A DNA stretch of 64,000 bases from contig CBFGKC010000006.1 in assembly GCA_965649265.1 (NCBI GenBank), forward strand, positions 114,975-178,974. Direction: 5' to 3'. Positions 1-64,000 of the stretch are shown piece after piece. Within the stretch, counting starts at the first letter, position 1, and each line of letters starts with the position of its first letter. The DNA is from a candidate division WOR-3 bacterium (lineage in GTDB: Bacteria > Hydrothermota > Tepidihabitantia > B3-TA06). The notes beneath the pieces are model-generated. The model ran no database searches, was not told the DNA's origin, and saw only the letters and a program-made list of their open reading frames with translations. The position numbers and the translations under genes were made by a program.

Positions 1-915
1 AAGCGACGGGTTCATGGAGTACCCGGCCGCGTTCGAAACGCGCGATGGGCTCGACCAGGTCTCGCCGCGGTCCAGTGAATACTCGGTGAATATCTCGAAG
101 TTATAGTCAAACCGCCTGTCCATCCACGCGAGATAGATCACCGAATCCTGGACCTCTATCGTCGGCATCCACGAGCTTGCCGGGTCGTCCGTGAGGCGTG
201 TATCCTCGCTCCAGGTCATGCCCGCATCCGCCGAGCGCTTGAAATAAATCTCCCTCGAGCCCGAGCGCGCGTCCGACCAGACCACGTAGACGTTGGAATC
301 CTTTACCGCCACGCAGGGGAAGCATGAATCCGAAGGAATCTGTACGAGCCGCACATCCGCGTCCCAGGTCTGACCGGCATCCACCGATCGCTTGTAGTAA
401 ACCTCGTCCGTGGCGTTGCGGTTGTCCTCCCACACGACGTGGACGAAGGTGCCCGAAGCCGCCATCGAGCCGAAGCGCGAGCGCGCGGGGTCCGTCGTAA
501 GGCGGACCTCATCATCCCATGTCTGGCCGTCGTCCGAAGACCGGCGGAAGTACATCTCCAGGTTGCCGTCGCGCCAGTCCTGCCACAGGACGTACACGAG
601 GGAATCCTCGACCGCGATTGAAGGATATGCCGACCCGCTTGGCGTGAGGCTGACCTTCATTGCGTCGTTCCAGGTCACACCCTTATCGGCGGACCTGATG
701 TAGTAGAGGTTGTTCGGGGCCTCGGCCTCACCCCAGATGACGTGAACGGTTGCGTCCCATACCGCCATGCAGCGGGAGTTGTTGTATCCCAGGTACGACC
801 ATGTCGGTGTCTCGGAGAGCTGTTGTAACGGTTCCCAAAGAACCTCCGCGTCGAGTGTTCCGGTTCCTGAGATCGCGATAAGCAGCGAAATCATGACTGA
901 AAAGAAAGTCTTCAT
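1..915 (-). CDS. BNR/Asp-box repeat protein (sialidase-like beta-propeller), N-terminal part; ORF runs off the left window edge
   Basis: The reverse-strand frame is uninterrupted from the ATG at 913-915 (MKTFFSVMISLLIAISG, signal-like) to position 1. It carries five S-x-D-x-G-x-T-W Asp-box motifs (SADKGVTW, SSDDGQTW, SVDAGQTW, SADAGMTW, SLDRGETW). It is absent from the ORF track only because there is no stop in the window. It is a paralog of 978..2417. Confidence 0.6.
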   Translation of the reverse strand, partial: MKTFFSVMISLLIAISGTGTLDAEVLWEPLQQLSETPTWSYLGYNNSRCMAVWDATVHVIWGEAEAPNNLYYIRSADKGVTWNDAMKVSLTPSGSAYPSIAVEDSLVYVLWQDWRDGNLEMYFRRSSDDGQTWDDEVRLTTDPARSRFGSMAASGTFVHVVWEDNRNATDEVYYKRSVDAGQTWDADVRLVQIPSDSCFPCVAVKDSNVYVVWSDARSGSREIYFKRSADAGMTWSEDTRLTDDPASSWMPTIEVQDSVIYLAWMDRRFDYNFEIFTEYSLDRGETWSSPSRVSNAAGYSMNPSL

Positions 916-977
916 CCATTCCTCCTGAATGTTATTTTAAATCGAATCTGTAGAGAGACCACGGCCGTTGAAGCCAG

Positions 978-2417
978 TCAGCGTAAAACAATCAACTTGC
1001 GCGAAAGAATCCTGTCTCCGGATTCAAGAATGCACAAGTAGACGCCTTCCGGAGCCATGCTTCCGGTGATGTCGGTTCCGTCCCACGAGACCGTATGGCT
1101 GCCTTCGGGCACTCGCTCGCACAAGAGCGTCTTCACGAGTCTTCCGGAAGCGTCAAGCAGCTTCAACCGCACGCTGCCTGCCGCCGGTATGTCAAAGTAC
1201 ACCAGCGCCACGCCTGAATTTATGAGCGATATCTTTAACGCCGGTCCATCTGCGTGGGGTTTCTCGCTTGTCCCCGGTTCAGGCTTATGGGGGATTAGCG
1301 CTTTTTTGTAGTATATCTCGTGGTTGCCGCTTTCGTTGTCCTGCAGGATCATATGCAGGACAGAATCCGAGAGTGCAAGAAAAGGGCTGTAAGAAGTAGC
1401 GGTGTTATTGCTGAGATTGGTATCGGCGCTCCAGGTCGCGCCGAGGTCGGTCGAGTACTTGAAATAAATTTCGGCGTTGCCGTCGCGGAAATCGTACCAG
1501 GCGAGGTAGACGGCCGAATCGGACGTTACCATATACGGGGTGCGGGAGTGACCGGCGGCATCCGTGAGTCTTTGGTCAGGGCTCCAGGTTGTACCCGCAT
1601 CCAGCGAATGCTTGTAGTATATCTCGTGGTTGTTCCACGGGTCGTTGCGGTCGTCAGTCCATGCAACGTGAATGTTTGAGCCGTTGACCGCAATGGCAGG
1701 ATGCTCCGAGTTCTTGGGATCGTCCTCGATGCTTGCATTTTTATCCCAGCTTTGGCCTTTGTTTCCGGAATGCTTGTAGTAAATCTGTGTGCCTTCTACC
1801 CATACGATATAGACGTCTGAACCCTGTGATCGAACGGCGGGGAACGAAGAGCGGAGAACGGTTCCTGAAAGATTCGTGTCCGCACTCCACGTGGTTCCGT
1901 TATCGGTCGAACGCTTGTAATATACCTCCATGTTGCCGTCGCGGAAGTCCTGCCAGACAAGATGGAGCACCGAATCCGAAACCGCTATCGATGGATACAG
2001 CGAGGAGTCGGCGTCGAATGTCAGCCGCTGCTCTTCCGTCCAGGTGCTTCCGGAGTCCTCGGAGCGCGTGTAGTATATCTCGTTCCACGCGTTCTGCCAT
2101 ACCACGTGAACGAGCGCTCCCTCTGTCGCGATTGCAGGGTAGTCGGCGGCGCCCGGCGCGTGAGAGAGCACCGTATCCCCGAGCCACGTTTGGCCTTCGT
2201 CGAGCGAGCGGGCGTAGCGGATGTTATATGGACCGTACGCCTCGCCCCACACCGCGTGAAGGACCTTGCCCGAACGGACGAGCGACTGCGTGTTGTTGTA
2301 GCTGAGGTATGACCATGAGGGCGTGTTCGATATCTTTTGGCCGGGCTGCCACTGCGGCTGCGCCGCGAGCGTTGCCGCGAACACTAAAGCGATGACTGCT
2401 GAAAGAAGGTATTTCAT
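978..2417 (-). CDS. Secreted BNR/Asp-box repeat protein with T9SS C-terminal sorting domain
   Basis: The ORF 978..2459 is trimmed to the ATG at 2417 (MKYLLSAVIALVFAATLAA signal peptide, with GGAGG upstream). It has at least six SxDxGxTW motifs (SLDEGQTW, SEDSGSTW, STDNGTTW, SGNKGQSW, SLDAGTTW, STDLGATW). The C-terminus ...GVYLCILESGDRILSRKLIVLR matches the T9SS CTD pattern. Confidence 0.65.
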   Translation of the reverse strand: MKYLLSAVIALVFAATLAAQPQWQPGQKISNTPSWSYLSYNNTQSLVRSGKVLHAVWGEAYGPYNIRYARSLDEGQTWLGDTVLSHAPGAADYPAIATEGALVHVVWQNAWNEIYYTRSEDSGSTWTEEQRLTFDADSSLYPSIAVSDSVLHLVWQDFRDGNMEVYYKRSTDNGTTWSADTNLSGTVLRSSFPAVRSQGSDVYIVWVEGTQIYYKHSGNKGQSWDKNASIEDDPKNSEHPAIAVNGSNIHVAWTDDRNDPWNNHEIYYKHSLDAGTTWSPDQRLTDAAGHSRTPYMVTSDSAVYLAWYDFRDGNAEIYFKYSTDLGATWSADTNLSNNTATSYSPFLALSDSVLHMILQDNESGNHEIYYKKALIPHKPEPGTSEKPHADGPALKISLINSGVALVYFDIPAAGSVRLKLLDASGRLVKTLLCERVPEGSHTVSWDGTDITGSMAPEGVYLCILESGDRILSRKLIVLR

Positions 2418-2651
2418 CCGGACCTCCAGTTTTTTTCTCCGCCGTCCGGCGAAGTCCACAAAGATTGAGATAAGGATAATGTATGTCGAAAAGGCTCATT
2501 GTCAAGAGGGGGGAGGGGGCAGTGCCTGGAAGTTTGTTGCATCCGGTATTGACAACGCTTGGTCTCGGCCTATATTAAAGATGTAAACTTTGACTCCCCA
2601 CGGGGTCCCCACGCAGACGCGAAGTGGATGCGCAGGGTATAACATTCGGAG

Positions 2652-4340
2652 GTGAACGTGAAACGGTTAGTGCTTTTAATAGTAATCCCAATGATAATCT
2701 TTGCAGGGGATGGATGGGTGAGGACATATGGTGGAGGTGGAGGATGTTGTGTACAATTGACTGATGATGGTGGCTATATTATTGTTGGGGTAAATAGTGA
2801 GCATCTCTCGATTCTTAAAACTGATGGAAACGGTGATACATTGTGGACGAGTTTTTTTCCTGAAGGAATTTGGAGTATCGGGAAGAGCATTACAGAAACA
2901 AGTGATGGATGTTATATTGTAACTGGGTTATTACATGGTTCGGGGATAAATGAAGTCGGTCTTTGGTTAATTAAGGTGGATTCCGTAGGCAAAACATTGT
3001 GGTCATATGTCTACGGAAGTGAGGAAGGAGCTGACGGTGAGTGTGTACAAAAAACAAACGATGGAAACTATATAATTACTGGTATTGTTAAAGGTGATCT
3101 TTGGTTGCTTAAAGCCAACCCTCAAGGTGATACCATTTGGACGAAAAGATATGGCAGAGAGGGTTACGAGGATATCGGTTTATTCCTCGAACAAACAAAG
3201 GACGGTGGTTTCGTAATTACAGGCTATAAAGATTATTCTGTTGCTCTGGGAAGCGAACCTAATTTGTGGTTATTAAGGACTAATTCTCAAGGTGATACCC
3301 TGTGGACAAAAAACTATGGTGGTTTGGGTATTTGTAAAGGGACCTGTGTTCGTCAAACCGAAGATGAGGGGTTCATAGTTACTGGTATAAACCGTTCACT
3401 CAATGACCTATGGTTAATCAAAACCAATAACGCAGGAAACATTGTTTGGTCTAAGATATATGACTGCGGTGTTAACTGGGATGCATCACCTTGTATTCAG
3501 AAAACTATTGACGGGGGGTATATTTTAATAACTATGACTCTTGCTTTTGGTGCAGGTTCCGTAGATTTCTGGTTAGCTAGAACGAATATTGACGGCGACA
3601 CTTTATGGACACGAACCTATGGAGGAACCGGTATAGATTGGCCGTATTATGTACAACAAACAAATGACGAAGGGTACATTCTCGTAGGTTCGGGGATGGG
3701 AGGGCTTATTGTGATTAAGACAGATTCTTTAGGAGATATCGCGGTGGCTGTTTCTCCCACCGATATCGGTCGACCAGACAACGGTGGCGATTATTACGGG
3801 GTTAGACCAGGTGCATATTTTACAAATTGGGGAACATTTGAAGAAGCAAAAGGCTTCTATTGTCATTGTGAAATTGCAGATATCAATGATTCAACTTTAT
3901 TCTACCATGACAGCGTTTTAATCGCTGCTCCCATTAAACCTTGGGAAACAAGATACGTATCATTTGTTCAGTGGATTGCACCTGCGATATCCAGTTTCAC
4001 GGCAACATTCTATACAACAAAAGCCAATAATCCACAGAGAAAGTCAGTTTCCTTTCGTTGGAGCGGTATCGCTGAACCCGTAACACCCGTAAGGTACCAG
4101 GCTTCTCCAGAAATGGAGATATCCTCATCAATCGGTTCGACCATCACCCTTCGCTACTCGAACTGCGCCGACGGTTTCCGGGCGTCCGTCTACGACGCGT
4201 CTGGAAGAGAAATTGACGAGATAGAATCGTCCTCAACCTCAGGCACACTAGAATGGGGGGAGTGTTACGGGCCTGGAATGTACTTTATACTTGCCGAGGG
4301 CTCGAATAGAAGCCCGACAAAGGTCGTGCTGGTCAGGTAG
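2652..4340 (+). CDS. Secreted beta-propeller-like tandem-repeat protein with T9SS CTD
   Basis: There is an N-terminal signal/TM (LVLLIVIPMIIFAG). A repeat of about 50 aa recurs at least 6 times, marked by DGGYI(I/V)(V/T)G ... GDT(L/I)WT(K/R)xYGG. The C-terminus is GMYFILAEGSNRSPTKVVLVR. Paralogs lie at 11732..13069 and 23225..24547. Confidence 0.6.
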   Translation: MNVKRLVLLIVIPMIIFAGDGWVRTYGGGGGCCVQLTDDGGYIIVGVNSEHLSILKTDGNGDTLWTSFFPEGIWSIGKSITETSDGCYIVTGLLHGSGINEVGLWLIKVDSVGKTLWSYVYGSEEGADGECVQKTNDGNYIITGIVKGDLWLLKANPQGDTIWTKRYGREGYEDIGLFLEQTKDGGFVITGYKDYSVALGSEPNLWLLRTNSQGDTLWTKNYGGLGICKGTCVRQTEDEGFIVTGINRSLNDLWLIKTNNAGNIVWSKIYDCGVNWDASPCIQKTIDGGYILITMTLAFGAGSVDFWLARTNIDGDTLWTRTYGGTGIDWPYYVQQTNDEGYILVGSGMGGLIVIKTDSLGDIAVAVSPTDIGRPDNGGDYYGVRPGAYFTNWGTFEEAKGFYCHCEIADINDSTLFYHDSVLIAAPIKPWETRYVSFVQWIAPAISSFTATFYTTKANNPQRKSVSFRWSGIAEPVTPVRYQASPEMEISSSIGSTITLRYSNCADGFRASVYDASGREIDEIESSSTSGTLEWGECYGPGMYFILAEGSNRSPTKVVLVR

Positions 4341-4659
4341 AACCGGATGTTCGCTCGCATTGAGTGGGGGAGAGGGCTTTTGTGAAGGCGAAGAAGGTGG
4401 TTCTAGTCAGTTAAACTTCACCGCCCCCTCCCCCTCCGGATACCGGTGGAATTTTTTGTGCCCGGGACGAATGAGGCGATTGCCTCGGCCCATGCGCCTC
4501 CCAGTCGCTGTTTGTCCCACTTCTGACCCACACTTTGACCGACTGCCGTAAGGGGCGGCTGACCCTCCTTCGGAGTGTTTGAAGTTTGCCTCGATTTCAT
4601 TTTTCAGTAGGCATACTTCCCCGCAATAATCGAAATTTCGCCCTGAATATGCCATGAAA

Positions 4660-4780
4660 AAAACCCAAAATTGGCCATTTTGTCCATCTTTTGTCCCACT
4701 TTTGTCCAGCTTTTTTTACCCCAAAATAGTCGCATTTTCCTCAAGAACGGACTACAATTTTGTGGGGATTCCCGTTTTTT
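4660..4780. repeat. Dispersed noncoding repeat, copy 1 (core TTTGTCCATCTTTTGTCCCACTTTTGTCCAGCTTTTTTT)
   Basis: The core is near-identical to 49613..49665 over about 55 nt. The flanks CCCCAAAAT...CAATTTTG(T/C)GGGGA are also shared with the 49592..49765 copy. No reading frame is conserved between the two copies. Confidence 0.55.
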
Positions 4781-4885
4781 CACCCCGGACGTCCACTTCG
4801 CCTCGCTCGTATCAAGCGGACTCCCCGTTTACCCAGTTATAAAATGAGATTCCACAAGATTAAGCCTGACTTGTGCTTATGAACG

Positions 4886-7153
4886 TTATCTCAAAATCAC
4901 GAGCTTGGTTTTGTAGCGGAACGAGCTGCCTTTTGCTTCAACGAAATACACGCCGCCGGGCATAGGACGGTTGAGGTTGTCCTTCGTGTCCCAGGTGTAA
5001 CTTACGTTATTCGAATAGATTACGGAAAGAGGAACCTGTCTTACCACTTGTCCTGCGATGTTGTAAATCGTCAGATTGACCGTTTGTCCCGGATCGGCTG
5101 AAAACAAAATCTCGGTTTGATTATTGGTAATATTCGGAATACATTCGAGCCCGTCGATTGTCGAGGTCACACCTGTTTTAAGTATCGGTACTGTAACGAC
5201 ATGCGAATCGTTGTTCGAATGAGGCAGAATGATAAAAATACGTTTTCCCCTGATCTCATAACTTTGCAGTTTAACCCCGTCCATCCATAAGTTACCATTA
5301 ATTTTGTACTTGTCTGGATCGAATTCGATGACCAGGGTTTCGTCCCTGCTGAGTTTCCCGTTAAAGGAAAAGACCAGACCTATATATTTTGAATATGAGT
5401 AACTTATGTTGTGTATGTCCCGAAGCTCATCCATGAAATCGCCGTATTCGTCAGGAAACAGGTAATCGAGATGGGGAAAATCGGTTTCCATAGCGGTGAA
5501 AACCTTATTGATTTTATCGTATGCCGTATCAGAACCACCATCGAACCATGCCCATGGATGTCCAGCAGTCAGCACATATTTTCCTTTCTGCAATAATATC
5601 TTGACGGAATCATAATTATCTGGTGTATCGCCCGACCACGTTGAGGAAAGGAGCCATAGTCGATTACTAGGTGAATAAACGGGGCACACAAAAGTATTCA
5701 CTTTGGATTTCGCTCTTACGAAGGAATAATCACTGACTTTAAAACCGTGGCGGAGCAGTGAAGAAGTAAGGGAAGCGCACGTTTTGAATCCGGGGGGACG
5801 AATGAAACGCAAGGATTTGTTCGTCAGACCTAAGGAGTCGTACATCTTTTCGATTCTTACGAAAGTGGATTCAGCACCTATCGAATCGTTGTGCTCAAAC
5901 TCCCAGCCTGGCCCCAGAGAATCCGGCGTCGGATAGTCAGGCTCGCTGTCACTTGGGGTGTGGTGCAGACCGTGGCTGCCCAAACGCGCCTGGTCTTCGT
6001 AGCCGTAAATCAAGTTTGCGTTTTCTATGTTGCGCAGCCAGGCCCTGTATTCTTCAGTTGAATGGTAGAGGACATTCCTGTACTTACCGTTTACTCGCCA
6101 CCACCGGGTTTCTTCAGGGTTTTCTACCCAGGAGCTGTCCCTGACATAATTAAGCAAGATCAGCCATCCCTGTTTCATGCGAGGATGATCTTCCAACAAT
6201 CTTACCATGCAATGACTTATTGGAGTTGTCGTATCCTGTCCGGATTTAGGCACGAACCATGTGGGCGGCGATCCTGGTTTTTTAGGAACCTCAAAGGGGA
6301 TGTTGTCAAACATCATCATTACGATTTGCTCGTTCCCGTTGGGGAACGGGGAGAAGTATGCGAGAGGGCATTCGAGTGCTGTTTGAATTTCTTCTGAGGC
6401 GTTGCCTAAGACAAGTTCATAACTGCATTCGAGAACATCACCAGGGCCAAGAATGGAGTAAGATGCCGGGCCGGTCCATGAATTTATTTTTCTCAACAAC
6501 TCACTTTTTAGAGTCCATTCCTTTGAGTGTGAAATGTGGTTAAGATTCCACAATCCCCAATAAGGGTTTCTTGAGATTACCCATAACGTGGAGTAAAGAT
6601 TTCGGAATTCTAGTATAGGGAAAACACTCAAGGGAGATTTTTTTAAAGTATCAGTGTCGGAAAAAGAGTAGACTTCGCCTGTATGATTATAAGTCTTGAA
6701 AGATTCGAAAGTCGGTATCTTCGATGTGAGATCAAGCCCTTCGGGAAATTTTACCGTGTCGAGTGCCTCGAAGCGGTATTTCAAGAACAGATGATTTTCC
6801 ACAAGCGTCATTTCAATTTCTGTGGAGAGGTTAAGCGGGGTAGCACTCGAATTGGTGAATTGCGGAGAAAATATTTTAATCTTATTTGTGTCCAGTATTA
6901 CGACTTCTCCCGATGAAGGAAAGTAGTCGCCCGCCCTGAGGGCAAAAAAATCATTTGTTCCGTCAACGATCTTTTTTTCTCCGGCGGTAAGATTCAGGAT
7001 AGAACCGACAGGGGTTTTCAATTTCGTAACACTCGTAGTGACTTCAAATGAAGATGATCTTATTGACCATGTGCCGTCGAGATTATTGATTACTGTTGCG
7101 AAACCAAATCCACGGATCAATAAAAACGAAATTAAAACAAGAAAACGTTTCAT
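4886..7153 (-). CDS. Large secreted protein with T9SS CTD; possible CE4/NodB-like polysaccharide deacetylase core (weak)
   Basis: The ORF 4886..7207 is trimmed to the ATG at 7153 (MKRFLVLISFLLIRGFGFA signal). The C-terminus is GGVYFVEAKGSSFRYKTKLVILR. Motifs GSHGLHH, RFIRPPGF and LTAGHPWAWFD loosely resemble CE4 motifs 2, 3 and 5. Confidence 0.5.
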   Translation of the reverse strand: MKRFLVLISFLLIRGFGFATVINNLDGTWSIRSSSFEVTTSVTKLKTPVGSILNLTAGEKKIVDGTNDFFALRAGDYFPSSGEVVILDTNKIKIFSPQFTNSSATPLNLSTEIEMTLVENHLFLKYRFEALDTVKFPEGLDLTSKIPTFESFKTYNHTGEVYSFSDTDTLKKSPLSVFPILEFRNLYSTLWVISRNPYWGLWNLNHISHSKEWTLKSELLRKINSWTGPASYSILGPGDVLECSYELVLGNASEEIQTALECPLAYFSPFPNGNEQIVMMMFDNIPFEVPKKPGSPPTWFVPKSGQDTTTPISHCMVRLLEDHPRMKQGWLILLNYVRDSSWVENPEETRWWRVNGKYRNVLYHSTEEYRAWLRNIENANLIYGYEDQARLGSHGLHHTPSDSEPDYPTPDSLGPGWEFEHNDSIGAESTFVRIEKMYDSLGLTNKSLRFIRPPGFKTCASLTSSLLRHGFKVSDYSFVRAKSKVNTFVCPVYSPSNRLWLLSSTWSGDTPDNYDSVKILLQKGKYVLTAGHPWAWFDGGSDTAYDKINKVFTAMETDFPHLDYLFPDEYGDFMDELRDIHNISYSYSKYIGLVFSFNGKLSRDETLVIEFDPDKYKINGNLWMDGVKLQSYEIRGKRIFIILPHSNNDSHVVTVPILKTGVTSTIDGLECIPNITNNQTEILFSADPGQTVNLTIYNIAGQVVRQVPLSVIYSNNVSYTWDTKDNLNRPMPGGVYFVEAKGSSFRYKTKLVILR

Positions 7154-7437
7154 AGACTGTGTTAAAGGGCTTTGTTCAGCCAGGCAAGGAAAATTCCCGC
7201 CCTTCATGATTTTTAAAAGTAACCCGCACGGTTGATGGTATAAATATCACCACTACTACCTCTGAACAATACCCTTACCTCCTTTCATAAACAAATTATA
7301 ATATGAGGTGCGTGTTTGTCAAGGACTTATCGGAAAGAAGCATTTGTACTTTATATAGATAAGTTTGTTGTCCTTCATTCATGTCTTTTGTATTTTCTCT
7401 TGAAGCGGCACATATGATTTTTTTTGCAATGTACGAA

Positions 7438-8856
7438 TTAGCGTGTGACGGTAGACAAGTCAAAACGGGAAAACCCGGCGTCAGTGGCAATCCAGAGATA
7501 ACGATCTTGCAGAGCTACTGCGGTGACATTATCCGAAAGCAAACCGTCCTTTGATGTGAGGGAAAGCTGGTAGTTGGTTTCCGGATTGTATATGGTAACT
7601 CCGCCCTTGCCGCCGATTATTATGAGGCTGTCCGTTCCGGTTACCGAACGCTGCGGAACCGGCATAAATCCTGGGGTTACGTAATATGACCAGCCTGACC
7701 GCGATTGCTTGACCACAAGGGAGCCGGTCCAGAAATAGCGAGCGTTTTTGCCCCTAACTATCGCAAGTACGTCGTTTCGAACGAGTTTCATGCGTTCATC
7801 CTCAAGTGGAGCAGGAGAGCCTTTTGGTATTATTGCAAGCGTTATCCCATCCTCAGACGCAACGAAAAGCGAGTCTTTGTGAAAATCGACATCGTAAATT
7901 GTTTTTTGGGTGGTAATTGTTGACAGGGTTCTCGCCCCGAGATTATAAACGTCAATTTTCAGAGGGGCAAGAAGAAAGAGGTTTCCTTCTATAAGTCGAG
8001 CCTTATCATAGGTTGTCAGGCGGAGGTTCCCGGCGATGCCGTCGCTCCAGGCGGGCTGAGGACTGGTCGTGGTTCCCCAACGTGAAAATGCCCGAAATAC
8101 AGTACTTCCGTTTCTCTGAACTAACTGATCTACTCCGTTCGTACCGAAGGCGTAAAGCGAGGTATCCGAACTGAAAAAAGAACTTACATCTACAGCTCCA
8201 GGGCTTTGGTATCGTAAGAGCTCGCGCCAGGAGAGCGCGTCAAATACCAGATATCCATACCCCGGTACTGATACGTAGGCCCTGTTCCTGAATTTGAAAA
8301 CCATGGTGTAGGAGCGCTGCATGAGGGCATCATCGGTAAAAAACCACGGATTTAAATAAGGGTAACTGCGTGGTTTACTCTCAGGGGTATTCGGCCCGAA
8401 CCAGTGAGTTGTCGAATCAGGTTCAACGTTTTTCTCCTGGCCGGAGAGCTTCTCGACAGGCTGTACAAACGAGCCGTGGTCCAGAAACAGGTATTCGTTC
8501 GAGAGTCCAATTTTTGAGACAGGTGAGACTTTTGAAAGAATTATAGAACTTGTAATTCCACTCTGCGGTTGGAAAGTGTAAAGCCTGCCTTCTGTCGTGA
8601 CGACCCAAAACCCGATAATGCTGCGGTCGTATATCGCCATTGATATGTTTTGAGGCAGCCCCCTCTCTGCTCCAAATGTCTCTCCGGGCAGGTTAGTGGA
8701 GGCGTCAAGTGTTAGTATTGACGTCCTGGTTACGGCGTATACGCTGCCGAAGACGTCATCGGCCGTGAAATTTCTTATTTCGTACAGCTTCGGATACTGC
8801 TGCCAGTCCGAGGGATTAAAGAAGTATGCCAGAATCGAGAGCAGGATTGCGTTCAT
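7438..8856 (-). CDS. Hypothetical beta-propeller-like protein (C-terminal Reg_prop-like repeat)
   Basis: It is a 472-aa ORF. Its stop overlaps the nnr start at 8853..8856 (ATGA coupling). The C-terminus GLLSDNVTAVALQDRYLWIATDAGFSRFD resembles two-component-regulator propeller repeats. There is no clear signal peptide. Confidence 0.45.
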   Translation of the reverse strand: MNAILLSILAYFFNPSDWQQYPKLYEIRNFTADDVFGSVYAVTRTSILTLDASTNLPGETFGAERGLPQNISMAIYDRSIIGFWVVTTEGRLYTFQPQSGITSSIILSKVSPVSKIGLSNEYLFLDHGSFVQPVEKLSGQEKNVEPDSTTHWFGPNTPESKPRSYPYLNPWFFTDDALMQRSYTMVFKFRNRAYVSVPGYGYLVFDALSWRELLRYQSPGAVDVSSFFSSDTSLYAFGTNGVDQLVQRNGSTVFRAFSRWGTTTSPQPAWSDGIAGNLRLTTYDKARLIEGNLFLLAPLKIDVYNLGARTLSTITTQKTIYDVDFHKDSLFVASEDGITLAIIPKGSPAPLEDERMKLVRNDVLAIVRGKNARYFWTGSLVVKQSRSGWSYYVTPGFMPVPQRSVTGTDSLIIIGGKGGVTIYNPETNYQLSLTSKDGLLSDNVTAVALQDRYLWIATDAGFSRFDLSTVTR

Positions 8857-10445
8857 TTTTCATCCTTACAATGGCATTCATCACACTCTTCTTCATTATC
8901 ATCCTCTTCCAGTGACGCGAAGGCCTGAGGAAGATAGCGAAGCAGGTCGCCGGCAAGCAAGGAGTGTTCGCCGATGTCCTCTATCGCTATATCAGCCGCT
9001 TTACCGTGAAGCCAGACGCCGAGCCGCGCGGCGGGGGAGAGGGGCATTTTTTGTGCAACAAGGCCGGCTATTATCCCTGTCAGAACGTCGCCGGTTCCTC
9101 CCGATGCGAGTCCCGAGTTTCCGGTCGAGTTAACCCAGGTTTCTGAGGGGCATCCGGTAACCGTCGGCGCGCCTTTGAGTGCAAGCACCGTTCCCCATTT
9201 TTTTGCATACTCCTCTGAAAGATCAAGTCTTTTCGAATCCACTTGCTTCGCATCCATGTCGGTCAGTCTTCCGAACTCTCCGGGATGCGGTGTCAGAATA
9301 AGTGGGGGCTTCTTTCCTTCGAGTAATCCAGGCTCCGAGGCAATGGCGTTGATTCCGTCAGCATCGATAATCAACGGTTTCTTCCACTGCTTGAAGAGTT
9401 TCTTGACAAGTTCCACCGTTTCAGGATGAGTGCCGAGTCCTGGACCAATTGCCAGAACGTTCACGTCCTCCACCATTGACATTATTTCCTCTAGCGCTTT
9501 CGATGAGATGTGGCCGTCGCCTGTATCTGCCAATGGTTTTTTGACGACCTCCAGGAGAGAGGAATCGAATACGCCGCTCATGGTTGCCGGGAATCCGAGG
9601 TAAACGATTCCGGCGCCGGACCTTCCTGCCGCCTCGCAGGCAAGCCGCGCGGCGCCGCTCATGCCCTGGGAACCTGCAACAACGAGAACCTTGCCGAAGG
9701 TCGCCTTGTTTCCCCAGGGGACGCGAGAAGGAACTAGGAGGGAGGCGTCTTCGGACGTCATAAGTCGCAAATGCCCCTCGCCATCAAAGATCGCGCCAGG
9801 TATACCGATATCTGCAACCCACACCTCGCCGCAGTATTCCATGGTTGGATAAAGCACATGGCAGGGTTTCAGGTAAGCCATTGTGACCGTTACATCCGCT
9901 TGAACCGCAGTCCCTGGTTTTTCAAGCATGCCGTCAGCCTCGATTCCTGACGGCAAGTCGACGCTCACGACGAAACCCTCAGACTCGTTTACGAGTTCTA
10001 TCGCCTTTTGAGCGAGTTCATCAGGCTTACCCTTGAATCCTGTGCCGAGAATCGCGTCCACGACCACGTCAAACGAATCGATATCGTCAATCCACGAAGC
10101 CAGGCCGTCCTCATCCAAGACCTCGTCTATGGGCAATCCCATCTTCTCGGCTATTCTCGCATTGGTAAGGGCATCGCCTTTCAGGTCGTCCACCCTGGCA
10201 AGCAGAATGATTTCGACGAACGCACCCCTGTTGGCCAGGTGGCGGGCCACGACGAATCCGTCGCCGCCGTTGTTACCTTTTCCGCAAACCATAAGAGCCC
10301 TTAAGCCGTCCGTGCCCAGGTACTCCTCGATGGTTTCGGCGACCGCACGGCCCGCGTTTTCCATGAGTAAAATTGTGGGTATCCCGAACTCGCTGGACGC
10401 GCGTTCATCTATTCCGCGCATCTCGTCGCGTCTCACAATACGCAT
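8853..10445 (-). CDS. nnr: Bifunctional NAD(P)H-hydrate repair enzyme (epimerase + ADP-dependent dehydratase)
   Basis: The YjeF-N domain is visible (VCGKGNNGGDGFVVARHL). The carbohydrate-kinase-like C-domain is visible (GVLVVAGSQGMSGAARLA, GPGLG, TPHPGEFGRL, SGGTGDVLTGIIAGL). It ends in an unusual acidic Cys/His tail, EEDDNEEECDECHCKDEK. Confidence 0.85.
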   Translation of the reverse strand: MRIVRRDEMRGIDERASSEFGIPTILLMENAGRAVAETIEEYLGTDGLRALMVCGKGNNGGDGFVVARHLANRGAFVEIILLARVDDLKGDALTNARIAEKMGLPIDEVLDEDGLASWIDDIDSFDVVVDAILGTGFKGKPDELAQKAIELVNESEGFVVSVDLPSGIEADGMLEKPGTAVQADVTVTMAYLKPCHVLYPTMEYCGEVWVADIGIPGAIFDGEGHLRLMTSEDASLLVPSRVPWGNKATFGKVLVVAGSQGMSGAARLACEAAGRSGAGIVYLGFPATMSGVFDSSLLEVVKKPLADTGDGHISSKALEEIMSMVEDVNVLAIGPGLGTHPETVELVKKLFKQWKKPLIIDADGINAIASEPGLLEGKKPPLILTPHPGEFGRLTDMDAKQVDSKRLDLSEEYAKKWGTVLALKGAPTVTGCPSETWVNSTGNSGLASGGTGDVLTGIIAGLVAQKMPLSPAARLGVWLHGKAADIAIEDIGEHSLLAGDLLRYLPQAFASLEEDDNEEECDECHCKDEK

Positions 10446-10522
10446 GTTACCTCTCCCTTTGTGTATCTATTTTTTCTTCTTGTCCTGAAAATTCTTGCCT
10501 GTGCCGGATAGTGCAGAAAGGC

Positions 10523-11599
10523 TCATCCGTAGAAGTACTGGTAAGAGAGCGAGCGTATTACGTCTCCGGAACGATCCTTGCTTATCTCCTCCAGAATATG
10601 TCCCTTGTCATCGTAGCGTAGATCGACGAATCCGTAAGGCTTGTTGCGCTCGTCGTGCCAGATTATCTTTATAGGCTCCTTTCCTTCTTTATCGTACTTG
10701 TACTCCCATGATTTCGTACGCCTTTTGTTGCTGTCGTGCCATTCCTTTTTAAGAAGGCGGCCTTTGCGGTCGTACTGGAATTCAATCGTATTTAAAATCT
10801 CGTTCTGGGAGTTACGGGTAATTTCCTTGGTAATCTTTCCGTCCTTGCTTACTTCCCTGTCGAAAACCTGCAGGGTGACACCCGAACGATCTATGTGTAT
10901 TTCCTGAACCAGGACCCCGTCCTTGTCGTAAATCATCTGTTGTGTGCGGACAGGCTGTCCTGCGGTGTCGAAGAAAACCATTCTCGTGAGACGATCCCCG
11001 TCGTACTCGTAGCGGCATATCTCGTTTACGCGATCGTTGAGAACCGTGCGGCGTTCGACCAGTCGGTTGCCCGATCCCTTTGGAGGAGGGGGAGGGGGTG
11101 CTGAAAAAGAAGCCTGGCCTTGAGGCTGGGGTTGTGGAGAAGCGGTTCTTGTGTCCTTTGCTTGCGTTTTGGCCTGCGGCTGCAGCTGAGGCTCCGGAGC
11201 GCGCTGTTTGGCGGCAATGGCGGGCGAAAGCGTCGGCATGGCATCCCTGCGCGGATGTTCGTCTCCCTGTTTGAGCGATAAGCGAAGTCTGGATTCCAGA
11301 TGTGTTTCAAGATGATCTATGAGCTTTACGGCCTTTTCGAGGTCGTTGGACTCGATAACGGCCAGCGTAATTTCGTTAAGTATCTCGACCTGGAATTCGT
11401 GAGCGGCAATCTTGATAAGCTCGGGAGAAATGGATTCGCGCGCGGCCGCAAGATGCACTTCCACCCTCTGGCTGAGCTTGCGGTTTTCCTCAAGAAGATC
11501 CGCAATGCGTTTGGCCAGTTCTTCCTGTTCTTTTGCCAGGTCCTGGTACTTTAAATAATCTTTTTCGGGATCGTACTTAGAAGCCATGGATTGTCTCAC
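10523..11599 (-). CDS. Coiled-coil / Pro-Gln-rich linker / YD(RHS-type)-repeat protein, no signal peptide
   Basis: The N-terminal roughly 110 aa are heptad-rich (EQEELAKRIADLLEENRKLSQ). A low-complexity linker follows (PQPQPQGQASFSAPPPPPPKG). The C-terminal third carries YD repeats (RYEYDGDRL, IYDKDGVLV, QYDRKGRLL, KYDKEGK, RYDDKGHIL). Confidence 0.6.
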   Translation of the reverse strand: MRQSMASKYDPEKDYLKYQDLAKEQEELAKRIADLLEENRKLSQRVEVHLAAARESISPELIKIAAHEFQVEILNEITLAVIESNDLEKAVKLIDHLETHLESRLRLSLKQGDEHPRRDAMPTLSPAIAAKQRAPEPQLQPQAKTQAKDTRTASPQPQPQGQASFSAPPPPPPKGSGNRLVERRTVLNDRVNEICRYEYDGDRLTRMVFFDTAGQPVRTQQMIYDKDGVLVQEIHIDRSGVTLQVFDREVSKDGKITKEITRNSQNEILNTIEFQYDRKGRLLKKEWHDSNKRRTKSWEYKYDKEGKEPIKIIWHDERNKPYGFVDLRYDDKGHILEEISKDRSGDVIRSLSYQYFYG

Positions 11600-11691
11600 T
11601 GGTTGTTGTCATACGCTAACTATACCAAGCTTAAGTGCCCTTGTCAAGCTAAATAAAATGCCCCCTAAAAGTCGAATGACGACATTTAGGG

Positions 11692-11730
11692 ATCCCGAGA
11701 AGTCAGTTTCGGACTTCTCGGGGTCCCGGA
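11692..11730. repeat. Perfect 16-bp-stem inverted repeat (GGGATCCCGAGAAGTC-agtttcg-GACTTCTCGGGGTCCC)
   Basis: It is seen directly in the sequence. It lies between the start of the YD-repeat gene and the stop of 11732..13069. No U-tract follows it on either strand. Confidence 0.5.
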
Positions 11731-11731
11731 T

Positions 11732-13069
11732 TCATTTCACAATTATAACCTTGCAGATTCGGCAAGGATCTACATCGGGGACTATGAAATACACGCCTGC
11801 CTCGTGTCCTTTACCCCATTTGAAAGTGCCTTGTGTTTGAGATGGTTTTATTTTGTCCACCTTGCGGCCGGATGCGTCGTATACATCGGCTTGAAAACCG
11901 CTGGGATGTCCCGAGTATTGCAGCACTATCTCCTTACCGATGGGGGAGAGGAGTTGCCAGGCTGTTATTTGCTCGACAGCAGGTTTTTCCGCGACTCCTA
12001 CGTTGCCAAGGGAATCGGTCTTAATAAGACAGATTTTGTAAATACCGCTTTCCGAGGTCATAACCTCTCCGGTAATAATAAAACCCTTATCCTGGGTTTC
12101 CTGGACACTGAATCCTCTGTTCCATGAGTTTTCGCCGAATTGTTTTGTCCACTGAAAGTTTCCATTTTTATCTAACTTAAGGAGGAGCAGAAAAGTTCCG
12201 TGATCGGTCCTGAAAATTCCGGTTGCGGCTAAACCGCCGTCATATGTCTCATCACAATCATAGGCCTGCAGAGAATCTCTTGCAAAAGACCAGACTGTAT
12301 CCCCCAGTTCATCGAGCTTGAGTATCCATAAAGCCTGCCCGCCGTTTTTCCAGCCTGCAACATAGTACCCACCTTCGGTCTGGTGTATGGAGTAGCCCTT
12401 TTCTCCTTCCGTGGACAAGCCATGGCTTTTTGCCCAAAGGAGATTGCCCTTATCATCGGTCTTGACAACGCCCAGATGAAAGGCTGAATCTCTGCCTGTT
12501 ACAATAAAACCGTTATCTTCAGTTTTTGCGATACACAAACCTTCCAGCCCATACTGGTGCGTCCAGACCGTATCGCCGTTCTTGTCGAACTTCATGATAG
12601 TCCAGGGGGTGCCTGTTGCAGCATATCCGTCTGCCGTTTCGATTACACATTCGCCATAAGAAAAACCACTATTATTGCCAATCGCCTGAGTCCATAAAGT
12701 GTCGCCATAAGGGTTCGTTTTTATCAACCACAAATGAACCGTCTGCCAGCCACCCGCACAACTACCCACGAGCGTATATCCTTCGTCAGTTGTTTGGATG
12801 ACAGAAAGGCCTTTACCGCCGTAAGCTTTTGAATCCTTGTATGTTTTAGACCATTGGATTTCGCCCAAAGGATCGGTTTTCAGGAGGCAGGTTCCGGCTA
12901 CTATATATCCTCCATCCTTTGTTTGCTTGACGGAGTATCCTGAATTGAAATCAGCGTCACCGTAAGTTTTCATCCAGCCGGCAACACTCGACAGAGGGAA
13001 TATCAGCAACCCAAGAACCGTCAAGACTATGTTTGTCAGAGGATTAAACACTAACCTCGATTTTTCCAT
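11732..13069 (-). CDS. Secreted beta-propeller-like tandem-repeat protein with T9SS CTD (paralog of 2652..4340)
   Basis: There is a signal/TM (LTNIVLTVLGLLIFPLSSVAG). The repeats are DGGYIVAG ... GDTLWTQAIG / GDTVWTHQYG / GNLLWAKSHG. The C-terminus is GVYFIVPDVDPCRICKVIIVK. Confidence 0.6.
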   Translation of the reverse strand: MEKSRLVFNPLTNIVLTVLGLLIFPLSSVAGWMKTYGDADFNSGYSVKQTKDGGYIVAGTCLLKTDPLGEIQWSKTYKDSKAYGGKGLSVIQTTDEGYTLVGSCAGGWQTVHLWLIKTNPYGDTLWTQAIGNNSGFSYGECVIETADGYAATGTPWTIMKFDKNGDTVWTHQYGLEGLCIAKTEDNGFIVTGRDSAFHLGVVKTDDKGNLLWAKSHGLSTEGEKGYSIHQTEGGYYVAGWKNGGQALWILKLDELGDTVWSFARDSLQAYDCDETYDGGLAATGIFRTDHGTFLLLLKLDKNGNFQWTKQFGENSWNRGFSVQETQDKGFIITGEVMTSESGIYKICLIKTDSLGNVGVAEKPAVEQITAWQLLSPIGKEIVLQYSGHPSGFQADVYDASGRKVDKIKPSQTQGTFKWGKGHEAGVYFIVPDVDPCRICKVIIVK

Positions 13070-13157
13070 AAAACCTCCTCAAGGTTTTTTTGGCTTACGC
13101 CTCCTCATTAACGCCCAACAATTAAATTCTGGTCAAAAAACCTGCTTATCAAGCTCT

Positions 13158-14453
13158 CTAGCTCGCGTAAGGGAACAGGAACTTTAGCGATGCGCCGAAG
13201 CGGTAGAACTTTTCGGTATACAAATCTTCCTCCAGCCCGAACTTCTTGGACCAGGTCGCGTACTCGAAGGAACTGTTGAGGACAACATACGAAGAGATAG
13301 GTATGCCTATCCCTGCGGTTACACCTTTGAGATACTTTGGTGTGTGCTGGCCTGAGTCGGCCTGCGGGATCGCGTCAAAGTAGAAACCTCCGCGTACTAT
13401 CACAGGCGATACGAATTCGGCACCGAAGCGGAACGTGGAACCGTCGTTCACGCCGAGCCTTGAGCCTAAGGCCTCGACGGCAGTGAAGAAGCGAGTCTGG
13501 AATTCACCTGAAAGATTGAGGAAAGGCAAAATCTTCGACCGCAAACCGACGGTGAAGACGCCGGGCAACATGTAGGCTGTTGAGTCATCTACCTGGTGTT
13601 TTATCTGAATTCCATTAGTGTCCAATACAAGCGTTGAATCAAACCAAGTAATCTCCGTTCCGGAAAGGCTTTCCTCGCCCCATCTCCAGCCCCAGGCTAT
13701 AGGTGATCGATATGAGAAGCTTATACCCAACTGGGGAAAGGGTTCCGCAAACGCGCCTACAGTGAAAAAATTTCCTGTCGAGGAGAAGTTACCTTTGTAT
13801 CTTATTCGTGTTTCATCGTATATACCGGAGGTGTCCCCGTCTTCAATCTCAAGATCATCGTAAACGCTTACTTCGTAATAGCTGCTTTTGAGCTTCTCTA
13901 GTGCGCTGAAGCTGAAGGCCAGACCAATGGAGTAATTGTCCAGTATGCTCATTGCGATCGCCGGGGTTATTACCCTTAAACCGCCGGTTGCGGTATCGGT
14001 CATCTTATAACTTCCGTTTTCGAATTCCCAGTTAATCTCCCTGTTGACGGCATTATCAATATGTAGGTGATAGCCGAAAGCAGGATAGAGCACAGCGTAT
14101 TCCGCGATCTGGATGGGCAAAGCTAAAGAGACGTGTGTGAACTGGGGGATGGTGTTATATTTTGTGTAGTATTGCTCTTCTTGTATCTCTTCCTGGCCGA
14201 AACCCCAGTAAAGCCTTCCGCCGATCTCCATTTCAAGATAATCAGCGTCCAGCAAAAGAGCAGGATTGAAAAAGATGGCGTTCGAACCCTGAGCGCTGAC
14301 CGATCCGGTATTGCCCATGCCGCAGGAACGGACATCCACGACGGTGGGATTAATTGCGTCAACCATAAATGCATAAACGGTTGAATTTACGAAAAATAGC
14401 GGTAACAATACGACCAAAGTCTTAAAGGTCGCTTTTTTTTCAAATCCTGACAT
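13158..14453 (-). CDS. Outer-membrane beta-barrel protein, FadL/OmpP1-like superfamily (possibly PorV/PorQ-like)
   Basis: The ORF is trimmed to the ATG at 14453 (MSGFEKKATFKTLVVLLPLFFVNSTVYA signal). The mature N-terminus, VRSCGMGNTGSVSAQGSNAIFFNPALL, fits the R-x-x-G-M-G-x-x-G ... NPA motif of FadL-like barrels. It has an aromatic-rich C-terminus (FLFPYAS). Confidence 0.4.
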   Translation of the reverse strand: MSGFEKKATFKTLVVLLPLFFVNSTVYAFMVDAINPTVVDVRSCGMGNTGSVSAQGSNAIFFNPALLLDADYLEMEIGGRLYWGFGQEEIQEEQYYTKYNTIPQFTHVSLALPIQIAEYAVLYPAFGYHLHIDNAVNREINWEFENGSYKMTDTATGGLRVITPAIAMSILDNYSIGLAFSFSALEKLKSSYYEVSVYDDLEIEDGDTSGIYDETRIRYKGNFSSTGNFFTVGAFAEPFPQLGISFSYRSPIAWGWRWGEESLSGTEITWFDSTLVLDTNGIQIKHQVDDSTAYMLPGVFTVGLRSKILPFLNLSGEFQTRFFTAVEALGSRLGVNDGSTFRFGAEFVSPVIVRGGFYFDAIPQADSGQHTPKYLKGVTAGIGIPISSYVVLNSSFEYATWSKKFGLEEDLYTEKFYRFGASLKFLFPYAS

Positions 14454-14670
14454 GCACATACCTACCTCCAGGCTTGCCTTTTTTGTATCTATAGTGTATA
14501 CCGAAACATGTGATTTGTCAAGCCCTTCTGTGAGCTTCTGGTCATCTAAGTCAAGCCAAAAAAACATCTGTAACCGTCAGCCCTCTCAGTCATATCCCGG
14601 CATTGGTCTTACAGACTGAGTTAATTGGAATAATATCCAAATCACAAGCAGAGAAAGATGTGTTACTGAG

Positions 14671-14905
14671 TCCTCCTCAGAAACCTCCTCAGAGCTACCC
14701 CTCAGTCTTCCTTACATCCCCGGCGCTCCTCATTGGATCAGTAATAATGAAACAGCAGAAGCCGGAGGGTTCTGCCAATGCGCCTCCGGCGCTCCTCATT
14801 GGAGAGTAGAAGTAAAATGGCGGAAGCGGAGCTTGCGCCCAGCGCCTTCGAGGCGCTCGCTCTCCTCAGAAATACCCTGACACATGTCTGACACACTGAG
14901 CTAAT
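14671..14905. repeat. Composite noncoding repeat element, locus 1 (CCTCAG-type short tandem repeats + GCGCCTCCGGCGCT hairpin modules)
   Basis: Its roughly 85-bp core, atgcgcctccggcgct..ttgga..gtagaa.t.aaatggcggaagcg.agcttgcgcccagcgcc, is shared with two copies at 51946..52170. It is flanked by ACTGAG(T/C)TAAT at 14622 and 14893. Confidence 0.6.
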
Positions 14906-15040
14906 CTTAGCGGTATGTTTCTATTTATGAGCTATGAGGGAGAAGGGGGGGCAGGAGCCCTCCTCAGAGACCTCTCGGTGTCGATTTTACATAATTTTCT
15001 GAGCGGAGTATCTTTCTATTCACGACCAATGAGGGATGGT

Positions 15041-15096
15041 GTGTTACGGGGGGGGGACGGGTGTTACGGGTGGGTGTTACGGGTGGCGTTACGGGG
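15041..15096. repeat. Short tandem repeat (GTGTTACGGG x4, the reverse complement of CCCGTAACAC) overlapping the rSAM stop codon
   Basis: The sequence reads gtgttacggg ggggggacgg gtgttacggg tgggtgttacggg tggcgttacgggg. The rSAM stop codon (TAA at 15089..15091, minus strand) lies inside the last unit. The same unit recurs at 48003..48081 and 58790..58830. Confidence 0.6.
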
Positions 15097-16111
15097 CAGA
15101 GAGAATCTGGGCGACGAATGGTTCGGTACCACCGCATTCATTTGCGGCGGCCCGGCACGATGCCCGGCATGTCTCGATATCCTTGCACCCTCTGCACATC
15201 TCCGGTATATCCTCAATGAACTCCTTCCTTTCGGCGGAATCCATCAGCTCCCAGAAACTTTTTTCCCTGATATTCCCGAGAACGAGCGGGGTGTGGTTGC
15301 ACGGACGCAGATTGCCTATGGAATCCACCACCGGGTAGCACTCCTCGGTTCCCGCCGAGCAGAAACCGAAGCCGAGATGCGGGTAGTTCTTAATATCCAC
15401 GAGGCAGCAGGGGATAGGTATCGATACGCTTATGGGGAACCTCTTTTCTACCGCGAACCGCTCGGCTGTGTCGAGCATGAAGAGCACATCCTGGGGGGAG
15501 GGGGAGAGTTCGTCGAGATTCTCGAGTCCCCTTCCGCCGGGATTGAAGCGGTTGAGCATCACGCCGTGCGTACCGAGGCTCCTTGCGAACTCCAGGGTTT
15601 CCCAGAGCCTTGCGAGGTTGATCTTTGTGACGATCAGGGCGACTACAATCTTCGCCTTTGTCGAAAGCACGGCCTCTATCCCTCGAACTGATTTCTCGAA
15701 GCTTCCACTGCATCCCTGCAGGTATTCGTGCTCGTCTGGCCTGTCCGATAGAAGCTGGATCTCGAAAAGAGAGATTCCAGCCCTCACAAGCGTCTTTGCG
15801 AGTTTCTTGTCGAGCGCCTGGCCGTTCGTGATGATGTTGAGCTGAGCGCCCGAGAGTGCGGCCTGAAGCGAGATGTCCACGAGATCGGGTCTCAGAGTCG
15901 GTTCTCCGCCGCTTATCGTGAAGAGTGACGGCTTCGTCTCTTTTAAGAGCTTTGCCAGCATCTCGCGGGTTTCCTTTGGGTTCAAGTCCTCATGTACAGT
16001 TTCCGGATGCTTATGCCAGATGTTGTAGCAGAAGCGGCATTTGAGATTACATCTTTGGGTTACTTCGAAGATGAGGATTTTCTGGCGGCGGTCCCTTAAC
16101 GAATCGTTCAT
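15089..16111 (-). CDS. Radical SAM enzyme with C-terminal SPASM-type auxiliary cluster domain (peptide/protein-modifying maturase class)
   Basis: The N-terminal CNLKCRFCYN carries the CX3CX2C motif. The C-terminal Cys cluster is PCCLVD...FCSAGTEEC...RPCNH...CRGCKDIETCRASCRAAANECGG. It starts 1 nt after the stop of paralog 16113..16688, and an AAGGAAG Shine-Dalgarno site sits upstream. Confidence 0.75.
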   Translation of the reverse strand: MNDSLRDRRQKILIFEVTQRCNLKCRFCYNIWHKHPETVHEDLNPKETREMLAKLLKETKPSLFTISGGEPTLRPDLVDISLQAALSGAQLNIITNGQALDKKLAKTLVRAGISLFEIQLLSDRPDEHEYLQGCSGSFEKSVRGIEAVLSTKAKIVVALIVTKINLARLWETLEFARSLGTHGVMLNRFNPGGRGLENLDELSPSPQDVLFMLDTAERFAVEKRFPISVSIPIPCCLVDIKNYPHLGFGFCSAGTEECYPVVDSIGNLRPCNHTPLVLGNIREKSFWELMDSAERKEFIEDIPEMCRGCKDIETCRASCRAAANECGGTEPFVAQILSAP

Positions 16112-16112
16112 G

Positions 16113-16688
16113 CTAATTATCTTCCTTTTTCTCAGTTCCTGACGTATCCGGTTTGCTGACTATTAGTTTTGCCAGGTGAGAGGTTTCAGAATTAAGCGAG
16201 GATATTTTCATGAAGACCCTGACGGTTTCAGGCGGAAGGCCTCGAACATCCAGCCTCGCTTCCAGAAGTTCCGCGGAGCTGTCGAATTTCCCGTCGACCG
16301 GGTCGAGCGATATAATATAAGGTTCAGCATCCGGTCGGCTAACCGCGGCCGTAGCACTGTATATTATGTCACCAGGTATTTCTGTTCTTCCAAGAACCTT
16401 TATAGTTACGGAATCCGCACCCCTGGTCGGGTTGGGATAGATCAAAAGCGAGTCGACAATCTCATCTGCAGGCGGAGAAAAATGAACATAGTAGCAAGTA
16501 ATCGCCGGTTCATAGTGACGGTGTGTCAGACATCCTATGAGCGAAAGTAAGCCTCCTAGAAGAACCAGTTTAAAATGTCTGGTTGTTCTTGAAAATCGGT
16601 TCTTGCTCTCTAAAACCGAAAGAAGATGGAATACTAAACCTCCCGCTCGGCTCAACAACCCTGAGAGCCTATTACGCAACTTGATCAC
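16113..16688 (-). CDS. Array paralog 12/12: single-pass membrane protein with TCY/PNPTxGADSV ectodomain
   Basis: The architecture is MIKLRNRLSGLLSRAGGLVFHLLSVLE, then a TM helix (LVLLGGLLSLIGCL), then ITCYY...PNPTRGADSVTIKV. It is the last gene before the rSAM gene. Confidence 0.6.
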   Translation of the reverse strand: MIKLRNRLSGLLSRAGGLVFHLLSVLESKNRFSRTTRHFKLVLLGGLLSLIGCLTHRHYEPAITCYYVHFSPPADEIVDSLLIYPNPTRGADSVTIKVLGRTEIPGDIIYSATAAVSRPDAEPYIISLDPVDGKFDSSAELLEARLDVRGLPPETVRVFMKISSLNSETSHLAKLIVSKPDTSGTEKKEDN

Positions 16689-16717
16689 TGGTCAATATAC
16701 GGCTGATAGGGATGGTG

Positions 16718-17278
16718 TCAATCCTTTTCTTCCGTAGAGTCAGGGTCCGTCACGACAAGCATTAGTTGTTGCGTATACATGCCTGCCTGGGAGGTGTAGA
16801 AGGTCAGGTCCACCCATGTTGTTTCGGAGACAAGCCCTCCGATATAGAACCTCCCCTGAACGGCCTCAAGCGTGTCCGAAAAATCTCCGTCAACCGCATC
16901 GAGAGGCGTAAGAAGCGTGTCTGATGCCAGTTTTATCGTCGCGCCGGTAATGATGTTGCCTTCTATTCCCGGATCGTAAACCTTGGCCGTCGCCTTCACC
17001 GTTACCGTATCCGCGCCTTTTGTAGGATTCGGCGTAATAGCAGCCTCGGTGACTACCACGGGGTCAATTATGGCCATGTCGTAGCAGGTTGCTATGGGTG
17101 TCTCCGGCTGTGCCCTGAGCCAGCCTGCAACAGTCAGAACGAGACCTAAAACGAAGAGCTTGGTCCACCTCGCCGTCTTTTTAATAGTTCCCTCCTCCTC
17201 CCAGCTTGAAAGAACCGGAAGGAGTTTTGCTCCTATCCTCGTTATGAATGATGAAAGCGCGTTTCGAGTCTTAATCAT
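16718..17278 (-). CDS. Array paralog 11/12
   Basis: It reads MIKTRNALSSFITRIGAKLLPVLSSWEEEG, then a TM helix, then IATCYD...PNPTKGADTVTVKATAKV...DGDFSDTLEAVQGRFYIGGL...TDPDSTEEKD. Confidence 0.6.
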   Translation of the reverse strand: MIKTRNALSSFITRIGAKLLPVLSSWEEEGTIKKTARWTKLFVLGLVLTVAGWLRAQPETPIATCYDMAIIDPVVVTEAAITPNPTKGADTVTVKATAKVYDPGIEGNIITGATIKLASDTLLTPLDAVDGDFSDTLEAVQGRFYIGGLVSETTWVDLTFYTSQAGMYTQQLMLVVTDPDSTEEKD

Positions 17279-17307
17279 GTTTTACTGTACCTCACTTTTC
17301 CGGACTG

Positions 17308-17865
17308 TCAATCTTTTTCTGTCGAATCGGGTTCAGAAATCACAAGCTGCAGCCCTTCAACATTTATGCCTGCCTGCGGGGTGTAGAATGTGATGTAAAC
17401 CCGGGTGGTTTCGGGTCCAAGCCCGGTGACGCACAGACGGCCTTCAACTGTCTCGAGCGTGTCCGAAAACTTGCCGTCGACCGCACGGAGAGGGACAATA
17501 ACCGTATCGCCGCCAATTCTTGCATCCGCTCCGGAGATTATATTGCCTTCAAGTTTCGAATCGTAGACCCTTGCGGTCGCTCTCACCGTAACCGAGTCGG
17601 CGCCATTTGTGGGGTTAGGCGTAATAGCAGCCTCAGTGATTATTACCGGTTCAATGACGACCGGATCATAACAGGTCGCATACCCCCTGGTCTCTTGGGC
17701 CGAGAGCCAGCCTAGTAAGCCCAGGATGAAACCCAGAATGTAGATTTTTGCAAATCTCGCGAATCCCTTAAGAACCCCTTCCTCCTCCCACCTTGAGAGA
17801 AGCGGGAAGAGTTTTGCTCCAACATTGCTTACAAACGCCGCGAGCGAGCTGCGAGCTTTGGCCAT
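17308..17865 (-). CDS. Array paralog 10/12
   Basis: It reads MAKARSSLAAFVSNVGAKLFPLLSRWEEEG, then a TM helix, then YATCYD...PNPTNGADSVTVRATARV...DGKFSDTLETVEGRL...SEPDSTEKD. Confidence 0.6.
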   Translation of the reverse strand: MAKARSSLAAFVSNVGAKLFPLLSRWEEEGVLKGFARFAKIYILGFILGLLGWLSAQETRGYATCYDPVVIEPVIITEAAITPNPTNGADSVTVRATARVYDSKLEGNIISGADARIGGDTVIVPLRAVDGKFSDTLETVEGRLCVTGLGPETTRVYITFYTPQAGINVEGLQLVISEPDSTEKD

Positions 17866-17929
17866 AAAATTCCTCCTTGACTGCGACTACTCCTGTTATA
17901 CAGTTGCAGGTGCAATAAATTCCCTTAAC

Positions 17930-18469
17930 CTATTCGGTTATCTCGATATCTGAGCTGTCTTCGATTACCTTGTTCTTGCTTGTAGATATTCTGACATGGA
18001 CTTTTGCGTTTGCGGTATCGATACCCCTGATGCTTAACTTCGCCGAGATTTCCTCGTATGAACCGTCAAAAGCACTATCCGCAGCCAGCATCTCCACCGT
18101 GTCGGAATTTGCACCTTTCCCGGTAATGAAACACTGTGCCGATTTTACATAATTGTCCTTGGAGCCTGGGATTATATTGGCTCTGGCTTTGACCATAACC
18201 GAGTCGGCTCCAGCCGTAGGATCAGGCAAAACCTCGATATTATGAATGGGGGGAGGTACAGGCTCGTAGCACGTGACCGGGCAGCAGGCGGTCGAGCCGG
18301 CCGCTCCGGAAAGACCTAATCCTGAAACGAGTGCACTCAGGAATGAAAGCTTCATCCACCTTGCAAGCTTGGGTAGTACCCTGCGTTCCTCGCATCTTGA
18401 GTAGAAGTCAAAAAGCGCAAAACCGGCTTTCCTGAGAATCTCGAAAACAATGTGTCTTGCCTGAGCCAT
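17930..18469 (-). CDS. Array paralog 9/12
   Basis: The ORF is trimmed to the ATG at 18469 (MAQARHIVFEILRKAGFALFDFYSRCEERRVLP). A TM helix follows, then VTCYEP...PDPTAGADSVMVKARA. Confidence 0.55.
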   Translation of the reverse strand: MAQARHIVFEILRKAGFALFDFYSRCEERRVLPKLARWMKLSFLSALVSGLGLSGAAGSTACCPVTCYEPVPPPIHNIEVLPDPTAGADSVMVKARANIIPGSKDNYVKSAQCFITGKGANSDTVEMLAADSAFDGSYEEISAKLSIRGIDTANAKVHVRISTSKNKVIEDSSDIEITE

Positions 18470-18476
18470 GATACTG

Positions 18477-19016
18477 CTATTCTGATTCCGTGATGTACAA
18501 ATCCACTGTCGTGTAATCTCGCTCCCCTTTATTGGAGGTGGCCTCAATGTTTACACTGCAGGTATCGCCTGCGGCAAGATTGCCTACGTATAATCGAGCT
18601 TCTACGTCTTTCATTCCGTATGGATCGGTTTTCGTGACAATCATCGTTATGGTGTCGTCATTAAGAACACATATCACCTTATCCACATAATCTTCTTCTA
18701 TGCTTACTCCATTGGGGACATTTGCGCTCGCTTCAACGGTTACTGAATCTGAGCCTGACGTCGGATTAGGGGTTATTGAGCAGGTTGCGATTTGAGGTTT
18801 CGGGTACTCCATCGGTGCGTAACACGTTATGCAGTTGAGCATGCTGGCCGCACTCAATGCGGTAATTCCTGTCACGAAGGCTCCGAGGAAGGTCGTTTTT
18901 ACCCACCTGGAAGCCCTTGGCAGTATCCCGCAATCCTCACAGTGGGAGAAGAAGTTGAAGAGTGATGTTCCCATTCTCCTCAAGGTTTCAAAGAAGAGGT
19001 AGCGGCTACTGGCCAT
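18477..19016 (-). CDS. Array paralog 8/12
   Basis: It reads MASSRYLFFETLRRMGTSLFNFFSHCEDCGILPRASRWVKTTFLGAFVTGITAL, then ITCYAP...PNPTSGSDSVTVEASA. The N-terminal 50 aa are near-identical to paralog 7. Confidence 0.55.
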   Translation of the reverse strand: MASSRYLFFETLRRMGTSLFNFFSHCEDCGILPRASRWVKTTFLGAFVTGITALSAASMLNCITCYAPMEYPKPQIATCSITPNPTSGSDSVTVEASANVPNGVSIEEDYVDKVICVLNDDTITMIVTKTDPYGMKDVEARLYVGNLAAGDTCSVNIEATSNKGERDYTTVDLYITESE

Positions 19017-19031
19017 TGTGCCTCCGGTGAT

Positions 19032-19547
19032 TTATTCAGTTATCTCGAGGTCGATTGTTGTATCCGCTCGCTGGTCTTCATTGTCGTATTCTGTGATTTG
19101 TATGGTTACTGTATCGGGCTCGAGGTCTCCTATATACAACTTCGCGTTCACGGCATATTCATTCGTGTAGTCTCCAGGCTCTATCTTCATGACGGTGGTG
19201 TCATTCTCGAGGATACATATCACCTTTTTCAATTCAATCCCGTTATCGGCAATTGCCTTGGCGGAAACGCTAACAGTGTCGGCCCCTGCCGTAGGATTTG
19301 GTGCCACGGAGGCGTTTTCGATTCGAGGTGATTCAATTGGCAAGTAGCAGCCGGTGGGGATACAGTTGATCATGCTGGCCGCGCTCAACGCGGTAATTCC
19401 TGTCACGAAGGCTCCGAGGAAGGTCGTTTTTACCCACCTGGAAGCCCTTGGCAGTACCCCGCATTCCTCACAGCGAGAGAAGAAGTTAAAGAGTGAGGTG
19501 CCTATCCTCCTCAAGGATTCAAAGAAAAAAAACTTTGTTCTAGCCAT
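19032..19547 (-). CDS. Array paralog 7/12
   Basis: The ORF is trimmed to the ATG at 19547 (MARTKFFFFESLRRIGTSLFNFFSRCEECGVLPRASRWVKTTFLGAFVTGITAL). A TM helix follows, then PTGCYLP...PNPTAGADTVSVSAKA. Confidence 0.55.
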   Translation of the reverse strand: MARTKFFFFESLRRIGTSLFNFFSRCEECGVLPRASRWVKTTFLGAFVTGITALSAASMINCIPTGCYLPIESPRIENASVAPNPTAGADTVSVSAKAIADNGIELKKVICILENDTTVMKIEPGDYTNEYAVNAKLYIGDLEPDTVTIQITEYDNEDQRADTTIDLEITE

Positions 19548-19629
19548 GGTTCCTCCTTTCACTGTATTAAATATAATCAACTTGCTCGGATTGTCAATCC
19601 ATGAAAATCACCTGAAATCCTGGCAGGTG

Positions 19630-20157
19630 TTATTTATCAGTAACGCGGAGAACGGTCGAGCCTATGCCCCAGCCTGAGGTTTTTGAATCGACTTTTACAA
19701 AGACCTGAGTGCTGTCCGTTTTGATTTTCTTCACGTATATGCGCCCGATGAGTTCCTCATTATTCTCGTCGAATGCGCCGTCCCTCGCTATCATCCGGAT
19801 GGTGTCTCCATCGACTATGCACTGGGCTGAGGCTATTATTTCGAGATCGCTTGCGTTTTCAAGTCTGGCTTTGGCGGTAACGGTCACCGAGTCGGCGCCT
19901 TTCGTCGGGTTAGGCTTGACTACTATCTCCGAAACCCTGGGATATACGGCCACAGGTTCGTAGCAGGTCACGAGCCCCTGATCCAGCGGAGGTTTTTTGG
20001 CGCATGCCGCAATGATGGTCAGCCACGCTCCAGCAAGCGCGAGCTTGAGCCAGCGTGATATCCTTGGCAGAGCGCTTCGTTCCTCACACCCGGTCAGAAT
20101 GGAGAACAGTGCCGAGCCTGTTCTCCTCAAAAACCTTGACAGTAACTCTCGCTTCAT
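19630..20157 (-). CDS. Array paralog 6/12
   Basis: It reads MKRELLSRFLRRTGSALFSILTGCEERSALPRISRWLKLALAGAWLTIIAACA, then VTCYEP...PNPTKGADSVTVTAKA. Its start overlaps the upstream stop by 4 nt (20154..20157). Confidence 0.6.
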   Translation of the reverse strand: MKRELLSRFLRRTGSALFSILTGCEERSALPRISRWLKLALAGAWLTIIAACAKKPPLDQGLVTCYEPVAVYPRVSEIVVKPNPTKGADSVTVTAKARLENASDLEIIASAQCIVDGDTIRMIARDGAFDENNEELIGRIYVKKIKTDSTQVFVKVDSKTSGWGIGSTVLRVTDK

Positions 20158-20726
20158 AACGAGTCCTTTTCAGTGATAAATAGCGGTAATGAAACCAGTG
20201 CTTCTTCACCCTTGGAAGTGGCCGCGTGCACGTAGACGAAGGTGGTCCCGGGTTTAAGACCCGCGACGCTGATGCGTGCCTCAATCATCTCGACGGTATC
20301 CGAGAAGCGGCCGTCCACAGGGTACATCCGGATTTTCCTTGACGTATCAATGGCCATTACGAGCCAAGCATCCGACACGTAATTGTTCTCAAGGCCAGGT
20401 TCCAGCACCCTTGCGGTGCCCGTTATCTTGACAGTGTGCACGCCCCTTGTCGGGTTCGGGCTTGCCTGAACTACTGAGATTTCGGGATCCATCCTTCTCA
20501 TCATGTAACATGTGTGGACAGGACCGTCGCCGTCTCCTCCTGGTCCGGGTCTTGCCTTTTTCCCGCACGAGGCTATCAGGGCGACAACGAGCCCGAGTAG
20601 CGAAACCTTCAAAAAGCGCGCGGTCTTTGAAAATATTGGAGTATCCTGGCATCTCGATAGCGCATTAAACACCAGATTACCTGCATTTCTGAGAACTGCA
20701 ATCAAGCTCTTTCTCATCTTTGCCAT
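20154..20726 (-). CDS. Array paralog 5/12
   Basis: It reads MAKMRKSLIAVLRNAGNLVFNALSRCQDTP, then a TM helix, then a Gly/Asp-rich insert (PGPGGDGDGP), then VHTCYMM...PNPTRGVHTVKITGTARV. Confidence 0.6.
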   Translation of the reverse strand: MAKMRKSLIAVLRNAGNLVFNALSRCQDTPIFSKTARFLKVSLLGLVVALIASCGKKARPGPGGDGDGPVHTCYMMRRMDPEISVVQASPNPTRGVHTVKITGTARVLEPGLENNYVSDAWLVMAIDTSRKIRMYPVDGRFSDTVEMIEARISVAGLKPGTTFVYVHAATSKGEEALVSLPLFITEKDSL

Positions 20727-20745
20727 TCTGCCTCTCCTATCTCGT

Positions 20746-21288
20746 TTAATCTGGTTCAGTAATCACCAGTTCTAAAGATTCAATTTCAATTTGACCGGAA
20801 GAATTTTCTACCTCTAAGTATATCCATGTCGTTTCCGGCTCAAGGTCTCCAACGTAAAGTCGGCCGACTATTCTCTCCGAAGCGGCGTCGAATTTCCCGT
20901 CAATCGCCCGCATGGGGTAATATATTGTATCTCCATCCATTCTCATGCGGGCTGAGCTTATCGTGCTTTCGCCGCTGTAGTGATCGCTAATCTTTGCCGT
21001 GGCCTTGACGGTTACCGAATCGGCGCCCCTTGTAGGGTTAGGCCTTACGGAAAGTTTGGATAGTTCTATGAGGGGAGGGGGGGCGGGCTTGTAGCACATT
21101 ATGACGTCTTCCTTTGCTTCGAGCGAGAGAGCGCTCACGAGTGCCACGAAAAATCCGAGGAATGTGAGCTTCAACCATCTTGCCGCCCCGGGGAGGATGC
21201 GGCGTTCCTCGAATCCGGAAAACGTTCCGAAAAGCCTTCCGCCAATCCTTGCAAAAAAGTCTGCCAGGCGTTTTCTGAGTTCAGGCAT
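20746..21288 (-). CDS. Array paralog 4/12
   Basis: It reads MPELRKRLADFFARIGGRLFGTFSGFEERRILPGAARWLKLTFLGFFVALVSAL, then IMCYKP...PNPTRGADSVTVKATAKI. Confidence 0.6.
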   Translation of the reverse strand: MPELRKRLADFFARIGGRLFGTFSGFEERRILPGAARWLKLTFLGFFVALVSALSLEAKEDVIMCYKPAPPPLIELSKLSVRPNPTRGADSVTVKATAKISDHYSGESTISSARMRMDGDTIYYPMRAIDGKFDAASERIVGRLYVGDLEPETTWIYLEVENSSGQIEIESLELVITEPD

Positions 21289-21289
21289 A

Positions 21290-21859
21290 TCAATCCTCCT
21301 TATTCTCGTTGCTGTCCGCTTCCGGTGCGGTGATGATTAATTGCCTCCAGGTGCTTTCCGCGTTGCCTGAGTTTGTCCTCACCACTATGTAAATCCAGGT
21401 GGTCTCCGGCTTGTGATCCCCGACGTAGAGACGGCCTTCGACTGTTTCAAGGGTATCGCCGAACTTACCGTCAACCGCTTTCATCGGATATAAAAGGGTA
21501 TCTCCGGTAAGCTGCATAATTGCTTCGGAAACAGCGGTGTCACCTGAGCAATAATATGCAGATTCCAATTTTGCGGTTGCCTTGACTGTAACGGTGTCTT
21601 TTCCTGCAGTGGGGTTCGGTGTTGCCGAGACATCGAAGATACTTAAGTGAGGTTCCTCAATAGGCACGTAGCACATGATGATATCGTCGTCCGCCTTGAG
21701 CGCTGGCGCGCCCAGCAGGGTTACCAGCAATCCCAGAACCGAAAGCTTTAGCCATCTTGCCGGTCTGCGTAGGATACCGCGTTCCTCCAATCCGGACAGT
21801 ATCCCGAATAAGGAGCCGCCTATCCGTGAAGAGATGCGGGCCAGTAAGCCTTTTGTCAT
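21290..21859 (-). CDS. Array paralog 3/12
   Basis: It reads MTKGLLARISSRIGGSLFGILSGLEERGILRRPARWLKLSVLGLLVTLLGAPAL, then IMCYVP...PNPTAGKDTVTVKATAKL. Confidence 0.6.
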   Translation of the reverse strand: MTKGLLARISSRIGGSLFGILSGLEERGILRRPARWLKLSVLGLLVTLLGAPALKADDDIIMCYVPIEEPHLSIFDVSATPNPTAGKDTVTVKATAKLESAYYCSGDTAVSEAIMQLTGDTLLYPMKAVDGKFGDTLETVEGRLYVGDHKPETTWIYIVVRTNSGNAESTWRQLIITAPEADSNENKED

Positions 21860-22435
21860 CTACTCCTCCCTGGCAGCGCTCGAATCAGCTGCGAGCGAAT
21901 CAATCCTTGTTACGGTGTAGGACTGCCAAAGAATCTCTTCATCTTCTCTGGAACTCGTCACGTCTATAAAGAACCAGTGGGTGCCGGTATCCAGGTCGCC
22001 TGTGTAAAACATGGCCTCAAGAACCTCAAGAGTGTCGTTAAGCTTGCCGTCCACGGCCTTCATGGGAATCCTCAGGGTGTCACGCTGCCTGGAAAGCCAG
22101 GCGTTTCGGATGTAATTGTTCTCAAGGGTCGGGTCCAGAACTTTTGCAGTTACCTTTACTTTTACCGAGTCCGCTCCTCGAGTCGGATTTGGTGTGATGG
22201 ACACATCCGAAATCTTTACCTCCGGCATCCTCATGGCTACGTAACAGGTCTTAATTGTTTCTACCTCGGCGGAAAGTGCTCCGATGGCTGCGGTAAGAAA
22301 TCCAAGCAGTGAGAGCTTTAACCAGCGCGAAGCGCTGGGCACAATCCCGCGCTCTTCGAATCGCGACAGGAGTGAAAAGAGACCTCCTCCCAGCACTTCA
22401 AGAATCCTTACGACGAACCCTTTCGTTCTCGCCAC
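21860..22435 (-). CDS. Array paralog 2/12 (GTG start)
   Basis: The track ORF 21860..22654 carries a non-homologous 73-aa N-terminal extension. The paralog alignment starts at the GTG at 22435 (VARTKGFVVRILEVLGGGLFSLLSRFEERGIVP), preceded by GGTGGAG. The start lies 1 nt after the stop of paralog 1. The ectodomain reads KTCYVA...PNPTRGADSVKVKVTAKV. Confidence 0.55.
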   Translation of the reverse strand: MARTKGFVVRILEVLGGGLFSLLSRFEERGIVPSASRWLKLSLLGFLTAAIGALSAEVETIKTCYVAMRMPEVKISDVSITPNPTRGADSVKVKVTAKVLDPTLENNYIRNAWLSRQRDTLRIPMKAVDGKLNDTLEVLEAMFYTGDLDTGTHWFFIDVTSSREDEEILWQSYTVTRIDSLAADSSAAREE

Positions 22436-22436
22436 G

Positions 22437-23009
22437 TCACTCCACCTTTGTCGAATCAGTCCTGATAGAATCAGGCTCCGAGACTTCAAAATAAAACCAG
22501 CTCGCTTCCAGTGCATCCTGGGATGTCTGGACGAGCATTGAGATCGAGTACTGGCCCGGTTCAAGATTTCCAACGTAAACCGTACCCTCGAGCACCTCGA
22601 GCGTGTCGTCCATCTTGCCGTCAAGTGCTTTGACCTTGAACCTCGTCGTATCACCGTCCCAGGAGAGCCAGGCGTCCTTTATGAAGTTATCCTTGATATT
22701 CGAGTACATCACCTTGGCCTGGGCCTTCACTTTCACCGAATCCGCTCCCTTCGTGGTATCAGGGGTTACGGACTTCTCTGTTATGATGACGTCGGGAATC
22801 CTCGCGACGATGTAGCAGGTGACTTCCGGATCCCTGGCTTGAAGTGAGAGTGTCGCGACTAGCGAGGCTATGATTCCCAGGGTCGAGATCTTTATCCATC
22901 TCGCGGCACGCGGCATGACGCCTTTTTCTTCTATCATTGTCAGAAAATGGAAAATTGCATCTCCCAGTTTCCCTAACAGCCTGGATAAGAGGTTGCGTGT
23001 CTTGGCCAT
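22437..23009 (-). CDS. Array paralog 1/12 (first gene of operon)
   Basis: The ORF is trimmed to the ATG at 23009 (MAKTRNLLSRLLGKLGDAIFHFLTMIEEKGVMPRAARWIKISTLGIIASLVATL), preceded by AAAGGAG. The ectodomain reads VTCYIV...PDTTKGADSVKVKAQAKV. Confidence 0.6.
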   Translation of the reverse strand: MAKTRNLLSRLLGKLGDAIFHFLTMIEEKGVMPRAARWIKISTLGIIASLVATLSLQARDPEVTCYIVARIPDVIITEKSVTPDTTKGADSVKVKAQAKVMYSNIKDNFIKDAWLSWDGDTTRFKVKALDGKMDDTLEVLEGTVYVGNLEPGQYSISMLVQTSQDALEASWFYFEVSEPDSIRTDSTKVE

Positions 23010-23059
23010 CGTCGCTCCTTTAATTCTCAATACAAGAAAACATCTCAAATATTCCCCAC

Positions 23060-23088
23060 AATATAAGCCCCAAAAGACAGGTGTCAAG
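23060..23088 (-). promoter_or_regulatory. Candidate sigma70 promoter for the 12-paralog/rSAM operon
   Basis: On the minus strand it reads TTGACA-N16/17-TATATT (the plus strand shows tgtcaa at 23083..23088 and aatata at 23060..23065). It lies about 50 nt upstream of the first paralog's start. Confidence 0.4.
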
Positions 23089-23111
23089 CATATCTTACGG
23101 GCGGATACTCA

Positions 23112-23140
23112 TTGACAAAGATGCAGCATTTCTCTATAAT
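23112..23140 (+). promoter_or_regulatory. Consensus sigma70 promoter (TTGACA-17-TATAAT)
   Basis: ttgaca is at 23112..23117, a 17-nt spacer follows, and tataat is at 23135..23140. It is divergent from the array promoter and upstream of the gene at 23225. Confidence 0.6.
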
Positions 23141-23224
23141 AAAACATGGGAAAGAACAGGGAGTTTCCAATGAAAAAAAAAAGGTTTGTGATAGTTCCGA
23201 GTCATTTTACAGGGAGAGATTGAG

Positions 23225-24547
23225 ATGCATCCATTTCTGGTTTTCTGTTGTTGTTTGATTTCATCTTTGACTTGGAATAGACATTATGATTTTCGGTTTA
23301 GTGACCACTGTAGCGCGCTTGTGCCGGTAGAGGACGGTTACGTGATTACGGGTAACACTATGCGGTATCTATTCGTGCAGAAGGTCGATACTCTGGGAAA
23401 TCAAGTCGGTTACAAAGAGTGGTATAAGGCCGAAGGTTATGACATAGAGAGAATGTCTGATGGTTATATTATTCTTGCGTACAAAGACGAATCTCCCAGG
23501 CACGGGATTTGGTTGGTAAGAACAGATAGCGATTTTGACACACTTTGGAGTAGAAGCTATGGATATAATAATGGAATTATGGCAAAATCTCACTCATTTG
23601 ATTTAACAGATGACAGTGGTTTAGTGATGGTCGGTGAGTGCGGCACGGGTCTTATTGTCTTTAAAACCGATAGTCTTGGTGATAGCTCCTGGGTAAAAAA
23701 ATATTTTCAGTCTGTCTCGATGCGCGCTGGGAATTTTATTGAAGAAACATCTGATCAAGGTTTTATTGTTACGGGAGTTTGTGAGGAACGTTTTTTTGCA
23801 CTGAAATTGGATGAGAATGGGGATTCCTTATGGTGTAAGAAATATTTTGAGGAAAAAACAGGTGAAGGTCTTTGTATAAGAGAAACCTCCGACAAAGGCT
23901 TTATAGTATTGGCTAGGATAAGGTATGGTAGTTCGGATTCCTTGCTTCTCATCAAGACGGATTCTTTTGGAAACGCTTTGTGGGTGAGAAAATTCAATTC
24001 GATGTCTCATTGGACTAGAACATGTTATATTGAGGTTCTGGATGATGGTTATGTTATGATTTCAGGGTCACAAGAAGGTCCATTAGTCAGGAAATTTGAC
24101 GAGTCTGGGAATGTCCTTTGGACAAAGACCTACAATCGTAATTTCGGTTATTTTTCCGGATTTGAAGGCACATGTATTCATTACACATCGGATAAAGGTT
24201 TTATTATTGGCACCGCTTTGGATATATCTCCATACGGATCAGACCTCTGGCTGGTGAAAACCGACAGCCTAGGAAACACGGTTCCTCTTGAATCCGTGAT
24301 AGAGCCAACGGAGACTGCCGTTAGCGAAGTTCATCTGAGTGTTTTGAATTCAGCTGTTGCATATTCCTTACCTGCTGGCGAGCGTTGTTTGTTGAAAATC
24401 TATGATGTTAGTGGAGTATTGAAAAAAGGAGAAATTGTTTGTGGCCGCGGAGAGATGCGACTAAAAGAATTCCCTGTAGGGGTTTATTTCGCTGAGTTAC
24501 AGTTCATGCGAAGTGCTGAAATCAAAAAGGTATTAGTTTTTCCCTAG
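23225..24547 (+). CDS. Secreted beta-propeller-like repeat protein with T9SS CTD (paralog of 2652..4340 and 11732..13069)
   Basis: The repeats are SDGYIILAYKD ... GDSSWVKKYF / GDSLWCKKYF / GNALWVRKFN / GNVLWTKTYN. The C-terminus is VGVYFAELQFMRSAEIKKVLVFP. An AGGGAGAG Shine-Dalgarno site sits upstream. Confidence 0.55.
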   Translation: MHPFLVFCCCLISSLTWNRHYDFRFSDHCSALVPVEDGYVITGNTMRYLFVQKVDTLGNQVGYKEWYKAEGYDIERMSDGYIILAYKDESPRHGIWLVRTDSDFDTLWSRSYGYNNGIMAKSHSFDLTDDSGLVMVGECGTGLIVFKTDSLGDSSWVKKYFQSVSMRAGNFIEETSDQGFIVTGVCEERFFALKLDENGDSLWCKKYFEEKTGEGLCIRETSDKGFIVLARIRYGSSDSLLLIKTDSFGNALWVRKFNSMSHWTRTCYIEVLDDGYVMISGSQEGPLVRKFDESGNVLWTKTYNRNFGYFSGFEGTCIHYTSDKGFIIGTALDISPYGSDLWLVKTDSLGNTVPLESVIEPTETAVSEVHLSVLNSAVAYSLPAGERCLLKIYDVSGVLKKGEIVCGRGEMRLKEFPVGVYFAELQFMRSAEIKKVLVFP

Positions 24548-24576
24548 TCGAAAATAGTTTTCGTTGACTAACTCTT

Positions 24577-25017
24577 TTGTTCAAGTACAATCCCCGCGTG
24601 AAGCAGCTCTTATCGGACTGGCGGGTGCTTTCGGCGATCGCGATACTCGGATGGGGGACCTGGGGCATACTCTCAAAGATTGCCCTGAAACAGGTTGACT
24701 GGCGGGTCATGATGCTGATTACGTCCGTAGCCGCCCTTCCTCTGGCTTTCATACTCGGGATTCCGAATTTCGACTGGAAGTTTAACCGCTACATCCTTCT
24801 CGCTTTTTTTGCAGGAATCGGAGCCGAGGTCGCGACGCTCTCCTTCAACCGCGCGATTCAAAAGGGCGGACCCGCGAACGTCGTGGTCCCACTCACCTCA
24901 CAGTACGTGCTCGTCATAGTGCTTTTTTCGACCATTTTCCTAAAAGAGCCTATAACGTGGCAGAGAATCGTCGGCATCGTTGCCGCGCTCATAGCAATTG
25001 TGATGCTTTCGCTGTGA
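24577..25017 (+). CDS. Small DMT/EamA-like membrane protein (4 TM)
   Basis: Hydrophobic segments are visible (VLSAIAILGWGTWGIL, VMMLITSVAALPLAFILG, YILLAFFAGIGAEV, YVLVIVLFSTIFLKEPITWQRIVGIVAALIAIVMLSL). The last segment fits the EamA C-terminal pattern. Confidence 0.5.
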   Translation: MFKYNPRVKQLLSDWRVLSAIAILGWGTWGILSKIALKQVDWRVMMLITSVAALPLAFILGIPNFDWKFNRYILLAFFAGIGAEVATLSFNRAIQKGGPANVVVPLTSQYVLVIVLFSTIFLKEPITWQRIVGIVAALIAIVMLSL

Positions 25018-25322
25018 TATTTTTCCTTATCGAATGAGTGCAAATCGAACCACCTCTTTCGTACTCTCCTTCTTACCCCCGGGATAGTATTGAGGGCGTC
25101 ATTGCGTTGTTCACAGGATTACTGATATGGTTTTGCATGCAGAATTGCAAAGAATACTATATTTAAGAAAACACCCGATTTTCAGGCGAAGTTAAAGATA
25201 CAAATCGAAAATCATTACGGCGGCGACAATCATTGCGAATCAACGCTATAATCCCTAATGCACAATTGATGAATTTCCTGTGACTTGATACGGTGGCCTT
25301 CGGCAAAAGCCGAAATCTACTG

Positions 25323-25538
25323 TTATTTCCTTGAAGCTTTGTTCAGTTCTTGCAGAACTTTTTCAGGCTCGGCAATATTGTAGCGGTCCATAAGCTCACC
25401 AACGGTTCCCCAGGCTGGTTCGCCGCAAACAAAGCAAGGCATACCAAACGCTATGAAAACCTCGACCGTTTCAGGATATTTCGAAATCACCTCTTCGATG
25501 ACGGATTCCCTCGAAATCTCAAAGTCTCCTTTATTCAT
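25323..25538 (-). CDS. DUF1858-domain small redox/disulfide protein
   Basis: The sequence VISKYPETVEVFIAFGMPCFVCGEPAWGTVGEL matches the DUF1858 pattern (YPETVEVF...HCxGCxxA) seen in hybrid-cluster-associated proteins. Confidence 0.6.
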   Translation of the reverse strand: MNKGDFEISRESVIEEVISKYPETVEVFIAFGMPCFVCGEPAWGTVGELMDRYNIAEPEKVLQELNKASRK

Positions 25539-25578
25539 TATAATCTCCTTAAGTTATGTTAGTTATAATAACAAATAC

Positions 25579-25607
25579 TTGACAATTCGGTGATTCTTTA
25601 GCATAAT
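25579..25607 (+). promoter_or_regulatory. sigma70-like promoter (TTGACA-17-CATAAT) for 25631..26005
   Basis: ttgaca is at 25579..25584 and cataat at 25602..25607. An AGGAGGA Shine-Dalgarno site is followed by the GTG at 25631. Confidence 0.5.
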
Positions 25608-25630
25608 TATACGGACTATAGGAGGATGCA

Positions 25631-26005
25631 GTGAATTTATCTCGTGCCGAGCGAATACAAGAATTACTCAACGATATCCGCAGGATTGATCCTGATATAG
25701 AAGGTACAGCCGTTGCGACAAATGAAGGCCTTGTCATTGCTTCTTCCCTTAACGAGAATCTTGACGAAGAAAGACTTTCGGCCGTATGTGCAGCAGTAAA
25801 CGAGGCCATTCGCAGGACGGCGGAGGAACTGGATAAAGGCAGGCCAACAGAGGTTCTCATTCATGCCCCGCAAGGCTACATTTTCATCATGAAGGCAGGA
25901 GCGGCTTCGCTTCTTGTTGCCGTCACACGGCGTACGGCGAATGTCGGACTCATCCTGTTGGACATGCGTAAGATAGCACGCGAAGTAACACCTATCCTCG
26001 ACTAA
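25631..26005 (+). CDS. Roadblock/LC7 (MglB-like) domain protein
   Basis: The sequence EGTAVATNEGLVIASSLNENLDEERLSAVCAAVNEAIRRTAEEL ... GYIFIMKAGAASLLV follows the Roadblock/LC7 fold. It starts with GTG. Confidence 0.6.
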   Translation: MNLSRAERIQELLNDIRRIDPDIEGTAVATNEGLVIASSLNENLDEERLSAVCAAVNEAIRRTAEELDKGRPTEVLIHAPQGYIFIMKAGAASLLVAVTRRTANVGLILLDMRKIAREVTPILD

Positions 26006-26006
26006 A

Positions 26007-26630
26007 TCAATTTCCGCTCGTTCGGAAGTACACCTTGAAATCGCTCCAGTCCTTGGGTGTCTGGAGAGGAGGAAATGTGTCAATTTCTTTTGTATCTGTA
26101 CTGTCAACAGGTAAGTGGGGGAGAAAGATTGTTTCGGCCGCCACGTCTTTCCAATTTGATATATACCAGTAGTTGCCCCGTTTTATAATCTCGAGCTTCA
26201 TTCCACCTGCAAGGGTTTCGTAGCCGTCGATGGCTGTAAGAATCAGGTAGTTTGCGTCAAGGTAGGCCATGGTATCGTTTGCGGAGAAAGAAGTAGTGTC
26301 CATTTGAAGCAGAAGGGGGGGGATCTGTCTGGACGTGGCGAGCTGGTTGAACATCTTCTGGGTGAGCCTTGATTCGGCCGAGTCCTCCCACGGGGTATAC
26401 GCGGTTCCTCTTGTGGAATCCTCGGGGTTGAACTTGAAGCTGAAGGTATCCAGACACAGAAAGAATTTTTCGAAATCAAGCGTGTTGTAGGAATCCACAA
26501 GATTGTGAATGACGGCCATGGAATCAATGGGAGTCAATTCCCTTGCATAGTCGCGGGGGTCAAAAAACTCGCAGCCAGCCGCCAGAAGTACTAAAATAAA
26601 ACCCAAAATCACGCAAAAGAACTTTTTCAC
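26007..26630 (-). CDS. Hypothetical lipoprotein
   Basis: The signal peptide ends in a lipobox (LVLLAAGC). The product is 207 aa with no recognisable domain. Confidence 0.5.
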   Translation of the reverse strand: MKKFFCVILGFILVLLAAGCEFFDPRDYARELTPIDSMAVIHNLVDSYNTLDFEKFFLCLDTFSFKFNPEDSTRGTAYTPWEDSAESRLTQKMFNQLATSRQIPPLLLQMDTTSFSANDTMAYLDANYLILTAIDGYETLAGGMKLEIIKRGNYWYISNWKDVAAETIFLPHLPVDSTDTKEIDTFPPLQTPKDWSDFKVYFRTSGN

Positions 26631-26684
26631 GGTAACTCCTTGTTATTCAAATTTCGATTCGTCTGCGGTTCATACGAGGTGAGT

Positions 26685-28460
26685 CTAAAAAGAACCGTAG
26701 ATCGACAAAGAAGCTTCGAGTGGTGCCTCATAGTCGCTTCTGATAAACTTGAAACCGCCGCTTATGGTCAGATACGGCCACGGGTAGTAGTTTGCCTCAA
26801 TGCCTGCAAAATGGCTGGACTGTGTCAGCGCTTGCCCGTCGGAAGGGAATAGCTTTTGTTTGAGTCCCACGAAACCGGTGATTGTCAACCACTGTCTGGA
26901 CCACCAACCGGGTTGATACCATTTTGGAGCCTCCTCTTTTCTCAGGGATATGTAAGAGAGGCTGTAGCGCTGCTCAATCTCGTCGCGAATAGCGCTTTGT
27001 TTGAGGTCGCCGGAAATCATGCGCCAGTTTTCGTATCTCTTCCAACTCACTCTTGCATCAGGTCTCAAGCACTCTTTCGGAAAAAGAGTCAATTCAAAAA
27101 TATCGGACCAGGTTCTATCGGCGCGGTTGTTGGAAGAGTCTGTATAATATTCGGTCCAGTCAAAAGAAAGACTGGCAGAATTCGCAATGGACGAAAAACT
27201 CAGTATATTAAGATCGCAGTCCCATGCAGCCTGGCTTGAACGGCGAAGGTTTGAACTTGCAGCATAGGCCGGTCTTACATAGTGCGTGCGAGTAACAGAA
27301 TGGTTGAGCTTGAAGTTTGTCGTAAAGTCGGTCCAGAGGTTGAGGGAGGTGGAGAGGTTTGCCTTTTCCGTGAACTTGTCATGGTCCAGATTGTTGAGGG
27401 TATCGGGCGTGTCAAAGCGTTCCAAAGAAATGGTGTGGGAGAAATACATGGATCCGGGAGATAGGGGGCGGGCCTCGCTGCCTGTGCTTCTGGCGTAGGA
27501 AGGTCTTCTCGTGAAATTGTGGTTTATTGTGCTGGTGAATGTGTTAAGTGTTTTGTTGTAATCGTAGTAACTTTCACTTTGGTCGTGCAAGGTGTTGTCA
27601 GTAGAGAAAAGAAGGCGCAGGGAAGTATACCGCAAAACCTGGTAAAGCATGGTTGCGTCAAGATTGCGTTCGGTTTCCTTGTAGCTGGAACTCATGAAGG
27701 AATTGTTCACGAGCGTATCGATTGAATAGTTCGCGGAAAAATCAAGTTTAATACGCGGAGATAATGAAAGGGTATCTCTGATCCAGGCAAGAGCGCCCAG
27801 CTCGTCATAATCCGAAAAACCCCTTGCTTCGCGCTTGCCGAATGATGCTCCCGAAAGGAAGCCGCTTTTAAAAAACGGCAGCGATGACAAGGAAATTTCA
27901 AAGGTGTCTCCCTTATCGCTCCAGTTTGAATGAATTTCTCTATTGTGATAAAAACTCAAGGTGCAAGGTGCGGTACGAACCATAAAAAGCGCATAGTCCT
28001 GCATAGTCGTATCGAAAGACCATCCGGCACCCGGTCCGTAAAGAGCGACTCTTTCATTTCCGTAACTGGCTTTGAAGTGTGTATAGAGGAGGTCCTTTGT
28101 GGTTACCGTATTTAAATAAGCGTAGGATGCGTGGCGTTCGTATCCTTCCGTACCGTCGGACTCGGTGGTAAGGGTTTTGGAACCATTAATTCCTGTGGTC
28201 AGGGAAAACCAGTCAACGGGACGATATGTGAGATCGACGACGCCGTAGTTAATCCTGTTAAGATTCTTGGAAAGCGAGTCCCAGTTGGAGGAACTCCACT
28301 GGCTCAGGGATACTCCTAACTGGCTGGAAAGCATGCGCTCAAAGTATGCACTTTCCCAAAACCCTCTGGTCAAGACGGTATTGTATCCGGAACTTTGAAC
28401 TATTACCGTGTCTGCGTTGAAGGCGCTAGGCAATAATATCAATAAGCTTAACATAATCAC
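26685..28460 (-). CDS. Putative outer-membrane beta-barrel protein
   Basis: It has an N-terminal signal (MIMLSLLILLPSAFNA). Amphipathic beta strands alternate throughout. It ends in Phe (SLSIYGSF), as is typical of OMP barrels. Its start overlaps the 3' end of rsmA. Confidence 0.4.
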   Translation of the reverse strand: MIMLSLLILLPSAFNADTVIVQSSGYNTVLTRGFWESAYFERMLSSQLGVSLSQWSSSNWDSLSKNLNRINYGVVDLTYRPVDWFSLTTGINGSKTLTTESDGTEGYERHASYAYLNTVTTKDLLYTHFKASYGNERVALYGPGAGWSFDTTMQDYALFMVRTAPCTLSFYHNREIHSNWSDKGDTFEISLSSLPFFKSGFLSGASFGKREARGFSDYDELGALAWIRDTLSLSPRIKLDFSANYSIDTLVNNSFMSSSYKETERNLDATMLYQVLRYTSLRLLFSTDNTLHDQSESYYDYNKTLNTFTSTINHNFTRRPSYARSTGSEARPLSPGSMYFSHTISLERFDTPDTLNNLDHDKFTEKANLSTSLNLWTDFTTNFKLNHSVTRTHYVRPAYAASSNLRRSSQAAWDCDLNILSFSSIANSASLSFDWTEYYTDSSNNRADRTWSDIFELTLFPKECLRPDARVSWKRYENWRMISGDLKQSAIRDEIEQRYSLSYISLRKEEAPKWYQPGWWSRQWLTITGFVGLKQKLFPSDGQALTQSSHFAGIEANYYPWPYLTISGGFKFIRSDYEAPLEASLSIYGSF

Positions 28461-29301
28461 CTGGAGAAAGTTCTTGCGGTCTTACATTTGACAAATGTCC
28501 GGTATTTTCGATAACCATTGCCGGGGAGGGTACACCGATCATTTTCAGGTTATTGGCGAGGGTTTTTCGCCTGTGAGCGAAACACTGCCTGACAAGCCTA
28601 GAGAAGGTTGCGGGGTCGTCGGGCCACAAGGGCTTTTCCAGCGGTTCGACTTTTATCGTTATCGAACGAACCTTGGGCACGGGCGCAAACGCGCGCGGGT
28701 CAATCTCAAAGAGTTTCTGGGTTTTCAGGAAAGCCTGCGCGACCACGGAAAGAGCCGAATAGTCATGAGAACCAAGCTGGGCCGTCAACCGCTCGGCAAA
28801 CTCCGCCTGAACCGTAAGCACGGCTTTCTTCCAGAATTTCCTCCTGTCGAGCAGCCAGAAGAGTATCTCCGCCGACAGGTGATACGGAAGATTTCCCAGT
28901 ACCCCGTCCACACATCCATAGCGATCAATATCAAGTTCTCTGACATCCGAAAGGAAAAGCTCGAGATTCTTGTGGAGGTCGGCAAGAACCCGGAGAGTCG
29001 GGAAGCATGTCTCGTCCACTTCCACCGCTACTATTCTCGATACCCTGTCGACAATCAAGCGGGTCAGCTCGCCGGTTCCCGCACCTATCTCGATTACCGT
29101 ATCTTCTTTTTTTGCGCCAAGACTGTCAACGATTCTTTCACCCACCTCTTTCCATCGCAAGAAGTGCTGACCCAGGCGCTTCTTGGGGTGAACATGGATA
29201 ATACCCCCATCTAATTTACTGCGTAAATTAGATGGGGACCCGCTATCCACGGGCACGGTTCTGGTACTTGAATCTCCGTGCAAGGTTTTCCTCTTACCCA
29301 A
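28426..29301 (-). CDS. rsmA: 16S rRNA (adenine1518-N6/adenine1519-N6)-dimethyltransferase
   Basis: The KsgA motifs are present (LGQHFL, VIEIGAGTGELT, LGNLPYHLSAEIL). The ORF has an N-terminal extension of about 40 aa, so the true start may be internal. Confidence 0.8.
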   Translation of the reverse strand: MGKRKTLHGDSSTRTVPVDSGSPSNLRSKLDGGIIHVHPKKRLGQHFLRWKEVGERIVDSLGAKKEDTVIEIGAGTGELTRLIVDRVSRIVAVEVDETCFPTLRVLADLHKNLELFLSDVRELDIDRYGCVDGVLGNLPYHLSAEILFWLLDRRKFWKKAVLTVQAEFAERLTAQLGSHDYSALSVVAQAFLKTQKLFEIDPRAFAPVPKVRSITIKVEPLEKPLWPDDPATFSRLVRQCFAHRRKTLANNLKMIGVPSPAMVIENTGHLSNVRPQELSPGDYVKLIDIIA

Positions 29302-30046
29302 GGAACAGCTCCTTGCCGTTGCGTTCGGTAAGTGCCGCTATATCCTCAGCAGGTTTGACTAGAATTTCGGCCGCCTTCTCCACAACATATCGGACATATG
29401 CGGGTTCGTTACGTTCCCGGCGATGGGGTTCGGGCGTCAGGTAGGGACAATCGGTCTCCACTAGAAGCCGCTCGAGTGGTGCATTGCCTAGCCAGCGTCG
29501 GGTTCTCAGAGCGTCATAAGTTATGGTTCCGTTCAGACCGAGGTAGAAGCCGAGTTCGACTATTCTGTCCACCTGATTCGAATCGGCGGACACCGAATGG
29601 AACACACCCCAGTAGTAGCCGATTTCCTCTACCGTTCGTATGGTATCGTCCATCGCCTCCCTGGTGTGAATAACTATCGGTAGCTTAACGGACTCGGCGA
29701 GTTCTATCTGCTCGGCAAACACCCGGCGCTGGACGTCGCGCGGGGAGAGGTCCCTGTAGAAATCTAACCCTATTTCTCCAATGGCCTTGACCTTCTCGTG
29801 TCTTGTCAATTCCTCAAGTCTGATTAAATAGTCAGGAGGTGTGTTACGGGAGTCGTGAGGATGATAACCCACGGCAACCCATACCCCGTCGTGTCTTTCC
29901 GCGAAGCCAATGGCATCCTCGCACGATCGCAGGTCCCAGCCCACCTCAAGCATGAGCGTGACACCCTCCCCCCTGGCCCGTTCTAAGACTCTCTCCCTGT
30001 CATTAGCGAAACGTTTGTGGCATATATGGGTGTGGGTATCGAACAT
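29294..30046 (-). CDS. tatD: TatD-family metal-dependent hydrolase/DNase
   Basis: It starts MFDTHTHICH and carries the conserved His/Asp/Glu residues of TatD (LMLEVGWD, AIGEIGLDFY, IVIHTREA, LVETDCPYL). It overlaps rsmA by 8 nt. Confidence 0.8.
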   Translation of the reverse strand: MFDTHTHICHKRFANDRERVLERARGEGVTLMLEVGWDLRSCEDAIGFAERHDGVWVAVGYHPHDSRNTPPDYLIRLEELTRHEKVKAIGEIGLDFYRDLSPRDVQRRVFAEQIELAESVKLPIVIHTREAMDDTIRTVEEIGYYWGVFHSVSADSNQVDRIVELGFYLGLNGTITYDALRTRRWLGNAPLERLLVETDCPYLTPEPHRRERNEPAYVRYVVEKAAEILVKPAEDIAALTERNGKELFLG

Positions 30047-30062
30047 CTTCCCCCTTCATTCC

Positions 30063-30386
30063 TTAAGTCAGTCTTGAACCCGGTTCCGCTTCCTTGTCCA
30101 TCGTTGCAAGGATAATCTTTCCCTCGCTTGTCGCTGCAAGAAGCATTCCCTGCGACTCTATTCCTCTGATTACCGCAGGTTCAAGATTGGCGACCACTAT
30201 AATTTGTTTGTCAAGGAGTTCCTCAGGCGCATAATGCTGGGCTATACCCGCTACAAGCTGACGTTCTTCGATGCCCACGGTGATTTTCAACTTCAGGAGC
30301 TTGTCAGCGCCTTCAACTCGTTCCGCCGCGAGTACTTTTGCGACTCTCAGATCTACCTTCCTGAAATCATCAATGGAGATGGCCAA
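30063..30386 (-). CDS. csaA: tRNA-binding (Myf/EMAP-type, CsaA-like) domain protein
   Basis: The sequence FRKVDLRVAKVLAAERVEGADKLLKLKITVGIEERQLVAGIAQHYAPEELLDKQIIVVANLEPAVIRG matches the OB-fold tRNA-binding domain of CsaA and the MetG C-terminus. Confidence 0.7.
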   Translation of the reverse strand: MAISIDDFRKVDLRVAKVLAAERVEGADKLLKLKITVGIEERQLVAGIAQHYAPEELLDKQIIVVANLEPAVIRGIESQGMLLAATSEGKIILATMDKEAEPGSRLT

Positions 30387-30489
30387 TTCTCCTCCTTGAA
30401 TTAATTTTTAGTGTAGGATACTCATGAGACTCGTTCTGTCAACGATATGAATTTTTTCGCGTAAAGAAATTGGCAATAATTGGCCGGTT

Positions 30490-32526
30490 TTAATTAACCA
30501 GGATAATCTTTCTTATGGATATTTCGTCGGTAGTTAATGTTCTTAAGAAGTATACGCCGGTTGAAAGGTTTTGAGGCCAGTGTATTTCCATTTCACCGTT
30601 AATTACTTGCAGTGGAAGGATTTCTTCTATCCTTCTGCCGCCAATATCGTAGAGTTCCATTCTGGCGAGCGTCCGGTAGGGCAGATTGAGTTTGAACGGC
30701 ACGCGGCTGTCCATTACCACGGGAAGGCTAAGGAGCCTGGAAACGGCACTGTCACGGGGCAGTATTTGTTCCTCGATGCTCAGTCTCAAGACCGGTTTGG
30801 CAGCAACAGGCTTGCACCTGCGGAACATTGCATCGATGGTGTTGCTGTCTGCAGCGTAAGATAAAAGAGTAATCTCATCGACGATTCCCTCTACAGAGTG
30901 GAGCTTATTGTTCTGACTGCCGACAAAGAAAGGCCAGTCTTGGTTTTGGTCTTTACCGGGGCGGCCGACCCAGATAGAATCCTGCAATACTGAATTTCGG
31001 TAGAAACGAATTATTTCCCCGTCATATGTAGCCGCCAGAAACATCCAATGATCAAGATTCTCCTGCGGATCCCCGGTCAAACGAAAGAAAGACTTCGATC
31101 GCGATTCGGTTGTGGTCCAGAGCGTGTCGTGCAAGAACGCAAGGTCCTCCGGCAGCAAGGGCTCGGAACAGAACGAAACGAATCCGGCTCTGTAATCTTC
31201 GAAAGCCGCGGCTTTTTCGAGATCGAATTTGATGAGACTTGCGTTGCCCGATTCCCAGACGTACTTACCGTCAAAATCCAGACCCTGAGAAGAGCCGGCG
31301 TTTCTGTATCGTCCTAAAATCTTCGGCTGGCCGGTGGCAAGAGAGGTCTTTTCGTCAACGATGTATGTGTAATGATTGACTCCCCAGGTGGAAATAAGAA
31401 GGCGTGACGTATCACCAAACGGAGCAAAACAGCATGCGGATAAGCTGTCTTGGTTGATAGAGAACGTACCGATGATGTTCGCGGAATGCGTTTCGTATGA
31501 TTTATGATAATCGATCGCGTAAATCATATTGGATTTGAAATCCGAGGCCCACAAGATATCGGATACCGAATCGTATGCCAGTCCTGACGTATGTTTGGCC
31601 TCGGGCGGCATATCGAACCAGCCGGTGCGTGACAGGTCGGCAGGATTGATCCTCCATACTTGAGAGGGTTGATTCGGATCGAGGTCAACGGCAAGAAAAA
31701 GCTCTTCCCCGACCGATGTAAGCCCCTGGGGAATAAATTTTTCTGAAACAAGGGGGCTTCCTACCCTTTCCCAGCCGAATGGAGGCATCATGCACGTAGA
31801 GGTTGTTGCCGCGTGGGATACCGAAAAGCAGAGATTCCCGCTTTGGAGCCAAATTTTGAAAAAATCGCTCACTTCGGCAATGATTCGCTGCGAAGCGGAG
31901 TATGCAAGGTTGCTCGAAGTGTCAAGCTTGAGCCATAAGGCGACTGTAAATGAATCCCTCAACGAATTCACGGGAATATCTGCCATTGCATAAGTACCTT
32001 TAGAAAAACACAAAGCCGAGCCCGATGAAAATGTCAAATCTTCCCTGTTTTGCCATCCTCCGCCGTCCCCTTCCTTCCAGGATGTTCCGTTAAGAGTAAG
32101 ACAACCGTTATGTTCCTCATAGTATGTCGAGTTCCCCAGGCCTTCGTCGCAGTGGAAAACCCAGCCTTGACCCGGGTCGACGGATATTTTTGTAAATACC
32201 GAATCGAAGTTTGGCCCAGTGTTTTCTTCATTTGCATAATATAAATCAAGGAAATCTTCGCCGGGTAAGAGAGTATCCATCTTGAGCCAGATGCTGGTTG
32301 AATTGGTTTGAATAGTATCCTCAATCCAGTACGGGATAAGATTATTATGGTGATAAAAGCGCAGCGAGTACGCCTCCGGATCGAGCTTTCCCTGGTCAAT
32401 TAGGTCGCGGGTATCCAGATTTAAATGAACCTGAACGTCTACAGCCGGGGTATCCGCAGGATTGCTTACTGTAATCTTGCGCTCGTATATATTCGACGCG
32501 AAGAGGTATAAAATCAAAAGCCCCAC
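30490..32526 (-). CDS. Secreted LamG/concanavalin-like domain protein with T9SS CTD
   Basis: A LamG-like stretch is present (SFTVALWLKLDTSS...IIAEVSDFFKIWLQSGNLCF). The C-terminus is GVYFLRTLTTDEISIRKIILVN. Confidence 0.5.
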   Translation of the reverse strand: MGLLILYLFASNIYERKITVSNPADTPAVDVQVHLNLDTRDLIDQGKLDPEAYSLRFYHHNNLIPYWIEDTIQTNSTSIWLKMDTLLPGEDFLDLYYANEENTGPNFDSVFTKISVDPGQGWVFHCDEGLGNSTYYEEHNGCLTLNGTSWKEGDGGGWQNREDLTFSSGSALCFSKGTYAMADIPVNSLRDSFTVALWLKLDTSSNLAYSASQRIIAEVSDFFKIWLQSGNLCFSVSHAATTSTCMMPPFGWERVGSPLVSEKFIPQGLTSVGEELFLAVDLDPNQPSQVWRINPADLSRTGWFDMPPEAKHTSGLAYDSVSDILWASDFKSNMIYAIDYHKSYETHSANIIGTFSINQDSLSACCFAPFGDTSRLLISTWGVNHYTYIVDEKTSLATGQPKILGRYRNAGSSQGLDFDGKYVWESGNASLIKFDLEKAAAFEDYRAGFVSFCSEPLLPEDLAFLHDTLWTTTESRSKSFFRLTGDPQENLDHWMFLAATYDGEIIRFYRNSVLQDSIWVGRPGKDQNQDWPFFVGSQNNKLHSVEGIVDEITLLSYAADSNTIDAMFRRCKPVAAKPVLRLSIEEQILPRDSAVSRLLSLPVVMDSRVPFKLNLPYRTLARMELYDIGGRRIEEILPLQVINGEMEIHWPQNLSTGVYFLRTLTTDEISIRKIILVN

Positions 32527-32566
32527 GCGCTCCTGCCTTTCTTAGAGTGAGTGGGGCTTTCGAATA

Positions 32567-32929
32567 TCATGAACTCATGAAGTTTTGATAGATAATCCCG
32601 TAGCGCGTCCTGACCGGTTCGTTGGAGCCCATTCTTGCGACCCAGCCGTTCTGAACGACTTGCCAGGTGCCGGGCTTGACGCCCTTTGATTCCACGAACG
32701 CGTTCACGGCCTCGGGGCCCATGATGCTATTCTTGCCCATCAGCGCCGTTATCTCGGCGTACTTATCCAGGGTGATGCCCTCGATAGGCGCCCACATGGG
32801 GTCATTGAAGTCCACCGGCTGCGAAGCCTTCTGCTGATCTTCCGCGGCCTTTGCCTGCATATCCTGGGATTTTTTTATCGCATCGTTGGCGTTCTTCATC
32901 ATGTTGTCGAAATCCTTAAACATGCCCAT
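32567..32929 (-). CDS. Hypothetical protein
   Basis: It is a 120-aa ORF with good coding appearance and no recognisable domain. Confidence 0.4.
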   Translation of the reverse strand: MGMFKDFDNMMKNANDAIKKSQDMQAKAAEDQQKASQPVDFNDPMWAPIEGITLDKYAEITALMGKNSIMGPEAVNAFVESKGVKPGTWQVVQNGWVARMGSNEPVRTRYGIIYQNFMSS

Positions 32930-33373
32930 GGTTCCTCCTTTGGTTTTGGCATACGTTGGCAGTATAGACAGCCGGTTAAAGTTGTCAATACGGAATTTTC
33001 CGGGTGTACTTAGGTAGAATAGAGGATGTCCTCCTTATCGAGAGGGGGTACTACCCCTCTTCGTTCTTGGATGAGGCTGCGCTTCAAGGAAGCGCCGGGT
33101 GAGGGTTCCTCACTAACTGGAAGGGGGGAGGGGGAATCACTTTCTTCCTACCTTGGTGGAGGGGGCGGGGCGACCTCGTAGGGGCTTACGTGGATGCTTC
33201 TGCATCCGCTTCGCGTTAGGTGAGCCCGCAAAAAAACGGGCTGACCTGAAGGTCGGCTCCTGCACTTTGCGAGGCTGCGCCCGTTAAAGAATTTGATATT
33301 GCAGAGTAAACCTAATTGCTTTGATAATCCTCGATTATCTTCCCATGATCGAAACAAATGTCACCCCAAGTAA

Positions 33374-33793
33374 TTACTTCGTAATTTCTTGGGGACCCCG
33401 ATTGATGTAATCACGGATGATTGTTGAGTGATCAAACGTAATCTGTTCCGGTAATGTATCCAGCTTAAAGACGCGGGCGAGCTTCGCGTCGTCGCCTTCG
33501 CGTAACACACCCTTGCCGTCGGCGGTGAAGACGACGGATACGGTATGGAAGCGGGGATCGCGCGAGGGTTCGGAGTAGACGTGGAACTGCTCGAGATTGT
33601 CCAAATCGAGTCCGGTCTCCTCCTTCATCTCCCTGCGCACGGCCTGCTCGACCGTCTCGCCTATCTCGACGAACCCGCCCGGCAGCGCCCACCCCGGGGG
33701 AGGGTAGCGTCTCTCGACAAGGATAATCCCGCCTTCGTACCGGATGATGCAGTCAACGGTCAGGTATGGGGTTTTGGGCGGCGACCAGGTCAT
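33374..33793 (-). CDS. NUDIX hydrolase
   Basis: The Nudix box is present (LPGGFVEIGETVEQAVRREMKEETGL). Confidence 0.8.
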   Translation of the reverse strand: MTWSPPKTPYLTVDCIIRYEGGIILVERRYPPPGWALPGGFVEIGETVEQAVRREMKEETGLDLDNLEQFHVYSEPSRDPRFHTVSVVFTADGKGVLREGDDAKLARVFKLDTLPEQITFDHSTIIRDYINRGPQEITK

Positions 33794-33810
33794 ACGCTGT
33801 CAGTAATGCA

Positions 33811-33957
33811 ACAATCGTTTTGTTGCCGCAATGACACGGTCATTGCACTCCACACGGACTTGTTGCCGCAATGACACGGTCATCGCACTCCACACGGACT
33901 TGTTGCCGCAATGACGCGGTTATCGCACTCCACACAGACTTTGTTGCCGCAATGGCG
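33811..33957. repeat. Tandem 40-bp repeat x3.6, each unit with an 8-bp-stem hairpin (GCAATGAC-acg-GTCATTGC)
   Basis: The units tgttgccgcaatgacacggtcattgcactccacacggact sit at 33811, 33851 and 33891, with a partial fourth. The copies degenerate from 5' to 3'. It lies between the polA stop and the NUDIX start. Confidence 0.7.
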
Positions 33958-33998
33958 CGGTCATAATCGATCTGCGTAGTTCTTGAATCAAATAATCC

Positions 33999-36530
33999 CT
34001 AATGCGCTTCGCCCCAGTTATCGCCCGAACCTATCTCGACCTCCAGGGGCACCGAGAGCTTCCACGCCGATTCCATGTCGCGCTTGACTATCTCCATCGC
34101 GCGGTCTACCTTTTTTTCAGGAACCTCGAACAGAAGCTCGTCGTGTATCTGCAGGAGCATTCCTGGCTCTATGCCTTCGTCCGTAAGACTCTTTTCGACC
34201 TTTATCATCGCGGCCTTGATGATGTCGGCTGCGGAGCCTTGCACGGGCGCGTTGATGATCGCGCGCTCGGCGACGTCGGCGCGATTGGGAACCTGCGGCA
34301 CGCGGCGCACACGTCCCGCAATCGTGGAGACGTAGCCTTTCTCCACCGCCTCCTGCACAATGCGCTCCCGCCAGGCCGATACGCCCGGGAACGACGCGAG
34401 GTAGTGATCGATGAAGTGCGCGGCCTCCTCGGTCGAGACGCCCATGCGGCGGGCGAAGCCGTAGGGACCCATGCCGTAGATGATTCCGTAGTTGATGGCC
34501 TTCGACATGCGGCGGTGGTCCGCCGTGATCTCCGATTCTTTTACCCCGAACACGCGCATGGCGGTCTCGGTGTGCACGTCGCGGTGGGCGTGGAAGATTT
34601 CTGTAAGCGCATCGTCGGCTGCGATATCGGCAAGCACGCGAAGCTCTATCTGGGAGTAGTCCGCCGACAAAAGCTTGTTGCCTGCAGCGGCCACGAAGCC
34701 CTTGCGCATCGCCGGCCCGCGCTCGCCCCTTATCGGAATATTTTGCAGGTTAGGGTTGGCGGTCGAAAGCCTGCCGGTCGAAGCGCCGGTCTGGTCGAAG
34801 GTGGTGTGAATCCTCGAATCGGAATCCACGAGCGTGACGAGCGGCCTCAGATACGTTGAAAGCAACTTGGAGAACTCCCGCCACTCGAGAATCTTCGGGA
34901 TGACCGGGTGCGCGTCCACCATCTCCTCAAGCACGTCCGCCGAGGTCGAATAGCCCGTCTTCGTGCGCCTGCGCGGCCTGATGCCTAAATCCTTGAAGAG
35001 AATTTGCTGCAGCTGCTTAGGCGAGCCTATGGTGAACTTCGTTCCGGCAAGCTCGTAAATATCGGTCTCGAGTTTTGCGAGTTCGTCCTCCCACTCGTCC
35101 GTCAACTTACCGAAATACTCAGTATCGAGCCTGACTCCGCGCTCTTCCATCTTCGCAAGAACAGGGATGAGGGGCACCTCCATCTCTTCGTAGACCTTGA
35201 GTGCGCTCACTTCCTTTAGCTCCATCTCGTAATGCTCGCCCGCATCGTGCATGAGGCTTACGGCGTCGGCCGGCGATGCCAGCGGCCTTCCTGCCGCGTG
35301 CACGAGAACGCGCTCGAGCGTTCTCAGGGAGAGATCGGAGTTTTCCACGAACGCCATAAGATGCAAATCCCAAAGCTTGCCTTTGATCTCAAACCCCAGC
35401 TTGATCAGCGGTTTGGCGTCCCAGAGAATCTTGGGAAAAGCTTTGTTCGAAAGCAACTCCCGAACTTGTTCCTCCTTGACCTCGGCAATCGTGAATCCGT
35501 CGGATGCTAGAACCCTTTCGTAGCATCCTCCGATGCAGCCTTTCTCGTCGGAAAACATGTCGGCCTGACCCGTTTTCTCCTCGAACAGGAAGGAAAGGGG
35601 GTCACCCTTCTTCGGCGCAAACTCAGCCTTCGAAATCTCGAGCGTTCCCTTCTTCTTGTCCTTCGGTTTCATGTGCGAAAGGCGCGAGGTGAAGCCGAGC
35701 TCGTTGTAGACGGCCTGCAGCGCCCCTTCGTCCTCGCTTCCGCAACGCAGGTCCTCATCCTTGATCTTCAAGGGTACGTCCTTGTGAAGCTGAACGAGTT
35801 CGTAAGAGAGCGTTGCTATCTGTCTGTGTTCTGCCAGCTTCTCGTCCTTTTCGAGCGCGGTCGCGAGGTTACCGTACTTCTCGATAAGAGCGAGCGCACG
35901 TTTTGGACCGATGCCGGGAACGCCCGGTATGCCGTCCGACGAGTCGCCCATGAGTGCGAGGAGGTCCGTTACCTTTTCGGGCGTCACTCCCATCTTCGTC
36001 TTCACTCCCTTTGAGTCGAACTCCTCGTCCTTGTAGGTGTCGTAAACGACTACATTATCTCCCACCAGTTGCGTCAAATCCTTGTCGCCCGAGACAATCA
36101 CGATCTTCGTGAACTTTTCCCTGAAACGCTCCGTTATCGTGGCCATGATATCGTCGGCCTCGTAACCCTCGAGTAAAAAGACGGGCAGGCCCTGCATCTT
36201 GGCGATTTCAGCGATCATGGGAACCTGCCAGATAAGCTCGTCTGGCGTCTCGGGTCTGTCCTTCTTGTAGTCTCGGAACTTTTCGTGCCTGAATACTTCT
36301 CTTCCTGCGTCGAACGTGATGACAATGGAATCCGTCGGGTAGCGTTCCCTTATCTTGTCCATGGCCTGAAGGAACCCGTAAATCGCCGAGGTGTTGCGAC
36401 CTTTTGTGTCTCTCAGGGGGTTGCGGATAAGGGCGAAGTACGAGCGGTAGGCTATGGAGTGGCCATCAATCAGGACAAGTATCACGCCCCCCTCCCAGCC
36501 TTCCTCGCCCTCCTCGCCCTCCTCAGGCAC
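33999..36530 (-). CDS. polA: DNA polymerase I
   Basis: The 5'-3' exonuclease N-terminus is visible (LVLIDGHSIAYRSYFAL). Polymerase motifs A (DYSQIELRVLA), B (RRMSKAINYGIIYGM) and C (QIHDELLFEV) are present. The acidic MPEEGEEGEEGWEGG extension is probably upstream of the true GTG start near 36485. Confidence 0.85.
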   Translation of the reverse strand: MPEEGEEGEEGWEGGVILVLIDGHSIAYRSYFALIRNPLRDTKGRNTSAIYGFLQAMDKIRERYPTDSIVITFDAGREVFRHEKFRDYKKDRPETPDELIWQVPMIAEIAKMQGLPVFLLEGYEADDIMATITERFREKFTKIVIVSGDKDLTQLVGDNVVVYDTYKDEEFDSKGVKTKMGVTPEKVTDLLALMGDSSDGIPGVPGIGPKRALALIEKYGNLATALEKDEKLAEHRQIATLSYELVQLHKDVPLKIKDEDLRCGSEDEGALQAVYNELGFTSRLSHMKPKDKKKGTLEISKAEFAPKKGDPLSFLFEEKTGQADMFSDEKGCIGGCYERVLASDGFTIAEVKEEQVRELLSNKAFPKILWDAKPLIKLGFEIKGKLWDLHLMAFVENSDLSLRTLERVLVHAAGRPLASPADAVSLMHDAGEHYEMELKEVSALKVYEEMEVPLIPVLAKMEERGVRLDTEYFGKLTDEWEDELAKLETDIYELAGTKFTIGSPKQLQQILFKDLGIRPRRRTKTGYSTSADVLEEMVDAHPVIPKILEWREFSKLLSTYLRPLVTLVDSDSRIHTTFDQTGASTGRLSTANPNLQNIPIRGERGPAMRKGFVAAAGNKLLSADYSQIELRVLADIAADDALTEIFHAHRDVHTETAMRVFGVKESEITADHRRMSKAINYGIIYGMGPYGFARRMGVSTEEAAHFIDHYLASFPGVSAWRERIVQEAVEKGYVSTIAGRVRRVPQVPNRADVAERAIINAPVQGSAADIIKAAMIKVEKSLTDEGIEPGMLLQIHDELLFEVPEKKVDRAMEIVKRDMESAWKLSVPLEVEIGSGDNWGEAH

Positions 36531-36591
36531 ACCCTTCTCAGCCTCATCTGTCTGATTAAAGGACGTTTCAATCGAGGGAGTCTTGCTCGAT

Positions 36592-37350
36592 TCATGGTGT
36601 ACTCTGCCGCTTTTCTTTTGCTTGTTGAAGAGACTTTTTCACCAGCTCAGTTGCTCTGTACAGCGATTCGAAGGTGCCCGCATCCGTCCACCAGCCCGAA
36701 AGCTTTGCCCAGCGCATCTGGCCCCAGGAGATATAGGTGTTGTTCACGTCCGTTATCTCGAGTTCATTTCTTCCTGATGGCGAGAGCCCTTTAACGATCT
36801 CGAACACACGTTTGTCGTACATGTAGATTCCGGTCACAGCCAGGTTGGATTCCGGTTTCTTCGGCTTCTCCACAATCCTGGCGACGTGTGCACCTTCCAC
36901 GGTCGCAACGCCGAAGCGCTGGGCGTCCTTCACTTCCTTCAGAAGAATCATCGCGCCGGTTCCGGCGGCCTCGAACTTCTTGATGTAGGGGAGGAGGGGG
37001 GCGGAAAAAATGTTGTCTCCGAGAATCACCACAACCGGCTGGCCCTCCGAGAAATCCTCGGCGAGCGATAGCGCTTCCGCGATGCCGCCGTGACCGTCCT
37101 GGTAGGTGTAGTGCAGACCCTTGATGCCGAACTTCCTTCCGTTTCCCAAAAGCCTCAAAAAGTCACCCGCGAATTCGCCGCCCGTGACCAAAAGTATCTC
37201 CTCGATTCCGGCCTCGACTAATTTCTCAATAGGATAAAGCACCATCGGTTTGTCGTAGACAGGCAAAAGGTGTTTGTTGGTCACCTCAGTCAGCGGCGCG
37301 AGCCTGGTGCCCATGCCGCCCGCAAGTATCACGCCTTTCTTCAATTTCAT
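36592..37350 (-). CDS. Sugar-phosphate nucleotidyltransferase, RmlA-like (glucose-1-phosphate thymidylyl/uridylyltransferase type)
   Basis: The sequence GVILAGGMGTRLAPLTEVTNKHLLPVYDKPMVLYPIEKL closely follows the RmlA N-terminal signature. Confidence 0.7.
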   Translation of the reverse strand: MKLKKGVILAGGMGTRLAPLTEVTNKHLLPVYDKPMVLYPIEKLVEAGIEEILLVTGGEFAGDFLRLLGNGRKFGIKGLHYTYQDGHGGIAEALSLAEDFSEGQPVVVILGDNIFSAPLLPYIKKFEAAGTGAMILLKEVKDAQRFGVATVEGAHVARIVEKPKKPESNLAVTGIYMYDKRVFEIVKGLSPSGRNELEITDVNNTYISWGQMRWAKLSGWWTDAGTFESLYRATELVKKSLQQAKEKRQSTP

Positions 37351-37409
37351 TCGCTATCTTACAGCAGGAGAGGGGAGGAGTCAAGGGAGTAAATGATTAC
37401 ACGCAAAGT

Positions 37410-37438
37410 TTGACACTATAAGACGGTTTTCTTATAAT
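37410..37438 (+). promoter_or_regulatory. Consensus sigma70 promoter (TTGACA-17-TATAAT)
   Basis: ttgaca is at 37410..37415 and tataat at 37433..37438. An AAAGGAGGAAAAG Shine-Dalgarno site is followed by the ATG at 37472. Confidence 0.6.
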
Positions 37439-37471
37439 GCAAACAGAGGATACAAGCCAAAGGAGGAAAAG

Positions 37472-38683
37472 ATGAAGCGTTGCTTTCTCGCAGTTGTGTT
37501 CGCAGTGCTTTTGTTCGTTTATTGCTCTCTGCCGAAGTATCACGGCGAGCCTCTCTGGACTTTTGAGGCCAAAGGGAGGATATGTTCCTCGGCTCTCGGC
37601 CAGGATGGAACTATTTATTTTACCATGAATTACAAAGATACCGCAAGTCTTTATGCGCTGAACCCCGACGGCGACATTAAATGGAAGTACACGTCAATTA
37701 GCACAAAGGATACTTTGAGGAGCTTTGATTTCCTGTCGATAAGAAGCGACGGGACAATCTATGTCGGCGGCGAGAGTGTTCTTTTCGCGCTGAATCCGGA
37801 CGGAAGTCTCTTATGGAGTTATGAAGATGTTTGTCAGGTCGGCGGAATGCTAATCGGGACTGAAGGGGCGTTGTACATTCTCGACAGCGGTATTCTCATC
37901 GCATTAAACGAGAGTGGAGAAAAGCTATGGGAATCTGATTTGGACATTATTCTTCTGGGATGCATTTCAGCCGATGGATCGGTATATGTTTATGAGAGCA
38001 GCCTTAGTTCTCCGATTGAAAATGCTGTTTCCTTGTATCCAGACGGCACTTTAAAGTGGCGGCGTGATTGCACAATTGGATTTCCTTGTCCCTATCCTAG
38101 TCCAGCTGTTGGCGAGGACGGAACAATCTACGATGCACAGATGTATCTCATGGCCATTTCGGACAATGGGGATTGCTTATGGAATTACAAGGATTGTTTT
38201 AATCCGTCAATAGGCTCAGATGAAAGCATATATGCCGTTGGGTATTACAACAATGCCAAAAAGAACAAAGTTATAGCGTTTGACGATTCGGGTAAAGTGG
38301 CATGGGAATACAAGATTCCGGGGGAAAAAAGAACAGTGGGTTATATTTCGCCTGTGGTTGGTGCAGACGGGACGATCTATGTGGGTGAATGTTTTTACTT
38401 CTTTTGGGGTTGGACTCCTGAAGAAGACTACTATCTTTACGCGCTGGATAATACCGGCAGGCTTTTGTGGACATATAGTATTGACGGGTTTCTCTCGAAT
38501 CCTCCTCTGCTTGCCCAGGACGGGACGCTCTACTTATGCACGAATTCTTCACTCGAAAGCGACGGTGCTAATTCAAAAGTAAAAATAACCGCCCTTCAAA
38601 CCGAGTCAATGGGTCTTGCCTCCTCCTCCTGGCCGCGGGCCGGGCACGACAACCAGAACACGGGCCGCGCGAGTGGGCATTAG
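37472..38683 (+). CDS. Lipoprotein with PQQ-like beta-propeller repeats
   Basis: The signal peptide has a lipobox (LLFVYCS). The repeated theme DGTIYF/V...LYALNPDGxxKW recurs. The C-terminus has a WPRAGHDNQNTG motif. A tandem paralog lies at 38767..39960. Confidence 0.55.
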   Translation: MKRCFLAVVFAVLLFVYCSLPKYHGEPLWTFEAKGRICSSALGQDGTIYFTMNYKDTASLYALNPDGDIKWKYTSISTKDTLRSFDFLSIRSDGTIYVGGESVLFALNPDGSLLWSYEDVCQVGGMLIGTEGALYILDSGILIALNESGEKLWESDLDIILLGCISADGSVYVYESSLSSPIENAVSLYPDGTLKWRRDCTIGFPCPYPSPAVGEDGTIYDAQMYLMAISDNGDCLWNYKDCFNPSIGSDESIYAVGYYNNAKKNKVIAFDDSGKVAWEYKIPGEKRTVGYISPVVGADGTIYVGECFYFFWGWTPEEDYYLYALDNTGRLLWTYSIDGFLSNPPLLAQDGTLYLCTNSSLESDGANSKVKITALQTESMGLASSSWPRAGHDNQNTGRASGH

Positions 38684-38692
38684 GAAAGTACT

Positions 38693-38720
38693 TGACAGTG
38701 TAGAATTTCCTTTTATTATT
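38693..38720 (+). promoter_or_regulatory. sigma70-like promoter (TTGACA-16-TATTAT)
   Basis: ttgaca is at 38693..38698 and tattat at 38715..38720. It lies upstream of a TAGGAGGATAAC Shine-Dalgarno site and the ATG at 38767. Confidence 0.45.
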
Positions 38721-38766
38721 TATATGTGGTCAAACCCTGCGAGGCGGGAAAATCTAGGAGGATAAC

Positions 38767-39960
38767 ATGAAGCGTGTGTACGTTATCTCCATAGCCGCGG
38801 CAGTCGTCCTTACAACCTGTTCCTTTCCTGAATACAAAGGTGAAGCACTCTGGACTTACGAGGTCTCAGGACACCTGGGTTCCACAGCGCTGGGCAACGA
38901 CGGTACAATCTATTTTACCGTCGACTACGTCTCCGATACTTTTAATGTTGACAGCGCCAGCCTTGTTGCCTTGAATCCTGACGGCTCACTGAAGTGGAGT
39001 CGTACCGAGAAATACGATGCCGGAACCTACAACGGAATGGGGGCCTTATCCATCGGTTCGGACGGCACCCTTTACATCGCAGGCAAGTTACTTTATGCGT
39101 TATCTCCCGAGGACAGCGTTCTATGGATGTATGAGCCGGAACAATACATATACCAGATTCTTGTCGGTGCGGATGGCACCCTTTATATCCTTGTCAATCG
39201 CACCCTCTGTGCTGTAACCGGCGAGGGGCAGCTTTTGTGGAAATCTCCCTTGAACCTGTGGAGACTCTACGGCGTGACTTCCGACGGAACCGTCTACGCC
39301 GCGGAAATAGATAATACTTTCTCCAATATTGCGGTGAACGCGGACGGGTCTCTCAAGTGGCGCTACGACCGGGGAACGTCGAGCAACTGTCAGTATGCGG
39401 CAATCGGCGAAGACGGCTCAACCTACTGCAGCGGTTTTGCGCTTAAGCCTGACGGAAGCCTGAAGTGGAAGTACGCCGGAATGTACGAGCCTTCTTTAGG
39501 AACGGATGACAACGTCTGCTCAGGCTCCTACATAGAAGAAAATAAGAGAGGGATCATTACCCTTGATACGAGCGGAAATCTTCTCTGGGAATACGAGATT
39601 CCGGGAAAGAGCTATGTTTCGGGGTTGAACCCGCCTGCTATCGGCGCCGACGGAACAATCTACATCGGTGAGTATTACATATCTATGGGCATAGGAAGCG
39701 ACCCCGGCGTGGTCCCTCACGATTATTACCTCTACGCGGTTGACAAGACCGGAAAATCGCTGTGGAAGTATAATACCGACGGCCAGGCTGCAGGCTCTCC
39801 GCTTATCGCACCCGACGGGACGCTTTACCTCTGGTCCGAAACGTATTTGTCTGAGCTCGGCTACAAACTTCACGCGATAAAGACGGAGTCCATGGGGCTT
39901 GCCGCCTCTTCATGGCCCCGCCCTGGTCACGACAACCGGAATACGGGCTGCGTGCAATAA
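38767..39960 (+). CDS. Lipoprotein with PQQ-like beta-propeller repeats (tandem paralog)
   Basis: It has a lipobox (VLTTCS). The same DGTIYF / LVALNPDGSLKW repeat theme is present. The C-terminus reads SWPRPGHDNRNTGCVQ. Confidence 0.55.
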   Translation: MKRVYVISIAAAVVLTTCSFPEYKGEALWTYEVSGHLGSTALGNDGTIYFTVDYVSDTFNVDSASLVALNPDGSLKWSRTEKYDAGTYNGMGALSIGSDGTLYIAGKLLYALSPEDSVLWMYEPEQYIYQILVGADGTLYILVNRTLCAVTGEGQLLWKSPLNLWRLYGVTSDGTVYAAEIDNTFSNIAVNADGSLKWRYDRGTSSNCQYAAIGEDGSTYCSGFALKPDGSLKWKYAGMYEPSLGTDDNVCSGSYIEENKRGIITLDTSGNLLWEYEIPGKSYVSGLNPPAIGADGTIYIGEYYISMGIGSDPGVVPHDYYLYAVDKTGKSLWKYNTDGQAAGSPLIAPDGTLYLWSETYLSELGYKLHAIKTESMGLAASSWPRPGHDNRNTGCVQ

Positions 39961-40018
39961 TCTTTTCCGGTCCACTTGGAGGTTTAATACGGTCGCGCGG
40001 CAGTACCCGGTATTTTAG

Positions 40019-40047
40019 TTGACAGATCGCGAAGCGCACCTTATAAT
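40019..40047 (+). promoter_or_regulatory. Consensus sigma70 promoter (TTGACA-17-TATAAT) abutting the start codon
   Basis: ttgaca is at 40019..40024 and tataat at 40042..40047. The ATG at 40053 sits only 5 nt after the -10 element, which makes this a leaderless candidate. Confidence 0.5.
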
Positions 40048-40052
40048 GAAGG

Positions 40053-41186
40053 ATGAAGCGTTTGCTTATCCTTCTGGTCGCGGCGGCGTTGCTTGCAGGT
40101 TGCGCGTCCCAGTCGGTAAAAAAAGGTAAAACCGGGCTCGAACTGCTCTATATCGCGGACGTACCGGCCGACGATGCCGGGTGTTCGGCGCTCTACTCTA
40201 CAATCAAGGGGTTCGAAAATCCCCTCGTCGTAGTTGATGATCCAACGTTCTCCACTATCTCCGATCTTGCCTGGTGGGAGGGGCAAAGGGAGCTTTTTCT
40301 CCTCGACTCTCTGGGTGTGGGACTTTTTTTCCTTCCTTCCTCCTGGATGCTTCTCGGTGCGGACAAGCTCAAGGAACTCTCGAACGAGGCCGATTTCTTC
40401 ATGCCAGCGATGAATCTTGCCGACAACTCGCTGCGCTACATTTTGCCTCGCTACATGATACGCAGGCAGGGTTCGTATCGTCTGGCCTTCTCTGCGGCGG
40501 TCAGACCGGAGAAACAAGCGTTTCTCATTAAAGGAGAGAATCTTCTTAATGTGGATTCGCTTCTGCCCGTGACCGCTACTTACCTGGCCATGCAGTCCGA
40601 TTTCTTCTTCTTTTTCAATGATGATTCGACCGGAAAGGTTTCATCGGGGATCAACTCCATTCCGCGTGGTGCCGGTTCTCGTCAGCTTTCCTTAAGCTTC
40701 CGCAGCACGACGGAATTCAAGCTTAACCAGAAGCCCTTGAGACTTGCGGCCGCGTCTGCGACCAATCCATGCGCGCTGTGGCAGCAGAAGGCTGATTCCA
40801 TCGACTTGGAGCTTCTGGGCGCGAGTTCTGAAGGCGTTTCCACGGACTCGCTGCGGCAGCTGGCAGCGAAGGCTCTTGGCTCAAGCGAGAGCGTAATGGT
40901 TTATCTCGGCGATGGGTTCATAAAAGATTCGCTGCCCGCCGGTCAAATAACATTCGGCAAGATGCGCAGAGTTCTCGCCCCCGAGATTTTCGTCGCAGTT
41001 CCAAGACAGGATTTCGTCAACGCTTTCCCGCGAGAGGGGGAGGGGGTATCTCAAAAAATAAAGGAAGTGATTTTACCTTCATCTCTTTTCATCGCCGATG
41101 AGGCTTTAGGAAGCACTCACGCGAAGCCGACAGGATTGACTTCGGCTTCGCTGGTTCGTAAGATGTTTTCAAAGGAGGAGAAGTGA
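40053..41186 (+). CDS. Hypothetical lipoprotein
   Basis: The signal peptide has a lipobox (LLVAAALLAGCAS). The product is 377 aa. Its stop overlaps the next gene's start (41183..41186). Confidence 0.5.
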   Translation: MKRLLILLVAAALLAGCASQSVKKGKTGLELLYIADVPADDAGCSALYSTIKGFENPLVVVDDPTFSTISDLAWWEGQRELFLLDSLGVGLFFLPSSWMLLGADKLKELSNEADFFMPAMNLADNSLRYILPRYMIRRQGSYRLAFSAAVRPEKQAFLIKGENLLNVDSLLPVTATYLAMQSDFFFFFNDDSTGKVSSGINSIPRGAGSRQLSLSFRSTTEFKLNQKPLRLAAASATNPCALWQQKADSIDLELLGASSEGVSTDSLRQLAAKALGSSESVMVYLGDGFIKDSLPAGQITFGKMRRVLAPEIFVAVPRQDFVNAFPREGEGVSQKIKEVILPSSLFIADEALGSTHAKPTGLTSASLVRKMFSKEEK

Positions 41187-41866
41187 CAGCTCAAGAAGCA
41201 ACCATCAAAAAGGAACAAAAAACACGTGGTATTCGCTGGGGCAGGCTTATCTGGACGCTGTTCGTCGTCCTCTACCTCATAAACTTCGCAAAGAACCTCT
41301 TCGGCGACGTCGCTCAGAATGAAGCCGCAATACCCATAATCTACTTCATCGTATGGCTTTGCTGGCTCGGAGTGGAGTTTTACCTTGGGGCGCTCTTTTT
41401 CCAGTCGAGCCTTGTGATGAACTTTAATCCATGGCTCAAGGCCGGTTTTGCCCTTTTCTTTTACGCCATGCAGGGGCTTGCTCCATGGGACGCATTCGCA
41501 AGCACACATATCCGCTTCGCATACCCCGTGTTCAACATCCTCGGGCTTCTCCTGTTCGGTCTCGGGATTTTTATACGCATCTGGTCGCTTATAGTCTTTA
41601 AACGCGCTAAAAACCCGAGGGACGTTCTGAAAACGAGGCCGTGGCTGATGTCGAGGCACCCGCGTTACATCGGCATGCTTCTCGTGATGTTTGCAATACC
41701 TCTCGTGTTCTTTTCGCCGTGGGCCATGCTTGCGACCGTCGTAATCGGGCTGCCCTTGTGGTATCTTGAAACGAGATTCGAGGAGAAAAAACTTGCGGAA
41801 GAATGGGGCGAAACTTACAGGGATTATTGCGCACGCACTCCCCTGGCTCCTCGTCTTAAGCCTTAG
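41183..41866 (+). CDS. Isoprenylcysteine carboxyl methyltransferase (ICMT/PEMT) family membrane methyltransferase
   Basis: It has multiple TM segments. The C-terminal motif is RPWLMSRHPRYIGMLL...EEKKLAEEWGETYRDYCARTPLAPRLKP (compare RHPxY...EE..L...FG..Y..Y). Confidence 0.65.
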   Translation: MTAQEATIKKEQKTRGIRWGRLIWTLFVVLYLINFAKNLFGDVAQNEAAIPIIYFIVWLCWLGVEFYLGALFFQSSLVMNFNPWLKAGFALFFYAMQGLAPWDAFASTHIRFAYPVFNILGLLLFGLGIFIRIWSLIVFKRAKNPRDVLKTRPWLMSRHPRYIGMLLVMFAIPLVFFSPWAMLATVVIGLPLWYLETRFEEKKLAEEWGETYRDYCARTPLAPRLKP

Positions 41867-42650
41867 TTCCTGTTCGCCGGCCGGGCATAAAGAAAAGGTC
41901 GTGGGCACACCTCGGAAAGTGGTGTCGCTCGTTCCCAGCATCACCGAGATAGTATACGCGCTTGGGGAGGATTCTAAACTTGTCGGCGTGACTACGTTCT
42001 GTGATTATCCGCCGCAGGTCAAGGAGAAATCTGTAGTCGGCGATTTTCTTCATCCCGATCCCGAGAAACTCAAGTCGCTGAAACCGGATATCGTTCTTCT
42101 GACAACCCCGACACAGGCTCAGCTGGCATCCGACCTGCGCGCCTCTGGATACAGGGTGGCCGTATTCGAGGACCCGGCGACGCTCGAGGGCGTATTCGCG
42201 CAAATCCAGGCACTCGCCGACACGCTCGGAGTCGGTTCCAAAGGCCGCAAACTCGCCGACAGCCTTCGTGCGAGCGTTACCGCCATCGGCGCAAGGGAAA
42301 GCCTTTCCTGCTACGTTGAAATCTCGGACGCTCCGCTGGTTGCGGCAGGCGCGTCCTACCTATCGGACGCGCTCGCGCACATAGGGCTTTTTAATATCTT
42401 TTCCGACCGCAGAGGATATCCTGCAATAGACCCGGAGGAAGTCGCCAAACGCCAGCCGCAGGTGGTTCTGCTGCTTTATCCCAATGCGTCCGGGGCAAAG
42501 GTCTCCTCGCGCATCGGCTGGGCAAAAGTTCCTGCCGTCCAGAACCGTATGGTTTTTTCGAATCTTCCTCTTGACGAACTCATGCGTCCCGGGCCGAGGC
42601 TCATCCACGCTCTCATCGAAACCGATTCCGTAATACGTGATGCGCGCTAG
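41766..42650 (+). CDS. ABC transporter periplasmic substrate-binding lipoprotein, BtuF/FecB-like (TroA cluster)
   Basis: It has a lipobox (LVLSLSSCS). The sequence VVSLVPSITEIVYALGEDSKLVGVTTFCDYPPQVKEKSVVGDF...LKPDIVLL matches the BtuF signature. The start is more likely the internal TTG at 41793. It overlaps the ICMT gene. Confidence 0.7.
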   Translation: MKRDSRRKNLRKNGAKLTGIIAHALPWLLVLSLSSCSPAGHKEKVVGTPRKVVSLVPSITEIVYALGEDSKLVGVTTFCDYPPQVKEKSVVGDFLHPDPEKLKSLKPDIVLLTTPTQAQLASDLRASGYRVAVFEDPATLEGVFAQIQALADTLGVGSKGRKLADSLRASVTAIGARESLSCYVEISDAPLVAAGASYLSDALAHIGLFNIFSDRRGYPAIDPEEVAKRQPQVVLLLYPNASGAKVSSRIGWAKVPAVQNRMVFSNLPLDELMRPGPRLIHALIETDSVIRDAR

Positions 42651-43584
42651 ACTGGGTTGGGCCCTCCTCCTCATCCTGCTTCTCATACTCGTTTCTCTCT
42701 CCCTCCTTATCGGTCCGGCGGGGCTTTCCTTCGGCCTGATTCTGTCTCGCCTGCCGAGAACCTTTCTCACACTCTTTGCAGGCGGCATCCTCGCTCTCGT
42801 CGGCGCGGCGCTTCAGGGGCTTTTGGAGAATCCGCTCGTCGATCCCTACATCATAGGCTCCTCATCAGGCGCAGGTGTCGGTGTTGCCCTTGCCTTGCTC
42901 ACCGGCTGGACATCGGTGTACGGCAGACCCTTGTTCGCATTCGCAGGCGCAATGGGTGCGCTTCTTCTCGTATACTTCTTTGCCCGCATGAAGGGCCGTA
43001 TCTCACGTCTCTCCCTTATCCTATCCGGGGTCGCGGTCGGCTTCGTGGGTTCGAGTCTCGTAATGATTCTTATGGTGCTTTCCCGCTCCGAACTCTCCCA
43101 GATCATCTACCTCCTTATGGGTTCCACCAACATCATCTTCACCCCTCAGGAGTTCTGGACCTTTGTTATCTCCGCATTTCTCTCCATAGTCCTTTGCACC
43201 TGGCTTATCACGCGCTGGCGCTCACTCGACATACTTTCCGCAAACATCGAGTCCGCCGAATCGCTCGGGGTCAACACCCAGCGACTGACGACCGAGGTTT
43301 TCATCATTTCAGCCGTGCTCGTGGGCGTTGTGGTCGCGTTTGCGGGCGCCGTCAGCTTCGTGGGTCTGATAGTTCCCCACATCGCCAGATTCATATTCGG
43401 TCCAAGGCATTTGCGCGTGCTGCCTGCAAGCTTTCTTGCCGGCGCGTCCTTGTTACTTCTTTCAGACATCATCCTCAGGCTTTTTGCCATGCTCACGAAC
43501 GTCTACCTGCCTTTGTCCGTCATCACCACTCTCGCAGGCGTGCCGTTCTTTCTTTTCATCATGAGAAGGAAGTCGAATGTTTGA
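42637..43584 (+). CDS. ABC transporter permease, FecCD/BtuC family
   Basis: It has about 9 TM segments. The FecCD-type conserved loop GAxxxxxGxxQ is present (AGGILALVGAALQGLLENPLVDPYIIGSSSGAG). Confidence 0.75.
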   Translation: MMRARLGWALLLILLLILVSLSLLIGPAGLSFGLILSRLPRTFLTLFAGGILALVGAALQGLLENPLVDPYIIGSSSGAGVGVALALLTGWTSVYGRPLFAFAGAMGALLLVYFFARMKGRISRLSLILSGVAVGFVGSSLVMILMVLSRSELSQIIYLLMGSTNIIFTPQEFWTFVISAFLSIVLCTWLITRWRSLDILSANIESAESLGVNTQRLTTEVFIISAVLVGVVVAFAGAVSFVGLIVPHIARFIFGPRHLRVLPASFLAGASLLLLSDIILRLFAMLTNVYLPLSVITTLAGVPFFLFIMRRKSNV

Positions 43585-44344
43585 GGTTCGTTCTCTTTCC
43601 TTTTCCTATCCCAGACGCCCGCTGTTCGAGAACCTTTCCGTCGGCATCGAAAAAAACGAGTTCGTCTCGGTCGTCGGTCCTAATGGGGCGGGCAAGAGCA
43701 CGTTCGTCAAGCTTCTGGCTAGGCTTCTTTATCCCTCATCCGGCAAGATACTGTTCGAGAAGCGATCCCTCGCCTCTTATCCCCGCCGCGAACTCGCAAG
43801 GCGAGTGGCGTACGTTCCGCAGGAGAGCCATTTTTCCCTCGACTTCACCGTTCTCGAGACCGTGCTTCAGGGACGCCATCCCTATCTGGGCGCGCTCGAA
43901 TTGTATCGCTCTTCCGACTACGCGCTCGCGCGCTCGTCGCTCGAAAGGCTCGGGATACTCCATCTCGCCGGGAAGAACATCAACAATATCTCCTCTGGTG
44001 AGCGCCAGCTTGCCGTCATATGCCGCTCGCTCGTGCAGGAGCCGTCGATCATCCTTCTTGACGAGCCCCTCAATCACCTCGACCTGCACCACCAGCTAGA
44101 AGTCCTTGTCCTTCTCAGGTCCCTTAACCGGGAGGGGATAGGTATCGTTCTCGTCGCCCATGACCTCAATCACGCAGCGCTCTGCTCGAACCGCATGCTC
44201 ATCTTCGCCCAGGGCCGTCTTGCGGAGGATAATTCTCCAGACGTTCTTCTCAATCCGGATATCATCGAACGCTACTGGGGCATCAGACCTCTCGAAGGCC
44301 GCCACCCTGAAACCGGCAAGCGCCAGATATTCCTGCCACTGTAG
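43577..44344 (+). CDS. ABC transporter ATP-binding protein (BtuD/FepC-like)
   Basis: The Walker A motif is GPNGAGKST. The signature/Walker B is LSSGERQLAVICRSLVQEPSIILLDEPLNHLD. It overlaps the permease gene by 8 nt. Confidence 0.8.
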   Translation: MFEVRSLSFSYPRRPLFENLSVGIEKNEFVSVVGPNGAGKSTFVKLLARLLYPSSGKILFEKRSLASYPRRELARRVAYVPQESHFSLDFTVLETVLQGRHPYLGALELYRSSDYALARSSLERLGILHLAGKNINNISSGERQLAVICRSLVQEPSIILLDEPLNHLDLHHQLEVLVLLRSLNREGIGIVLVAHDLNHAALCSNRMLIFAQGRLAEDNSPDVLLNPDIIERYWGIRPLEGRHPETGKRQIFLPL

Positions 44345-44644
44345 ATTACCCCAAAATAATACTCCGTATTCTTTTGGGGACCCCGTAAGACACGAAAGCG
44401 CGAATCCCACACAAGCCCCTTCAGATTTTCCTCAGCCCTCCTCAGCCCCCCTCACTCTCCCCTCAACTCGCCTCAGTTCCCCTCAGCCTTCCTCGGTTCT
44501 TTACGTATTGGCATCGCGCGTGATTTGTAAATTTGTCGTCGATCGCGAACAATCAATCTCTTAATTATTTCTAACCCTTTTATTTGTCGCGGCTGATTAT
44601 TTTTATGAGGATGTGAATCGCAGGCGTAGTTGTGGAAGAAGGGG

Positions 44645-44703
44645 TACCCCGCAAAGATGCCGGGTCTCTTTGCGGGGTATTTAAAGGGCGGCTTTCGCCG
44701 CCC
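44645..44703 (-). terminator. Candidate terminator hairpins downstream of 44725..46359
   Basis: There is a 12-bp-stem inverted repeat, ACCCCGCAAAGA-N9-TCTTTGCGGGGT (44645..44679). A second hairpin, GGGCGGC-tttc-GCCGCCC (44686..44703), is followed on the minus strand by TTTAAAT. Confidence 0.4.
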
Positions 44704-44724
44704 CACAGTCTGTCCCTGAACGAC

Positions 44725-46359
44725 TTACTTTACGATAGTTACCTTTGCGGTCCTGGTACCCGCGCCGTTGTCGAGCCTGACGAAATAGACTCCTGTTGGA
44801 ACATGACGTCCCACATCGTCCGTGCGATTCCAGGAGAGCGTGTGATTGCCAGCGCTCGCCTCGGTGCTCGCAAGCATCCGCACCAGCCTGCCCGACGCGT
44901 CGAATACGGAAAGTGTCATGCTTCCGGCCTTCGGCAATTGGTAGTTGATGCGGACGCTGCCCGATGCCGACATATCGTTCACCGAAAGACTCAGCTCGCG
45001 AACCATCTCCATTGTTTGCGATTGCGGGGTCTCAACCTCGTTGCTTGAGGGGGGGAGGGGTATTGTCGAAAGTCCGAGAAGCTTCTGTGAGGTCTCGAGC
45101 TTCCGTATCTTTTCCGTGACCGCCTTGTAATCGGTCTTCTGCTCCCTGCCCTTTACACGCGCGATGGCCATCCAGCTGAAGGTCGCGTTGAGGTCGCCTA
45201 CCTCGGATACCGCGGTGAATCCTCTTGTCGTCACGTCCTTCACGTATATGCCCGAGTAGGATCCCTCGGGTGTCACTATCACTTTGATCGGTATCTGACT
45301 CGATATCACCTGCGGGTACGGTTCCTCGAACTCTATCCTTGCAATGCCGTTGGAAAGCTTCGTGCGTCCCGATATGGTGTATTCGGGATACGGTGCTTCG
45401 GTGGCCGACATGGTCACCCAGGTGCCGTCGTCCATCTTGATCACGTTGTCCTTGTCGCCCGTTACGTAAAGGTCACCCTGTATAAGGACGTCTCCTAAAA
45501 AGTTGCCTGCATAGGGGGTGCCGACGATTTCGATTCCGGCATTCGCGGTTCCGATATATACGTAGTTCGATCCAAGTCCTTTGATGTATGCGCCCCAGTT
45601 GCTGCCTGCAAGGGCTGCTTCGGAGCCGTTTACGTGAAGGAATTGTCCCGCCAGAGAGCTTGTAGATGCCGCGTAAGCGTACAACCCCCTGGTCGAACTG
45701 CCCAGGTATGCGTTGTTGCCGTTATTATTTCGACCGAACACTCCGTAACTTGCGGAACCTATATATCCGTAGTTGCCCGATGAGCTTCTGCCGTATACCC
45801 CGTAGGAAGAATGACCCAGTATCCCGTAATTCGAATTTGAATTCGCTCCGTATGCGCCGTAAGTCGAGGAGCCAAGATAGGCGTAATTCCCGTTGCCGTT
45901 CGCGGCATAGGCAGCGTAGTCATTCGAACCTATATATCCATAGTTGTTGCTCGAGGAATCCTTGCCATAGACCCCGTAGTCGGTGGAAGCCAGATAACCG
46001 TAGTTGCCCAGGTTATGACTGCCGTATGCCCCATAGCTGAAGGAACCCAGATATCCGAGATTCCCTGATGAGTACTTGCCGTATGCGCCGTAGCCGATTG
46101 AAGCGATGTGCCCCTGGTTTCCCGAATAGTGCTCGCCGTACACGCCGAACAAGGTGTATCCCAGATAACCCAGGTTTCCGTTCGCGTTCTCTCCATACGC
46201 GCCGAAGTAGAAGTGACCCAGATATCCAACAGTCGAGGACAGTGTAGAGGTTCCTTTTACTCCCCAGTAATCACCTGAACCTTCCACCTGTACGGCGAAA
46301 AGGTTTATGCAGGCGAGCATTACACTCGCGATGACGACGAGTTTTTTTATTGTGGACAT
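44725..46359 (-). CDS. Secreted Tyr/Gly-rich tandem-repeat protein with T9SS CTD
   Basis: The signal peptide is MSTIKKLVVIASVMLACINLFA. About 11 consecutive units of roughly 15 aa follow (GYLGSFSYGAYGSHNLGNY / GYIGSNDYAAYAANGNGNY ...). The C-terminus is GVYFVRLDNGAGTRTAKVTIVK. Confidence 0.65.
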   Translation of the reverse strand: MSTIKKLVVIASVMLACINLFAVQVEGSGDYWGVKGTSTLSSTVGYLGHFYFGAYGENANGNLGYLGYTLFGVYGEHYSGNQGHIASIGYGAYGKYSSGNLGYLGSFSYGAYGSHNLGNYGYLASTDYGVYGKDSSSNNYGYIGSNDYAAYAANGNGNYAYLGSSTYGAYGANSNSNYGILGHSSYGVYGRSSSGNYGYIGSASYGVFGRNNNGNNAYLGSSTRGLYAYAASTSSLAGQFLHVNGSEAALAGSNWGAYIKGLGSNYVYIGTANAGIEIVGTPYAGNFLGDVLIQGDLYVTGDKDNVIKMDDGTWVTMSATEAPYPEYTISGRTKLSNGIARIEFEEPYPQVISSQIPIKVIVTPEGSYSGIYVKDVTTRGFTAVSEVGDLNATFSWMAIARVKGREQKTDYKAVTEKIRKLETSQKLLGLSTIPLPPSSNEVETPQSQTMEMVRELSLSVNDMSASGSVRINYQLPKAGSMTLSVFDASGRLVRMLASTEASAGNHTLSWNRTDDVGRHVPTGVYFVRLDNGAGTRTAKVTIVK

Positions 46360-46702
46360 TGTTGCCTCCTATGGTCGTTTTTTATGGAGACAGGGAAACA
46401 CCGACATTGTGCCCCGGAAAATCACGTTGTGTTTTTCCGCTCGTCCCGCCCATACTGCTTGACTCGATGCCAGCAATGGGACCTCCTGCTATCCACAAAT
46501 CCTCCTGCGGTCGAACGAAAGCGGCGCACGACGCTGGTTCGACCCGGCGCCATCCGGGCGCGTCCTAAAAATAACGGAAGTAACACTTCCGCCAGGCGCC
46601 TTCCGGGCGCAAGCCCTCCTTGCTGTCTCGCAAGTTTATGGTATACCTGCAATACAGCCGCCGCAGGATTTTATTCCATTTAATTAGACCGGGCCGCACA
46701 AG

Positions 46703-46730
46703 TTGACCTCGTTTCCAAAGCCCGTATAAT
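46703..46730 (+). promoter_or_regulatory. sigma70-like promoter (TTGACC-16-TATAAT) abutting the start codon
   Basis: ttgacc is at 46703..46708 and tataat at 46725..46730. The ATG at 46739 sits 8 nt after the -10 element, which makes this a leaderless candidate. Confidence 0.45.
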
Positions 46731-46738
46731 CGAGCGTT

Positions 46739-47998
46739 ATGGAGCACATCCCACTCCTTGCGAAGCTCGGAATTATCTTCGGCGTCATCATCGTCGTCAT
46801 GGTATTCAGGCTGCCCACGTTCGTGCCAATCCTTTTGGGCGCTGTCGTCACCGGCGTCCTCTTCACCATGCCCGCGCTCGATATCGGAAGAACATTCCTC
46901 GACAGCGTAATAGACTTCTACACCATTGACACCATCCTCATCGTCTGCTTCATCGAGATTCTCGGCAAGATGATGAAGGAGCGCGGCATCCTCTCGCGAT
47001 TCGCCGGCGGCGCCGACTACCTTCTGCGGGGCTCTCGCGTGAGCGTGGTCACGATCCCCATGTTCGTCGGCCTCCTGCCAATGCCGGGCGGCGCCTACTT
47101 CACCGCACCCATGACCGAGGAGCAGATAAAACCCTACGGAATAAAGCCCGGGCTCGCGGTCTACATCAACTACTGGTTCCGGCACGTGTGGGAGTACTTC
47201 TGGCCGCTTTACCCCGGCCTCATCGTGGGCTTCGCCATCCTCAAGGACGTCACCGTCGGCTCCGTCATCATCCACCAGTCGTTCGTGACACTGCTCGCGA
47301 TTGCGGCGGGCGCCGTCATCATCTTTGCCTTCGTCAAGCGCAGGGTGGTGCGGCCGGAGCGTCTTGCGGGCAAGGGTCGTTCTTCCACAAAAGACGTGCT
47401 CTACGGCGCGTTCCCTCTACTCATCATCGTCGTCCTCATCGTGGTCACGCAGGCGCTTGGCTCCATAGTCAAGATTCCCGTTTCCTCCGTCATGCTGATC
47501 GTGCTGGTCTCTTCGTGGATATTCTACAAGGTTCCATTGAAAGGTTCAGGCAAGCTCATTCTTTCCGCGCTCGACTGGCGCGTGATCTCGCTCATGGCGT
47601 CGGTCATGTTCTTCAAGTACATGCTCGACCGTTCGTCCGCGCTGACCGGGCTCGGCCCGATGCTTGCAGGGGCCCCCTCCTCCCTCATCATCGCCATGAT
47701 AATGTTTCTTCCCTTCGTGGTCGGACTCCTCGTGGGACTCAACCAGGCGTACGTTGCCACGACGTTTCCCCTGCTCGCGCCCTTCATCGGCCATGACCCC
47801 GGACTCGTCATGCTCGCGTACGCGTTCGGGTTCTTCGGCGTGATGCTCTCGCCCTCGCACCTCTGCCTTGCCTTATCGCGCGAGTACTTCAAGGCGAGCT
47901 GGGGCTCGGTGTACAAGTGGTTGGTGCCCTCAGTGATCGCGGTCGCCGTCGTGACGTTCGCCGTGTGGTTCTTCCTGTTCCCGCATCCTAAACTATAG
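46739..47998 (+). CDS. Polytopic membrane transporter-like protein (DUF401/ion-transporter-superfamily-like)
   Basis: It is 419 aa with about 10-12 hydrophobic helices. Internal two-fold similarity is apparent. The family assignment is tentative. Confidence 0.45.
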   Translation: MEHIPLLAKLGIIFGVIIVVMVFRLPTFVPILLGAVVTGVLFTMPALDIGRTFLDSVIDFYTIDTILIVCFIEILGKMMKERGILSRFAGGADYLLRGSRVSVVTIPMFVGLLPMPGGAYFTAPMTEEQIKPYGIKPGLAVYINYWFRHVWEYFWPLYPGLIVGFAILKDVTVGSVIIHQSFVTLLAIAAGAVIIFAFVKRRVVRPERLAGKGRSSTKDVLYGAFPLLIIVVLIVVTQALGSIVKIPVSSVMLIVLVSSWIFYKVPLKGSGKLILSALDWRVISLMASVMFFKYMLDRSSALTGLGPMLAGAPSSLIIAMIMFLPFVVGLLVGLNQAYVATTFPLLAPFIGHDPGLVMLAYAFGFFGVMLSPSHLCLALSREYFKASWGSVYKWLVPSVIAVAVVTFAVWFFLFPHPKL

Positions 47999-48002
47999 AT
48001 AC

Positions 48003-48081
48003 CCCCCGTAACACCCCCCCCCGTAACACCCCTCCCGTAACACACCCCCGTAACACACCCCGTAACATGCTCCGTAACACG
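48003..48081. repeat. Short tandem repeat, CC(C)CGTAACAC x6
   Basis: The unit cgtaaca sits at 48007, 48022, 48036, 48049, 48061 and 48073, separated by C-rich spacers. The array lies immediately after the transporter stop at 47998. Confidence 0.65.
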
Positions 48082-48294
48082 CCAACGTCATCCTGAGAAC
48101 CGCAGATGCGGGGCGAAAGGATCGCCTTCAGAAGGCAGTTTCTTTGAACACATGGGATCATTTATGTCTAAGGCGATGGCTTTGCTTGCTCGAAGCAGCC
48201 GTGCAAAGACACCCTCGTCCCACTTTCCCAGAGGGCAGGGGGTGTCCCACTTCGATAGGGGGGAGGGGGGGATTAATGTTTTGAGGGGGTCAGG

Positions 48295-48996
48295 CTAGTG
48301 AATCACCACTAACTTTGAGGTGTAGTCAATGTAGAACGAGCTGTCGGGAACGATGAATCTCGTAAAATAGATGCCAGCAGGCAAGGTCGAGAAGTCTTTC
48401 TGTATTGAGTGTGAACCTGCGCAGTAATTACCACTTAGTATTGTCTCGATTAACGCTCCCCGGAAATCGTAGAGAGCCAGGTGAACTACCATGGGTTTCG
48501 GTATCGCGTAGTTCAAACCGGCAGTTCCTGAGACTATTGAAGGGAAGTGCGGCGGTCTTTCTAACCGCAACTTTCGCGATGCGGTGTCGTTTCTTGCAAC
48601 GGTATCGTATGGATTCGAGACCCGCGCGAAAATCATGAAGGAATCAACGTCTTGAGAAGAGAAAGGCTTGTGAGAGTAGACGACCGTCTTTCCGGGCGCA
48701 AGCGCGTTTACGTACAACGTGTCTGTGTAAACCACCTGGTTTGTGGTAAGAGATGTTATCGTGAAGTAAAAATCGGCATAGGTGTGATGCGAGCTGAAAC
48801 TCTCTACGGTGCATCCGATCTTGATCTTACTATCAGGATACAAGTCATAGGCATAAAGACTACCAGCATAATTGATACTTGTTATCCAGAGGTCAAGGCT
48901 GTCGCCTGCCTGCAAACCTCTCTCAGGCGTGTTCGCTGCATTCATCGCGCTTGCTGAGACAAGAAGAAGTGTCGCTGTCAGAATTTTATTTCCCAT
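48295..48996 (-). CDS. Secreted protein with T9SS CTD
   Basis: The signal peptide is MGNKILTATLLLVSASAMNA. The C-terminus is AGIYFTRFIVPDSSFYIDYTSKLVVIH. Confidence 0.5.
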   Translation of the reverse strand: MGNKILTATLLLVSASAMNAANTPERGLQAGDSLDLWITSINYAGSLYAYDLYPDSKIKIGCTVESFSSHHTYADFYFTITSLTTNQVVYTDTLYVNALAPGKTVVYSHKPFSSQDVDSFMIFARVSNPYDTVARNDTASRKLRLERPPHFPSIVSGTAGLNYAIPKPMVVHLALYDFRGALIETILSGNYCAGSHSIQKDFSTLPAGIYFTRFIVPDSSFYIDYTSKLVVIH

Positions 48997-49141
48997 TCGG
49001 TTTCATATCCTCTCCATTTTGAAGCCGCGGGTATTCCCACTCTGGATAATCAGCATATTCAATAACGCCGTTCAGTCAACCTTGCAGGCTCGACGTTAAC
49101 GCCTCAAGCGTTTGCGTGAGTCAGGTCAGCCCGAATGGTGC

Positions 49142-49535
49142 GGGCCGACCTAAAGGTCGGCCCCTACGTTGTGTTAGTCATAAGGTGCATTTGTACCCTT
49201 CGTTCGCCCTTCGGTGGCTTCGTAGCCACTCGGGGTTGCATGTGCGGAACTACGTTCCACGAAGACTATTTCCAATTAAGGAGTATCGCCAGGGGTGATT
49301 TCGTCATCTTCGATTGCGGAAGGAACTTCCGCCCATGCGGATTCCATCCGCTCGCTCGCCAACGACAATCTAATGAATCCCCCTTGCCTTTCGGGCGTTC
49401 CCCCTTAATAAGGGGGATGTTACGGCCCCCCTTCGATAAGGGGGGAGCGGGGGGATTCTCCCGGTCTTCGTCTCTCGTTTAATGGGAGGGAAAGTCAACC
49501 CCTCCTCTTAATCCTCTTCGCAAGGGGGAGGAGGT
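49142..49535. other. Cluster of perfect GC-clamped hairpins in noncoding DNA
   Basis: The hairpins are GGGCCGACC-taaa-GGTCGGCCC (49142..49163), GTGGCT-tcgt-AGCCAC (49214..49229), CCCCCTTA-at-AAGGGGG (49400..49416), CCCCCCTT-cgat-AAGGGGGG (49426..49445) and CCTCCTC...GAGGAGG (about 49501..49535). Confidence 0.55.
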
Positions 49536-49591
49536 TTTACTTTCAGTCGGTAAATTTCCATAATTTTCCTCCCGAGACCGTCCGTTTTTTG

Positions 49592-49765
49592 CCCCCAAAA
49601 TGCCCTCAAAACCCCGGTTTTGTCCATCTTTTGTCCCACTTTTGACCAGCTTTTTTTTCACGAAAATTGCCCCAAAATGCCCGATTTGTCCATCTTTTGA
49701 CCATCTTTTGTCCCACTTTTTTTATGCCCCACAAAATTGCTGCGCAATTTTGCGGGGACCCCATT
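49592..49765. repeat. Dispersed noncoding repeat, copy 2 (TTTGTCCATCTTTTGTCCCACTTTTGACCAGCTTTTTTT plus internal partial duplication)
   Basis: The core matches 4666..4727. It carries an extra half-copy (TTTGTCCATCTTTTGACCATCTTTTGTCCCACTTTTTTT) and ends in the hairpin CCCCACAAAATTGC-tgc-GCAATTTTGCGGGG followed by ACCCC. Confidence 0.55.
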
Positions 49766-49803
49766 AGAGAGATATGAATTCTAAAACATAAGTGATTGTA
49801 AAA

Positions 49804-50007
49804 GAATATCTTAAACAAATTCAAGTCGCCTTATTGGCGTCTGAGGGATGAAATCCCTGGGCTTAAGTTATTCTATAACTTCAAGATTGAAATAACTTAA
49901 ACAAGAGGTGTCACTTATTGTGACTTATGAAACAGAGTTTCATCGGCTTAAGTTGTTACATAACTTTATAATTTGAATAACTTAAGCAAATCGCCGCCAC
50001 TTATTGT
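49804..50007. repeat. Three tandem modular palindromic units (about 65 bp each)
   Basis: Each unit has a long hairpin bounded by GCTTAAGTT...AACTTAAGC. A second hairpin follows with a conserved loop CTTATTG and a variable stem (GTCGCC / GTCAC / GCCGCCAC). A small third hairpin completes each unit. Confidence 0.55.
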
Positions 50008-50098
50008 GGCGGCGATAGCTCGCATATACGCGGAGTCTTTGTGCTCATTGGGCCATCCGCGGGGGCCGACTCCATAACCCCTTGTCGGATGGTAAGTT

Positions 50099-51097
50099 CT
50101 ATTCGTTGTATCGGATGTCGTAATCCCTCGATGGCTTCGTCTCCTGCTCTGGGAACAGGTCGGTATGCACCAAAATTCCGTCCGCAAGCAGCGCCGAACC
50201 CTGCGAGTCGTGACCGTCGACTTCGTATAAGTCGCCTGATCCCGGAGTATACGCGTCATCGAGGTCGGCCTTGGTGTACACCGCTAAGAGTTCCTTGGCC
50301 TTCTGCCACGAAACGGAGCCGTGCTCCTCGCCCTGCATTGCTTCAACTATATAGGATTCCAATAACTTATGCCAATAACTCTTCATCATCGTGTGGGAGC
50401 TGAAGAGGTCGATGCCCACAACCTGGTCGCCCACGCAAACGATTACGCCTTTCATGTTTGTATTGTTTGCCGCAAGGCCTTCGAGCTTTTTCCAGTATTT
50501 GTCGCGGTCACCTTTGTAGGAACTGGAAGTGTAAATATCGTTAAATGCGCCGGTTGATGAAGTCTCGCCCATCACTTTTTCCTGGTTTTCCGCGACCTTG
50601 TTCCAGACTTCGGACTGGCTCTTGTTCGCGCGCGCGTTGGCCCTGACAGACGGAGAAACGTTGATGTCGGCCTTCGCGAACTCCTTTGAGGAACCCGACC
50701 AGCGTCCGTGCTCGGTGCAGTACACGGAAACCTCCAGCCAGCCTGAACTTGGAGGAAGGATCAGGTCGTTTTCAATCATCCGGTCCTGCTTTGCGCCGAG
50801 TATTACCTCGCCCGCCATCGCGAACACCGGGTTAGAACTTTTGTTCTTTACGAGGACGGTGTTAACCTCGCCCTCGTTTTTTTCCTTGACGACCACAAGA
50901 CCCTTATCAAGCGCGTCCTTGAGGATCATAAAGCTTTCCGCGTCGCCGGTGTAAGAGAGGGGGTAGATACGTAAGTTCTCGGCTTCAGCATAGTTAAGAA
51001 TCGTGACCTTGCCAGGAATGGCGTTTACCACAGACTCGTCTCCTGAGGTGGACCCCAGGAGAGCGAGCGCTAAAGGTATGAGAAATTTCATTTCCAA
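50099..51097 (-). CDS. Hypothetical secreted protein
   Basis: The signal peptide is MEMKFLIPLALALLGSTSG. The product is 332 aa with no T9SS CTD and no recognisable domain. Confidence 0.45.
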   Translation of the reverse strand: MEMKFLIPLALALLGSTSGDESVVNAIPGKVTILNYAEAENLRIYPLSYTGDAESFMILKDALDKGLVVVKEKNEGEVNTVLVKNKSSNPVFAMAGEVILGAKQDRMIENDLILPPSSGWLEVSVYCTEHGRWSGSSKEFAKADINVSPSVRANARANKSQSEVWNKVAENQEKVMGETSSTGAFNDIYTSSSYKGDRDKYWKKLEGLAANNTNMKGVIVCVGDQVVGIDLFSSHTMMKSYWHKLLESYIVEAMQGEEHGSVSWQKAKELLAVYTKADLDDAYTPGSGDLYEVDGHDSQGSALLADGILVHTDLFPEQETKPSRDYDIRYNE

Positions 51098-51102
51098 CCT
51101 CC

Positions 51103-51738
51103 TTAGTTATCGGTAAGTTTGAAATTTACGGGAACCGAAATCTTGACGGCCAGCGGTTTTTCGCCCTGCATTGCCGGTGTAAAGCGCGCGTTGCGAACGG
51201 CTTCCTCCGCGGCGTTATCAAGCTCTTCATATCCGGAACTCTTCAATATTTGTGTGTCGAAGACAAGCCCTTGTTCGTCCAGTGCCGCACCGACTATGAC
51301 CAATCCCTCAACTTCCAATTTACGCATCCGTTCAGGATACTTGATATCCATTCCCCCGATAAGTTGCGGTTTTTTTGCACTTGCAGGTAAAAAGGGGACA
51401 TCGTTGATGGTTCTGATGATTCTGTCGCCGCCGATGATTCCGGGGTCAATCAAATTTGTATTTCCAGGGAGAATGGAATCAGCGGTCTGGCCAGGTGCAG
51501 CTTTCTCAATCTGGACCACTTTGTTGTCGATGGGAGGAGGAGTGTTGGGGTAGTTCTCGACGGTGATTCCGCCCCAGTCGATGATATCGCTGCCTGAAAC
51601 CGGTTTAACGTTCAGGGGTTTGATCGTAAAGCTTCCAAGGAACGCGAAAATTAGTATAGACGCTCCCAGCGCTCCAATCACTCCCACTTGCAGTCTTTCG
51701 GTTGCATGTTCGCGGATGGTGGCAATTTTTGCTTGCAT
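51103..51738 (-). CDS. tonB: TonB-family energy transducer (C-terminal TonB domain)
   Basis: The ORF is trimmed to the ATG at 51738 (MQAKIATIREH), preceded by AAGGAGG. A TM anchor is present (VGVIGALGASILIFAFLGSF). The C-terminal domain reads IGGMDIKYPERMRKLEVEGLVIVGAALDEQGLVFDTQILKSSGYEELDNAAEEAVRNARFTPAMQGEKPLAVKISVPVNFKL. Confidence 0.7.
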   Translation of the reverse strand: MQAKIATIREHATERLQVGVIGALGASILIFAFLGSFTIKPLNVKPVSGSDIIDWGGITVENYPNTPPPIDNKVVQIEKAAPGQTADSILPGNTNLIDPGIIGGDRIIRTINDVPFLPASAKKPQLIGGMDIKYPERMRKLEVEGLVIVGAALDEQGLVFDTQILKSSGYEELDNAAEEAVRNARFTPAMQGEKPLAVKISVPVNFKLTDN

Positions 51739-51827
51739 TTCATCCTCCTTTGCATTGTTATACATCTTGTCCCAAGGTTTATTCCGCTCTCCATGATTTG
51801 TAATCGTGAATCGCATAAGCTTATGCA

Positions 51828-52178
51828 AATGCGCCCCCGGCGCTAGCCCTCCTCAGACCCCCTCAGACCCTCCTCAGACCCTCCTCAGACTATCCTCAGA
51901 CTATCCTCAGACTATTGGGGGCTCAACACCTTGCAGAATTCTATTCTGCGCATGCGCCTCCGGCGCTAGCCCTTTGGATAAGTAGAAATGAAATGGCGGA
52001 AGCGCAGCTTGCGCCCAGCGCCTCCGGCGCTCCTCCTTAGATCGGTAATAGTGAAATCGCAGAAACCCCATGGGCTTCTGCGCATGCGCCTCCGGCGCTA
52101 GCCCTTTGGATAAGTAGAAATGAAATGGCGGAAGCGCAGCTTGCGCCCAGCGCCTCCGGCGCTAGCCCTGACTCAACA
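51828..52178. repeat. Composite noncoding repeat element, locus 2 (6x CC(C/T)xCCTCAGA units, then 2.5 copies of the GCGCCTCCGGCGCT-containing module of about 85 bp)
   Basis: The CCTCAG-type units lie at 51848..51917. The modules at 51946..52030 and 52086..52170 are near-identical to 14766..14850. It sits in the divergent region between tonB and the SBBP gene. Confidence 0.65.
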
Positions 52179-52260
52179 CACAGTCGAAACAATCTGAATA
52201 GCATCTTCCTAAGTCATCTATAATATGCGGAGCTTTTTTTGTAAGTATTTATGCCGCATA

Positions 52261-52288
52261 TTGACAAATTACCCTTACATCGTATCAT
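52261..52288 (+). promoter_or_regulatory. sigma70-like promoter (TTGACA-16-TATCAT) preceded by an 8-bp inverted repeat overlapping the -35 element
   Basis: ttgaca is at 52261..52266 and tatcat at 52283..52288. The inverted repeat ATATGCGG (52223..52230) / CCGCATAT (52254..52261) flanks it. An AAGGAGGAG Shine-Dalgarno site precedes the ATG at 52314. Confidence 0.45.
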
Positions 52289-52313
52289 TTTGCAAACGAG
52301 AAGGAGGAGTATT

Positions 52314-53723
52314 ATGAAACCTATGTGTTTTCTTTCAATAACGTTTTCGTGTATATTTTTTTTCCTCTCCACGGTCGTACGCGCCGAGGATGTTCCCGTT
52401 AACGTCTGGAACAAGGTCTATGATTCAGGCAAGAACGACGTACCTTACGCTATTGCGGTGGATGATTCGGGCTACGTTTACGTCGCGGGACTTTATTACA
52501 ATGGTGAGAACAGCGATTTCAGAACCATAAAATTCGACCCGGACGGGGAGATTGCATGGAACAAAACATTCGGGCCTGCAACCGAAGATATTGCCTGGGC
52601 GGTTGCGGTCAGCAGTACGGGTTCGGTATACGTTGCAGGTGAATCCAAGGATGCCTACGAACTGGTCAAATATGACTCGAAAGGAACCGAACTCTGGAAC
52701 AAATCATACGAATCCCAGTATAAATATTCGGACGCGGCGTACGGGATAGCCCTGGATGAGGATAACGGTTTTTGTTACCTTACCGGCAAGGTTCACAACA
52801 CGGCTACCGGAAACAACGATTACAGGACAATAAAATGCGATACATCCGGCAACAAGAAATGGGACAACAAATACGATTCGGGCGCAGATGACTGCGCATA
52901 CGGGGTGACAGTAGACAAAGACGGTAACGCTTACGTGACAGGCGGCATCAACTCCGACACGAGTGTGATGACCGTCAAGTATGGTCCTACCGGAAATACC
53001 GTCTGGAAAAAAACATACTCCGGAGGCGATAAAAATGTTGGATATTCCATAATAACAGATAATGGCGGTTCTTTTTATGTCGCCGGAATGTCGAAAAGCA
53101 GTGCCGGGAATATGGATTATCGCACCGTCAAATACGATCTTGCCGGAAATATGAAATGGGAGAAGCTATATGGATCGAGTAACAATGAGTTTGCCTGTGA
53201 TGTTGCGCTTGATGACAAGGGTTTCTTGTACGTAACAGGTTCATATTACGAGGGGTCATATCCTTTCTCCAGAACCATGAAGTACGATTCTCTTGGAAAC
53301 ATCCAGTGGGAGTTTGCTTATGATCAAGGCTCGAGGGAAGAAAGCGAGGGCGTAGCCGTGGATGCTGACGGGAACATCTACATCATCTGTAAATCTTACA
53401 ACGGCAAGGATAACGATTTCAGGCTTTTAAAATATCGGCAGTCTTCAGGGATAGCGGAAACGTTTTTTAAACCTGAAGATATGAATCTGGAACTTGAAAA
53501 TAAAGGATCCTTTTGGACTGTAGCCTACTCTCTTGTGGATTCCGGCCCAATAGAGCTGTCGATTTTTGATGTCAGAGGTACGAGGGTTGCAACGTTAGAT
53601 CACGGTTTTCGAAGCTCAGGCACACACTCTCTTGTCTGGATTCCGGAGGTAAATGGGGTATATTTCCTTAAGCTTTCGAAAGGGGCGAGCGTCGAAAACA
53701 GGAAAGTAGTGGTAATTCGCTAG
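52314..53723 (+). CDS. Secreted SBBP-type beta-propeller repeat protein with T9SS CTD
   Basis: The ORF is trimmed to the ATG at 52314 (MKPMCFLSITFSCIFFFLSTVVRA). The repeats follow the pattern YDSG..D.AYAIAVDDSGYVYVAG......DF.TIKYD.DG...W. The C-terminus is GVYFLKLSKGASVENRKVVVIR. Confidence 0.65.
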   Translation: MKPMCFLSITFSCIFFFLSTVVRAEDVPVNVWNKVYDSGKNDVPYAIAVDDSGYVYVAGLYYNGENSDFRTIKFDPDGEIAWNKTFGPATEDIAWAVAVSSTGSVYVAGESKDAYELVKYDSKGTELWNKSYESQYKYSDAAYGIALDEDNGFCYLTGKVHNTATGNNDYRTIKCDTSGNKKWDNKYDSGADDCAYGVTVDKDGNAYVTGGINSDTSVMTVKYGPTGNTVWKKTYSGGDKNVGYSIITDNGGSFYVAGMSKSSAGNMDYRTVKYDLAGNMKWEKLYGSSNNEFACDVALDDKGFLYVTGSYYEGSYPFSRTMKYDSLGNIQWEFAYDQGSREESEGVAVDADGNIYIICKSYNGKDNDFRLLKYRQSSGIAETFFKPEDMNLELENKGSFWTVAYSLVDSGPIELSIFDVRGTRVATLDHGFRSSGTHSLVWIPEVNGVYFLKLSKGASVENRKVVVIR

Positions 53724-53887
53724 TTTCCAAACAGGGGCTTTATAATAACTATTAATCGGTGCGAAGCTAAGCCGATTTTTTAGTCACGGAGGCCTTGACT
53801 AAATGCTGAATGTTGGTATATTTTCAAGAGTAATCTAGTCGTGTTGGGAATAAGAGGGCCAGAAAACAATAAAACTTTGGAGGTTAT

Positions 53888-55546
53888 ATGTCAAAAAACA
53901 AGTTTTTGTTACTGTGCATAGTTACCCTCGTGACAATGAGTTCCGGGTATGCTGTTTTGCCTCCGGAGGAGGTTTGGAACGTACCATACAGCTCAGGGGA
54001 CTTCGTGAGAGGTTATGATCTCGCAGTTGATGCACAGGGAAATGTATTCGTCGCAGGCGAGTACGATAACGGCATGGATAATGATTTTCTTATCATCAAA
54101 TATGACCCTTCAGGTACGGTATTGTGGTACAGGATTTTCGACTCCGGTGGAAATGATGAACCGCAGTCGATAATCCTTGACGCCGGCGGTAACGTTTACG
54201 TCTGCGGCTCTTTCGTGGATACTCTCGTACCCGGAACCGTTCACGCAAGACTTCTTAAGTACAATTCCGCCGGGGACAGCCTTTTAAACGCATCGTACGG
54301 TTTTTCGGCTTTCACCAGGCTGTACGCCGTAACCATTGATAAATCGGGCGGCCTTTATCTGGCCGGCTACACGACGAATCCATCGAACTCGGATTTTCTA
54401 TTCATGCAATGCGATACGATTACCGGCGACACTCTCTGGACAAAAGTTTATGATTCAGGAAGGGAAGAGAGTGTCTACGGTATTGCGGTCGATACGCTCG
54501 GTAACATTTTCGTGACCGGGACTGCAGGAGCAGATGCCGATACCACGGACGTAAGGACCATTAAATACGGTCCTACTCGCACTATTTTGTGGAACGAGCT
54601 CTACAACTCCGGCAGCTACGATGACGCCGGGGATCTTTCGCTTGACGGACAGGGCAACGTTTACGTCGGCCTTTCGAGCTACAACTCGTCAGGGAATGCC
54701 GACTATAGATTAATCAAGTACGACTCCGGCGGTGGTATTGTCTGGAACAAATATTATGACGCCGGCTCCGAGGACTGGCTGAATGACGTGATTTGCGATG
54801 AATCGGGTAACGCCTACATAACCGGTATGTCACTAAGCGGGCCGACCAACAGTGACATAAGAACCATGAAATATACACCTGACGGGGATATCGAATGGTA
54901 TAAGGTCTACGACTCTGGAACCCGTTTCAACGCCTTGTTAGGAGATGGTGCCAGTGGCATTGTTCTTGACGGACTCGGCTATGTTTATGTTACTGGTTAC
55001 TACGCGACACCAGGCAGCGTGAGTATCCGCACAATAAAGTACAGGCAGTTTTTTACCATAGCCGGTAAAACAAGTCAGCCCTATGCTACCTTGAATCTTG
55101 ATGGAGCCGTTACTGCCCAGACAATGTCCGATTCGAACGGCTACTACCAGTTTCTCGATCTTTCTTGCGGAAAGGATTACACGGTTACACCCAGTCTTGA
55201 TGGTTATACCTTTGAACCGTCATACAGGAAATATTCTCCTCTTATAAGCCACATGTTTCTTGAGGATTACACTGCTACACCGACTGGAATTGAAGACCTT
55301 TCGCAAATACGAGCAATTTCGCTCGAGGTATCCGCAAATAATGTAAGATACACTATCGATGAGCCCGGATTCGTAAAGCTTAGCGTTTACGATGCATGCG
55401 GCCGCAATGTTGCGTCCCTTTTCGAAGGCATCCTTTCACCGGGAGAGTTCAATGCCGACTGGAAACCACAGGCTGCCGGGGTCTACTTCGTCAAGTTGGA
55501 CGTGTCGAACAAATCGGTAACAAAAAAGATAACTTTCATAAAGTAA
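53888..55546 (+). CDS. Secreted SBBP-repeat protein with CarboxypepD_reg-like domain and T9SS CTD
   Basis: A GGAGG site is followed by the ATG. SBBP-like repeats are present (GYDLAVDAQGNVFVAG ... DFLIIKYDPSG). A carboxypeptidase-regulatory-like segment follows (YQFLDLSCGKDYTVTPSLDGYTFEP). The C-terminus is GVYFVKLDVSNKSVTKKITFIK. Confidence 0.65.
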   Translation: MSKNKFLLLCIVTLVTMSSGYAVLPPEEVWNVPYSSGDFVRGYDLAVDAQGNVFVAGEYDNGMDNDFLIIKYDPSGTVLWYRIFDSGGNDEPQSIILDAGGNVYVCGSFVDTLVPGTVHARLLKYNSAGDSLLNASYGFSAFTRLYAVTIDKSGGLYLAGYTTNPSNSDFLFMQCDTITGDTLWTKVYDSGREESVYGIAVDTLGNIFVTGTAGADADTTDVRTIKYGPTRTILWNELYNSGSYDDAGDLSLDGQGNVYVGLSSYNSSGNADYRLIKYDSGGGIVWNKYYDAGSEDWLNDVICDESGNAYITGMSLSGPTNSDIRTMKYTPDGDIEWYKVYDSGTRFNALLGDGASGIVLDGLGYVYVTGYYATPGSVSIRTIKYRQFFTIAGKTSQPYATLNLDGAVTAQTMSDSNGYYQFLDLSCGKDYTVTPSLDGYTFEPSYRKYSPLISHMFLEDYTATPTGIEDLSQIRAISLEVSANNVRYTIDEPGFVKLSVYDACGRNVASLFEGILSPGEFNADWKPQAAGVYFVKLDVSNKSVTKKITFIK

Positions 55547-55684
55547 CTGTTTTTTCTAAACACAAGGATTTGAGCAGGGGCGTTCATGAACCGCCCCTGT
55601 CTCTTTTTGTACTGAAACGGTATCTTCTTGGAATTTCTGCACGACCAGGGACGTAAGGCGCATTTCGTTTTTTAATAGATTCTG

Positions 55685-55713
55685 TTGACACTGCGTATGC
55701 AATACATATAATC
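55685..55713 (+). promoter_or_regulatory. Consensus sigma70 promoter (TTGACA-17-TATAAT) abutting the atpC start
   Basis: ttgaca is at 55685..55690 and tataat at 55708..55713. The ATG at 55722 sits 8 nt after the -10 element, which makes this a leaderless candidate. Confidence 0.5.
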
Positions 55714-55721
55714 TTTTTAAG

Positions 55722-56708
55722 ATGGTCGGCTATACCCCCTCTGAAGACCCGCGTTACGCATTTGTCATCGGTCGCGTAAGATCGCGGGAAGCTCGTATGT
55801 TGAATCGCCAGCAGTTCGACAGGCTGCTCGAGGCTCGTACCGAGAGTCAGATGCTTTCAAATCTAGCGGATACACCCTACTCGGAAACTCGCGCCGAAGA
55901 CATTGAAACCATGCTTATGCGTGCCGCGTCAGAGGAGGAGGCGTTCTTCTACCGGTATCTTGAAAATGAAAGGATACTTGACTTTTTTAAGGCACCTGAT
56001 AGAGCCTCTAATCTTAAATTTGCGTTGAGACGCAAGTACCGGGGGGAGGTGGAGGATTCACTTTTTATTTCTGACGCTCCTTCCTCAATGGAGGTGTTAG
56101 CCAGGTATCTTGAAGGAGAGTCCGTTATAGTCCCTGACTGGATGCGCGCTGCGGCCGGGAAAGTGGTCGCGGCGAATATCGAAAAAATCGATCCATCGAG
56201 CATAGATGTGATTGTGGATTCGGCTCTGATTATGCATCAACATACCCTTTCAGAGGGGTCTTCTTTTCTTGAGAAGCTGCTGTCGTTAAGGGTCGATTTT
56301 GCCAACCTTCTTGCTTTTTTACGAATAAAGGTTTCAGGGGAGGAGGGGGATGAATTCTCGAAAACGTTTCTTCCTTACGGTACGATTTCAATCGCTCGTT
56401 TCAACTCATGGTCGCAGCTGGGTTGGGATTCCTTGCCGCGGGAGGTAAAAAAAACAGAGATTTTCAAAAAACTAGAAGAAGGATTAAAGGAACTGCCGGA
56501 TAGTTTTCTTTTACTCGAACGTGAAATCAAGGAGGAGGAACTCTCATACCTTTTGTCGACAAGACGATTGGTTTTTGGATATGAACCCCTGGTGGGTTAC
56601 AGTCTTCTCAAGAGAGAAGAGCGCCGCAACATTCAAAGGGTAGCTACAGGTTTGCGGTACGGTCTTGAAAAAGAAACAATAAGGAAGTCCATTGCCTGGT
56701 TTGACTGA
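55722..56708 (+). CDS. atpC: V-type ATP synthase subunit C
   Basis: The product is 328 aa. The N-terminal YAFVIGRVRSREARML matches the subunit C signature (YAYVNARVR...). It lies immediately upstream of the F-A-B-D genes. Confidence 0.7.
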   Translation: MVGYTPSEDPRYAFVIGRVRSREARMLNRQQFDRLLEARTESQMLSNLADTPYSETRAEDIETMLMRAASEEEAFFYRYLENERILDFFKAPDRASNLKFALRRKYRGEVEDSLFISDAPSSMEVLARYLEGESVIVPDWMRAAAGKVVAANIEKIDPSSIDVIVDSALIMHQHTLSEGSSFLEKLLSLRVDFANLLAFLRIKVSGEEGDEFSKTFLPYGTISIARFNSWSQLGWDSLPREVKKTEIFKKLEEGLKELPDSFLLLEREIKEEELSYLLSTRRLVFGYEPLVGYSLLKREERRNIQRVATGLRYGLEKETIRKSIAWFD

Positions 56709-57018
56709 AATTTGTGTCCTTGGCCCGGAGGAGCTTCTGGAACCATTCAGGGCCGTCGGGCTTGCCGGTTCGGTTGCGGACAAGAGCAGCGCCCTCGAAC
56801 GGGCAAGAACGCTCGCACAGAGTGAGTACAAGATAGTTTTTTATGACGAGGAATTCTATCCGCTCCTCAAGGATTTTCTCCTTAAGCGACCTGGCGGGGT
56901 TTTCCCAACCTACATCCCCGTTCCCTCTCTTTCCGGAGGAGAACGATACGCCATGGAGCGGCTGAGAGAGTTAATAAAAAAGGCCATAGGAGTTGACGTC
57001 TACTTGGAGGCCAAGTGA
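56692..57018 (+). CDS. atpF: V-type ATP synthase subunit F
   Basis: The product is 108 aa ([20 protein letters not shown]). It has a TTG start. It is coupled to atpC by a 17-nt overlap and to atpA by a 4-nt overlap. Confidence 0.65.
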
Positions 57019-58787
57019 GAAAAGAAGAAACTGGTCGAATAGTAAAGGTATCGGGCCCGCTGGTCATTGCCGAGGGTATGAGTACCTCAAAGATGTACGA
57101 CGTGGTTAAAGTGTCGGACAAGCGTCTTGTTGGTGAAATTATTGGATTGTCAGGCACTCGTGCCTCGATACAGGTTTACGAGGAGACAGGCGGTATCGGC
57201 CCCGGTGAACCCGTATATCCGACATACGAACCCCTTTCCGTGGAGCTTGGTCCGGGTCTTATTGAGGCCATTTACGACGGGATTCAGCGTCCCCTGTCAG
57301 ATATAGCGGATAAAACGGGAGCCTTCATATCCCGAGGTGTTGAAGTGCCTGCGCTGCCGCGCGACAAGAAATGGGATTTCGTCCCCTCCCTCAAGAAGGG
57401 CGACAAGGTTGGGCCTGGCGATGTGCTCGGAACGGTCAAGGAAACGATACTCATCGAGCACCGTATACTGGTTCCACCGGGTGTATCCGGCGAAATCGTA
57501 GAAATATCAAAAGGCTCGTTTAACGTGGAGTCGACCGTTGCCGTCATCAAATCACCCGAAGGTAAAAGCATCGAAGTCGCAATGATGCAGCGCTGGCCGG
57601 TCAGAAAACCCCGTCCGTATATGCGCAAATATTCGCCATTTGAGATTCTATCCACGGGGCAGCGCGTTGTGGACACGTTCTTCCCGCTCGGAAAGGGTGG
57701 AACCGCATGCGTTCCAGGGCCGTTCGGATCGGGCAAGACCGTCATCCAGCATCAGCTGGCCAAGTGGGCGGATGCCGAAGTGATCGTCTACGTGGGCTGC
57801 GGCGAGCGCGGAAACGAGATGACCGATGTGCTCATAGAGTTCCCGGAACTCAAGGACCCCAAATCGGGCGAGCCCCTTATGAAACGCACGGTGCTCATCG
57901 CCAACACATCGAACATGCCGGTTGCCGCACGGGAAGCGTCGGTCTACACCGGTATTACGATAGCCGAGTACTTCCGTGACATGGGGTATTCGGTTGCCCT
58001 CATGGCCGACTCAACCTCGCGCTGGGCCGAGGCCATGCGAGAGATTTCCGGACGCCTCGAGGAGATGCCCGGTGAAGAAGGTTATCCTGCATATCTTTCC
58101 GCTCGCATCGCCGAGTTCTACGAACGCGCTGGACTTGTCGAATGTCTGGGCTCGACCTCGAAAAGAGGGGCCCTGTCCGTTATCGGCGCCGTGTCCCCTC
58201 CGGGCGGCGACCTTTCGGACCCGGTCGTTCAAGCCACCTTGCGCGTCGTAAAGGTTTTCTGGTCGCTAGAGGACAAACTGGCCTACGCCCGCCATTTTCC
58301 TGCAATTTCCTGGTTGCGCTCTTACTCCTTATATGTCGATTCGATCTCGGCAAAGCTGCGTGAAGAGATAGGAACTAACTTCCTTGAGGATACGAAGGAA
58401 GCCATGAGACTCTTGCAGGAGGAGGCCGATCTGACCGAGATAGTCCGACTCATCGGCATTGACGCACTTTCACCTAACGAACGCCTCATTATGGAAGCGG
58501 CGCGTTCGATTCGCGAGGACTTTCTGCACCAGAACGCGTTCCACGAGATTGACACGTACGCCAGCCTTGATAAACAGGCACGTATGCTTTCCCTTGTTCT
58601 CTGCTACTACAAAGAAACCAAGAAGGCACTCGAACAGGGAGCACTTCTTGAAGATCTCGTCAGCCTCCAGGTTCGTGAAAAGATTGCCCGAGCTCGCTAC
58701 CTGCCTGAGAGCGAGCGCGAAACCATCACTAAAACCGAGGAGGAGGTTATCGCTGAAATCGCTTCCTTAAAGAAGGAGGTCTCCTGA
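57015..58787 (+). CDS. atpA: V-type ATP synthase catalytic subunit A
   Basis: The Walker A motif is GPFGSGKTV. The sequence [13 protein letters not shown] and the A-type non-homologous insert are present. The product is 590 aa. Confidence 0.9.
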
Positions 58788-60295
58788 TGCCCCGTAACAC
58801 CCGTAACACACCCAATCCCTCCCATAACACCTCCCAAACTCTTGAGGAAACCTCTGGTTTAAAGCCTACTGTGGAAGATAAACCCAAGGGTATAATCGAT
58901 TACCAGACGATTACCTCTGTTTCTGGTCCACTCCTTCTCGTTGAGGGAGTCGAAGGAGTCAAGTATGAGGAGCTTGTTGAGATATTCCTTCCCTCAGGCG
59001 AACGCCGCAGGGGAAGGGTGCTTGAGGTTAACCAGGACAAGGCGCTCATACAGATATTTGAGGGTTCCTCGGGAATCGAGATAGGCCAGACAAGGGTACG
59101 CTTTCTTGGCAAGGGCATAACCTTGGGGGTCTCCGAGGAACTTCTCGGCCGCGTATTCGACGGCCTGGGCCGCCCGCGCGACAGCTCACCCGAGCTTATC
59201 CCTGAAGAATTTCGCGACATCAACGGTCTTCCAATCAATCCCTTCGCTCGCAGCTACCCCAACGAGTTTATCGAGACAGGCATCTCCGCTATAGACGGAT
59301 TGAACACGCTAGTACGTGGGCAGAAGCTTCCTATCTTCTCCGGTTCCGGTTTGCCGCACAACCGCATGGCGGCTCAGATAGCGCGTCAGGCAAAAGTACT
59401 CGGCGCAGCGGAGGAGTTTGCGGTGGTGTTCGGCGCAATGGGCATCACGTTCGAGGAAGCCCAGTTCTTTATCGATGATTTCCGCCGTACAGGGGCCCTT
59501 GAGCGCGCGGTACTCTTTCTTAACCTTGCGGACGACCCTGCAATCGAGCGAATCGCGACACCGCGTGTTGCGTTCACCGCAGCGGAGTATCTCGCCTTTA
59601 CGAAGAATTATCACGTCCTCGTTATCCTCACAGACCTGACCAATTACTGCGAGGCCCTTCGTGAGATATCCGCCGCCCGAAAGGAGATTCCCGGTCGGCG
59701 CGGTTACCCCGGCTATCTATACACCGATCTTGCCACCATCTACGAGCGATCAGGCCGCATCAAGGATTCGACCGGTTCCATAACCCTCGTTCCCATTCTC
59801 ACCATGCCCGAGGACGACAAGACCCACCCTATTCCAGACCTTACCGGGTATATCACCGAGGGGCAGATCATCCTTTCCCGCGTACTCAATAACAAGAACG
59901 TCGCTCCGCCGGTAGACGTACTCCCCTCCCTCTCCCGTCTCAAGGACAAGGGTATAGGCAAGGGAAAAACTCGCGAGGATCACGCGGATTCGTTTAACCA
60001 GCTTTACGCCGCGTATGCACGAGGCAAGGAAGCCCAGGAACTGGCCGTGATTCTCGGTGAGGCGGCGTTGACCGATATCGACAAGCTTTACATGAAATTT
60101 GCCGAGGCGTTCGAGCGCCGCTACATTTCCCAGGGCGAGTACGAGGCTCGCAGCATCGAGGAGACACTTGATTTGGGTTGGGAGCTTTTGACCAGTCTTC
60201 CGCGTTCGGAGATGAAGCGCGTTCGGGACGAAAACCTTGCAAAGTATTACGATACCGCGTTCGCAAAATTCCAGAAGACCGGGGAGAAATCATAA
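58787..60295 (+). CDS. atpB: V-type ATP synthase subunit B
   Basis: The product is 502 aa and closely follows the B-subunit pattern ([20 protein letters not shown]). It starts in an ATGA overlap with atpA. Its first roughly 30 codons are an N-terminal extension ([15 protein letters not shown]...) that is partly encoded by CCGTAACAC repeats. Confidence 0.85.
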
Positions 60296-60374
60296 TCGCC
60301 ATCGATTTCTGTAGTGCTTTGAGGGCGCCTGTCAACCTCGCATATGATTACAGAAAACAACTCGGAGGTAAGCG

Positions 60375-60992
60375 ATGAGGCTTAACGTGAATGCGACCAG
60401 AATGGAGCTTCTTAAGCTTCGTCGCAGGCTTGTCATAGCAGAGCGTGGATACAAGTTGCTGAAGGACAAGCTTGAAGAACTCATGCGTAATGTTTATTCG
60501 CTTGTGGACGAGATTCAAGCACTCAGAAAAGAAGTAGAGGAATCCCTTCGCAAGGCAGTTGCCCGTTACGCACTTGCAAAGAATCAGAGAGTACCGAACT
60601 CGACAAGGATAGCCACTTCGCTGCCTTCGGTCAAGCTTTCAGTTGAATCAGGAACAAAACGAATCCTTAACGTGAAGACTCCTACTTTCAAACCCAAGCT
60701 CGAGGGGCGCATTCGTTGTTATGGGTTTCTTGAAACCTCTGGAGAACTTGACCTTTCACTTGCTTCTCTCTATAAGGTTCTCGAAAAGATGGTGCTGCTG
60801 GCCGAAAAGGAAAACACCCTTGAACTCGTCGCTCAAGAAATAGAACGTACTCGCCGCAGGGTCAACGCCCTCGAGTACGTCGTCATTCCGAACATCAAAG
60901 AGACCATTTCTTACATAAACCTGAAGCTGGCCGAAATGGAGAGGGGTAATCTTACACGTCTCATGCGGATTAAGGAAATCATCAGGGGTTAA
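60375..60992 (+). CDS. atpD: V-type ATP synthase subunit D
   Basis: The N-terminus MRLNVNATRMELLKLRRRLVIAERGYKLLKDK is the canonical subunit D start. A GGAGGT Shine-Dalgarno site sits upstream. Confidence 0.8.
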   Translation: MRLNVNATRMELLKLRRRLVIAERGYKLLKDKLEELMRNVYSLVDEIQALRKEVEESLRKAVARYALAKNQRVPNSTRIATSLPSVKLSVESGTKRILNVKTPTFKPKLEGRIRCYGFLETSGELDLSLASLYKVLEKMVLLAEKENTLELVAQEIERTRRRVNALEYVVIPNIKETISYINLKLAEMERGNLTRLMRIKEIIRG

Positions 60993-60993
60993 G

Positions 60994-61326
60994 TTGAAGC
61001 GACAACACGTATATCTGATAGTTTGGGGAGTGTTTCTTATCAGTCTTTCGCTGATTCCGGGAAGGATATCGATTGTCAATAAGTTTCCCATGGACAAGGT
61101 GCTTCACTTTTTCGCCTTCAGTTATCTGGGTTTTCTTTCAGGACGTTCTTTGGGTTGGTGGGGTGTTTTAGTCGTTCTGGTTTTCGGTGTGGGAAATGAA
61201 TTTTTGCAGTATTTGACTCCGGGGAGGAATGTGGCTTTTTTTGATATAGCGTCAAACGAACTCGGTATAATTGTCGGGTTTATTATCGGATACGCCAGAA
61301 GGAAACGTGCGGTTTCAGAGAGTTAA
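60994..61326 (+). CDS. VanZ-like small membrane protein
   Basis: The sequence LHFFAFSYLGFLSGRSL...GVGNEFLQYLTPGRNVAFFDIASNELGIIVGF follows the VanZ pattern. It starts with TTG. Confidence 0.55.
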   Translation: MKRQHVYLIVWGVFLISLSLIPGRISIVNKFPMDKVLHFFAFSYLGFLSGRSLGWWGVLVVLVFGVGNEFLQYLTPGRNVAFFDIASNELGIIVGFIIGYARRKRAVSES

Positions 61327-62596
61327 GGGCACGCGCGACGTGCTCCCACTGGAGATGATGGCTCGCAAAGAGCTTGAGGAAATCGCTTTCGCGCATTTTT
61401 CGAAAGCGGGTATCCTGCCTGTTCTTACTCCCACATTTGAAGCCTACGAGATGTATGAACGCTCAACGGGCGAATCCTCCGATATAGTTATAAAAGAGAT
61501 GTACAAGTTCAGGGATATGGGTGACCGTGAATTGGCCCTGCGACCAGAGGGAACACCATCCATCATCCGCGCGGTCCTCGAGAATAATATCAAATTGCCG
61601 GCGCGTCTCTGGTATATGATGCCCATGTTCAGGCAGGATAAGCCGCAAAAAGGCCGCTATCGTGAGCATACCCAGATCGGCGTCGAAATAATCGGAGAAG
61701 CCGAGCCTGAGACCGATGTCGAACTCATAAAACTCGGTTTCGATCTTTTCACCAATATCGGTATGGATGGTCTCTATCTCGAACTCAACTCGATCGGCTG
61801 CAGGGAATGCAGAACTTTGTATATGAAAGAATTGAACTCCTTCCTTTCCCTGCATCGCGATAAACTTTGCTCGGATTGTAAGGTTCGCATGGAACGTAAC
61901 GCCCTGAGGGTTTTCGACTGCAAGGTGCCGAATTGTCAGGAGATTTTAAAAGATGCGCCTTCTCAATCGTCGTATCTTTGCCCGGAATGCTCCGTCCATT
62001 TCTCCAGGGTCAAGGAAGGACTTGTATACTTCAATATCCCATTCAAGGAGAACCCGAGGCTGGTGCGTGGACTTGACTACTATTCACGAACGGTCATTGA
62101 ATTCAAATCCTCGTCCCTTGGCGCACAGGATACGGTGTGCGGAGGAGGTCGTTATGATTACCTCATGGAAGAGATGGGCGGCCCGCCAACTCCCGGTGTA
62201 GGATTCGCATTCGGAGTCGAGCGTGCTCTTCTTGCCTCAAAAGGGGAGGAGGTGCTTGAATATTCAGGAGCATCAATTCCGCTTGTTCTGCTTCCTCTCG
62301 GAGAGAAAGCACGGTCTGCCTCTTGCGGGTACGTTTTTAAACTCAGGGAATCAGGTATAACGTCTCTCGTCGAGTACCGGTCAGGGAACCTTTCAAAACA
62401 GCTCAAGCGAGCTTCCTCTCGGAATGCCTTAAGGGTTCTCATTATCGGCGATGACGAGTTGGCCTCGGGCAAACTAATTTTGAGAGACATGAAAACGGGA
62501 GAGCAAAGGGAAGTAACCTTGGAGGAGCTTTGCATGATACAAGAACTTAAGACACCCGCTTTTTTGTTGACAAGCGGTGATAATTCAATAACATAA
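61271..62596 (+). CDS. hisS: Histidine--tRNA ligase
   Basis: The HisS motifs are present (GTRDVLP, LRPEGTPSIIRAV, MFRQDKPQKGRYREHTQIGVE). The start is probably the GTG at 61307. A Cys-rich insertion of about 70 aa carries 8 Cys. Confidence 0.85.
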   Translation: MSGLLSDTPEGNVRFQRVKGTRDVLPLEMMARKELEEIAFAHFSKAGILPVLTPTFEAYEMYERSTGESSDIVIKEMYKFRDMGDRELALRPEGTPSIIRAVLENNIKLPARLWYMMPMFRQDKPQKGRYREHTQIGVEIIGEAEPETDVELIKLGFDLFTNIGMDGLYLELNSIGCRECRTLYMKELNSFLSLHRDKLCSDCKVRMERNALRVFDCKVPNCQEILKDAPSQSSYLCPECSVHFSRVKEGLVYFNIPFKENPRLVRGLDYYSRTVIEFKSSSLGAQDTVCGGGRYDYLMEEMGGPPTPGVGFAFGVERALLASKGEEVLEYSGASIPLVLLPLGEKARSASCGYVFKLRESGITSLVEYRSGNLSKQLKRASSRNALRVLIIGDDELASGKLILRDMKTGEQREVTLEELCMIQELKTPAFLLTSGDNSIT

Positions 62597-62599
62597 AGA

Positions 62600-63355
62600 A
62601 TGCGAAGGATTGCCATAGTCAATCAAAAGGGCGGAGTCGGTAAGACTACCACGGCAATAAACCTTTCGGCGGCCCTGGCAGTAGCGGAGAAGCGGGTATT
62701 GCTTATTGATGTTGATGCCCAGGCGAACGCCACTTCGGGACTCGGTCTTGAAAATCGCGAATCCAACCACTCCACATACGAGATTTTCATTAATCCTTCC
62801 AACATCAAGGAGACTATCCGCGCGACCTCCGTTAAATATCTGGATGCGGTGCCTGCATCCCTGGATCTTGCAGGTCTTGAGATTGAACTCATCGATACGG
62901 AGGGCAGGGAGTCTAGACTTCGACAGGCAATGTCTTACATTGATTCGTACGATTACGTTATAATGGACGCCCCCCCCTCCCTCGGTCTCCTGACGCTTAA
63001 CGCTCTTGTTGCCGCAGACAGTGTTCTCATTCCGGTTCAGTGCGAATACTATTCCCTTGAGGGCATAAGCAAGCTCACTGATACTCTTAACAGGGTAAGG
63101 AGCTTTCTTAATCCGTCCCTCGAAATTTTCGGAGTCCTCCTGACCATGTATGACCCAAGAACGAATCTGGCCGATCAGGTTGCGGAGGAGATTAGAAAAC
63201 ATTTCCCTGAAAAAGTTTTCAGGGCGATGATTCCGCGAAACGTGCGTCTTGCCGAAGCGCCCAGTTTCGGCCAGACCATTCTTCATTACGACATCAATTC
63301 CCGCGGCGCCCAGGCTTACCTTGAGCTTGCGAGCGAGGTGATGGCTCGTGGCTAG
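62600..63355 (+). CDS. parA: Chromosome-partitioning ATPase ParA/Soj
   Basis: The deviant Walker A motif is present (IAIVNQKGGVGKTTTAINLSAALA). Confidence 0.9.
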   Translation: MRRIAIVNQKGGVGKTTTAINLSAALAVAEKRVLLIDVDAQANATSGLGLENRESNHSTYEIFINPSNIKETIRATSVKYLDAVPASLDLAGLEIELIDTEGRESRLRQAMSYIDSYDYVIMDAPPSLGLLTLNALVAADSVLIPVQCEYYSLEGISKLTDTLNRVRSFLNPSLEIFGVLLTMYDPRTNLADQVAEEIRKHFPEKVFRAMIPRNVRLAEAPSFGQTILHYDINSRGAQAYLELASEVMARG

Positions 63356-64000
63356 GAAAGCGCTGGGCAAAGGTATCGACGCGCTTATTCCGGCGTCAAC
63401 GGTCGAGGATAAAGGTTCCTTCATTACCATACCTGTGACCTTGATAGCCGAGAATCCATATCAGCCGCGAAAGGTCACAGGCCAGGAGGTTCAGGATCTT
63501 GCTTCCTCTATAAAGGAACACGGATTGCTGCAGCCTATAGTGGTCCGTCGACACGGCGCAGGCTACCAGCTTGTCGCAGGTTCGCGTCGTCTCAAGGCTT
63601 CCCAGCTGGCAGGCCTTAAGGAAGTGCCTGTAATCATTCGCGAGGCGGATGATCGCCAGATGTTAGCCCTGGCACTCGTTGAGAATCTCCAGCGTGAGAA
63701 TCTTAATCCGATAGAATCTGCACTTGCATACAAAGAACTCAGCGAGGCGTTCGGGATGACCCAGGAAGATATATCAAGGGTCGTTGGAAAGGATCGTTCT
63801 ACGATCGCCAACACGCTGCGCCTTCTCTCCCTGCCTCGCAAAGCCAGGCTTTATCTTGAGGAAGAAAAGATATCCGAGGGCCATGCAAGGGCACTGCTCC
63901 AGATAGCCTCACTTTCACTCGTTGAAAAGATATGCGACAGGATATTAAACGAGGGACTTACTGTACGTGCCGTCGAAAAAATGGCCCAGGCATCTAAGAA
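63348..64000 (+). CDS. parB: ParB/Spo0J partition protein, 5' portion; ORF runs off the right window edge
   Basis: The GTG at 63348 overlaps the parA stop. The sequence VARKALGKGIDALIP...LVAGSRRLKASQLAGLKEVPVIIRE...LVENLQRENLNPIE follows the ParB box and HTH pattern. The frame is open to position 64000. Confidence 0.8.
   Translation, partial: MARKALGKGIDALIPASTVEDKGSFITIPVTLIAENPYQPRKVTGQEVQDLASSIKEHGLLQPIVVRRHGAGYQLVAGSRRLKASQLAGLKEVPVIIREADDRQMLALALVENLQRENLNPIESALAYKELSEAFGMTQEDISRVVGKDRSTIANTLRLLSLPRKARLYLEEEKISEGHARALLQIASLSLVEKICDRILNEGLTVRAVEKMAQASK

Follow-up and report, generated by a model that had tools for sequence, protein, structure and literature searches.

A dense group of putative type IX secretion cargo genes in a WOR-3/Stahlbacteria genome

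Background

[quoted passage not shown] The domain is a tag joined to many unrelated passengers and is marked by a Gly-x-Tyr motif and a lysine in its last strand; the conserved lysine of type A CTDs is reported to contact PorV (PMC12398890). According to reviews, the T9SS is confined to the FCB group. The same Ig-like fold occurs in FlgD (FlgD_ig, PF13860). The WOR-3/Stahlbacteria are a widespread, almost uncultured phylum of small-genome anaerobes. Published analyses of their genomes have metabolism as their topic and never mention secretion, and no paper linking WOR-3 with a T9SS was found in the literature searched.

Results and discussion

Ten proteins with one C-terminal domain

The window, that is, the whole 64-kb stretch of DNA analysed here, contains all ten open reading frames (ORFs) that had been predicted to have a common C-terminal segment, and all of them end in one homologous domain of about 80 residues (Table 1). 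A profile of the last 80 residues picks out exactly these ten ORFs in the window; in leave-one-out tests, each omitted CTD is recovered with an E-value of 1e-6 to 5e-19, the best non-member scoring 0.2 to 1.6. The C-terminal pattern of the original prediction, read literally, fits only four of the ten C-termini and fails on the other six, which would favour a chance pattern or an artefact of ORF calling. However, a loosened form (G[VMI]Y[FL]-x(6-18)-K[VLIF]-x-[IVLFW][IVLF][KRNHP]-end) matches exactly the ten among 607 stop-to-stop ORFs, against 0.005 matches in residue-shuffled controls. Together with the leave-one-out values, the confident predicted fold, the matches to curated families and the orthologs in relatives described below, this refutes an origin by chance or artefact, the probability of which is close to nil.

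Gly, Tyr and Lys are invariant across the CTD alignment, and the last strand has the form K-hydrophobic-x-hydrophobic-hydrophobic-basic. The CTD is single-copy in every one of the ten proteins, and the profile match reaches the last residue, the domain ending exactly at the stop codon. All ten also have a signal-peptide-like start (a 12-residue hydrophobic window with a mean Kyte-Doolittle value of 1.9 to 3.4 within the first 45 residues), called by a hydrophobicity heuristic rather than by SignalP; basic residues usually precede the segment, and the protein at 30490 is the weakest case. The ten proteins look like Sec-exported cargo. The shorter starts given previously at 2417, 7153 and 52314 are Met codons just before signal-like hydrophobic segments, and the start codon and signal segment of cargo 6 are the least certain of the ten.

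Table 1. Cargo genes and related features of the window (TIGR04183 cutoff, 23 bits; LOO, leave-one-out profile test)
Feature	Position	Strand	Protein	CTD	TIGR04183 (bits)	Other results
Cargo 1	978..2417	-	BNR/sialidase-like beta-propeller, five Asp-boxes	981-1220	16.1 (below cutoff)	BNR_2 58 bits and FlgD_ig 39.7 bits (both above GA); LOO E 4.5e-13
Cargo 2	2652..4340	+	SBBP-like repeat propeller	4098-4337	16.1	LOO E 2.8e-12; paralogy E 1e-37 to 1e-45
Cargo 3	4886..7153	-	755-aa protein, passenger without assigned family	4889-5128	27.7 (passes)	FlgD_ig 32.1 bits (passes); LOO E 8e-8
Cargo 4	11732..13069	-	SBBP-like propeller, directly downstream of BamG-like barrel	11735-11974	16.0	LOO E 2.9e-10; gene order kept in loci L055-L061
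Cargo 5	23225..24547	+	SBBP-like propeller; most divergent CTD, ends VLVFP	24305-24544	No match	No PF18962 match; recovered with the nine other CTDs at E 1e-6
Cargo 6	30490..32526	-	Laminin_G_3 (concanavalin-like lectin)	30493-30732	17.9	Laminin_G_3 44 bits; LOO E 4.8e-11
Cargo 7	44725..46359	-	About 12 Gly/Tyr-rich repeats of 19 aa	44728-44967 (modelled)	32.6 (passes)	FlgD_ig 38.6 bits (passes)
Cargo 8	48295..48996	-	Small 233-aa protein	48298-48537	13.5	LOO E 5.8e-10
Cargo 9	52314..53723	+	SBBP beta-propeller	53481-53720	23.8 (passes)	SBBP 58.7 bits
Cargo 10	53888..55546	+	SBBP beta-propeller, CarboxypepD_reg-like domain	55304-55543	33.3 (passes)	SBBP 76.6 bits
Possible 11th cargo	1..915	-	BNR paralog with signal peptide, cut by window edge, C-terminus outside			42% identity to the 978-2417 protein over 308 aa (tblastn), E 6e-81
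Context gene	13158..14456	-	FadL-type outer-membrane barrel, BamG-like rather than PorV

The predicted paralog sets were recovered for three propeller proteins (2652, 11732 and 23225; 29-33% identity, E 1e-27 to 1e-45) and for two proteins with SBBP repeats (52314 and 53888; 36% identity). A predicted pair of BNR proteins exists only when the gene truncated at the window edge is counted, and not among the ten complete cargo genes alone; by its similarity to cargo 1, this truncated gene is probably an eleventh cargo gene. The span previously given for the whole finding (978-7153) takes in only three of the ten genes.

Relationship to type A CTDs and to FlgD

The segment common to the ten C-termini is a genuine domain and belongs to the T9SS type A CTD/FlgD_ig family. 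A search with TIGR04183, suggested as a check in the original prediction, gave a divided answer: four of the ten proteins pass, five score below the cutoff (13.5-17.9 bits) and one has no match. None reaches the 27-bit cutoff of PF18962 (best score, 23.5 bits). FlgD_ig is the sole Pfam family above cutoff on the CTD tails, with GA passed in three of the ten. Among solved structures, the CTD profile best matches 8glk_D (E 3.3e-6), which is the CTD of NucA as resolved within the T9SS translocon complex of F. johnsoniae, followed by the cargo CTD 8glj_D (4e-4) and the RgpB CTDs 5hfs (8e-4) and 7pq4 (1.6e-3); FlgD ranks lower. The invariant Lys of the window CTDs aligns with the Lys in the last strand of NucA.

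An AF2 model of the cargo 7 CTD (pLDDT 94.5) is a seven-strand Ig-like sandwich, for which Foldseek retrieves PorZ (5m11), the RgpB CTD (7pq4), PorU (6za2) and 8glk_D at E 1e-3 to 3e-3. The FlgD Ig domains match the model as well as or better than the T9SS CTDs do; thus, the Ig-like fold does not discriminate between a T9SS CTD and FlgD. An exhaustive search retrieved about 314,000 cluster representatives, the top scorers being giant proteins with 7-22 internal copies of the core, so that the core is also a general-purpose Ig module. These matches, like the Pfam result, would suit a CTD that is a general FlgD_ig-type Ig module, acting as a stalk or in cell-envelope or carbohydrate binding and not as a T9SS signal, in proteins that exit, if at all, by some other route; the absence of T9SS core genes from the window and the placing of the lineage outside the FCB group in the NCBI taxonomy point the same way. 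However, the internal repeats elsewhere end at profile position ~78 and lack the last strand, whereas each window protein has a single copy that runs through a last strand beginning with Lys to the stop codon. The best solved sequence relatives are proven T9SS CTDs and not FlgD, and the phylum has a PorX above the curated threshold. Moreover, the CTD is joined to unrelated passengers and thus behaves as a sorting tag. A general Ig module is therefore considered an unlikely explanation.

Two narrower identities were rejected. Type B CTD cargo (CHU_C/TIGR04131) has as its only trace a 13.6-bit CHU_C match in one of the ten proteins, and no PorP/SprF match is present among the window neighbors of the cargo genes. 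A FlgD hook-cap protein is inapplicable as well: the Ig-like part alone matches, scores on the NCBIfam FlgD equivalogs (17-30 bits) fall far short of the cutoffs (230-383), the window proteins lack the FlgD N-terminal domain, and the window contains no flagellar genes. Unlike in FlgD, the domain serves here as the end tag of secreted proteins with several domains.

The ten proteins thus resemble Bacteroidota type A cargo in overall architecture, in the Gly-x-Tyr motif and last-strand Lys, and in the variety of tagged passengers, but differ in having scores that straddle the curated cutoff.

Host organism

The PolA encoded in the window is 72-74% identical to that of Ca. Stahlbacteria/WOR-3 metagenome-assembled genomes (MAGs). 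This marker gene, the kind of classification called for in the original prediction, assigns the host to an uncultured WOR-3/Ca. Stahlbacteria bacterium outside Bacteroidota. The NCBI taxonomy lists Caldifarciminota (WOR-3) immediately below Pseudomonadati and places Stahliibacteriota among the 'Bacteria candidate phyla', neither of them within FCB. The window encodes a BamG-like barrel, which is typical of FCB phyla. The host also differs from Bacteroidota in its Shine-Dalgarno sites and sigma-70-type promoters, both as predicted: GGAG/GAGG precedes 18 of 29 genes against a background of 14%, and sigma-70-like sites occur at twice the shuffled expectation, one of them (11/12 match, 52261-52288) lying by cargo 9.

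When the CTD profile was run against 53 PolA loci from many phyla, matches were found in WOR-3-type loci only. CTD proteins of Stahlbacteria- and WOR-3-labelled genomes pass TIGR04183 with 33.9, 44.1 and 39.6 bits. The more distant WOR-3-type relatives L011 and L012, which have higher TIGR04183 scores, begin the CTD with 'PNP', a start absent from the window CTDs. Some such proteins already carry the NCBI names 'T9SS type A sorting domain-containing protein [candidate division WOR-3 bacterium]' or 'FlgD immunoglobulin-like domain containing protein [candidate division WOR-3 bacterium]', and annotated CTD proteins of WOR-3, Ca. Hydrothermota and Ca. Eisenbacteria MAGs have the same CTD subtype as the window. 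Those are automatic names on fragments, to which the window adds local density and paralog structure.

Density and genome setting

The ten cargo genes make up 24% of window bases and, with the possible eleventh, 10-11 of about 60 genes. This is unusually dense (about one per 6 kb, compared with about 30 per genome in 104 Bacteroidota; PMC12398890), the local density being 4-6 times that of PolA neighborhoods in relatives. Such a density, along with the lower GC of cargo than of housekeeping genes (0.475 versus 0.539, Mann-Whitney p = 0.005), might suggest a horizontally acquired, mobile island of surface-protein genes, and the region had originally been termed a surface/secretome island. The term does not hold: the ten genes are spread over seven sites, interspersed with PolA, KsgA, TatD, YjeF, ABC transporter, V-ATPase operon and HisRS genes; the window contains no integrase, transposase or tRNA; and two cargo genes have housekeeping-like GC. 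In the only comparable region, about 7.4-26.6 kb (array, rSAM, barrel, cargo 4 and YjeF), gene order is conserved in relatives whose barrel proteins are 91% or 56% identical to that of the window. A mobile island is thus largely refuted and very improbable.

T9SS machinery

The original claim of a T9SS-bearing lineage draws support from the CTDs and from PorX of WOR-3-labelled genomes, and none from core genes: SprA/Sov, PorV, PorU and PorK/L/M/N were not found in the 64-kb window, and NCBIfam and Pfam scans of its unassigned ORFs gave only faint matches to PorZ (14.8 bits) and PorV (20.3 bits). A search with Sov of P. gingivalis found no match in the window or in 58 loci, a null that is uninformative because such loci cover very little of any genome. 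A C25 peptidase (P0123) with the same CTD subtype reaches 78.9 of the 420 bits required by the PorU model, and PorV is not among its neighbors.

PorX is the T9SS response regulator, a regulatory and not a core component. Ten WOR-3-labelled proteins, all full length, score 514-535 bits on the PorX equivalog NF052313 (cutoff 300), and a TA06-labelled locus (L054) encodes another at 516.6 bits; in the WOR-3 assembly GCA_026418155.1, a CTD protein, a histidine kinase and PorX follow one another. Judging from these other genomes, the WOR-3 phylum encodes PorX, which may also serve roles unrelated to the T9SS (PMC12398890).

The barrel protein encoded directly upstream of cargo 4 was compared with the FadL-type BAM subunit of Bacteroidota, BamG (PDB 9N2D_B, 9HJM_F, 9HJ3_F). 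A PorV/PorQ identity was rejected for it, as the protein does not combine a score of 90 bits on NF033709 with PorV as its closest fold. The BamG-like barrel and a CTD protein form a conserved pairing, which lies next to PorX in a TA06-labelled genome.

Proposed pathway

The best explanation, with an estimated probability of roughly 70%, is that the ten proteins are T9SS-like cargo of a WOR-3/Stahlbacteria host, with the type A CTD as sorting tag. The cargo would be exported by Sec into the periplasm and fold there; a T9SS-like outer-membrane translocon and shuttle would then recognize the CTD, including the invariant Gly-x-Tyr motif and the last-strand Lys, and the cargo would be released, or attached to the cell surface once the CTD is removed. 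Binding proteins, and possibly glycan-directed proteins, would thereby come to coat the cell surface. We infer that the host genome also encodes the machinery that handles the ten proteins, with SprA as translocon, PorV as shuttle, PorU as sortase and PorKLMN as motor.

A more ambitious proposal, put forward tentatively and with the odds against it, is that WOR-3/Stahlbacteria use a type IX-like pathway whose CTD is divergent, lacks PNP and sits at the edge of Bacteroidota-trained models, and devote an exceptional genome share to its cargo. In a bolder version, the CTDs may be sorted by reduced or non-canonical machinery, and the barrel/CTD pairing by PorX may be a lineage-specific surface-assembly module.

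Conclusions

The CTD itself is a known sorting signal and an otherwise ordinary example of it, notable for its density and for its occurrence in a phylum without a described T9SS. Mechanistic understanding of the T9SS is unchanged by these findings. CTD models trained on Bacteroidota overlook more than half of the window cargo; thus, the secretomes of such phyla are probably underestimated, and a lineage-specific profile recovers the missed cargo. If the T9SS reading is true, WOR-3/Stahlbacteria would join the documented hosts of type IX secretion. It would also suggest a heavy investment by these bacteria in a surface coat made up of propeller, lectin and repeat proteins, with a bearing on their attachment to particles or polymers.

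A C-terminal domain shared by ten putatively exported proteins

All ten open reading frames (ORFs) named as cargo in the original prediction are present in the window (Table), and every translation ends in the same form: Gly-[Val/Met/Ile]-Tyr-[Phe/Leu], a variable hairpin, a Lys, four residues that are mostly hydrophobic, and a final residue that is basic or polar. Taken literally as a regular expression, the predicted motif matches four of the ten, but the C-terminal domain (CTD) itself, about 80 residues long, is common to all of them. The span first assigned to the finding (978-7153) contains the first three of the ten genes, the other seven lying outside it. A slightly loosened expression selects exactly these ten among 607 stop-to-stop ORFs (0.005 expected with residues shuffled), and a profile of the last 80 residues retrieves the ten and nothing else among the window ORFs. 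As a guard against circularity, this profile was rebuilt ten times with one member omitted each round; the omitted protein always ranked tenth (E = 1e-6 to 5e-19), and the eleventh match had E = 0.2-1.6. The shared domain is confirmed as real, far beyond chance.

By a heuristic criterion, all ten proteins begin with a hydrophobic segment compatible with a Sec signal, that of 30490 being the least convincing. The starts at 2417, 7153 and 52314 are internal Met codons immediately 5' of the signal-like hydrophobic stretch, and these shorter starts are the better ones. The Gly/Tyr-rich repeats of 44725 (consensus roughly N-x-G-Y-L-G-S-x-x-Y-G-A-Y-G) match no family and probably form a beta-solenoid. 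The CTD profile finds no such domain in the BamB-like PQQ_2 proteins at 37472 and 38767. Two BNR paralogues were counted in the original prediction because of a second BNR propeller gene, whose start is at 915 on the minus strand. Both paralogues are present, the protein of the second having a signal peptide and 42% identity to the 978-2417 protein (E 6e-81); its gene crosses the window edge and its C-terminal tail lies outside the window. It may be an eleventh cargo protein.

Table. Features of the window and of one other locus. A single coordinate is that by which the gene is named; scores are for TIGR04183.
Feature	Coordinates	Strand	Description	Score (bits)
Second BNR gene	1-915	-	BNR propeller	
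Cargo 978	978-2417		BNR propeller, five Asp-boxes	
Cargo 2652	2652		three-member family, distantly related to SBBP propellers	
66-nt units	4653-4718 and 49593-49724		common to two intergenic regions	
Cargo 4886	4886		no assignable domain	27.7
Hairpin ACCCCAAG...CTTGGGGACCCCG	11692, 33363, 44348, 49726		four sites, at least two at gene ends	
Cargo 11732 (cargo 4)	11732-13069		same three-member family	
Barrel	13158-14456	-	FadL-type outer-membrane protein	
GC-rich palindromic units	14720-14855 and 51809-52163		common to two distant intergenic regions	
Radical SAM/SPASM enzyme	15089-16111	-	directly downstream of tandem array	
Tandem array	16113-23087	-	twelve paralogues, about 175-190 aa	
Cargo 23225	23225		same three-member family	no match
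Cargo 30490	30490		Laminin_G_3 lectin-like domain	
40-nt units	33820-33939		three in tandem between NUDIX-like ORF and PolA; partial copy 62983-63016	
Cargo 44725 (cargo 7)	44725-46359	-	about twelve 19-residue Gly/Tyr-rich repeats (45734-46234)	32.6
Cargo 48295	48295		no assignable domain	
ARPP-1 and TonB C-terminal domain proteins	50099-51828	-	adjoining; ARPP-1 is PF20208, 229 bits	
Cargo 52314	52314		SBBP propeller; score for the longer stop-to-stop ORF, 52251	23.8
Cargo 53888	53888		SBBP propeller	33.3
Promoter	55685-55712		perfect TTGACA-N16-TATAAT ahead of the ATPase operon	
V/A-type ATPase operon	55722-60992	+	subunits C/AC39, F-like, A, B, D, in a bacterial genome	
L066 trio (Logan SRR24270826)	9382-19649 of L066		consecutive genes with this CTD subtype, between rpoD and tuf: P0123 (Propeptide_C25 + Peptidase_C25, weakly PorU-like); S8 peptidase; SBBP-like protein	S8 peptidase 35; SBBP-like 22.2

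Relationship to type IX sorting domains

Recognition of the tails by TIGR04183 (NCBIfam, cutoff 23 bits), the model for type IX secretion system (T9SS) sorting domains, holds for four proteins and fails for six, five of which score below the cutoff (13.5-17.9 bits). PF18962 (Pfam, cutoff 27 bits) is reached by none of the ten (best 23.5 bits), and three pass PF13860 (FlgD_ig, Pfam). A profile of the window CTDs and four CTDs from related genomes has its best solved-structure match in 8GLK chain D (E 3.3e-6), the CTD of the cargo protein NucA captured in the Flavobacterium johnsoniae translocon complex. A second cargo CTD (8GLJ_D), RgpB CTDs (5HFS, 7PQ4, 5AG8/9) and an ice-binding protein C-terminal domain follow, with FlgD proteins slightly behind (E about 4e-3). 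In the profile alignment the invariant Lys of the family falls on a Lys in the last strand of NucA (8GLK_D). A highly conserved Lys of type A CTDs is reported to hydrogen-bond to PorV (PMC12398890), and from the alignment we infer that the invariant Lys of the window CTDs would be this PorV-contacting residue.

The 44725 CTD, modelled with AlphaFold from the ten-sequence alignment, is predicted to be a seven-stranded sandwich (pLDDT 94.5), for which Foldseek returns FlgD Ig domains, PorZ, the RgpB CTD, PorU and 8GLK_D at E 1e-4 to 3e-3. The modelled fold thus agrees with that of a T9SS CTD; since FlgD Ig domains and T9SS CTDs are both matched, fold cannot separate them. This ambiguity favors the main rival explanation, in which the tail is a general FlgD_ig-type module without a sorting role. 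An exhaustive HMMER search of 1.84 billion cluster representatives gave 313,567 matches at E <= 1e-3. At the top of the ranking stand giant proteins in which the domain core (profile positions about 15-78) occurs internally in up to 22 copies. Of the single-copy matches listed, those reaching profile position 87 sit at the protein C-terminus. The fold is therefore a common building block whose use as a sorting tag is marked by the last strand and the terminal position, both present in all ten window proteins. Several features speak against a general module, which we regard as unlikely: the domain is strictly terminal, its last strand is conserved, its sequence matches proven CTDs best, and the passengers vary. 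The reading that we prefer, with a probability of roughly 0.7, is that Sec exports the cargo proteins and that their terminal Ig-like domain directs them into a type IX-like pathway, to be displayed on the surface or released. A search of the CTD alignment against a 5.8-billion-protein database returned 26 short fragments, informative on naming, not on machinery.

Secretion machinery

According to reviews the T9SS is confined to the FCB superphylum. In NCBI taxonomy neither WOR-3 nor Stahliibacteriota belongs to FCB: the former (Caldifarciminota) sits directly under Pseudomonadati, the latter among candidate phyla. A literature search pairing WOR-3 with 'type IX secretion' or 'T9SS' found no paper, and secretion and T9SS go unmentioned in the WOR-3 genome papers examined. 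No window ORF reaches a T9SS component model. Porphyromonas gingivalis Sov (sequence from the supplement of PMC7323717) has no match by tblastn or phmmer in the window and 58 further loci, which cover small genome fractions only. T9SS core genes are likewise missing among the neighbors of WOR-3 porX (two loci, L064 and L065) and of barrel homologues (five loci, L059-L063); weak PorW and PorE matches in the neighborhoods of relatives were discarded as TPR repeat matches. Their absence from the DNA searched (window and the loci above) counts in favor of the FlgD_ig-type module.

The presence in the phylum of PorX, a regulator, counts against it. The PorX of L054, a locus from a TA06-labelled genome, scores 516.6 bits over its full length on the NCBI curated equivalog (cutoff 300). 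Used as a probe, it finds 7,039 relatives. Candidate division WOR-3 is the label of many of the closest, and one is named PorX by NCBI; ten WOR-3-labelled relatives all exceed the PorX cutoff (514-535 bits). The WOR-3 genome GCA_026418155.1 encodes, in order, a FlgD_ig-tailed protein, a histidine kinase and PorX. CTD proteins of Stahlbacteria- or WOR-3-labelled genomes score 33.9, 44.1 and 39.6 bits on TIGR04183, and proteins of this kind from WOR-3 already carry the NCBI name 'T9SS type A sorting domain-containing protein'. PorX may also have T9SS-independent roles (PMC12398890).

The scan for PorU candidates covered eight long proteins with this CTD subtype. The C25 peptidase P0123, encoded on the locus L066, resembles PorU weakly: its catalytic domain scores 78.9 bits on the PorU model (cutoff 420). 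The contig is without PorV, and P0123 may therefore be a gingipain-like cargo protein; a metagenome scan for it gave no match.

Genomic context

PolA in the window shares 72-74% identity with its counterparts in metagenome-assembled genomes (MAGs) that bear the names Candidatus Stahlbacteria or candidate division WOR-3, and no other sequence retrieved exceeds 48%; PolA thus places the window in WOR-3/Stahlbacteria. Among the nearest genomes are Stahlbacteria SOJW01 and JAUVJT01 and WOR-3 JAYELY01, and WOR-3 has a cultured isolate, strain sy37 (PMC12285271). The predicted Shine-Dalgarno sites and sigma70 promoters are also borne out: GGAG/GAGG lies 5' of 18 of 29 genes (background 14%), and there are 28 sigma-70-like sites compared with 14.7 +/- 3.9 in shuffles, three genes having a perfect TTGACA-N17-TATAAT immediately 5' of them.

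The cargo genes together occupy 15.5 kb, or 24% of the window. Their mean GC content is 0.475, compared with 0.539 for housekeeping genes (Mann-Whitney p = 0.005); it is lowest in the three-member propeller family (0.41-0.47) and housekeeping-like in 978 and 44725. The region had been read as a surface/secretome island. The cargo genes are, in fact, dispersed among genes for YjeF, KsgA, TatD, PolA, a nucleotidyl transferase, a FecCD-type ABC importer, DUF401, TonB, the V-type ATPase operon and HisRS, and the window contains no integrase or transposase. The order tandem array, radical SAM gene, barrel, cargo 4, YjeF (about 7.4-26.6 kb) is kept in close relatives from Logan assemblies whose barrels are 91% or 56% identical to that of the window, the 91% relative lying in ERR14947302-13; in one with a 45% identical barrel the contigs are short and the order is kept up to the barrel, where they end. 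Given the housekeeping neighbors and the gene order that relatives conserve over the 7.4-26.6 kb stretch compared, the region is ordinary chromosome and the island reading was rejected. Both island and chance explanations are effectively excluded.

In WOR-3-type PolA loci totalling about 205 kb the window CTD profile matches five ORFs; in PolA loci from other phyla, about 617 kb in all, it matches none. Cargo density in the window is 4-6 times that of the WOR-3-type PolA neighborhoods. For comparison, a count across 104 Bacteroidota genomes gave more than 3,000 type A CTD proteins, about 30 per genome (PMC12398890).

Several further features were recorded (Table), among them repeats in intergenic regions; tRNA and Rfam scans of the window found no RNA gene and no Rfam family. 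Neither the ARPP-1 protein nor its TonB C-terminal domain neighbor has the CTD.

The barrel gene and the tandem array

The barrel ORF, directly upstream of cargo 4, scores highest on BamG (48 bits) and reaches 20 bits on PorV_fam. BamG is reported to be conserved in Bacteroidota and in six of the seven remaining FCB phyla (PMC12611786); the barrel gene therefore points to an outer membrane like that of FCB bacteria, not to T9SS itself. Its pairing with cargo 4 persists in the relatives with 91% and 56% identical barrels, the contigs of the 45% relative stopping at the barrel. At L054 (8232-12895) the barrel homologue is flanked by the PorX gene and a TIGR04183-positive protein. By analogy with BamH, the barrel may have in the CTD protein a surface partner specific to this lineage.

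The twelve array proteins, with mutual identities of 24-57%, have an N-terminal segment of about 25 residues, one transmembrane helix, an invariant 'TCY' motif and a 'PNPT-x-GADSV' Ig-like ectodomain, and match nothing in Pfam or NCBIfam. They were rejected as CTD relatives: their 'PNPT' motif also occurs in classical CTDs, yet the CTD profile does not match the array proteins. Copy number is 9-12, and the order array, radical SAM gene, barrel is kept in all relatives found and missing at L054. The array may be a family of membrane-anchored radical SAM substrates.

Significance

The sorting signal and its fold are already known, and automatic annotation already assigns it in WOR-3 MAGs. New are the documentation of an unusually dense CTD set in a Stahlbacteria-type genome and the observation that over half of this set is missed by Bacteroidota-trained models. 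The array beside a radical SAM/SPASM enzyme and the conserved barrel-CTD gene pairing may be more original than the cargo finding. PorX in WOR-3 lends indirect support to a T9SS in a phylum without a described one. Under the preferred reading, export by Sec and direction to a type IX-like pathway by the terminal Ig-like domain would end in display or release, with a cell coat of propeller, lectin and repeat proteins.

Follow-up and report, generated by a model that had tools for sequence, protein, structure and literature searches.

The window analysed here is a 64,000-nucleotide stretch of contig CBFGKC010000006.1 from a candidate division WOR-3 bacterium. Between positions 15089 and 23009, its minus strand carries 12 paralogous genes and a radical SAM/SPASM gene arranged head to tail (Table 1). 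The list of minus-strand ORFs, which holds 12 paralog ORFs and one of 340 aa, and an alignment of the 12 products together confirm the array that had been predicted from the sequence. Paralog coordinates are those of the ORFs trimmed to the conserved M-A-K/R start. Most gaps between the genes are, as first described, 1 to 30 nt or ATGA overlaps, but two are longer; the full series is -4 (the ATGA overlap), 0, 1, 1, 1, 7, 15, 19, 29, 29, 64, and 82 nt. A GGAGG-like ribosome-binding site is present ahead of most paralogs, and the enzyme gene begins 1 nt past the end of paralog 12.

Table 1. Genes and promoter-like sites of the array and its surroundings (positions in the window)
Feature	Positions	Strand	Length	Details
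Promoter-like site	23060..23087	-		TTGACA-16-TATATT, upstream of paralog 1, 11 of 12 matches
Paralog 1	22437..23009	-	190 aa	motif EVTCYIV
Paralog 2	21860..22435	-	191 aa	GTG start, motif IKTCYVA
Paralog 3	21290..21859	-	189 aa	motif IIMCYVP
Paralog 4	20746..21288	-	180 aa	motif VIMCYKP
Paralog 5	20154..20726	-	190 aa	motif VHTCYMM, longer linker
Paralog 6	19630..20157	-	175 aa	motif LVTCYEP, start overlaps paralog 5 end by 4 nt (ATGA)
Internal promoter-like site	19570..19597	-		TTGACA-16-TATATT, in the 82-nt gap ahead of paralog 7
Paralog 7	19032..19547	-	171 aa	motif PTGCYLP
Paralog 8	18477..19016	-	179 aa	motif CITCYAP
Paralog 9	17930..18469	-	179 aa	motif PVTCYEP
Paralog 10	17308..17865	-	185 aa	motif YATCYDP, modelled with AlphaFold2
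Internal promoter-like site	17284..17311	-		TTGACA-16-TACAGT, ahead of paralog 11
Paralog 11	16718..17278	-	186 aa	motif IATCYDM
Internal promoter-like site	16694..16721	-		TTGACA-16-TATATT, ahead of paralog 12
Paralog 12	16113..16688	-	191 aa	GTG start, motif AITCYYV
Radical SAM/SPASM enzyme, proposed maturase	15089..16111	-	340 aa
EamA-family transporter, half-size	24577..25017	+	146 aa	Pfam PF00892, 54.8 bits

The original prediction placed a single TTGACA-N17-TATATT promoter ahead of the array. We instead find four good promoter-like sites; the spacer of the upstream one is 16, and the three inside the array are comparable to it, with 10-11 of 12 matches. A single promoter is therefore not established, and the sites suggest that the array probably has more than one.

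The paralogs are 30-42% identical to the first copy. Their alignment reproduces the shared architecture noted at the outset, with the consensus MAxxRxxLxxxLxRxGxxLFxxLSxxEExGxLPRxARWxKL...TCYxP...TPNPTxGADSVTVKATA...AVDGKFxDTxExxEGRLYVG...ITEPD and invariant residues M1, G16, R37, K40, C65, Y66, P83, T86, G88, V92, and D130. The T-C-Y had been described as invariant in its entirety; this holds for the Cys and Tyr, but the preceding Thr, present in nine copies, is replaced by Met in two and Gly in one. The net charge of the first 40 residues is +3 to +8. They lead into a second, hydrophobic helix whose Kyte-Doolittle 19-residue maxima of 1.35-1.92 are intermediate between those of a membrane anchor and of the core of a signal peptide. 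In an AlphaFold2 model of paralog 10 (mean pLDDT 86, >90 within the sandwich), helices at residues 2-29 and 33-56 are followed by a disordered 17-residue linker (57-73), which contains the TCY, and by a β-sandwich of the Ig/E-set type (74-176), giving one Ig-like domain. The motif lies within a low-confidence loop between well-predicted elements in both AlphaFold2 models.

The paralogs match no characterised family in Pfam, NCBIfam, or PADLOC, nor any Pfam model even at E = 0.1; their sole resemblance is that of the ectodomain to Ig-like repeats of a generic bacterial kind. A profile of this region (positions 70-180) matches repeat units of multidomain proteins of 600-4000 aa, surface proteins that also carry Big_7, Big_12, Big_13, PKD, and fn3 domains, whereas here each protein has a single domain fused to an N-terminal helical hairpin and a motif-bearing linker. 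Conservation over the N-terminal 60 residues equals that of the remainder of the protein, and a search for homologues of the N-terminal region outside the clade found none.

The assignment of the 3′ gene to the radical SAM/SPASM enzymes is secure, with PF04055 (74.5 bits) and PF13186 (30.6 bits) both exceeding their cut-offs. The CxxxCxxC motif comprises C21, C25, and C28, and the SPASM cysteines are C251...G266-x4-C271 and C306-x2-C309-x5-C315-x3-C319...C326; CxxxCxxC and the complete SPASM set are kept in an alignment of 20 homologues, and C229 and C236, upstream of the SPASM motif, are also conserved. All NCBIfam models stay below their cut-offs. The top matches are the tetrapyrrole enzymes AhbD (112 bits against a cut-off of 500) and NirJ2, and the scores for StsB (70 against 625) and PapB (57 against 340) are likewise far below. 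The closest solved structures are anSME, SkfB, and PqqE; the best by sequence is anSME 4k37 (E = 8e-10, over the SPASM region), and the lipid synthase 7tol is also among the matches. Judged by sequence, no characterised family is a close relative of the enzyme, and at such distances the reaction type is not predictable (PMC10288494).

Within the TA06 clade, the gene order surrounding the array is conserved, and in every related contig with enough flank, the paralog family lies directly upstream of an orthologous enzyme gene (67-95% identical). Copy number ranges from one (L004, L005, L011, L014) through at least 8 (L012), 9 (L001/L002), and about 10 (L091) to about 11 (L092). The 12-gene array is a lineage-specific expansion, and a single substrate gene is probably the ancestral state in the clade. 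Paralogs 7 and 8 most resemble the forms that other genomes carry as single copies, and their N-terminal 167 nt are 92% identical. The paralogs had been regarded as diversified, but the Ig domains of positional orthologues have dN/dS of 0.05-0.21; they are old copies with orthologues at matching positions in other genomes, kept by purifying selection rather than freshly diversifying.

Homologues of the enzyme are found in 179 species genomes. We read 80 loci from this set in species-representative genomes, 78 of them evaluable, which belong to WOR-3/Stahlbacteria, Planctomycetota, Chloroflexota, Armatimonadota, Myxococcota, Pseudomonadota, Kiritimatiellia, and Cyanobacteriota. Homologues from other phyla, only 39-44% identical, come after proteins that look unrelated and have only x-C-Y-x-P in common. 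In about 75 of the 78 loci, one of the two genes ahead of the enzyme encodes a protein that contains x-[T/S]-C-Y-x-[P/M] one to four times: the ORF that ends just upstream contains [TSML]CY in 70 and CY after any residue in 74, and in one further locus the motif protein is two genes upstream. It is missing from the 5-kb flanks of three or four loci (L050, L052, L084, and perhaps L082). The upstream ORFs hold 3.17 motifs per 1000 aa, compared with 0.12 in all the remaining six-frame ORFs of these loci, a 27-fold difference. In the motif profile, position -1 is T (72%) or S (11%) and position +3 is P (67%) or M (15%); C and Y do not vary, since CY was what the contexts were picked by. A reverse search from two substrate-type proteins returned the enzyme as the following gene, with a 4-nt overlap. 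The adjacency of enzyme and paralogs is therefore not the coincidence that the original prediction had left open, since related arrays all end in the orthologous enzyme gene and distant homologues follow motif proteins.

Beyond the motif, the carrier proteins (170-870 aa) are unrelated: Ig-type in WOR-3/TA06, helical with a TAT signal above the NCBIfam cut-off in Anaerolineae, and helical with ~177-aa repeats in Planctomycetota, where a separate canonical lipobox is followed 100-700 residues further on by up to four C-Y motifs per protein. This points to recognition of the motif and not of a fold. No other conserved neighbour, including a protease, transporter, or recognition-element protein, was found in the 80 loci. 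The cassette is a widespread two-gene unit spanning at least eight bacterial phyla and is not peculiar to the 12-gene array.

These comparisons lend strong support to the suggestion that the SPASM enzyme modifies its neighbours, perhaps at the conserved Cys. We put at about 0.8 the probability that the locus is a protein-maturation cassette, in which the enzyme acts on the Cys-Tyr motif of exported proteins before export; the modification, its site, and its timing we infer only from the linkage of the genes and the conservation of the motif. The enzyme, a cytoplasmic radical SAM/SPASM protein, would recognise x-[T/S/M]-C-Y-x-[P/M] in an unstructured loop of export-bound proteins and modify the invariant pair before the protein exits the cytoplasm, the single 3′ gene serving all 12 paralogs. 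Each paralog would begin with a positively charged amphipathic helix and continue into a helix of moderate hydrophobicity that serves as signal anchor or uncleaved signal peptide; a juxtamembrane linker of 17 residues bears the motif and leads to one bacterial Ig-like β-sandwich with an acidic tail. Surface binding and structural roles are candidates for the Ig-domain proteins, neither of them established. Counting against this explanation are the enzyme's distance from characterised families, the three or four loci without a motif protein in their flanks, and the absence from the enzyme of an N-terminal peptide-recognition (RRE) domain, which leaves the mode of substrate binding unexplained. 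As originally suspected, the arrangement appears undescribed; we found no Pfam or NCBIfam model and no paper that covers the enzyme or the substrate family.

The same system could instead carry out anSME-type chemistry, oxidising the Cys β-carbon to give Cα-formylglycine, and the resulting linker aldehyde could react with envelope amines. We consider this unlikely. In its favour, the anSME/sulfatase pair also combines a radical SAM/SPASM enzyme that lacks a peptide-recognition domain with a full-size, later exported protein that has a short Cys-containing motif, and the module includes no protease or transporter; a Pro closely follows the motif Cys, and anSME, the best match among solved structures, also has extra conserved cysteines upstream of its SPASM motif, as C229 and C236 are here. 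However, that match is weak and confined to the SPASM part, and the anSME family is outside the 25 best NCBIfam matches. The motif is C-Y-x-P, not the sulfatase C/S-x-P-x-R (or C/S-x-P/A-x-R), and it lies in a disordered loop of Ig-like or helical proteins rather than in the active site of a sulfatase fold. The invariant Tyr would have no role in formylglycine chemistry, and here, unlike in the sulfatase systems, the enzyme gene directly follows its substrate genes. Less probable still is that the paralogs are RiPP precursors whose N-terminus is a leader and from which a short modified motif peptide is excised and released. Several precursor genes before one maturase are typical of RiPP clusters, the N-terminus is well conserved, and peptide maturation is the best-known role of SPASM enzymes (PMC10114670). 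However, neither a protease nor a transporter nor a recognition-element protein is common to the 80 loci, the N-terminal region lacks homologues beyond the clade, and other phyla carry the motif midway along helical proteins with ordinary TAT or lipoprotein signals. The substrates, of 170-870 aa, have well-folded domains past the motif, and the Ig domains are under purifying selection and therefore not disposable follower sequence.

The remaining two alternatives would disconnect the enzyme from the motif. It might be an AhbD/NirJ- or Gms-like cofactor or lipid enzyme that leaves the neighbouring proteins unmodified, these being membrane partners or linked only through inherited gene order. 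The ranking of AhbD and NirJ2, the match to 7tol, and the conserved TA06 gene order would fit, as would the phylogeny of the lipid-bridging enzyme Gms, which is rooted with an AhbD outgroup, and its occurrence in Planctomycetes (PMC11214058). We nonetheless regard it as very improbable: the AhbD score is far under its cut-off, and inherited order cannot explain either one motif enriched 27-fold in unrelated upstream proteins of eight phyla or the motif protein being the sole conserved neighbour. Candidates in the Gms search had to be 400 aa or longer, and in bacteria gms lies in clusters with tes or mss (PMC11214058); this enzyme has 340 aa and neither neighbour. The conserved Cys might also be an ordinary lipid-attachment cysteine to which the enzyme is irrelevant, the reading to which we give least credence. 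The Cys does come after a signal-like hydrophobic helix, and three paralogs have lipobox-like strings earlier in that helix (LIASC, IIAAC, LIGC), but in most copies 6-10 residues, often charged (e.g., SAEVETIKTC), separate helix and Cys, position -1 is mostly Thr, and the Planctomycete-type substrates have a lipobox of their own, far from the C-Y motifs.

Within the preferred maturation cassette, the Cys-Tyr pair is compatible with several reactions. One of these, offered as a guess well short of even odds by analogy with known chemistry, is an intramolecular thioether from Tyr to the neighbouring Cys. A 5′-deoxyadenosyl radical would abstract the α or β hydrogen of Tyr, and the adjacent Cys sulfur would capture the Tyr radical to close a small thiomorpholinone-type ring, which, if formed, would rigidify and protease-proof the tether. 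In the enteropeptins, a radical SAM enzyme installs a six-membered thiomorpholine ring from Cys and N-methylornithine (PMC12395415), a ring geometry that the invariant pair here would allow. Sactipeptide and ranthipeptide maturases, likewise SPASM enzymes, link the sulfur of a Cys to a carbon of another residue; their substrates are short peptides that include a leader, usually bound through a recognition domain, and their clusters encode proteases and exporters, in contrast to the 170-870-aa substrates and two-gene cassette here.

Two further systems also pair a SPASM enzyme with an exported protein. QhpD makes thioether cross-links from Cys to distant Asp or Glu in QhpC, a subunit of quinohemoprotein amine dehydrogenase that is then exported to the periplasm; these cross-links accompany a quinone cofactor in a defined enzyme complex, and the system has a dedicated protease and transporter. 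None of these partners lies beside the cassette here. The nearest pair in concept is that of TIGR04133 ('rSAM_w_lipo'), which, judging by the model name, is a SPASM enzyme that usually accompanies a small exported lipoprotein; however, our enzyme scores 83 bits against a cut-off of 425, and the paralogs match no NCBIfam model.

Beyond the upstream end of the array lies a gene for a half-size EamA-family transporter (Table 1). It is an uncertain member of the cassette system; by tblastn, it is found transcribed divergently from the cassette in nine related loci (L001, L002, L004, L005, L006, L011, L013, L091, and L092).

Twelve successive minus-strand ORFs, numbered here in transcription order, are followed after a 1-nt gap by the ORF of a radical SAM/SPASM enzyme (see the table). 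The ORF listing, alignment, and spacings thus bear out the original prediction of twelve tandem paralogs ending in a radical SAM gene, with minor corrections. Three ORFs carried spurious N-terminal extensions, and the starts were trimmed to the conserved M-A-K/R, giving proteins of 171-191 aa (n = 12); one or two of the twelve start with GTG, and a GGAGG-type ribosome-binding site precedes most of the genes. From gene 1 to gene 12 the intergenic spacings are 1, 0, 1, 19, -4 (ATGA), 82, 15, 7, 64, 29, and 29 nt, so that the predicted spacing of 1 to 30 nt or an ATGA overlap describes most gaps but not those of 82 and 64 nt. Nor does gene 1 have the only promoter candidate, as had been suggested, since comparable promoter-like sites (10-11 of 12 matches) also precede genes 7, 11, and 12; no terminator-like sites were found between the genes of the array. 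The alignment of the twelve paralogs, which are 30-42% identical to copy 1, recovers the predicted consensus blocks and leaves M1, G16, R37, K40, C65, Y66, P83, T86, G88, V92, and D130 fully invariant. The T-C-Y that was said to be invariant is so at Cys and Tyr only; the residue before them is Thr nine times, Met twice, and Gly once, and the constant pair in the window is therefore CY.

Coordinates of the array, its flanking genes, and features at other loci (L numbers are loci around relatives in other genomes)
Feature	Sequence	Position	Strand	Remark
Paralog genes 1-12	window	16113-23087	-	
Enzyme gene	window	15089-16111	-	340 aa
Promoter-like site of gene 1	window	23087-23060		TTGACA-16-TATATT
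N-terminal stretch, paralog 7	window	19360-19526		167 nt
N-terminal stretch, paralog 8	window	18829-18995		92% identical to that of paralog 7
440-aa protein gene	window	23225-24547	+	secreted-looking
Promoter-like site of 440-aa protein gene	window	23112-23140		perfect TTGACA-17-TATAAT match
445-aa protein gene	window	11732-13069	-	secreted-looking
469-aa protein gene	window	13158-14567	-	directly downstream of enzyme gene
Half-size EamA gene	window	24577-25017	+	divergently upstream of cassette
Full-size EamA gene	L022	6035-6943	-	
Full-size EamA gene	L093	5730-6638	-	
FGE-sulfatase-domain gene	L004 (TA06 B3)	7440-9395		651 aa, two genes upstream of single-copy cassette
Split enzyme gene	L094	4687-5735		108-aa + 241-aa ORFs
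Substrate that starts with two helices	L017	3616-4980		second helix ends in lipobox
Substrate that starts with two helices	L033	4202-4987		second helix ends in lipobox
Substrate that starts with two helices	L023	4093-4944		second helix ends in lipobox

The assignment of the terminal gene to the radical SAM and SPASM proteins held in Pfam, where its product scores above threshold against both PF04055 (74.5 bits, threshold 29.5) and PF13186 (30.6 bits, threshold 21.5). The CxxxCxxC motif, which binds the SAM-cleaving 4Fe-4S cluster, is present as C21-x3-C25-x2-C28 and is invariant across 20 homologues. SPASM domains are recognized by a C-terminal seven-Cys arrangement for two auxiliary clusters, CX9-15GX4C...CX2CX5CX3C...C, and the corresponding residues of the enzyme (C251-x14-G266-x4-C271, C306-x2-C309-x5-C315-x3-C319, and C326) are invariant or almost so in the same homologues. 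Pfam places the start of the radical SAM core at residue 16, which leaves no room for an N-terminal peptide-recognition domain. Every score in the NCBIfam scan fell under the cut-off of its model: AhbD (111.8 bits against 500, with the match limited to residues 13-208), GeoRSP (102 against 400), NirJ2 (99 against 500), PqqE (81.7 against 381), MftC (75.5 against 265), StsB (70 against 625), and PapB (57 against 340). PADLOC matched the enzyme solely via the generic viperin core. By these sequence scores, the enzyme is a SPASM protein outside the assigned families.

A word-indexed search found the paralog family in only 43 clusters, all from assemblies labeled TA06, WOR-3, or "bacterium", and on all contigs with sufficient flank it lies immediately upstream of an orthologous enzyme gene. 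The enzyme orthologues on these contigs are 67-95% identical to the window enzyme. The number of paralogs is ∼11 in L092, ∼10 in L091, nine in L001 and L002, at least eight in L012, and one in L004 (TA06 B3), L005 (WOR-3), L011 (Stahlbacteria), and L014. Past these orthologues, enzyme identity falls sharply to ∼44% in a family of several hundred proteins. At three such distant loci, the gene just upstream of the enzyme encoded a protein that looked unrelated to the paralogs and contained LCYDMAVIVP, ITCYEPSMMP, ATCYIPRLFIP, or GSCYETASLP, strings that have counterparts in the window (TCYDMAIIDP, TCYEPVAVYP).

The linkage was surveyed at 80 loci around enzyme homologues of species-representative genomes, drawn from 179 relatives and spanning WOR-3/Stahlbacteria, Planctomycetota, Chloroflexota, Armatimonadota, Myxococcota, Pseudomonadota, Kiritimatiellia, and Cyanobacteriota. 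At 70 of the 78 evaluable loci, [TSML]CY occurs in the ORF that immediately precedes the enzyme gene, a count that rises to 74 if the residue before the Cys is left free; at one further locus, the motif protein is encoded two genes upstream. The immediately preceding ORFs contain 3.17 motifs per 1000 residues, versus 0.12 in all other six-frame ORFs of the same loci. In the motif profile, where C and Y are fixed by construction since contexts were gathered on CY, position -1 is T (72%) or S (11%) and position +3 is P (67%) or M (15%). The motif-bearing proteins, which we call substrates, range from 96 to 872 aa with one to four motifs each, and in most cases 0-30 nt separate their genes from that of the enzyme. 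At least two tandem motif-protein genes occur at 19 of 83 loci, among them a planctomycete array with six genes and nine motifs. All-against-all clustering of the 80 loci found no other conserved gene in the neighborhoods, and a reverse search from two substrate-type proteins led to the enzyme as the next gene, with a 4-nt overlap. The outcome that would have refuted the original prediction, neighborhoods that never include the enzyme gene, is thus decisively contradicted. In one long-read assembly (L094), the enzyme gene that follows the substrate gene is broken into two ORFs, probably the result of a frameshift or of misassembly and not a genuine pseudogene.

No model in Pfam, NCBIfam, or PADLOC matched the paralogs, so they stand outside characterized families, as had been supposed. 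An AlphaFold2 model of paralog 10, built with a 47-sequence alignment (mean pLDDT 86), has helices at residues 2-29 and 33-56, an unstructured linker at 57-73 that holds C65-Y66 (pLDDT 58-69), and a beta-sandwich at 74-176 with six strands of at least three residues (pLDDT >90). The first helix is amphipathic. The second is moderately hydrophobic (Kyte-Doolittle 19-residue maxima 1.35-1.92), and the net charge of residues 1-40 lies between +3 and +8, which together suggest that the proteins are likely oriented N-in, ectodomain-out, with the helix as an anchor or a cleaved signal. Bacterial Ig-like domains are beta-sandwiches of seven to eight strands that resemble repeated Ig-like modules, and at the level of fold the AlphaFold2, Foldseek, and profile results agree with such a domain. 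Foldseek against the PDB returned E-set/Ig matches only (E ∼1e-4, TM-score ∼0.4); these folds are generic, and we drew no functional clues from the individual matches (NPC2, sulfite oxidase C-terminal domain, SoxYZ). An exhaustive profile search of 1.84 billion representatives recovered the entire architecture in only ∼50, and the ectodomain profile alone led to tandem repeats of big multi-domain proteins with Big_7, Big_12, Big_13, PKD, and fn3. Given the repeat-protein matches and the generic folds, the modeled ectodomain is a single bacterial Ig-like module, and the distinctive part of the family is the N-terminal hairpin with the motif linker. The similar strings "...PRxARWxKL..." and "...GPRWKRRL..." had raised the idea that Planctomycete-type substrates share this hairpin; it was dropped, as an HMM of residues 1-60 matches only the WOR-3/Stahlbacteria clade.

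Besides the motif itself, the substrates share export signals and the location of the motif in a loop. In the window type, this loop is the juxtamembrane linker preceding the Ig domain. The Anaerolineae type (∼230 aa; at least 486 clusters, whose annotations name only hypothetical or TAT-signal proteins) has no Pfam domain. AlphaFold2 predicts a helical protein whose two motifs fall at residues 23-31 and 127-139, each in a loop of low confidence, and Foldseek of the model against the PDB gave nothing under E = 0.8. Its twin-arginine signal, SRRDF[MI]K, scores above the NCBIfam cut-off and fits a protein that is completed in the cytoplasm prior to export. In the Planctomycete type, an N-terminal membrane helix and a canonical lipobox precede helical repeats of ∼177 aa with one motif per repeat. 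Seven substrates of other phyla yielded a TAT signal and sub-threshold noise only against Pfam and NCBIfam. The same short loop motif in three unrelated scaffolds, always beside one and the same enzyme family, is the hallmark of protein modification directed by a motif.

Several other features of these proteins were recorded. At L017, L033, and L023, the substrate opens with a membrane helix, which a basic loop (KTGPGWKRK) joins to another helix that ends in a canonical lipobox; Planctomycete- and Armatimonadota-type starts score 16-17 bits against the NCBIfam "lipo-invert" anchoring model NF058595, below its cut-off of 37. In the Anaerolineae type, H88, H119, W57, and D176 are invariant beside the motif, as is a second Cys, C24, which lies where the signal peptide ends, within the unusual string L-T-R-C. 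These His, Trp, Asp, and Cys residues could reflect a bound metal or cofactor.

In the reading that we favor, at a probability of about 0.8, the target of the enzyme is the Cys-Tyr pair of these proteins, which it would modify in the cytoplasm ahead of their export; the original prediction had guessed at the Cys. The cytoplasmic enzyme would act on the Cys-Tyr of its substrate, which would be exported afterwards. Our committed guess at the single most likely reaction is an intramolecular thioether from the Cys sulfur to the alpha or beta carbon of the adjacent Tyr, which we put forward tentatively because SPASM enzymes working on Cys make mostly thioethers and because Cys and Tyr are both invariant while all else is variable. 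The enteropeptins offer a precedent in their six-membered thiomorpholine ring, made by a radical SAM enzyme from Cys and an N-methylornithine residue (PMC12395415). At such a distance from characterized enzymes, however, the type of reaction is unpredictable from sequence (PMC10288494). Formylglycine formation in the manner of anSME, the chief chemical rival, is unlikely. The sequence-nearest solved structures are anSME (E = 8e-10, SPASM region only), SkfB, a lipid synthase, and PqqE, and the pairing of anSME with sulfatases is alike in logic, the enzyme working on a full-size protein that is exported later. The anSME target is C/S-x-P/A-x-R within a sulfatase, whereas the window substrates have C-Y-x-P and no sulfatase domain, and anSME is absent from the 25 best NCBIfam matches of an enzyme whose scores are all sub-cut-off. 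Also unlikely is an undescribed modification in which, for instance, a non-protein partner such as a membrane lipid or a tetrapyrrole is covalently joined to the Cys or Tyr, or in which the pair becomes a new redox cofactor, marking a whole class of exported envelope proteins of anaerobic bacteria in many phyla; in that case, the twelve paralogs with their Ig domains would form a set of surface modules held by a covalent tether.

Other readings, all improbable, take the target, or the pairing itself, differently. Lipoproteins carry L-[AS]-[GA]-C right at the end of the hydrophobic core of the signal peptide, and the motif Cys might be taken for an ordinary lipobox cysteine. It lies instead 6-10 residues, often charged, past the hydrophobic helix and follows T, M, or G; this spacing, with the mid-protein motifs of other substrates, rules the lipobox out. 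The cassette could also yield an excised peptide natural product of the classical type, and in possible chemistry sacti- and ranthi-synthases are indeed the nearest systems. Those combine a short leader-bearing precursor, an RRE/PqqD-like domain or partner, and a clustered protease and/or exporter, whereas here the substrates have 170-870 aa, the enzyme has no recognition domain, and the 80 loci share no other conserved neighbor. The last alternative is a cofactor or lipid enzyme whose action has nothing to do with the neighboring proteins. The enzyme lies far below the AhbD/NirJ cut-offs, with heme genes not adjacent, and below those of the Tyr-modifying SPASM enzymes PqqE and MftC, with no PqqA/MftA-type peptide or PqqD/MftB chaperone nearby. 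By published criteria, Gms enzymes have at least 400 aa and cluster with tes or mss (PMC11214058); in length (340 aa) and context (no conserved neighbor), the window enzyme does not fit this description, and the Tes structure 7tol matches its core alone (E = 1e-7). QhpD with QhpC follows the same logic as we propose for the Cys-Tyr cassette, a full-size protein being modified and then exported. Judged by motif, context, and curated score thresholds, the cassette fails membership of the anSME, QhpD, and sacti-/ranthi- systems.

Scans of the enzyme-paralog pair and seven other substrates found no Pfam or NCBIfam model that covers either partner, and the full-text literature, searched also with the motif strings, held no account of the pair, an absence that is not proof as most subscription journals were outside its scope. 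We rate the cassette as new, a putative SPASM enzyme-substrate family not described before in which the substrates would be proteins, not peptides. To our knowledge, full-size exported substrates have so far been mainly sulfatases and QhpC. Radical SAM/SPASM enzymes are a chief source of new protein and peptide chemistry, yet the characterized radical SAM proteins number only a few hundred (PMC10288494). The putative target of the present pair is narrowly defined, being an invariant Cys-Tyr within a loop. The general cassette is of more interest than the twelve-gene array that revealed it: the enzyme family spans 179 or more species-level genomes, at least eight phyla are represented among the 80 loci examined, and hundreds of substrate families are annotated merely as hypothetical. 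Should the chemistry prove new, the envelopes of obscure anaerobes (among them Anaerolineae, Planctomycetota, and WOR-3/TA06) would gain a post-translational modification, and the 12-copy array offers natural variation around the site that is useful for mapping enzyme recognition.

The window, L091, and L001 have colinear arrays, whose positional orthologues share 55-92% identity; window copies 1, 2, and 3 are 79-81% identical to L091 copies 1, 2, and 3, and window copy 4 is 85% identical to L001 copy 3. Orthologue dN/dS is 0.05-0.21 for the Ig domain versus 0.06-0.07 for the enzyme, and nucleotide identity between copies is low except for one N-terminal stretch in copies 7 and 8. Colinearity, dN/dS, and low inter-copy identity together argue that the array is an old, stable, subfunctionalized expansion, and the same observations exclude a hypervariable or contingency locus. 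Single-copy forms elsewhere are nearest to window copies 7 and 8 (49-54% in TA06/Stahlbacteria, 43-44% in WOR-3). The ectodomains of copies 7 and 8 have diverged (55% protein identity overall), which suggests gene conversion or a recent partial duplication restricted to the N-terminal hairpin.

Around the array, the 440- and 445-aa proteins carry "...DGGY/DEGY..." repeats and are mutually related (∼29% identity by tblastn to the same loci); neither matched Pfam. The 440-aa gene stands between the EamA gene and the array in the window genome only. The 469-aa protein, which also has no Pfam match, occurs in the same place in multi-copy arrays (L091, 92%; L001/L002/L003, 55%; L092, 44%) and was not found beside single-copy cassettes. 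The FGE-sulfatase-domain protein at L004, formylglycine-generating enzyme-like, is probably a coincidental neighbor, as it is absent from the other loci. EamA transporters carry small metabolites, and a half-size EamA gene (139-148 aa) lies beside the cassette in nine WOR-3/TA06/Stahlbacteria loci (L001, L002, L004, L005, L006, L011, L013, L091, and L092). A full-size gene (∼302 aa) lies on the opposite strand just downstream of the cassette in 7-8 Anaerolineae loci, such as L022 and L093. This adjacency may reflect either a gene order inherited locally or a connection in function.

Follow-up and report, generated by a model that had tools for sequence, protein, structure and literature searches.

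The window analysed here, a 64-kb stretch of DNA from a candidate division WOR-3 bacterium, holds three short tandem arrays of a 9-nt motif, CCGTAACAC. One array runs into the end of a radical SAM/SPASM (rSAM) gene, one lies behind a gene for a DUF401 membrane protein, and one sits at the very start of atpB (Table 1). All three had been reported by an earlier, sequence-only reading of the same DNA, and we confirm each of them. Exact copies of CCGTAACAC number 13 in the window; dinucleotide-preserving shuffles predict 0.31, and none of 100 shuffles contained 13 or more. With one mismatch allowed, we counted 33 copies, against 9.6 expected. Ten of the 13 exact copies fall in the three arrays; the remaining three are isolated. 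Tandem Repeats Finder delimits the arrays at 15033-15096, 48001-48080 and 58791-58809. Their base composition is C-rich and G-poor, with C/G ratios of 5.2, 5.3 and 10.5. The three copies inside open reading frames (ORFs), at 4078 (+), 4262 (-) and 29841 (-), had been overlooked by the sequence-only reading. We also considered a DNA uptake sequence. Sequences of the DUS/USS type occur at about one copy per kb, mainly as singletons dispersed across the genome. The motif was rejected as one of these, because its 13 copies in 64 kb amount to 0.2 per kb and are clustered in arrays.

Table 1. Repeat copies and neighbouring features in the window, in order of position.
Feature	Position	Strand	Details
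1.6 units, CCCGTAACACCCGTAAGG	4077..4095 (copy at 4078)	+	inside ORF 2652-4340, translated PVTPVR
Lone CCGTAACAC unit	4262..4270	-	antisense within ORF 2652-4340, translated ECYG
Mosaic-repeat spacer, ~630 nt	14459..15088	-	between rSAM gene and next gene
Array, 4 units	15041..15096	-	CCCCGTAACGCC, ACCCGTAACAC, CCACCCGTAACAC, truncated CCCGT, C-run, CCGTAACAC
Radical SAM/SPASM gene	15089..16111	-	last codons ILSAP-stop, running into array
Lone CCGTAACAC unit	29841..29849	-	sense, within TatD gene, translated SRNTP
DUF401 membrane protein gene	46739..47998	+	stop TAG 47996-47998
Array, 6 units	48003..48081	+	5 exact + 1 variant; C 42, G 8
Terminator-like hairpin GCCTTCAGAAGGC with T-rich tail	48124..48146	+	3' of array 48003
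V-type ATPase subunit A gene (atpA)	57015-58787	+	stop TGA 58785-58787
Shine-Dalgarno AAGGAGG	58773-58779	+	7 nt upstream of atpB ATG
V-type ATPase subunit B gene (atpB)	58787-60295	+	ATG 58787-58789 overlaps atpA TGA
In-frame array, atpB codons 2-15	58790..58830	+	2 exact units (9-nt period) + 1 degenerate

Read in the sense of the minus strand, the rSAM array comprises three exact units, one variant (CCGTAACGC) and one truncated unit. The repeat had been proposed to supply the rSAM stop codon, and it does so: the TAA at 15089-15091, within the first unit of the array, ends the ORF. Two orthologues (89% and 79% identity) end in VLDK-stop and VLDNVKR-stop, unlike the ILSAP-stop of the window gene, and the array is absent from this 3' end in these close relatives. 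Their next gene, with a Shine-Dalgarno sequence, follows after 52 or 44 nt, whereas the window has its long mosaic spacer. Besides the CCGTAACAC array, the spacer contains TCTGAGGAGG units and copies of a 64/130-nt repeat family that recurs at 51.8-52.2 kb (families D7, D13 and D15). It also carries a new promoter, TTGACA-17-TACACT (14521-14493), for the next gene, which has a GGAGG Shine-Dalgarno sequence and an ATG near 14458. A pattern scan of 14400-15300 found no intrinsic terminator after the rSAM gene.

Behind the DUF401 gene the array likewise lies where it had been reported, starting 5 nt past the TAG. Its units, which are noncoding, are spaced 15, 14, 13, 12 and 12 nt apart. The orthologues in two relatives (L117 and L118) stop six codons earlier, so that the window gene has six extra C-terminal residues, and neither relative has the array at the orthologous site. 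The absence of the rSAM and DUF401 arrays from the orthologous 3' ends of close relatives indicates that they are recent gains and not conserved signals, and this speaks against the dedicated 3'-end signal that the sequence-only reading had proposed.

The atpB array is almost certainly translated, because a strong Shine-Dalgarno sequence lies 7 nt upstream and the array follows directly after the ATG; it is read as MPRNTRNT, in keeping with the earlier proposal. Conservation of the N-terminal extension in AtpB orthologues had been put forward as a check, and close orthologues do have it, with RNT repeats. The window, L117 and the gene for protein P0002 carry the array; L118 has a degenerate form of it, and it is missing from L119 and L120, in which atpB keeps a basic, low-complexity extension and the Shine-Dalgarno/ATG arrangement despite having no array. 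The number of RNT units varies among AtpB N-termini inside one 90%-identity cluster, and relatives at ~80% identity or below are without the repeat. The nearest named relatives of the window AtpB belong to candidate division WOR-3/Stahlbacteria.

As RNA, the window arrays fold no more stably than shuffles, with minimum free energies between -0.2 and -1.4 kcal/mol. A 101-nt segment around 48003 is unstructured (-0.2 kcal/mol, z = +2.65). The suggestion of a terminator-like structure therefore fails: the arrays do not fold, and a pattern scan near 48003 finds only the hairpin at 48124, past the array. We rejected an intrinsic (Rho-independent) terminator, which would show a G+C-rich stem-loop followed by a U tract in the transcript, on the same grounds. 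A separate hairpin family, CCCCAAG..TACTTCGTA..CTTGGGGACCCCG, occurs directly after stops at 11692, 33363, 44348 and 49726, and also downstream of arrays in two related loci (L004 and L082). The hairpin at 48124 and this family are more likely to be the real terminators than the arrays are. Rfam gave no match at the gathering threshold in the window or in eight related loci.

Distribution and genomic contexts

We searched a 596-Gb collection, in which a single genome represents each species, for two exact CCGTAACAC units side by side and obtained at least 116 stretches. By estimate, chance would give ~156 matches, scattered singly, in a collection of this size, and one match each is what most taxa have among the matches listed. 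Eight WOR-3/Stahlbacteria assemblies hold clustered tandem CCGTAACAC, with array loci that number at least 10 each in JAGMDF01 and SOJW01, eight in DAOVCF01, seven in JAYELY01, four in JAUVJT01, three each in CAZUXE01 and JAFGSK01, and one in WJJO01. This clustering in related assemblies shows that CCGTAACAC is a conserved property of the clade and not of this genome alone. The view of the motif as a non-random, sequence-specific element is thus borne out, with conservation in several species of one WOR-3 clade. Matches in Cloacimonas (an 11-nt unit with inverted copies) and Fimbriimonadaceae (a 16-nt unit) were rejected as members of the family on account of their different structure. A scan of viral contigs gave 95 matches, mostly single, and was uninformative. 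Literature searches on the motif and on WOR-3/Stahlbacteria repeats returned no description, only unrelated primer matches and genome-survey papers.

Genomic contexts were tabulated for 65 arrays from the related genomes and the window, at loci picked for at least two adjacent exact units. Several of these arrays are orthologous and hence not independent, and the context categories overlap (the atpB array is one example). Gene models came from a simple longest-ORF heuristic, with Pfam support for about 20 proteins, and the metagenome-assembled genomes in the comparison may collapse repeats. Two JAGMDF01 contigs (L005 and L087) open on an array, and in another (L008) an array lies 68 nt from the contig start.

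Gene ends show a strong polarity. We found 25 of the 65 arrays at or within the end of a long ORF that is sense with respect to the C-rich strand; the other strand has three such ORFs. These ORF-end arrays come in three forms, in which the stop lies 4 to 11 nt before the array, the TAA of the array is the stop, or the protein ends in a C-terminal RNT tail. Manual reading of the arrays at gene 3' ends left ~18 credible sense cases against ~2 antisense, and between co-directional gene pairs the orientation splits ~15 (C-rich sense) to ~5. Part of the sense bias is inherent in the repeat, since a stop (TAA, in one frame) exists on the C-rich strand only. Tabulating the arrays relative to stop codons, as had been proposed, gives a divided answer: the bias at ORF ends is there, and the 65 arrays are not confined to 3' ends. 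In the same way, the observation that every array follows a stop codon is right for the arrays of this window and does not extend to the repeat family in related genomes.

Other arrays mark gene starts and promoters. Eight of the 65 begin 5 to 14 nt past a start codon, and five of the eight have a Shine-Dalgarno sequence; MTRNT, from ATGACCCGTAACAC, is a typical reading. Among the eight are the arrays of atpB in three genomes and of an ABC ATPase gene at a FecCD/ABC ATPase ATGA overlap. A further context, seen in 11 of 65, has TTGAC within a few bases past the G-rich strand, so that the array lies directly upstream of an outward-reading -35 box; one such array (in L004) is followed by GTGTTACGGGGTGTTACGGggggcTTGACA-17 nt-TATGAT. 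At this locus two inverted arrays flank a terminator hairpin, and the second leads directly into the TTGACA promoter. Stop codons are often 1 to 10 nt from an array, and -35 boxes likewise. The neighbours of promoter-proximal arrays (a Crp-like regulator, TrkH, OmpH, an aminotransferase, a CAAX protease and a HAD hydrolase) have no common function, and we rejected a transcription-factor regulon because these genes are functionally unrelated. Arrays also occur at translationally coupled operon junctions, namely atpA/atpB, FecCD/ABC and RnfC/RnfD, in the last case within the RnfC/RnfD spacer.

Finally, 17 of the 65 arrays are embedded in long ORFs, eight in sense and nine in antisense orientation, and ~20 more overlap gene termini, so the location is not predominantly noncoding. 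Verified host genes encode GlyS-beta, RsmB/F, HypF, ComEC and a GGDEF-TPR protein. Real genes make use of all five stop-free frames, as RNT and PVT repeats in sense and as VLR, CYG and VTG in antisense. The use of five frames on both strands indicates a DNA-level phenomenon and not a peptide or RNA signal, and a protein-level role of the RNT repeat was rejected on the same observation. Nor do the contexts support a dedicated element at gene 3' ends, since arrays also lie upstream of -35 boxes, after start codons and inside genes. For annotation in this clade, the arrays explain odd gene ends (supplied stops and low-complexity N- and C-terminal extensions), and they inflate ORF calls and break assemblies.

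Copy number, reading frame and a linked module

Most arrays are short, with two to four units over 18 to 45 nt, and the spacing between units ranges from 7 to 24 nt across arrays. Of the 71 spacings that belong to arrays embedded in a long open frame, 66 are divisible by 3; elsewhere this holds for 53 of 77 (Fisher's exact test, P = 3 × 10−4). Because changes within ORFs thus keep the frame, we rejected phase variation of the contingency-locus kind; the promoter-proximal arrays, which lie upstream of the -35 box and not between -35 and -10, also argue against it.

Copy number differs between relatives. In GlyS-beta, the loop ANITR(EL..)NTP contains 0 to 7 RNT/HNT units, with single-unit forms in the more distant relatives, a series that shows expansion in situ from one seed. 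Orthologous array pairs of unequal copy number were found three times (L101 and L008; L001 and L079; and, in ComEC, L091 and L048). Variant units are grouped in adjacent blocks in three arrays (L035, L112 and L116), as expected from local duplication. The array junctions are uniform: C stands at -1 in 59 of 63, and ACC follows at +1 to +3 in 25 of the 63. The 9-mer itself is exact across species whose AtpB proteins differ by 10 to 25%, which points to a putative trans-acting factor that would act on CCGTAACAC.

In related genomes and metagenomes, the 9-mer is linked to a larger module of 66 or 69 nt, CCGTACCCCTTCGGGGCATTCTCATAATTAyTyGGAGCTTrCGCTCC..CAAGGAAATAACAC, of which a sister version also exists. 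We found 41 copies, nearly always with CCGTAACAC units on their flanks and often in tandem chains; the 64-kb window has none. The first five bases of the module (CCGTA) and its last four (ACAC) together make up the 9-mer, which suggests that some trans-acting activity may recognise the motif. The two short hairpins of the module have weak support, with one covarying pair that probably stems from a single event, and Rfam gave no match at E ≤ 10 on a stretch rich in it. At one orthologous site, array-module-array in L099 stands against the array alone in L075, and from such filled and empty sites the module would appear to be mobile. In one relative (L221), and in proteins P0242 and P0243, it lies in frame within the N-terminal extension of atpB (..RNTRTPSGHSHNYSELALRSQGNNTRNT..). 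An assignment of the module to TA-duplicating MITEs or to IS200/IS605-type elements was set aside as speculation; its terminal inverted repeat is weak (~7/11 by eye) and no transposase is linked to it.

Interpretation and rival explanations

We assign a probability of about 0.55 to the reading that the arrays are a clade-specific, expansion-prone mosaic repeat family, probably selfish, that persists at permissive sites. The basic unit is (A)CCCGTAACAC, mostly 9 or 12 nt in length, and arrays would grow and shrink by local tandem duplication of the slipped-strand type, starting from single seed copies or motif-like sequences. Seeding may rely on microhomology; candidate seeds are stop codons (TAA or TGA) with a C behind them, ATG-ACC where genes begin, -35 boxes and, as in GlyS, TRNT codon runs that arose by chance. 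Such near-neutral or selfish DNA would survive only where it does little harm, that is, in intergenic spacers, in the first or last codons of proteins, and in surface loops or linkers, and such coding sites would retain only in-frame unit lengths. Given that one of the six frames contains TAA, an array entering a gene end in that frame supplies the stop, as in the rSAM case; the other sense frames yield RNT or PVT peptide repeats, as in the atpB case. A sequence-specific activity, possibly a recognising enzyme, would keep the 9-mer uniform. The C-rich sense bias at 3' ends counts against pure neutrality, unless seeding at TAA/TGA-C accounts for it. The family offers a natural example of a very short repeat that is identical across species and expands in frame in the V-ATPase B subunit and in glycyl-tRNA synthetase.

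In one WOR-3 clade, a mobile system not described before could use CCGTA/ACAC for recognition or as its junction, a site at which the 66/69-nt two-hairpin module would enter and leave by means of a nicking, transposition or template-copying enzyme, leaving or triggering short tandem footprints. We regard this as possible, if rather unlikely. If it were true, repeats would be written into intergenic DNA and, in frame, into the essential genes atpB and glyS. The identity of the repeat across species, its in-frame expansion and its link to a hairpin module imply that a new sequence-specific activity operates in this almost uncultured phylum.

Two functional explanations stay alive on account of the exactly conserved 9-mer and of the polarity seen at the ends of genes. 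One is that C-rich, unstructured arrays behind stop codons serve as rut-like pads that recruit Rho and end transcription; copies that point away from a promoter would halt divergent or antisense transcription, and translated copies would be inert. The C/G ratios of 5.2 to 10.5 and the unstructured RNA agree with rut sites, the ORF-end arrays are biased to the sense strand, and the pattern scan gave no intrinsic terminator behind the rSAM gene. The two terminal arrays of the window measure 56 and 79 nt, at a unit period of 12-15 nt, which comes close to the footprint of the E. coli Rho hexamer. Compared with the ~60-80 nt of rut, the untranslated post-stop length is 79 nt for the array at 48003 and 56 nt for that at 15041; the atpB array is translated. 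Yet most arrays have only two to four units (18-45 nt), nine are antisense inside genes, others sit within operons at the coupled junctions atpA/atpB, FecCD/ABC and RnfC/RnfD, and several have ordinary hairpin terminators downstream; moreover, the 3'-end arrays are not kept at orthologous sites. Rho loading is unlikely as an account of the family, although the long C-rich arrays behind stop codons may have been co-opted for it. Should the long post-stop C-rich arrays load Rho, they would be unusually regular and readily recognised Rho terminators.

The other functional explanation, which we consider distinctly improbable, is a binding array for a clade-specific DNA-binding protein that would mark the boundaries of transcription units as a roadblock terminator, an insulator or an activator site upstream of promoters. 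It would account for a 9-mer that stays exact across species while the spacers vary, and for arrays at unit boundaries, right after stops and, in 11 cases, 1 to 10 nt upstream of TTGACA; the inverted arrays around the terminator hairpin of L004, followed by a TTGACA promoter, suit it too. Spacings of 7 to 24 nt, however, allow no helical phasing, the distance from array to -35 box varies, and the neighbouring genes share no function. Arrays are present in coupled operon junctions and inside housekeeping ORFs, they are gained and lost between close relatives, and no candidate protein was identified. Rho loading and the boundary protein are both weakened by short arrays, sites at coupled junctions and within genes, variable spacing and non-conserved 3' ends.

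Two further proposals start from the physical properties of the repeat. A structure-driven element, in which G-rich (GGGTGTTAC)n would form G-quadruplexes (G4) and the C-rich strand i-motifs that pause polymerases or promote replication slippage, draws on the fact that arrays account for two of the window's only four canonical G4 motifs, one at 15048-15074 (+) and the other, with its G-rich side on the minus strand, at 48002-48036. Periodic C3-4 tracts also occur in other tandem families of the window (CCTCAGCCCC, CCCTCCTCG and CCCTCCTCAGA). Two window arrays have the four tracts of at least three G, 1-7 nt apart, that define the motif, but arrays of fewer than four units, which are the majority, do not and could not form an intramolecular G4. 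In addition, conservation is just as strict in TGTTAC, outside the G tract, as within the tract, although a purely structural role has no need of this, and we find this proposal very doubtful. The last proposal is a translation aid: an unstructured A/C-rich array after the start, especially at ATGA overlaps, would keep the initiation region open and boost initiation or reinitiation. The lack of RNA structure agrees with this, as do the eight arrays placed 5-14 nt past a start, five with a Shine-Dalgarno sequence and among them atpB (three genomes) and the ABC ATPase gene. Arrays after terminal genes, upstream of promoters and antisense in genes are left unexplained by it, however, and AtpB is made with no array in L119 and P0004; we give it hardly any weight.

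Comparison with known repeat systems

The selfish, in-frame DNA of Rickettsia (RPE) shares with the present family the translation of repeat DNA in housekeeping genes at permissive sites, here the AtpB N-terminus, the GlyS-beta loop, the RsmB/F linker and, as the 66-nt module, atpB of L221. Insertions that are in frame in unrelated housekeeping genes and absent from orthologues, as in RPE, were found in GlyS-beta, AtpB, RsmB/F, HypF, ComEC and the ABC ATPase. RPE are nonetheless palindromic single insertions of 100-150 bp, whereas the present repeat is a non-palindromic tandem array of 9-12-nt units that expands in situ. Mycobacterial MIRU are likewise tandem repeats at operon junctions, codirectional with the flanking genes and overlapping stop and start codons, as the ATGA plus array does at atpA/atpB and FecCD/ABC. 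Their units, however, measure 40-100 bp and are essentially intergenic; the 9-12-nt units described here also occur in genes and upstream of promoters.

With BIME/REP of E. coli and NIME/dRS3 of Neisseria, the family has in common that several modules share a spacer (here 14459-15088, 51809-52170 and L233) and that short repeats flank longer modules, usually just past stop codons. It differs in that the 9-mer is non-palindromic and no RAYT-type or other enzyme is linked to it, and REP-type repeats are normally untranslated. The two window arrays that lie downstream of stops resemble rut sites in being C-rich, G-poor, unstructured as RNA, 56-79 nt long and sense. A rut site, in contrast, has no exact repeats of a conserved word, and most arrays of the family are too short, translated or antisense.

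The closest resemblance is to the STRR of heterocystous cyanobacteria, in which a 7-nt unit is amplified in tandem and dispersed within one lineage. In both cases a very short unit stands in tandem at many dispersed loci (here three arrays and three single copies in 64 kb), and in both the repeat is lineage-restricted, with its sequence conserved across the species of the lineage (here eight WOR-3/Stahlbacteria assemblies). We know of no established function for either. The unit of the present repeat is longer, at 9-12 nt compared with 7 nt, its arrays enter coding regions in frame on either strand, and a 66/69-nt hairpin module is linked to it. None of the systems compared shares all of its defining features with the family, which works most like the cyanobacterial STRR.

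The 9-mer and the hairpins that follow stop codons

A conserved hairpin family (CCCCAAG..TACTTCGTA..CTTGGGGACCCCG) lies immediately 3' of stop codons in the window. In two of the loci compared with it (L004 and L082), arrays of the 9-mer CCGTAACAC are followed by a hairpin of this same family. These hairpins are probably the true terminators, or else a REP-like element. At 7548-7665 of L004, a terminator-like hairpin is bracketed by two CCGTAACAC arrays in inverted orientation, the whole arrangement being placed between the stop codon of one gene and the promoter of the next. When paired, the two inverted arrays could form an 18-bp long-range stem.

Several further short tandem repeat families occur in the window, sited in spacers or at gene starts, and several of these have periodic C tracts and a C-rich composition. 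Separately, the FlgD_ig/T9SS-tail protein ORF (44725-46359) contains eight internal 57-nt (19-aa) repeats at 45734-46234 (-).

Hairpins and short tandem repeat families, by window position
Feature	Unit	Position
Stop-codon hairpin		11692-11729
Stop-codon hairpin		33363-33400
Stop-codon hairpin		44348-44385
Stop-codon hairpin		49726-49763
Stop-codon hairpin, inverted copy		2601-2625
Tandem family	TTTTGTCCAyC	4653-4718 and 49593-49724
Tandem family	CCTCAGCCCC x5.8	44430-44488
Tandem family	CCCTCCTCAGA x6	51847-51912
Tandem family	CCCTCCTCG x3.9	36490-36524
Tandem family	40-mer x3.6	33820-33964

Surroundings of the rSAM/SPASM gene

Mosaic repeat blocks combine copies of a 64/130-nt family with TCTGAGGAGG units. 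Two places share this family: the spacer that follows the rSAM gene (14720-14855) and the divergent region lying upstream of the cluster of ATPase genes (51809-52170). The listed 5' end of ORF 13158-14567 (-) contains a TTGACA-17-TACACT promoter and GGAGG (14458-14567), and alignment with orthologues begins only at MCMSGFEKK; the true start is probably the ATG near 14458, ~36 codons after the listed one.

Directly upstream of the rSAM/SPASM gene are ~11 tandem paralogous ORFs of 175-216 aa each (16113-23087, -), a layout also present in relatives (L216-L220). The single member searched against Pfam (16113-16688) had no match. The rSAM enzyme could have these paralogues as its substrates or partners.

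A two-hairpin module and the 9-mer in other lineages

The termini of a 66/69-nt two-hairpin module, CCGTA...ACAC, give the CCGTAACAC 9-mer when joined. Absent from the 64-kb window, the module is carried by loci L054, L055, L056, L099, L115, L018, L221 and L223-L255, where it forms tandem chains and in nearly all cases has CCGTAACAC units on its flanks. Both lengths are multiples of 3, and in L221 the module sits in frame within atpB, the V-type ATPase subunit B gene.

The 9-mer is also contained in different repeat elements of lineages outside WOR-3. In Cloacimonas (L013, L037, L038, L042, L085 and L104), an 11-nt unit is followed by inverted GTTAC copies inside a longer conserved element, and in a Fimbriimonadaceae MAG (L041, L044, L065 and L089) the unit containing it is 16 nt long, CCGTAACACCGCAATA.
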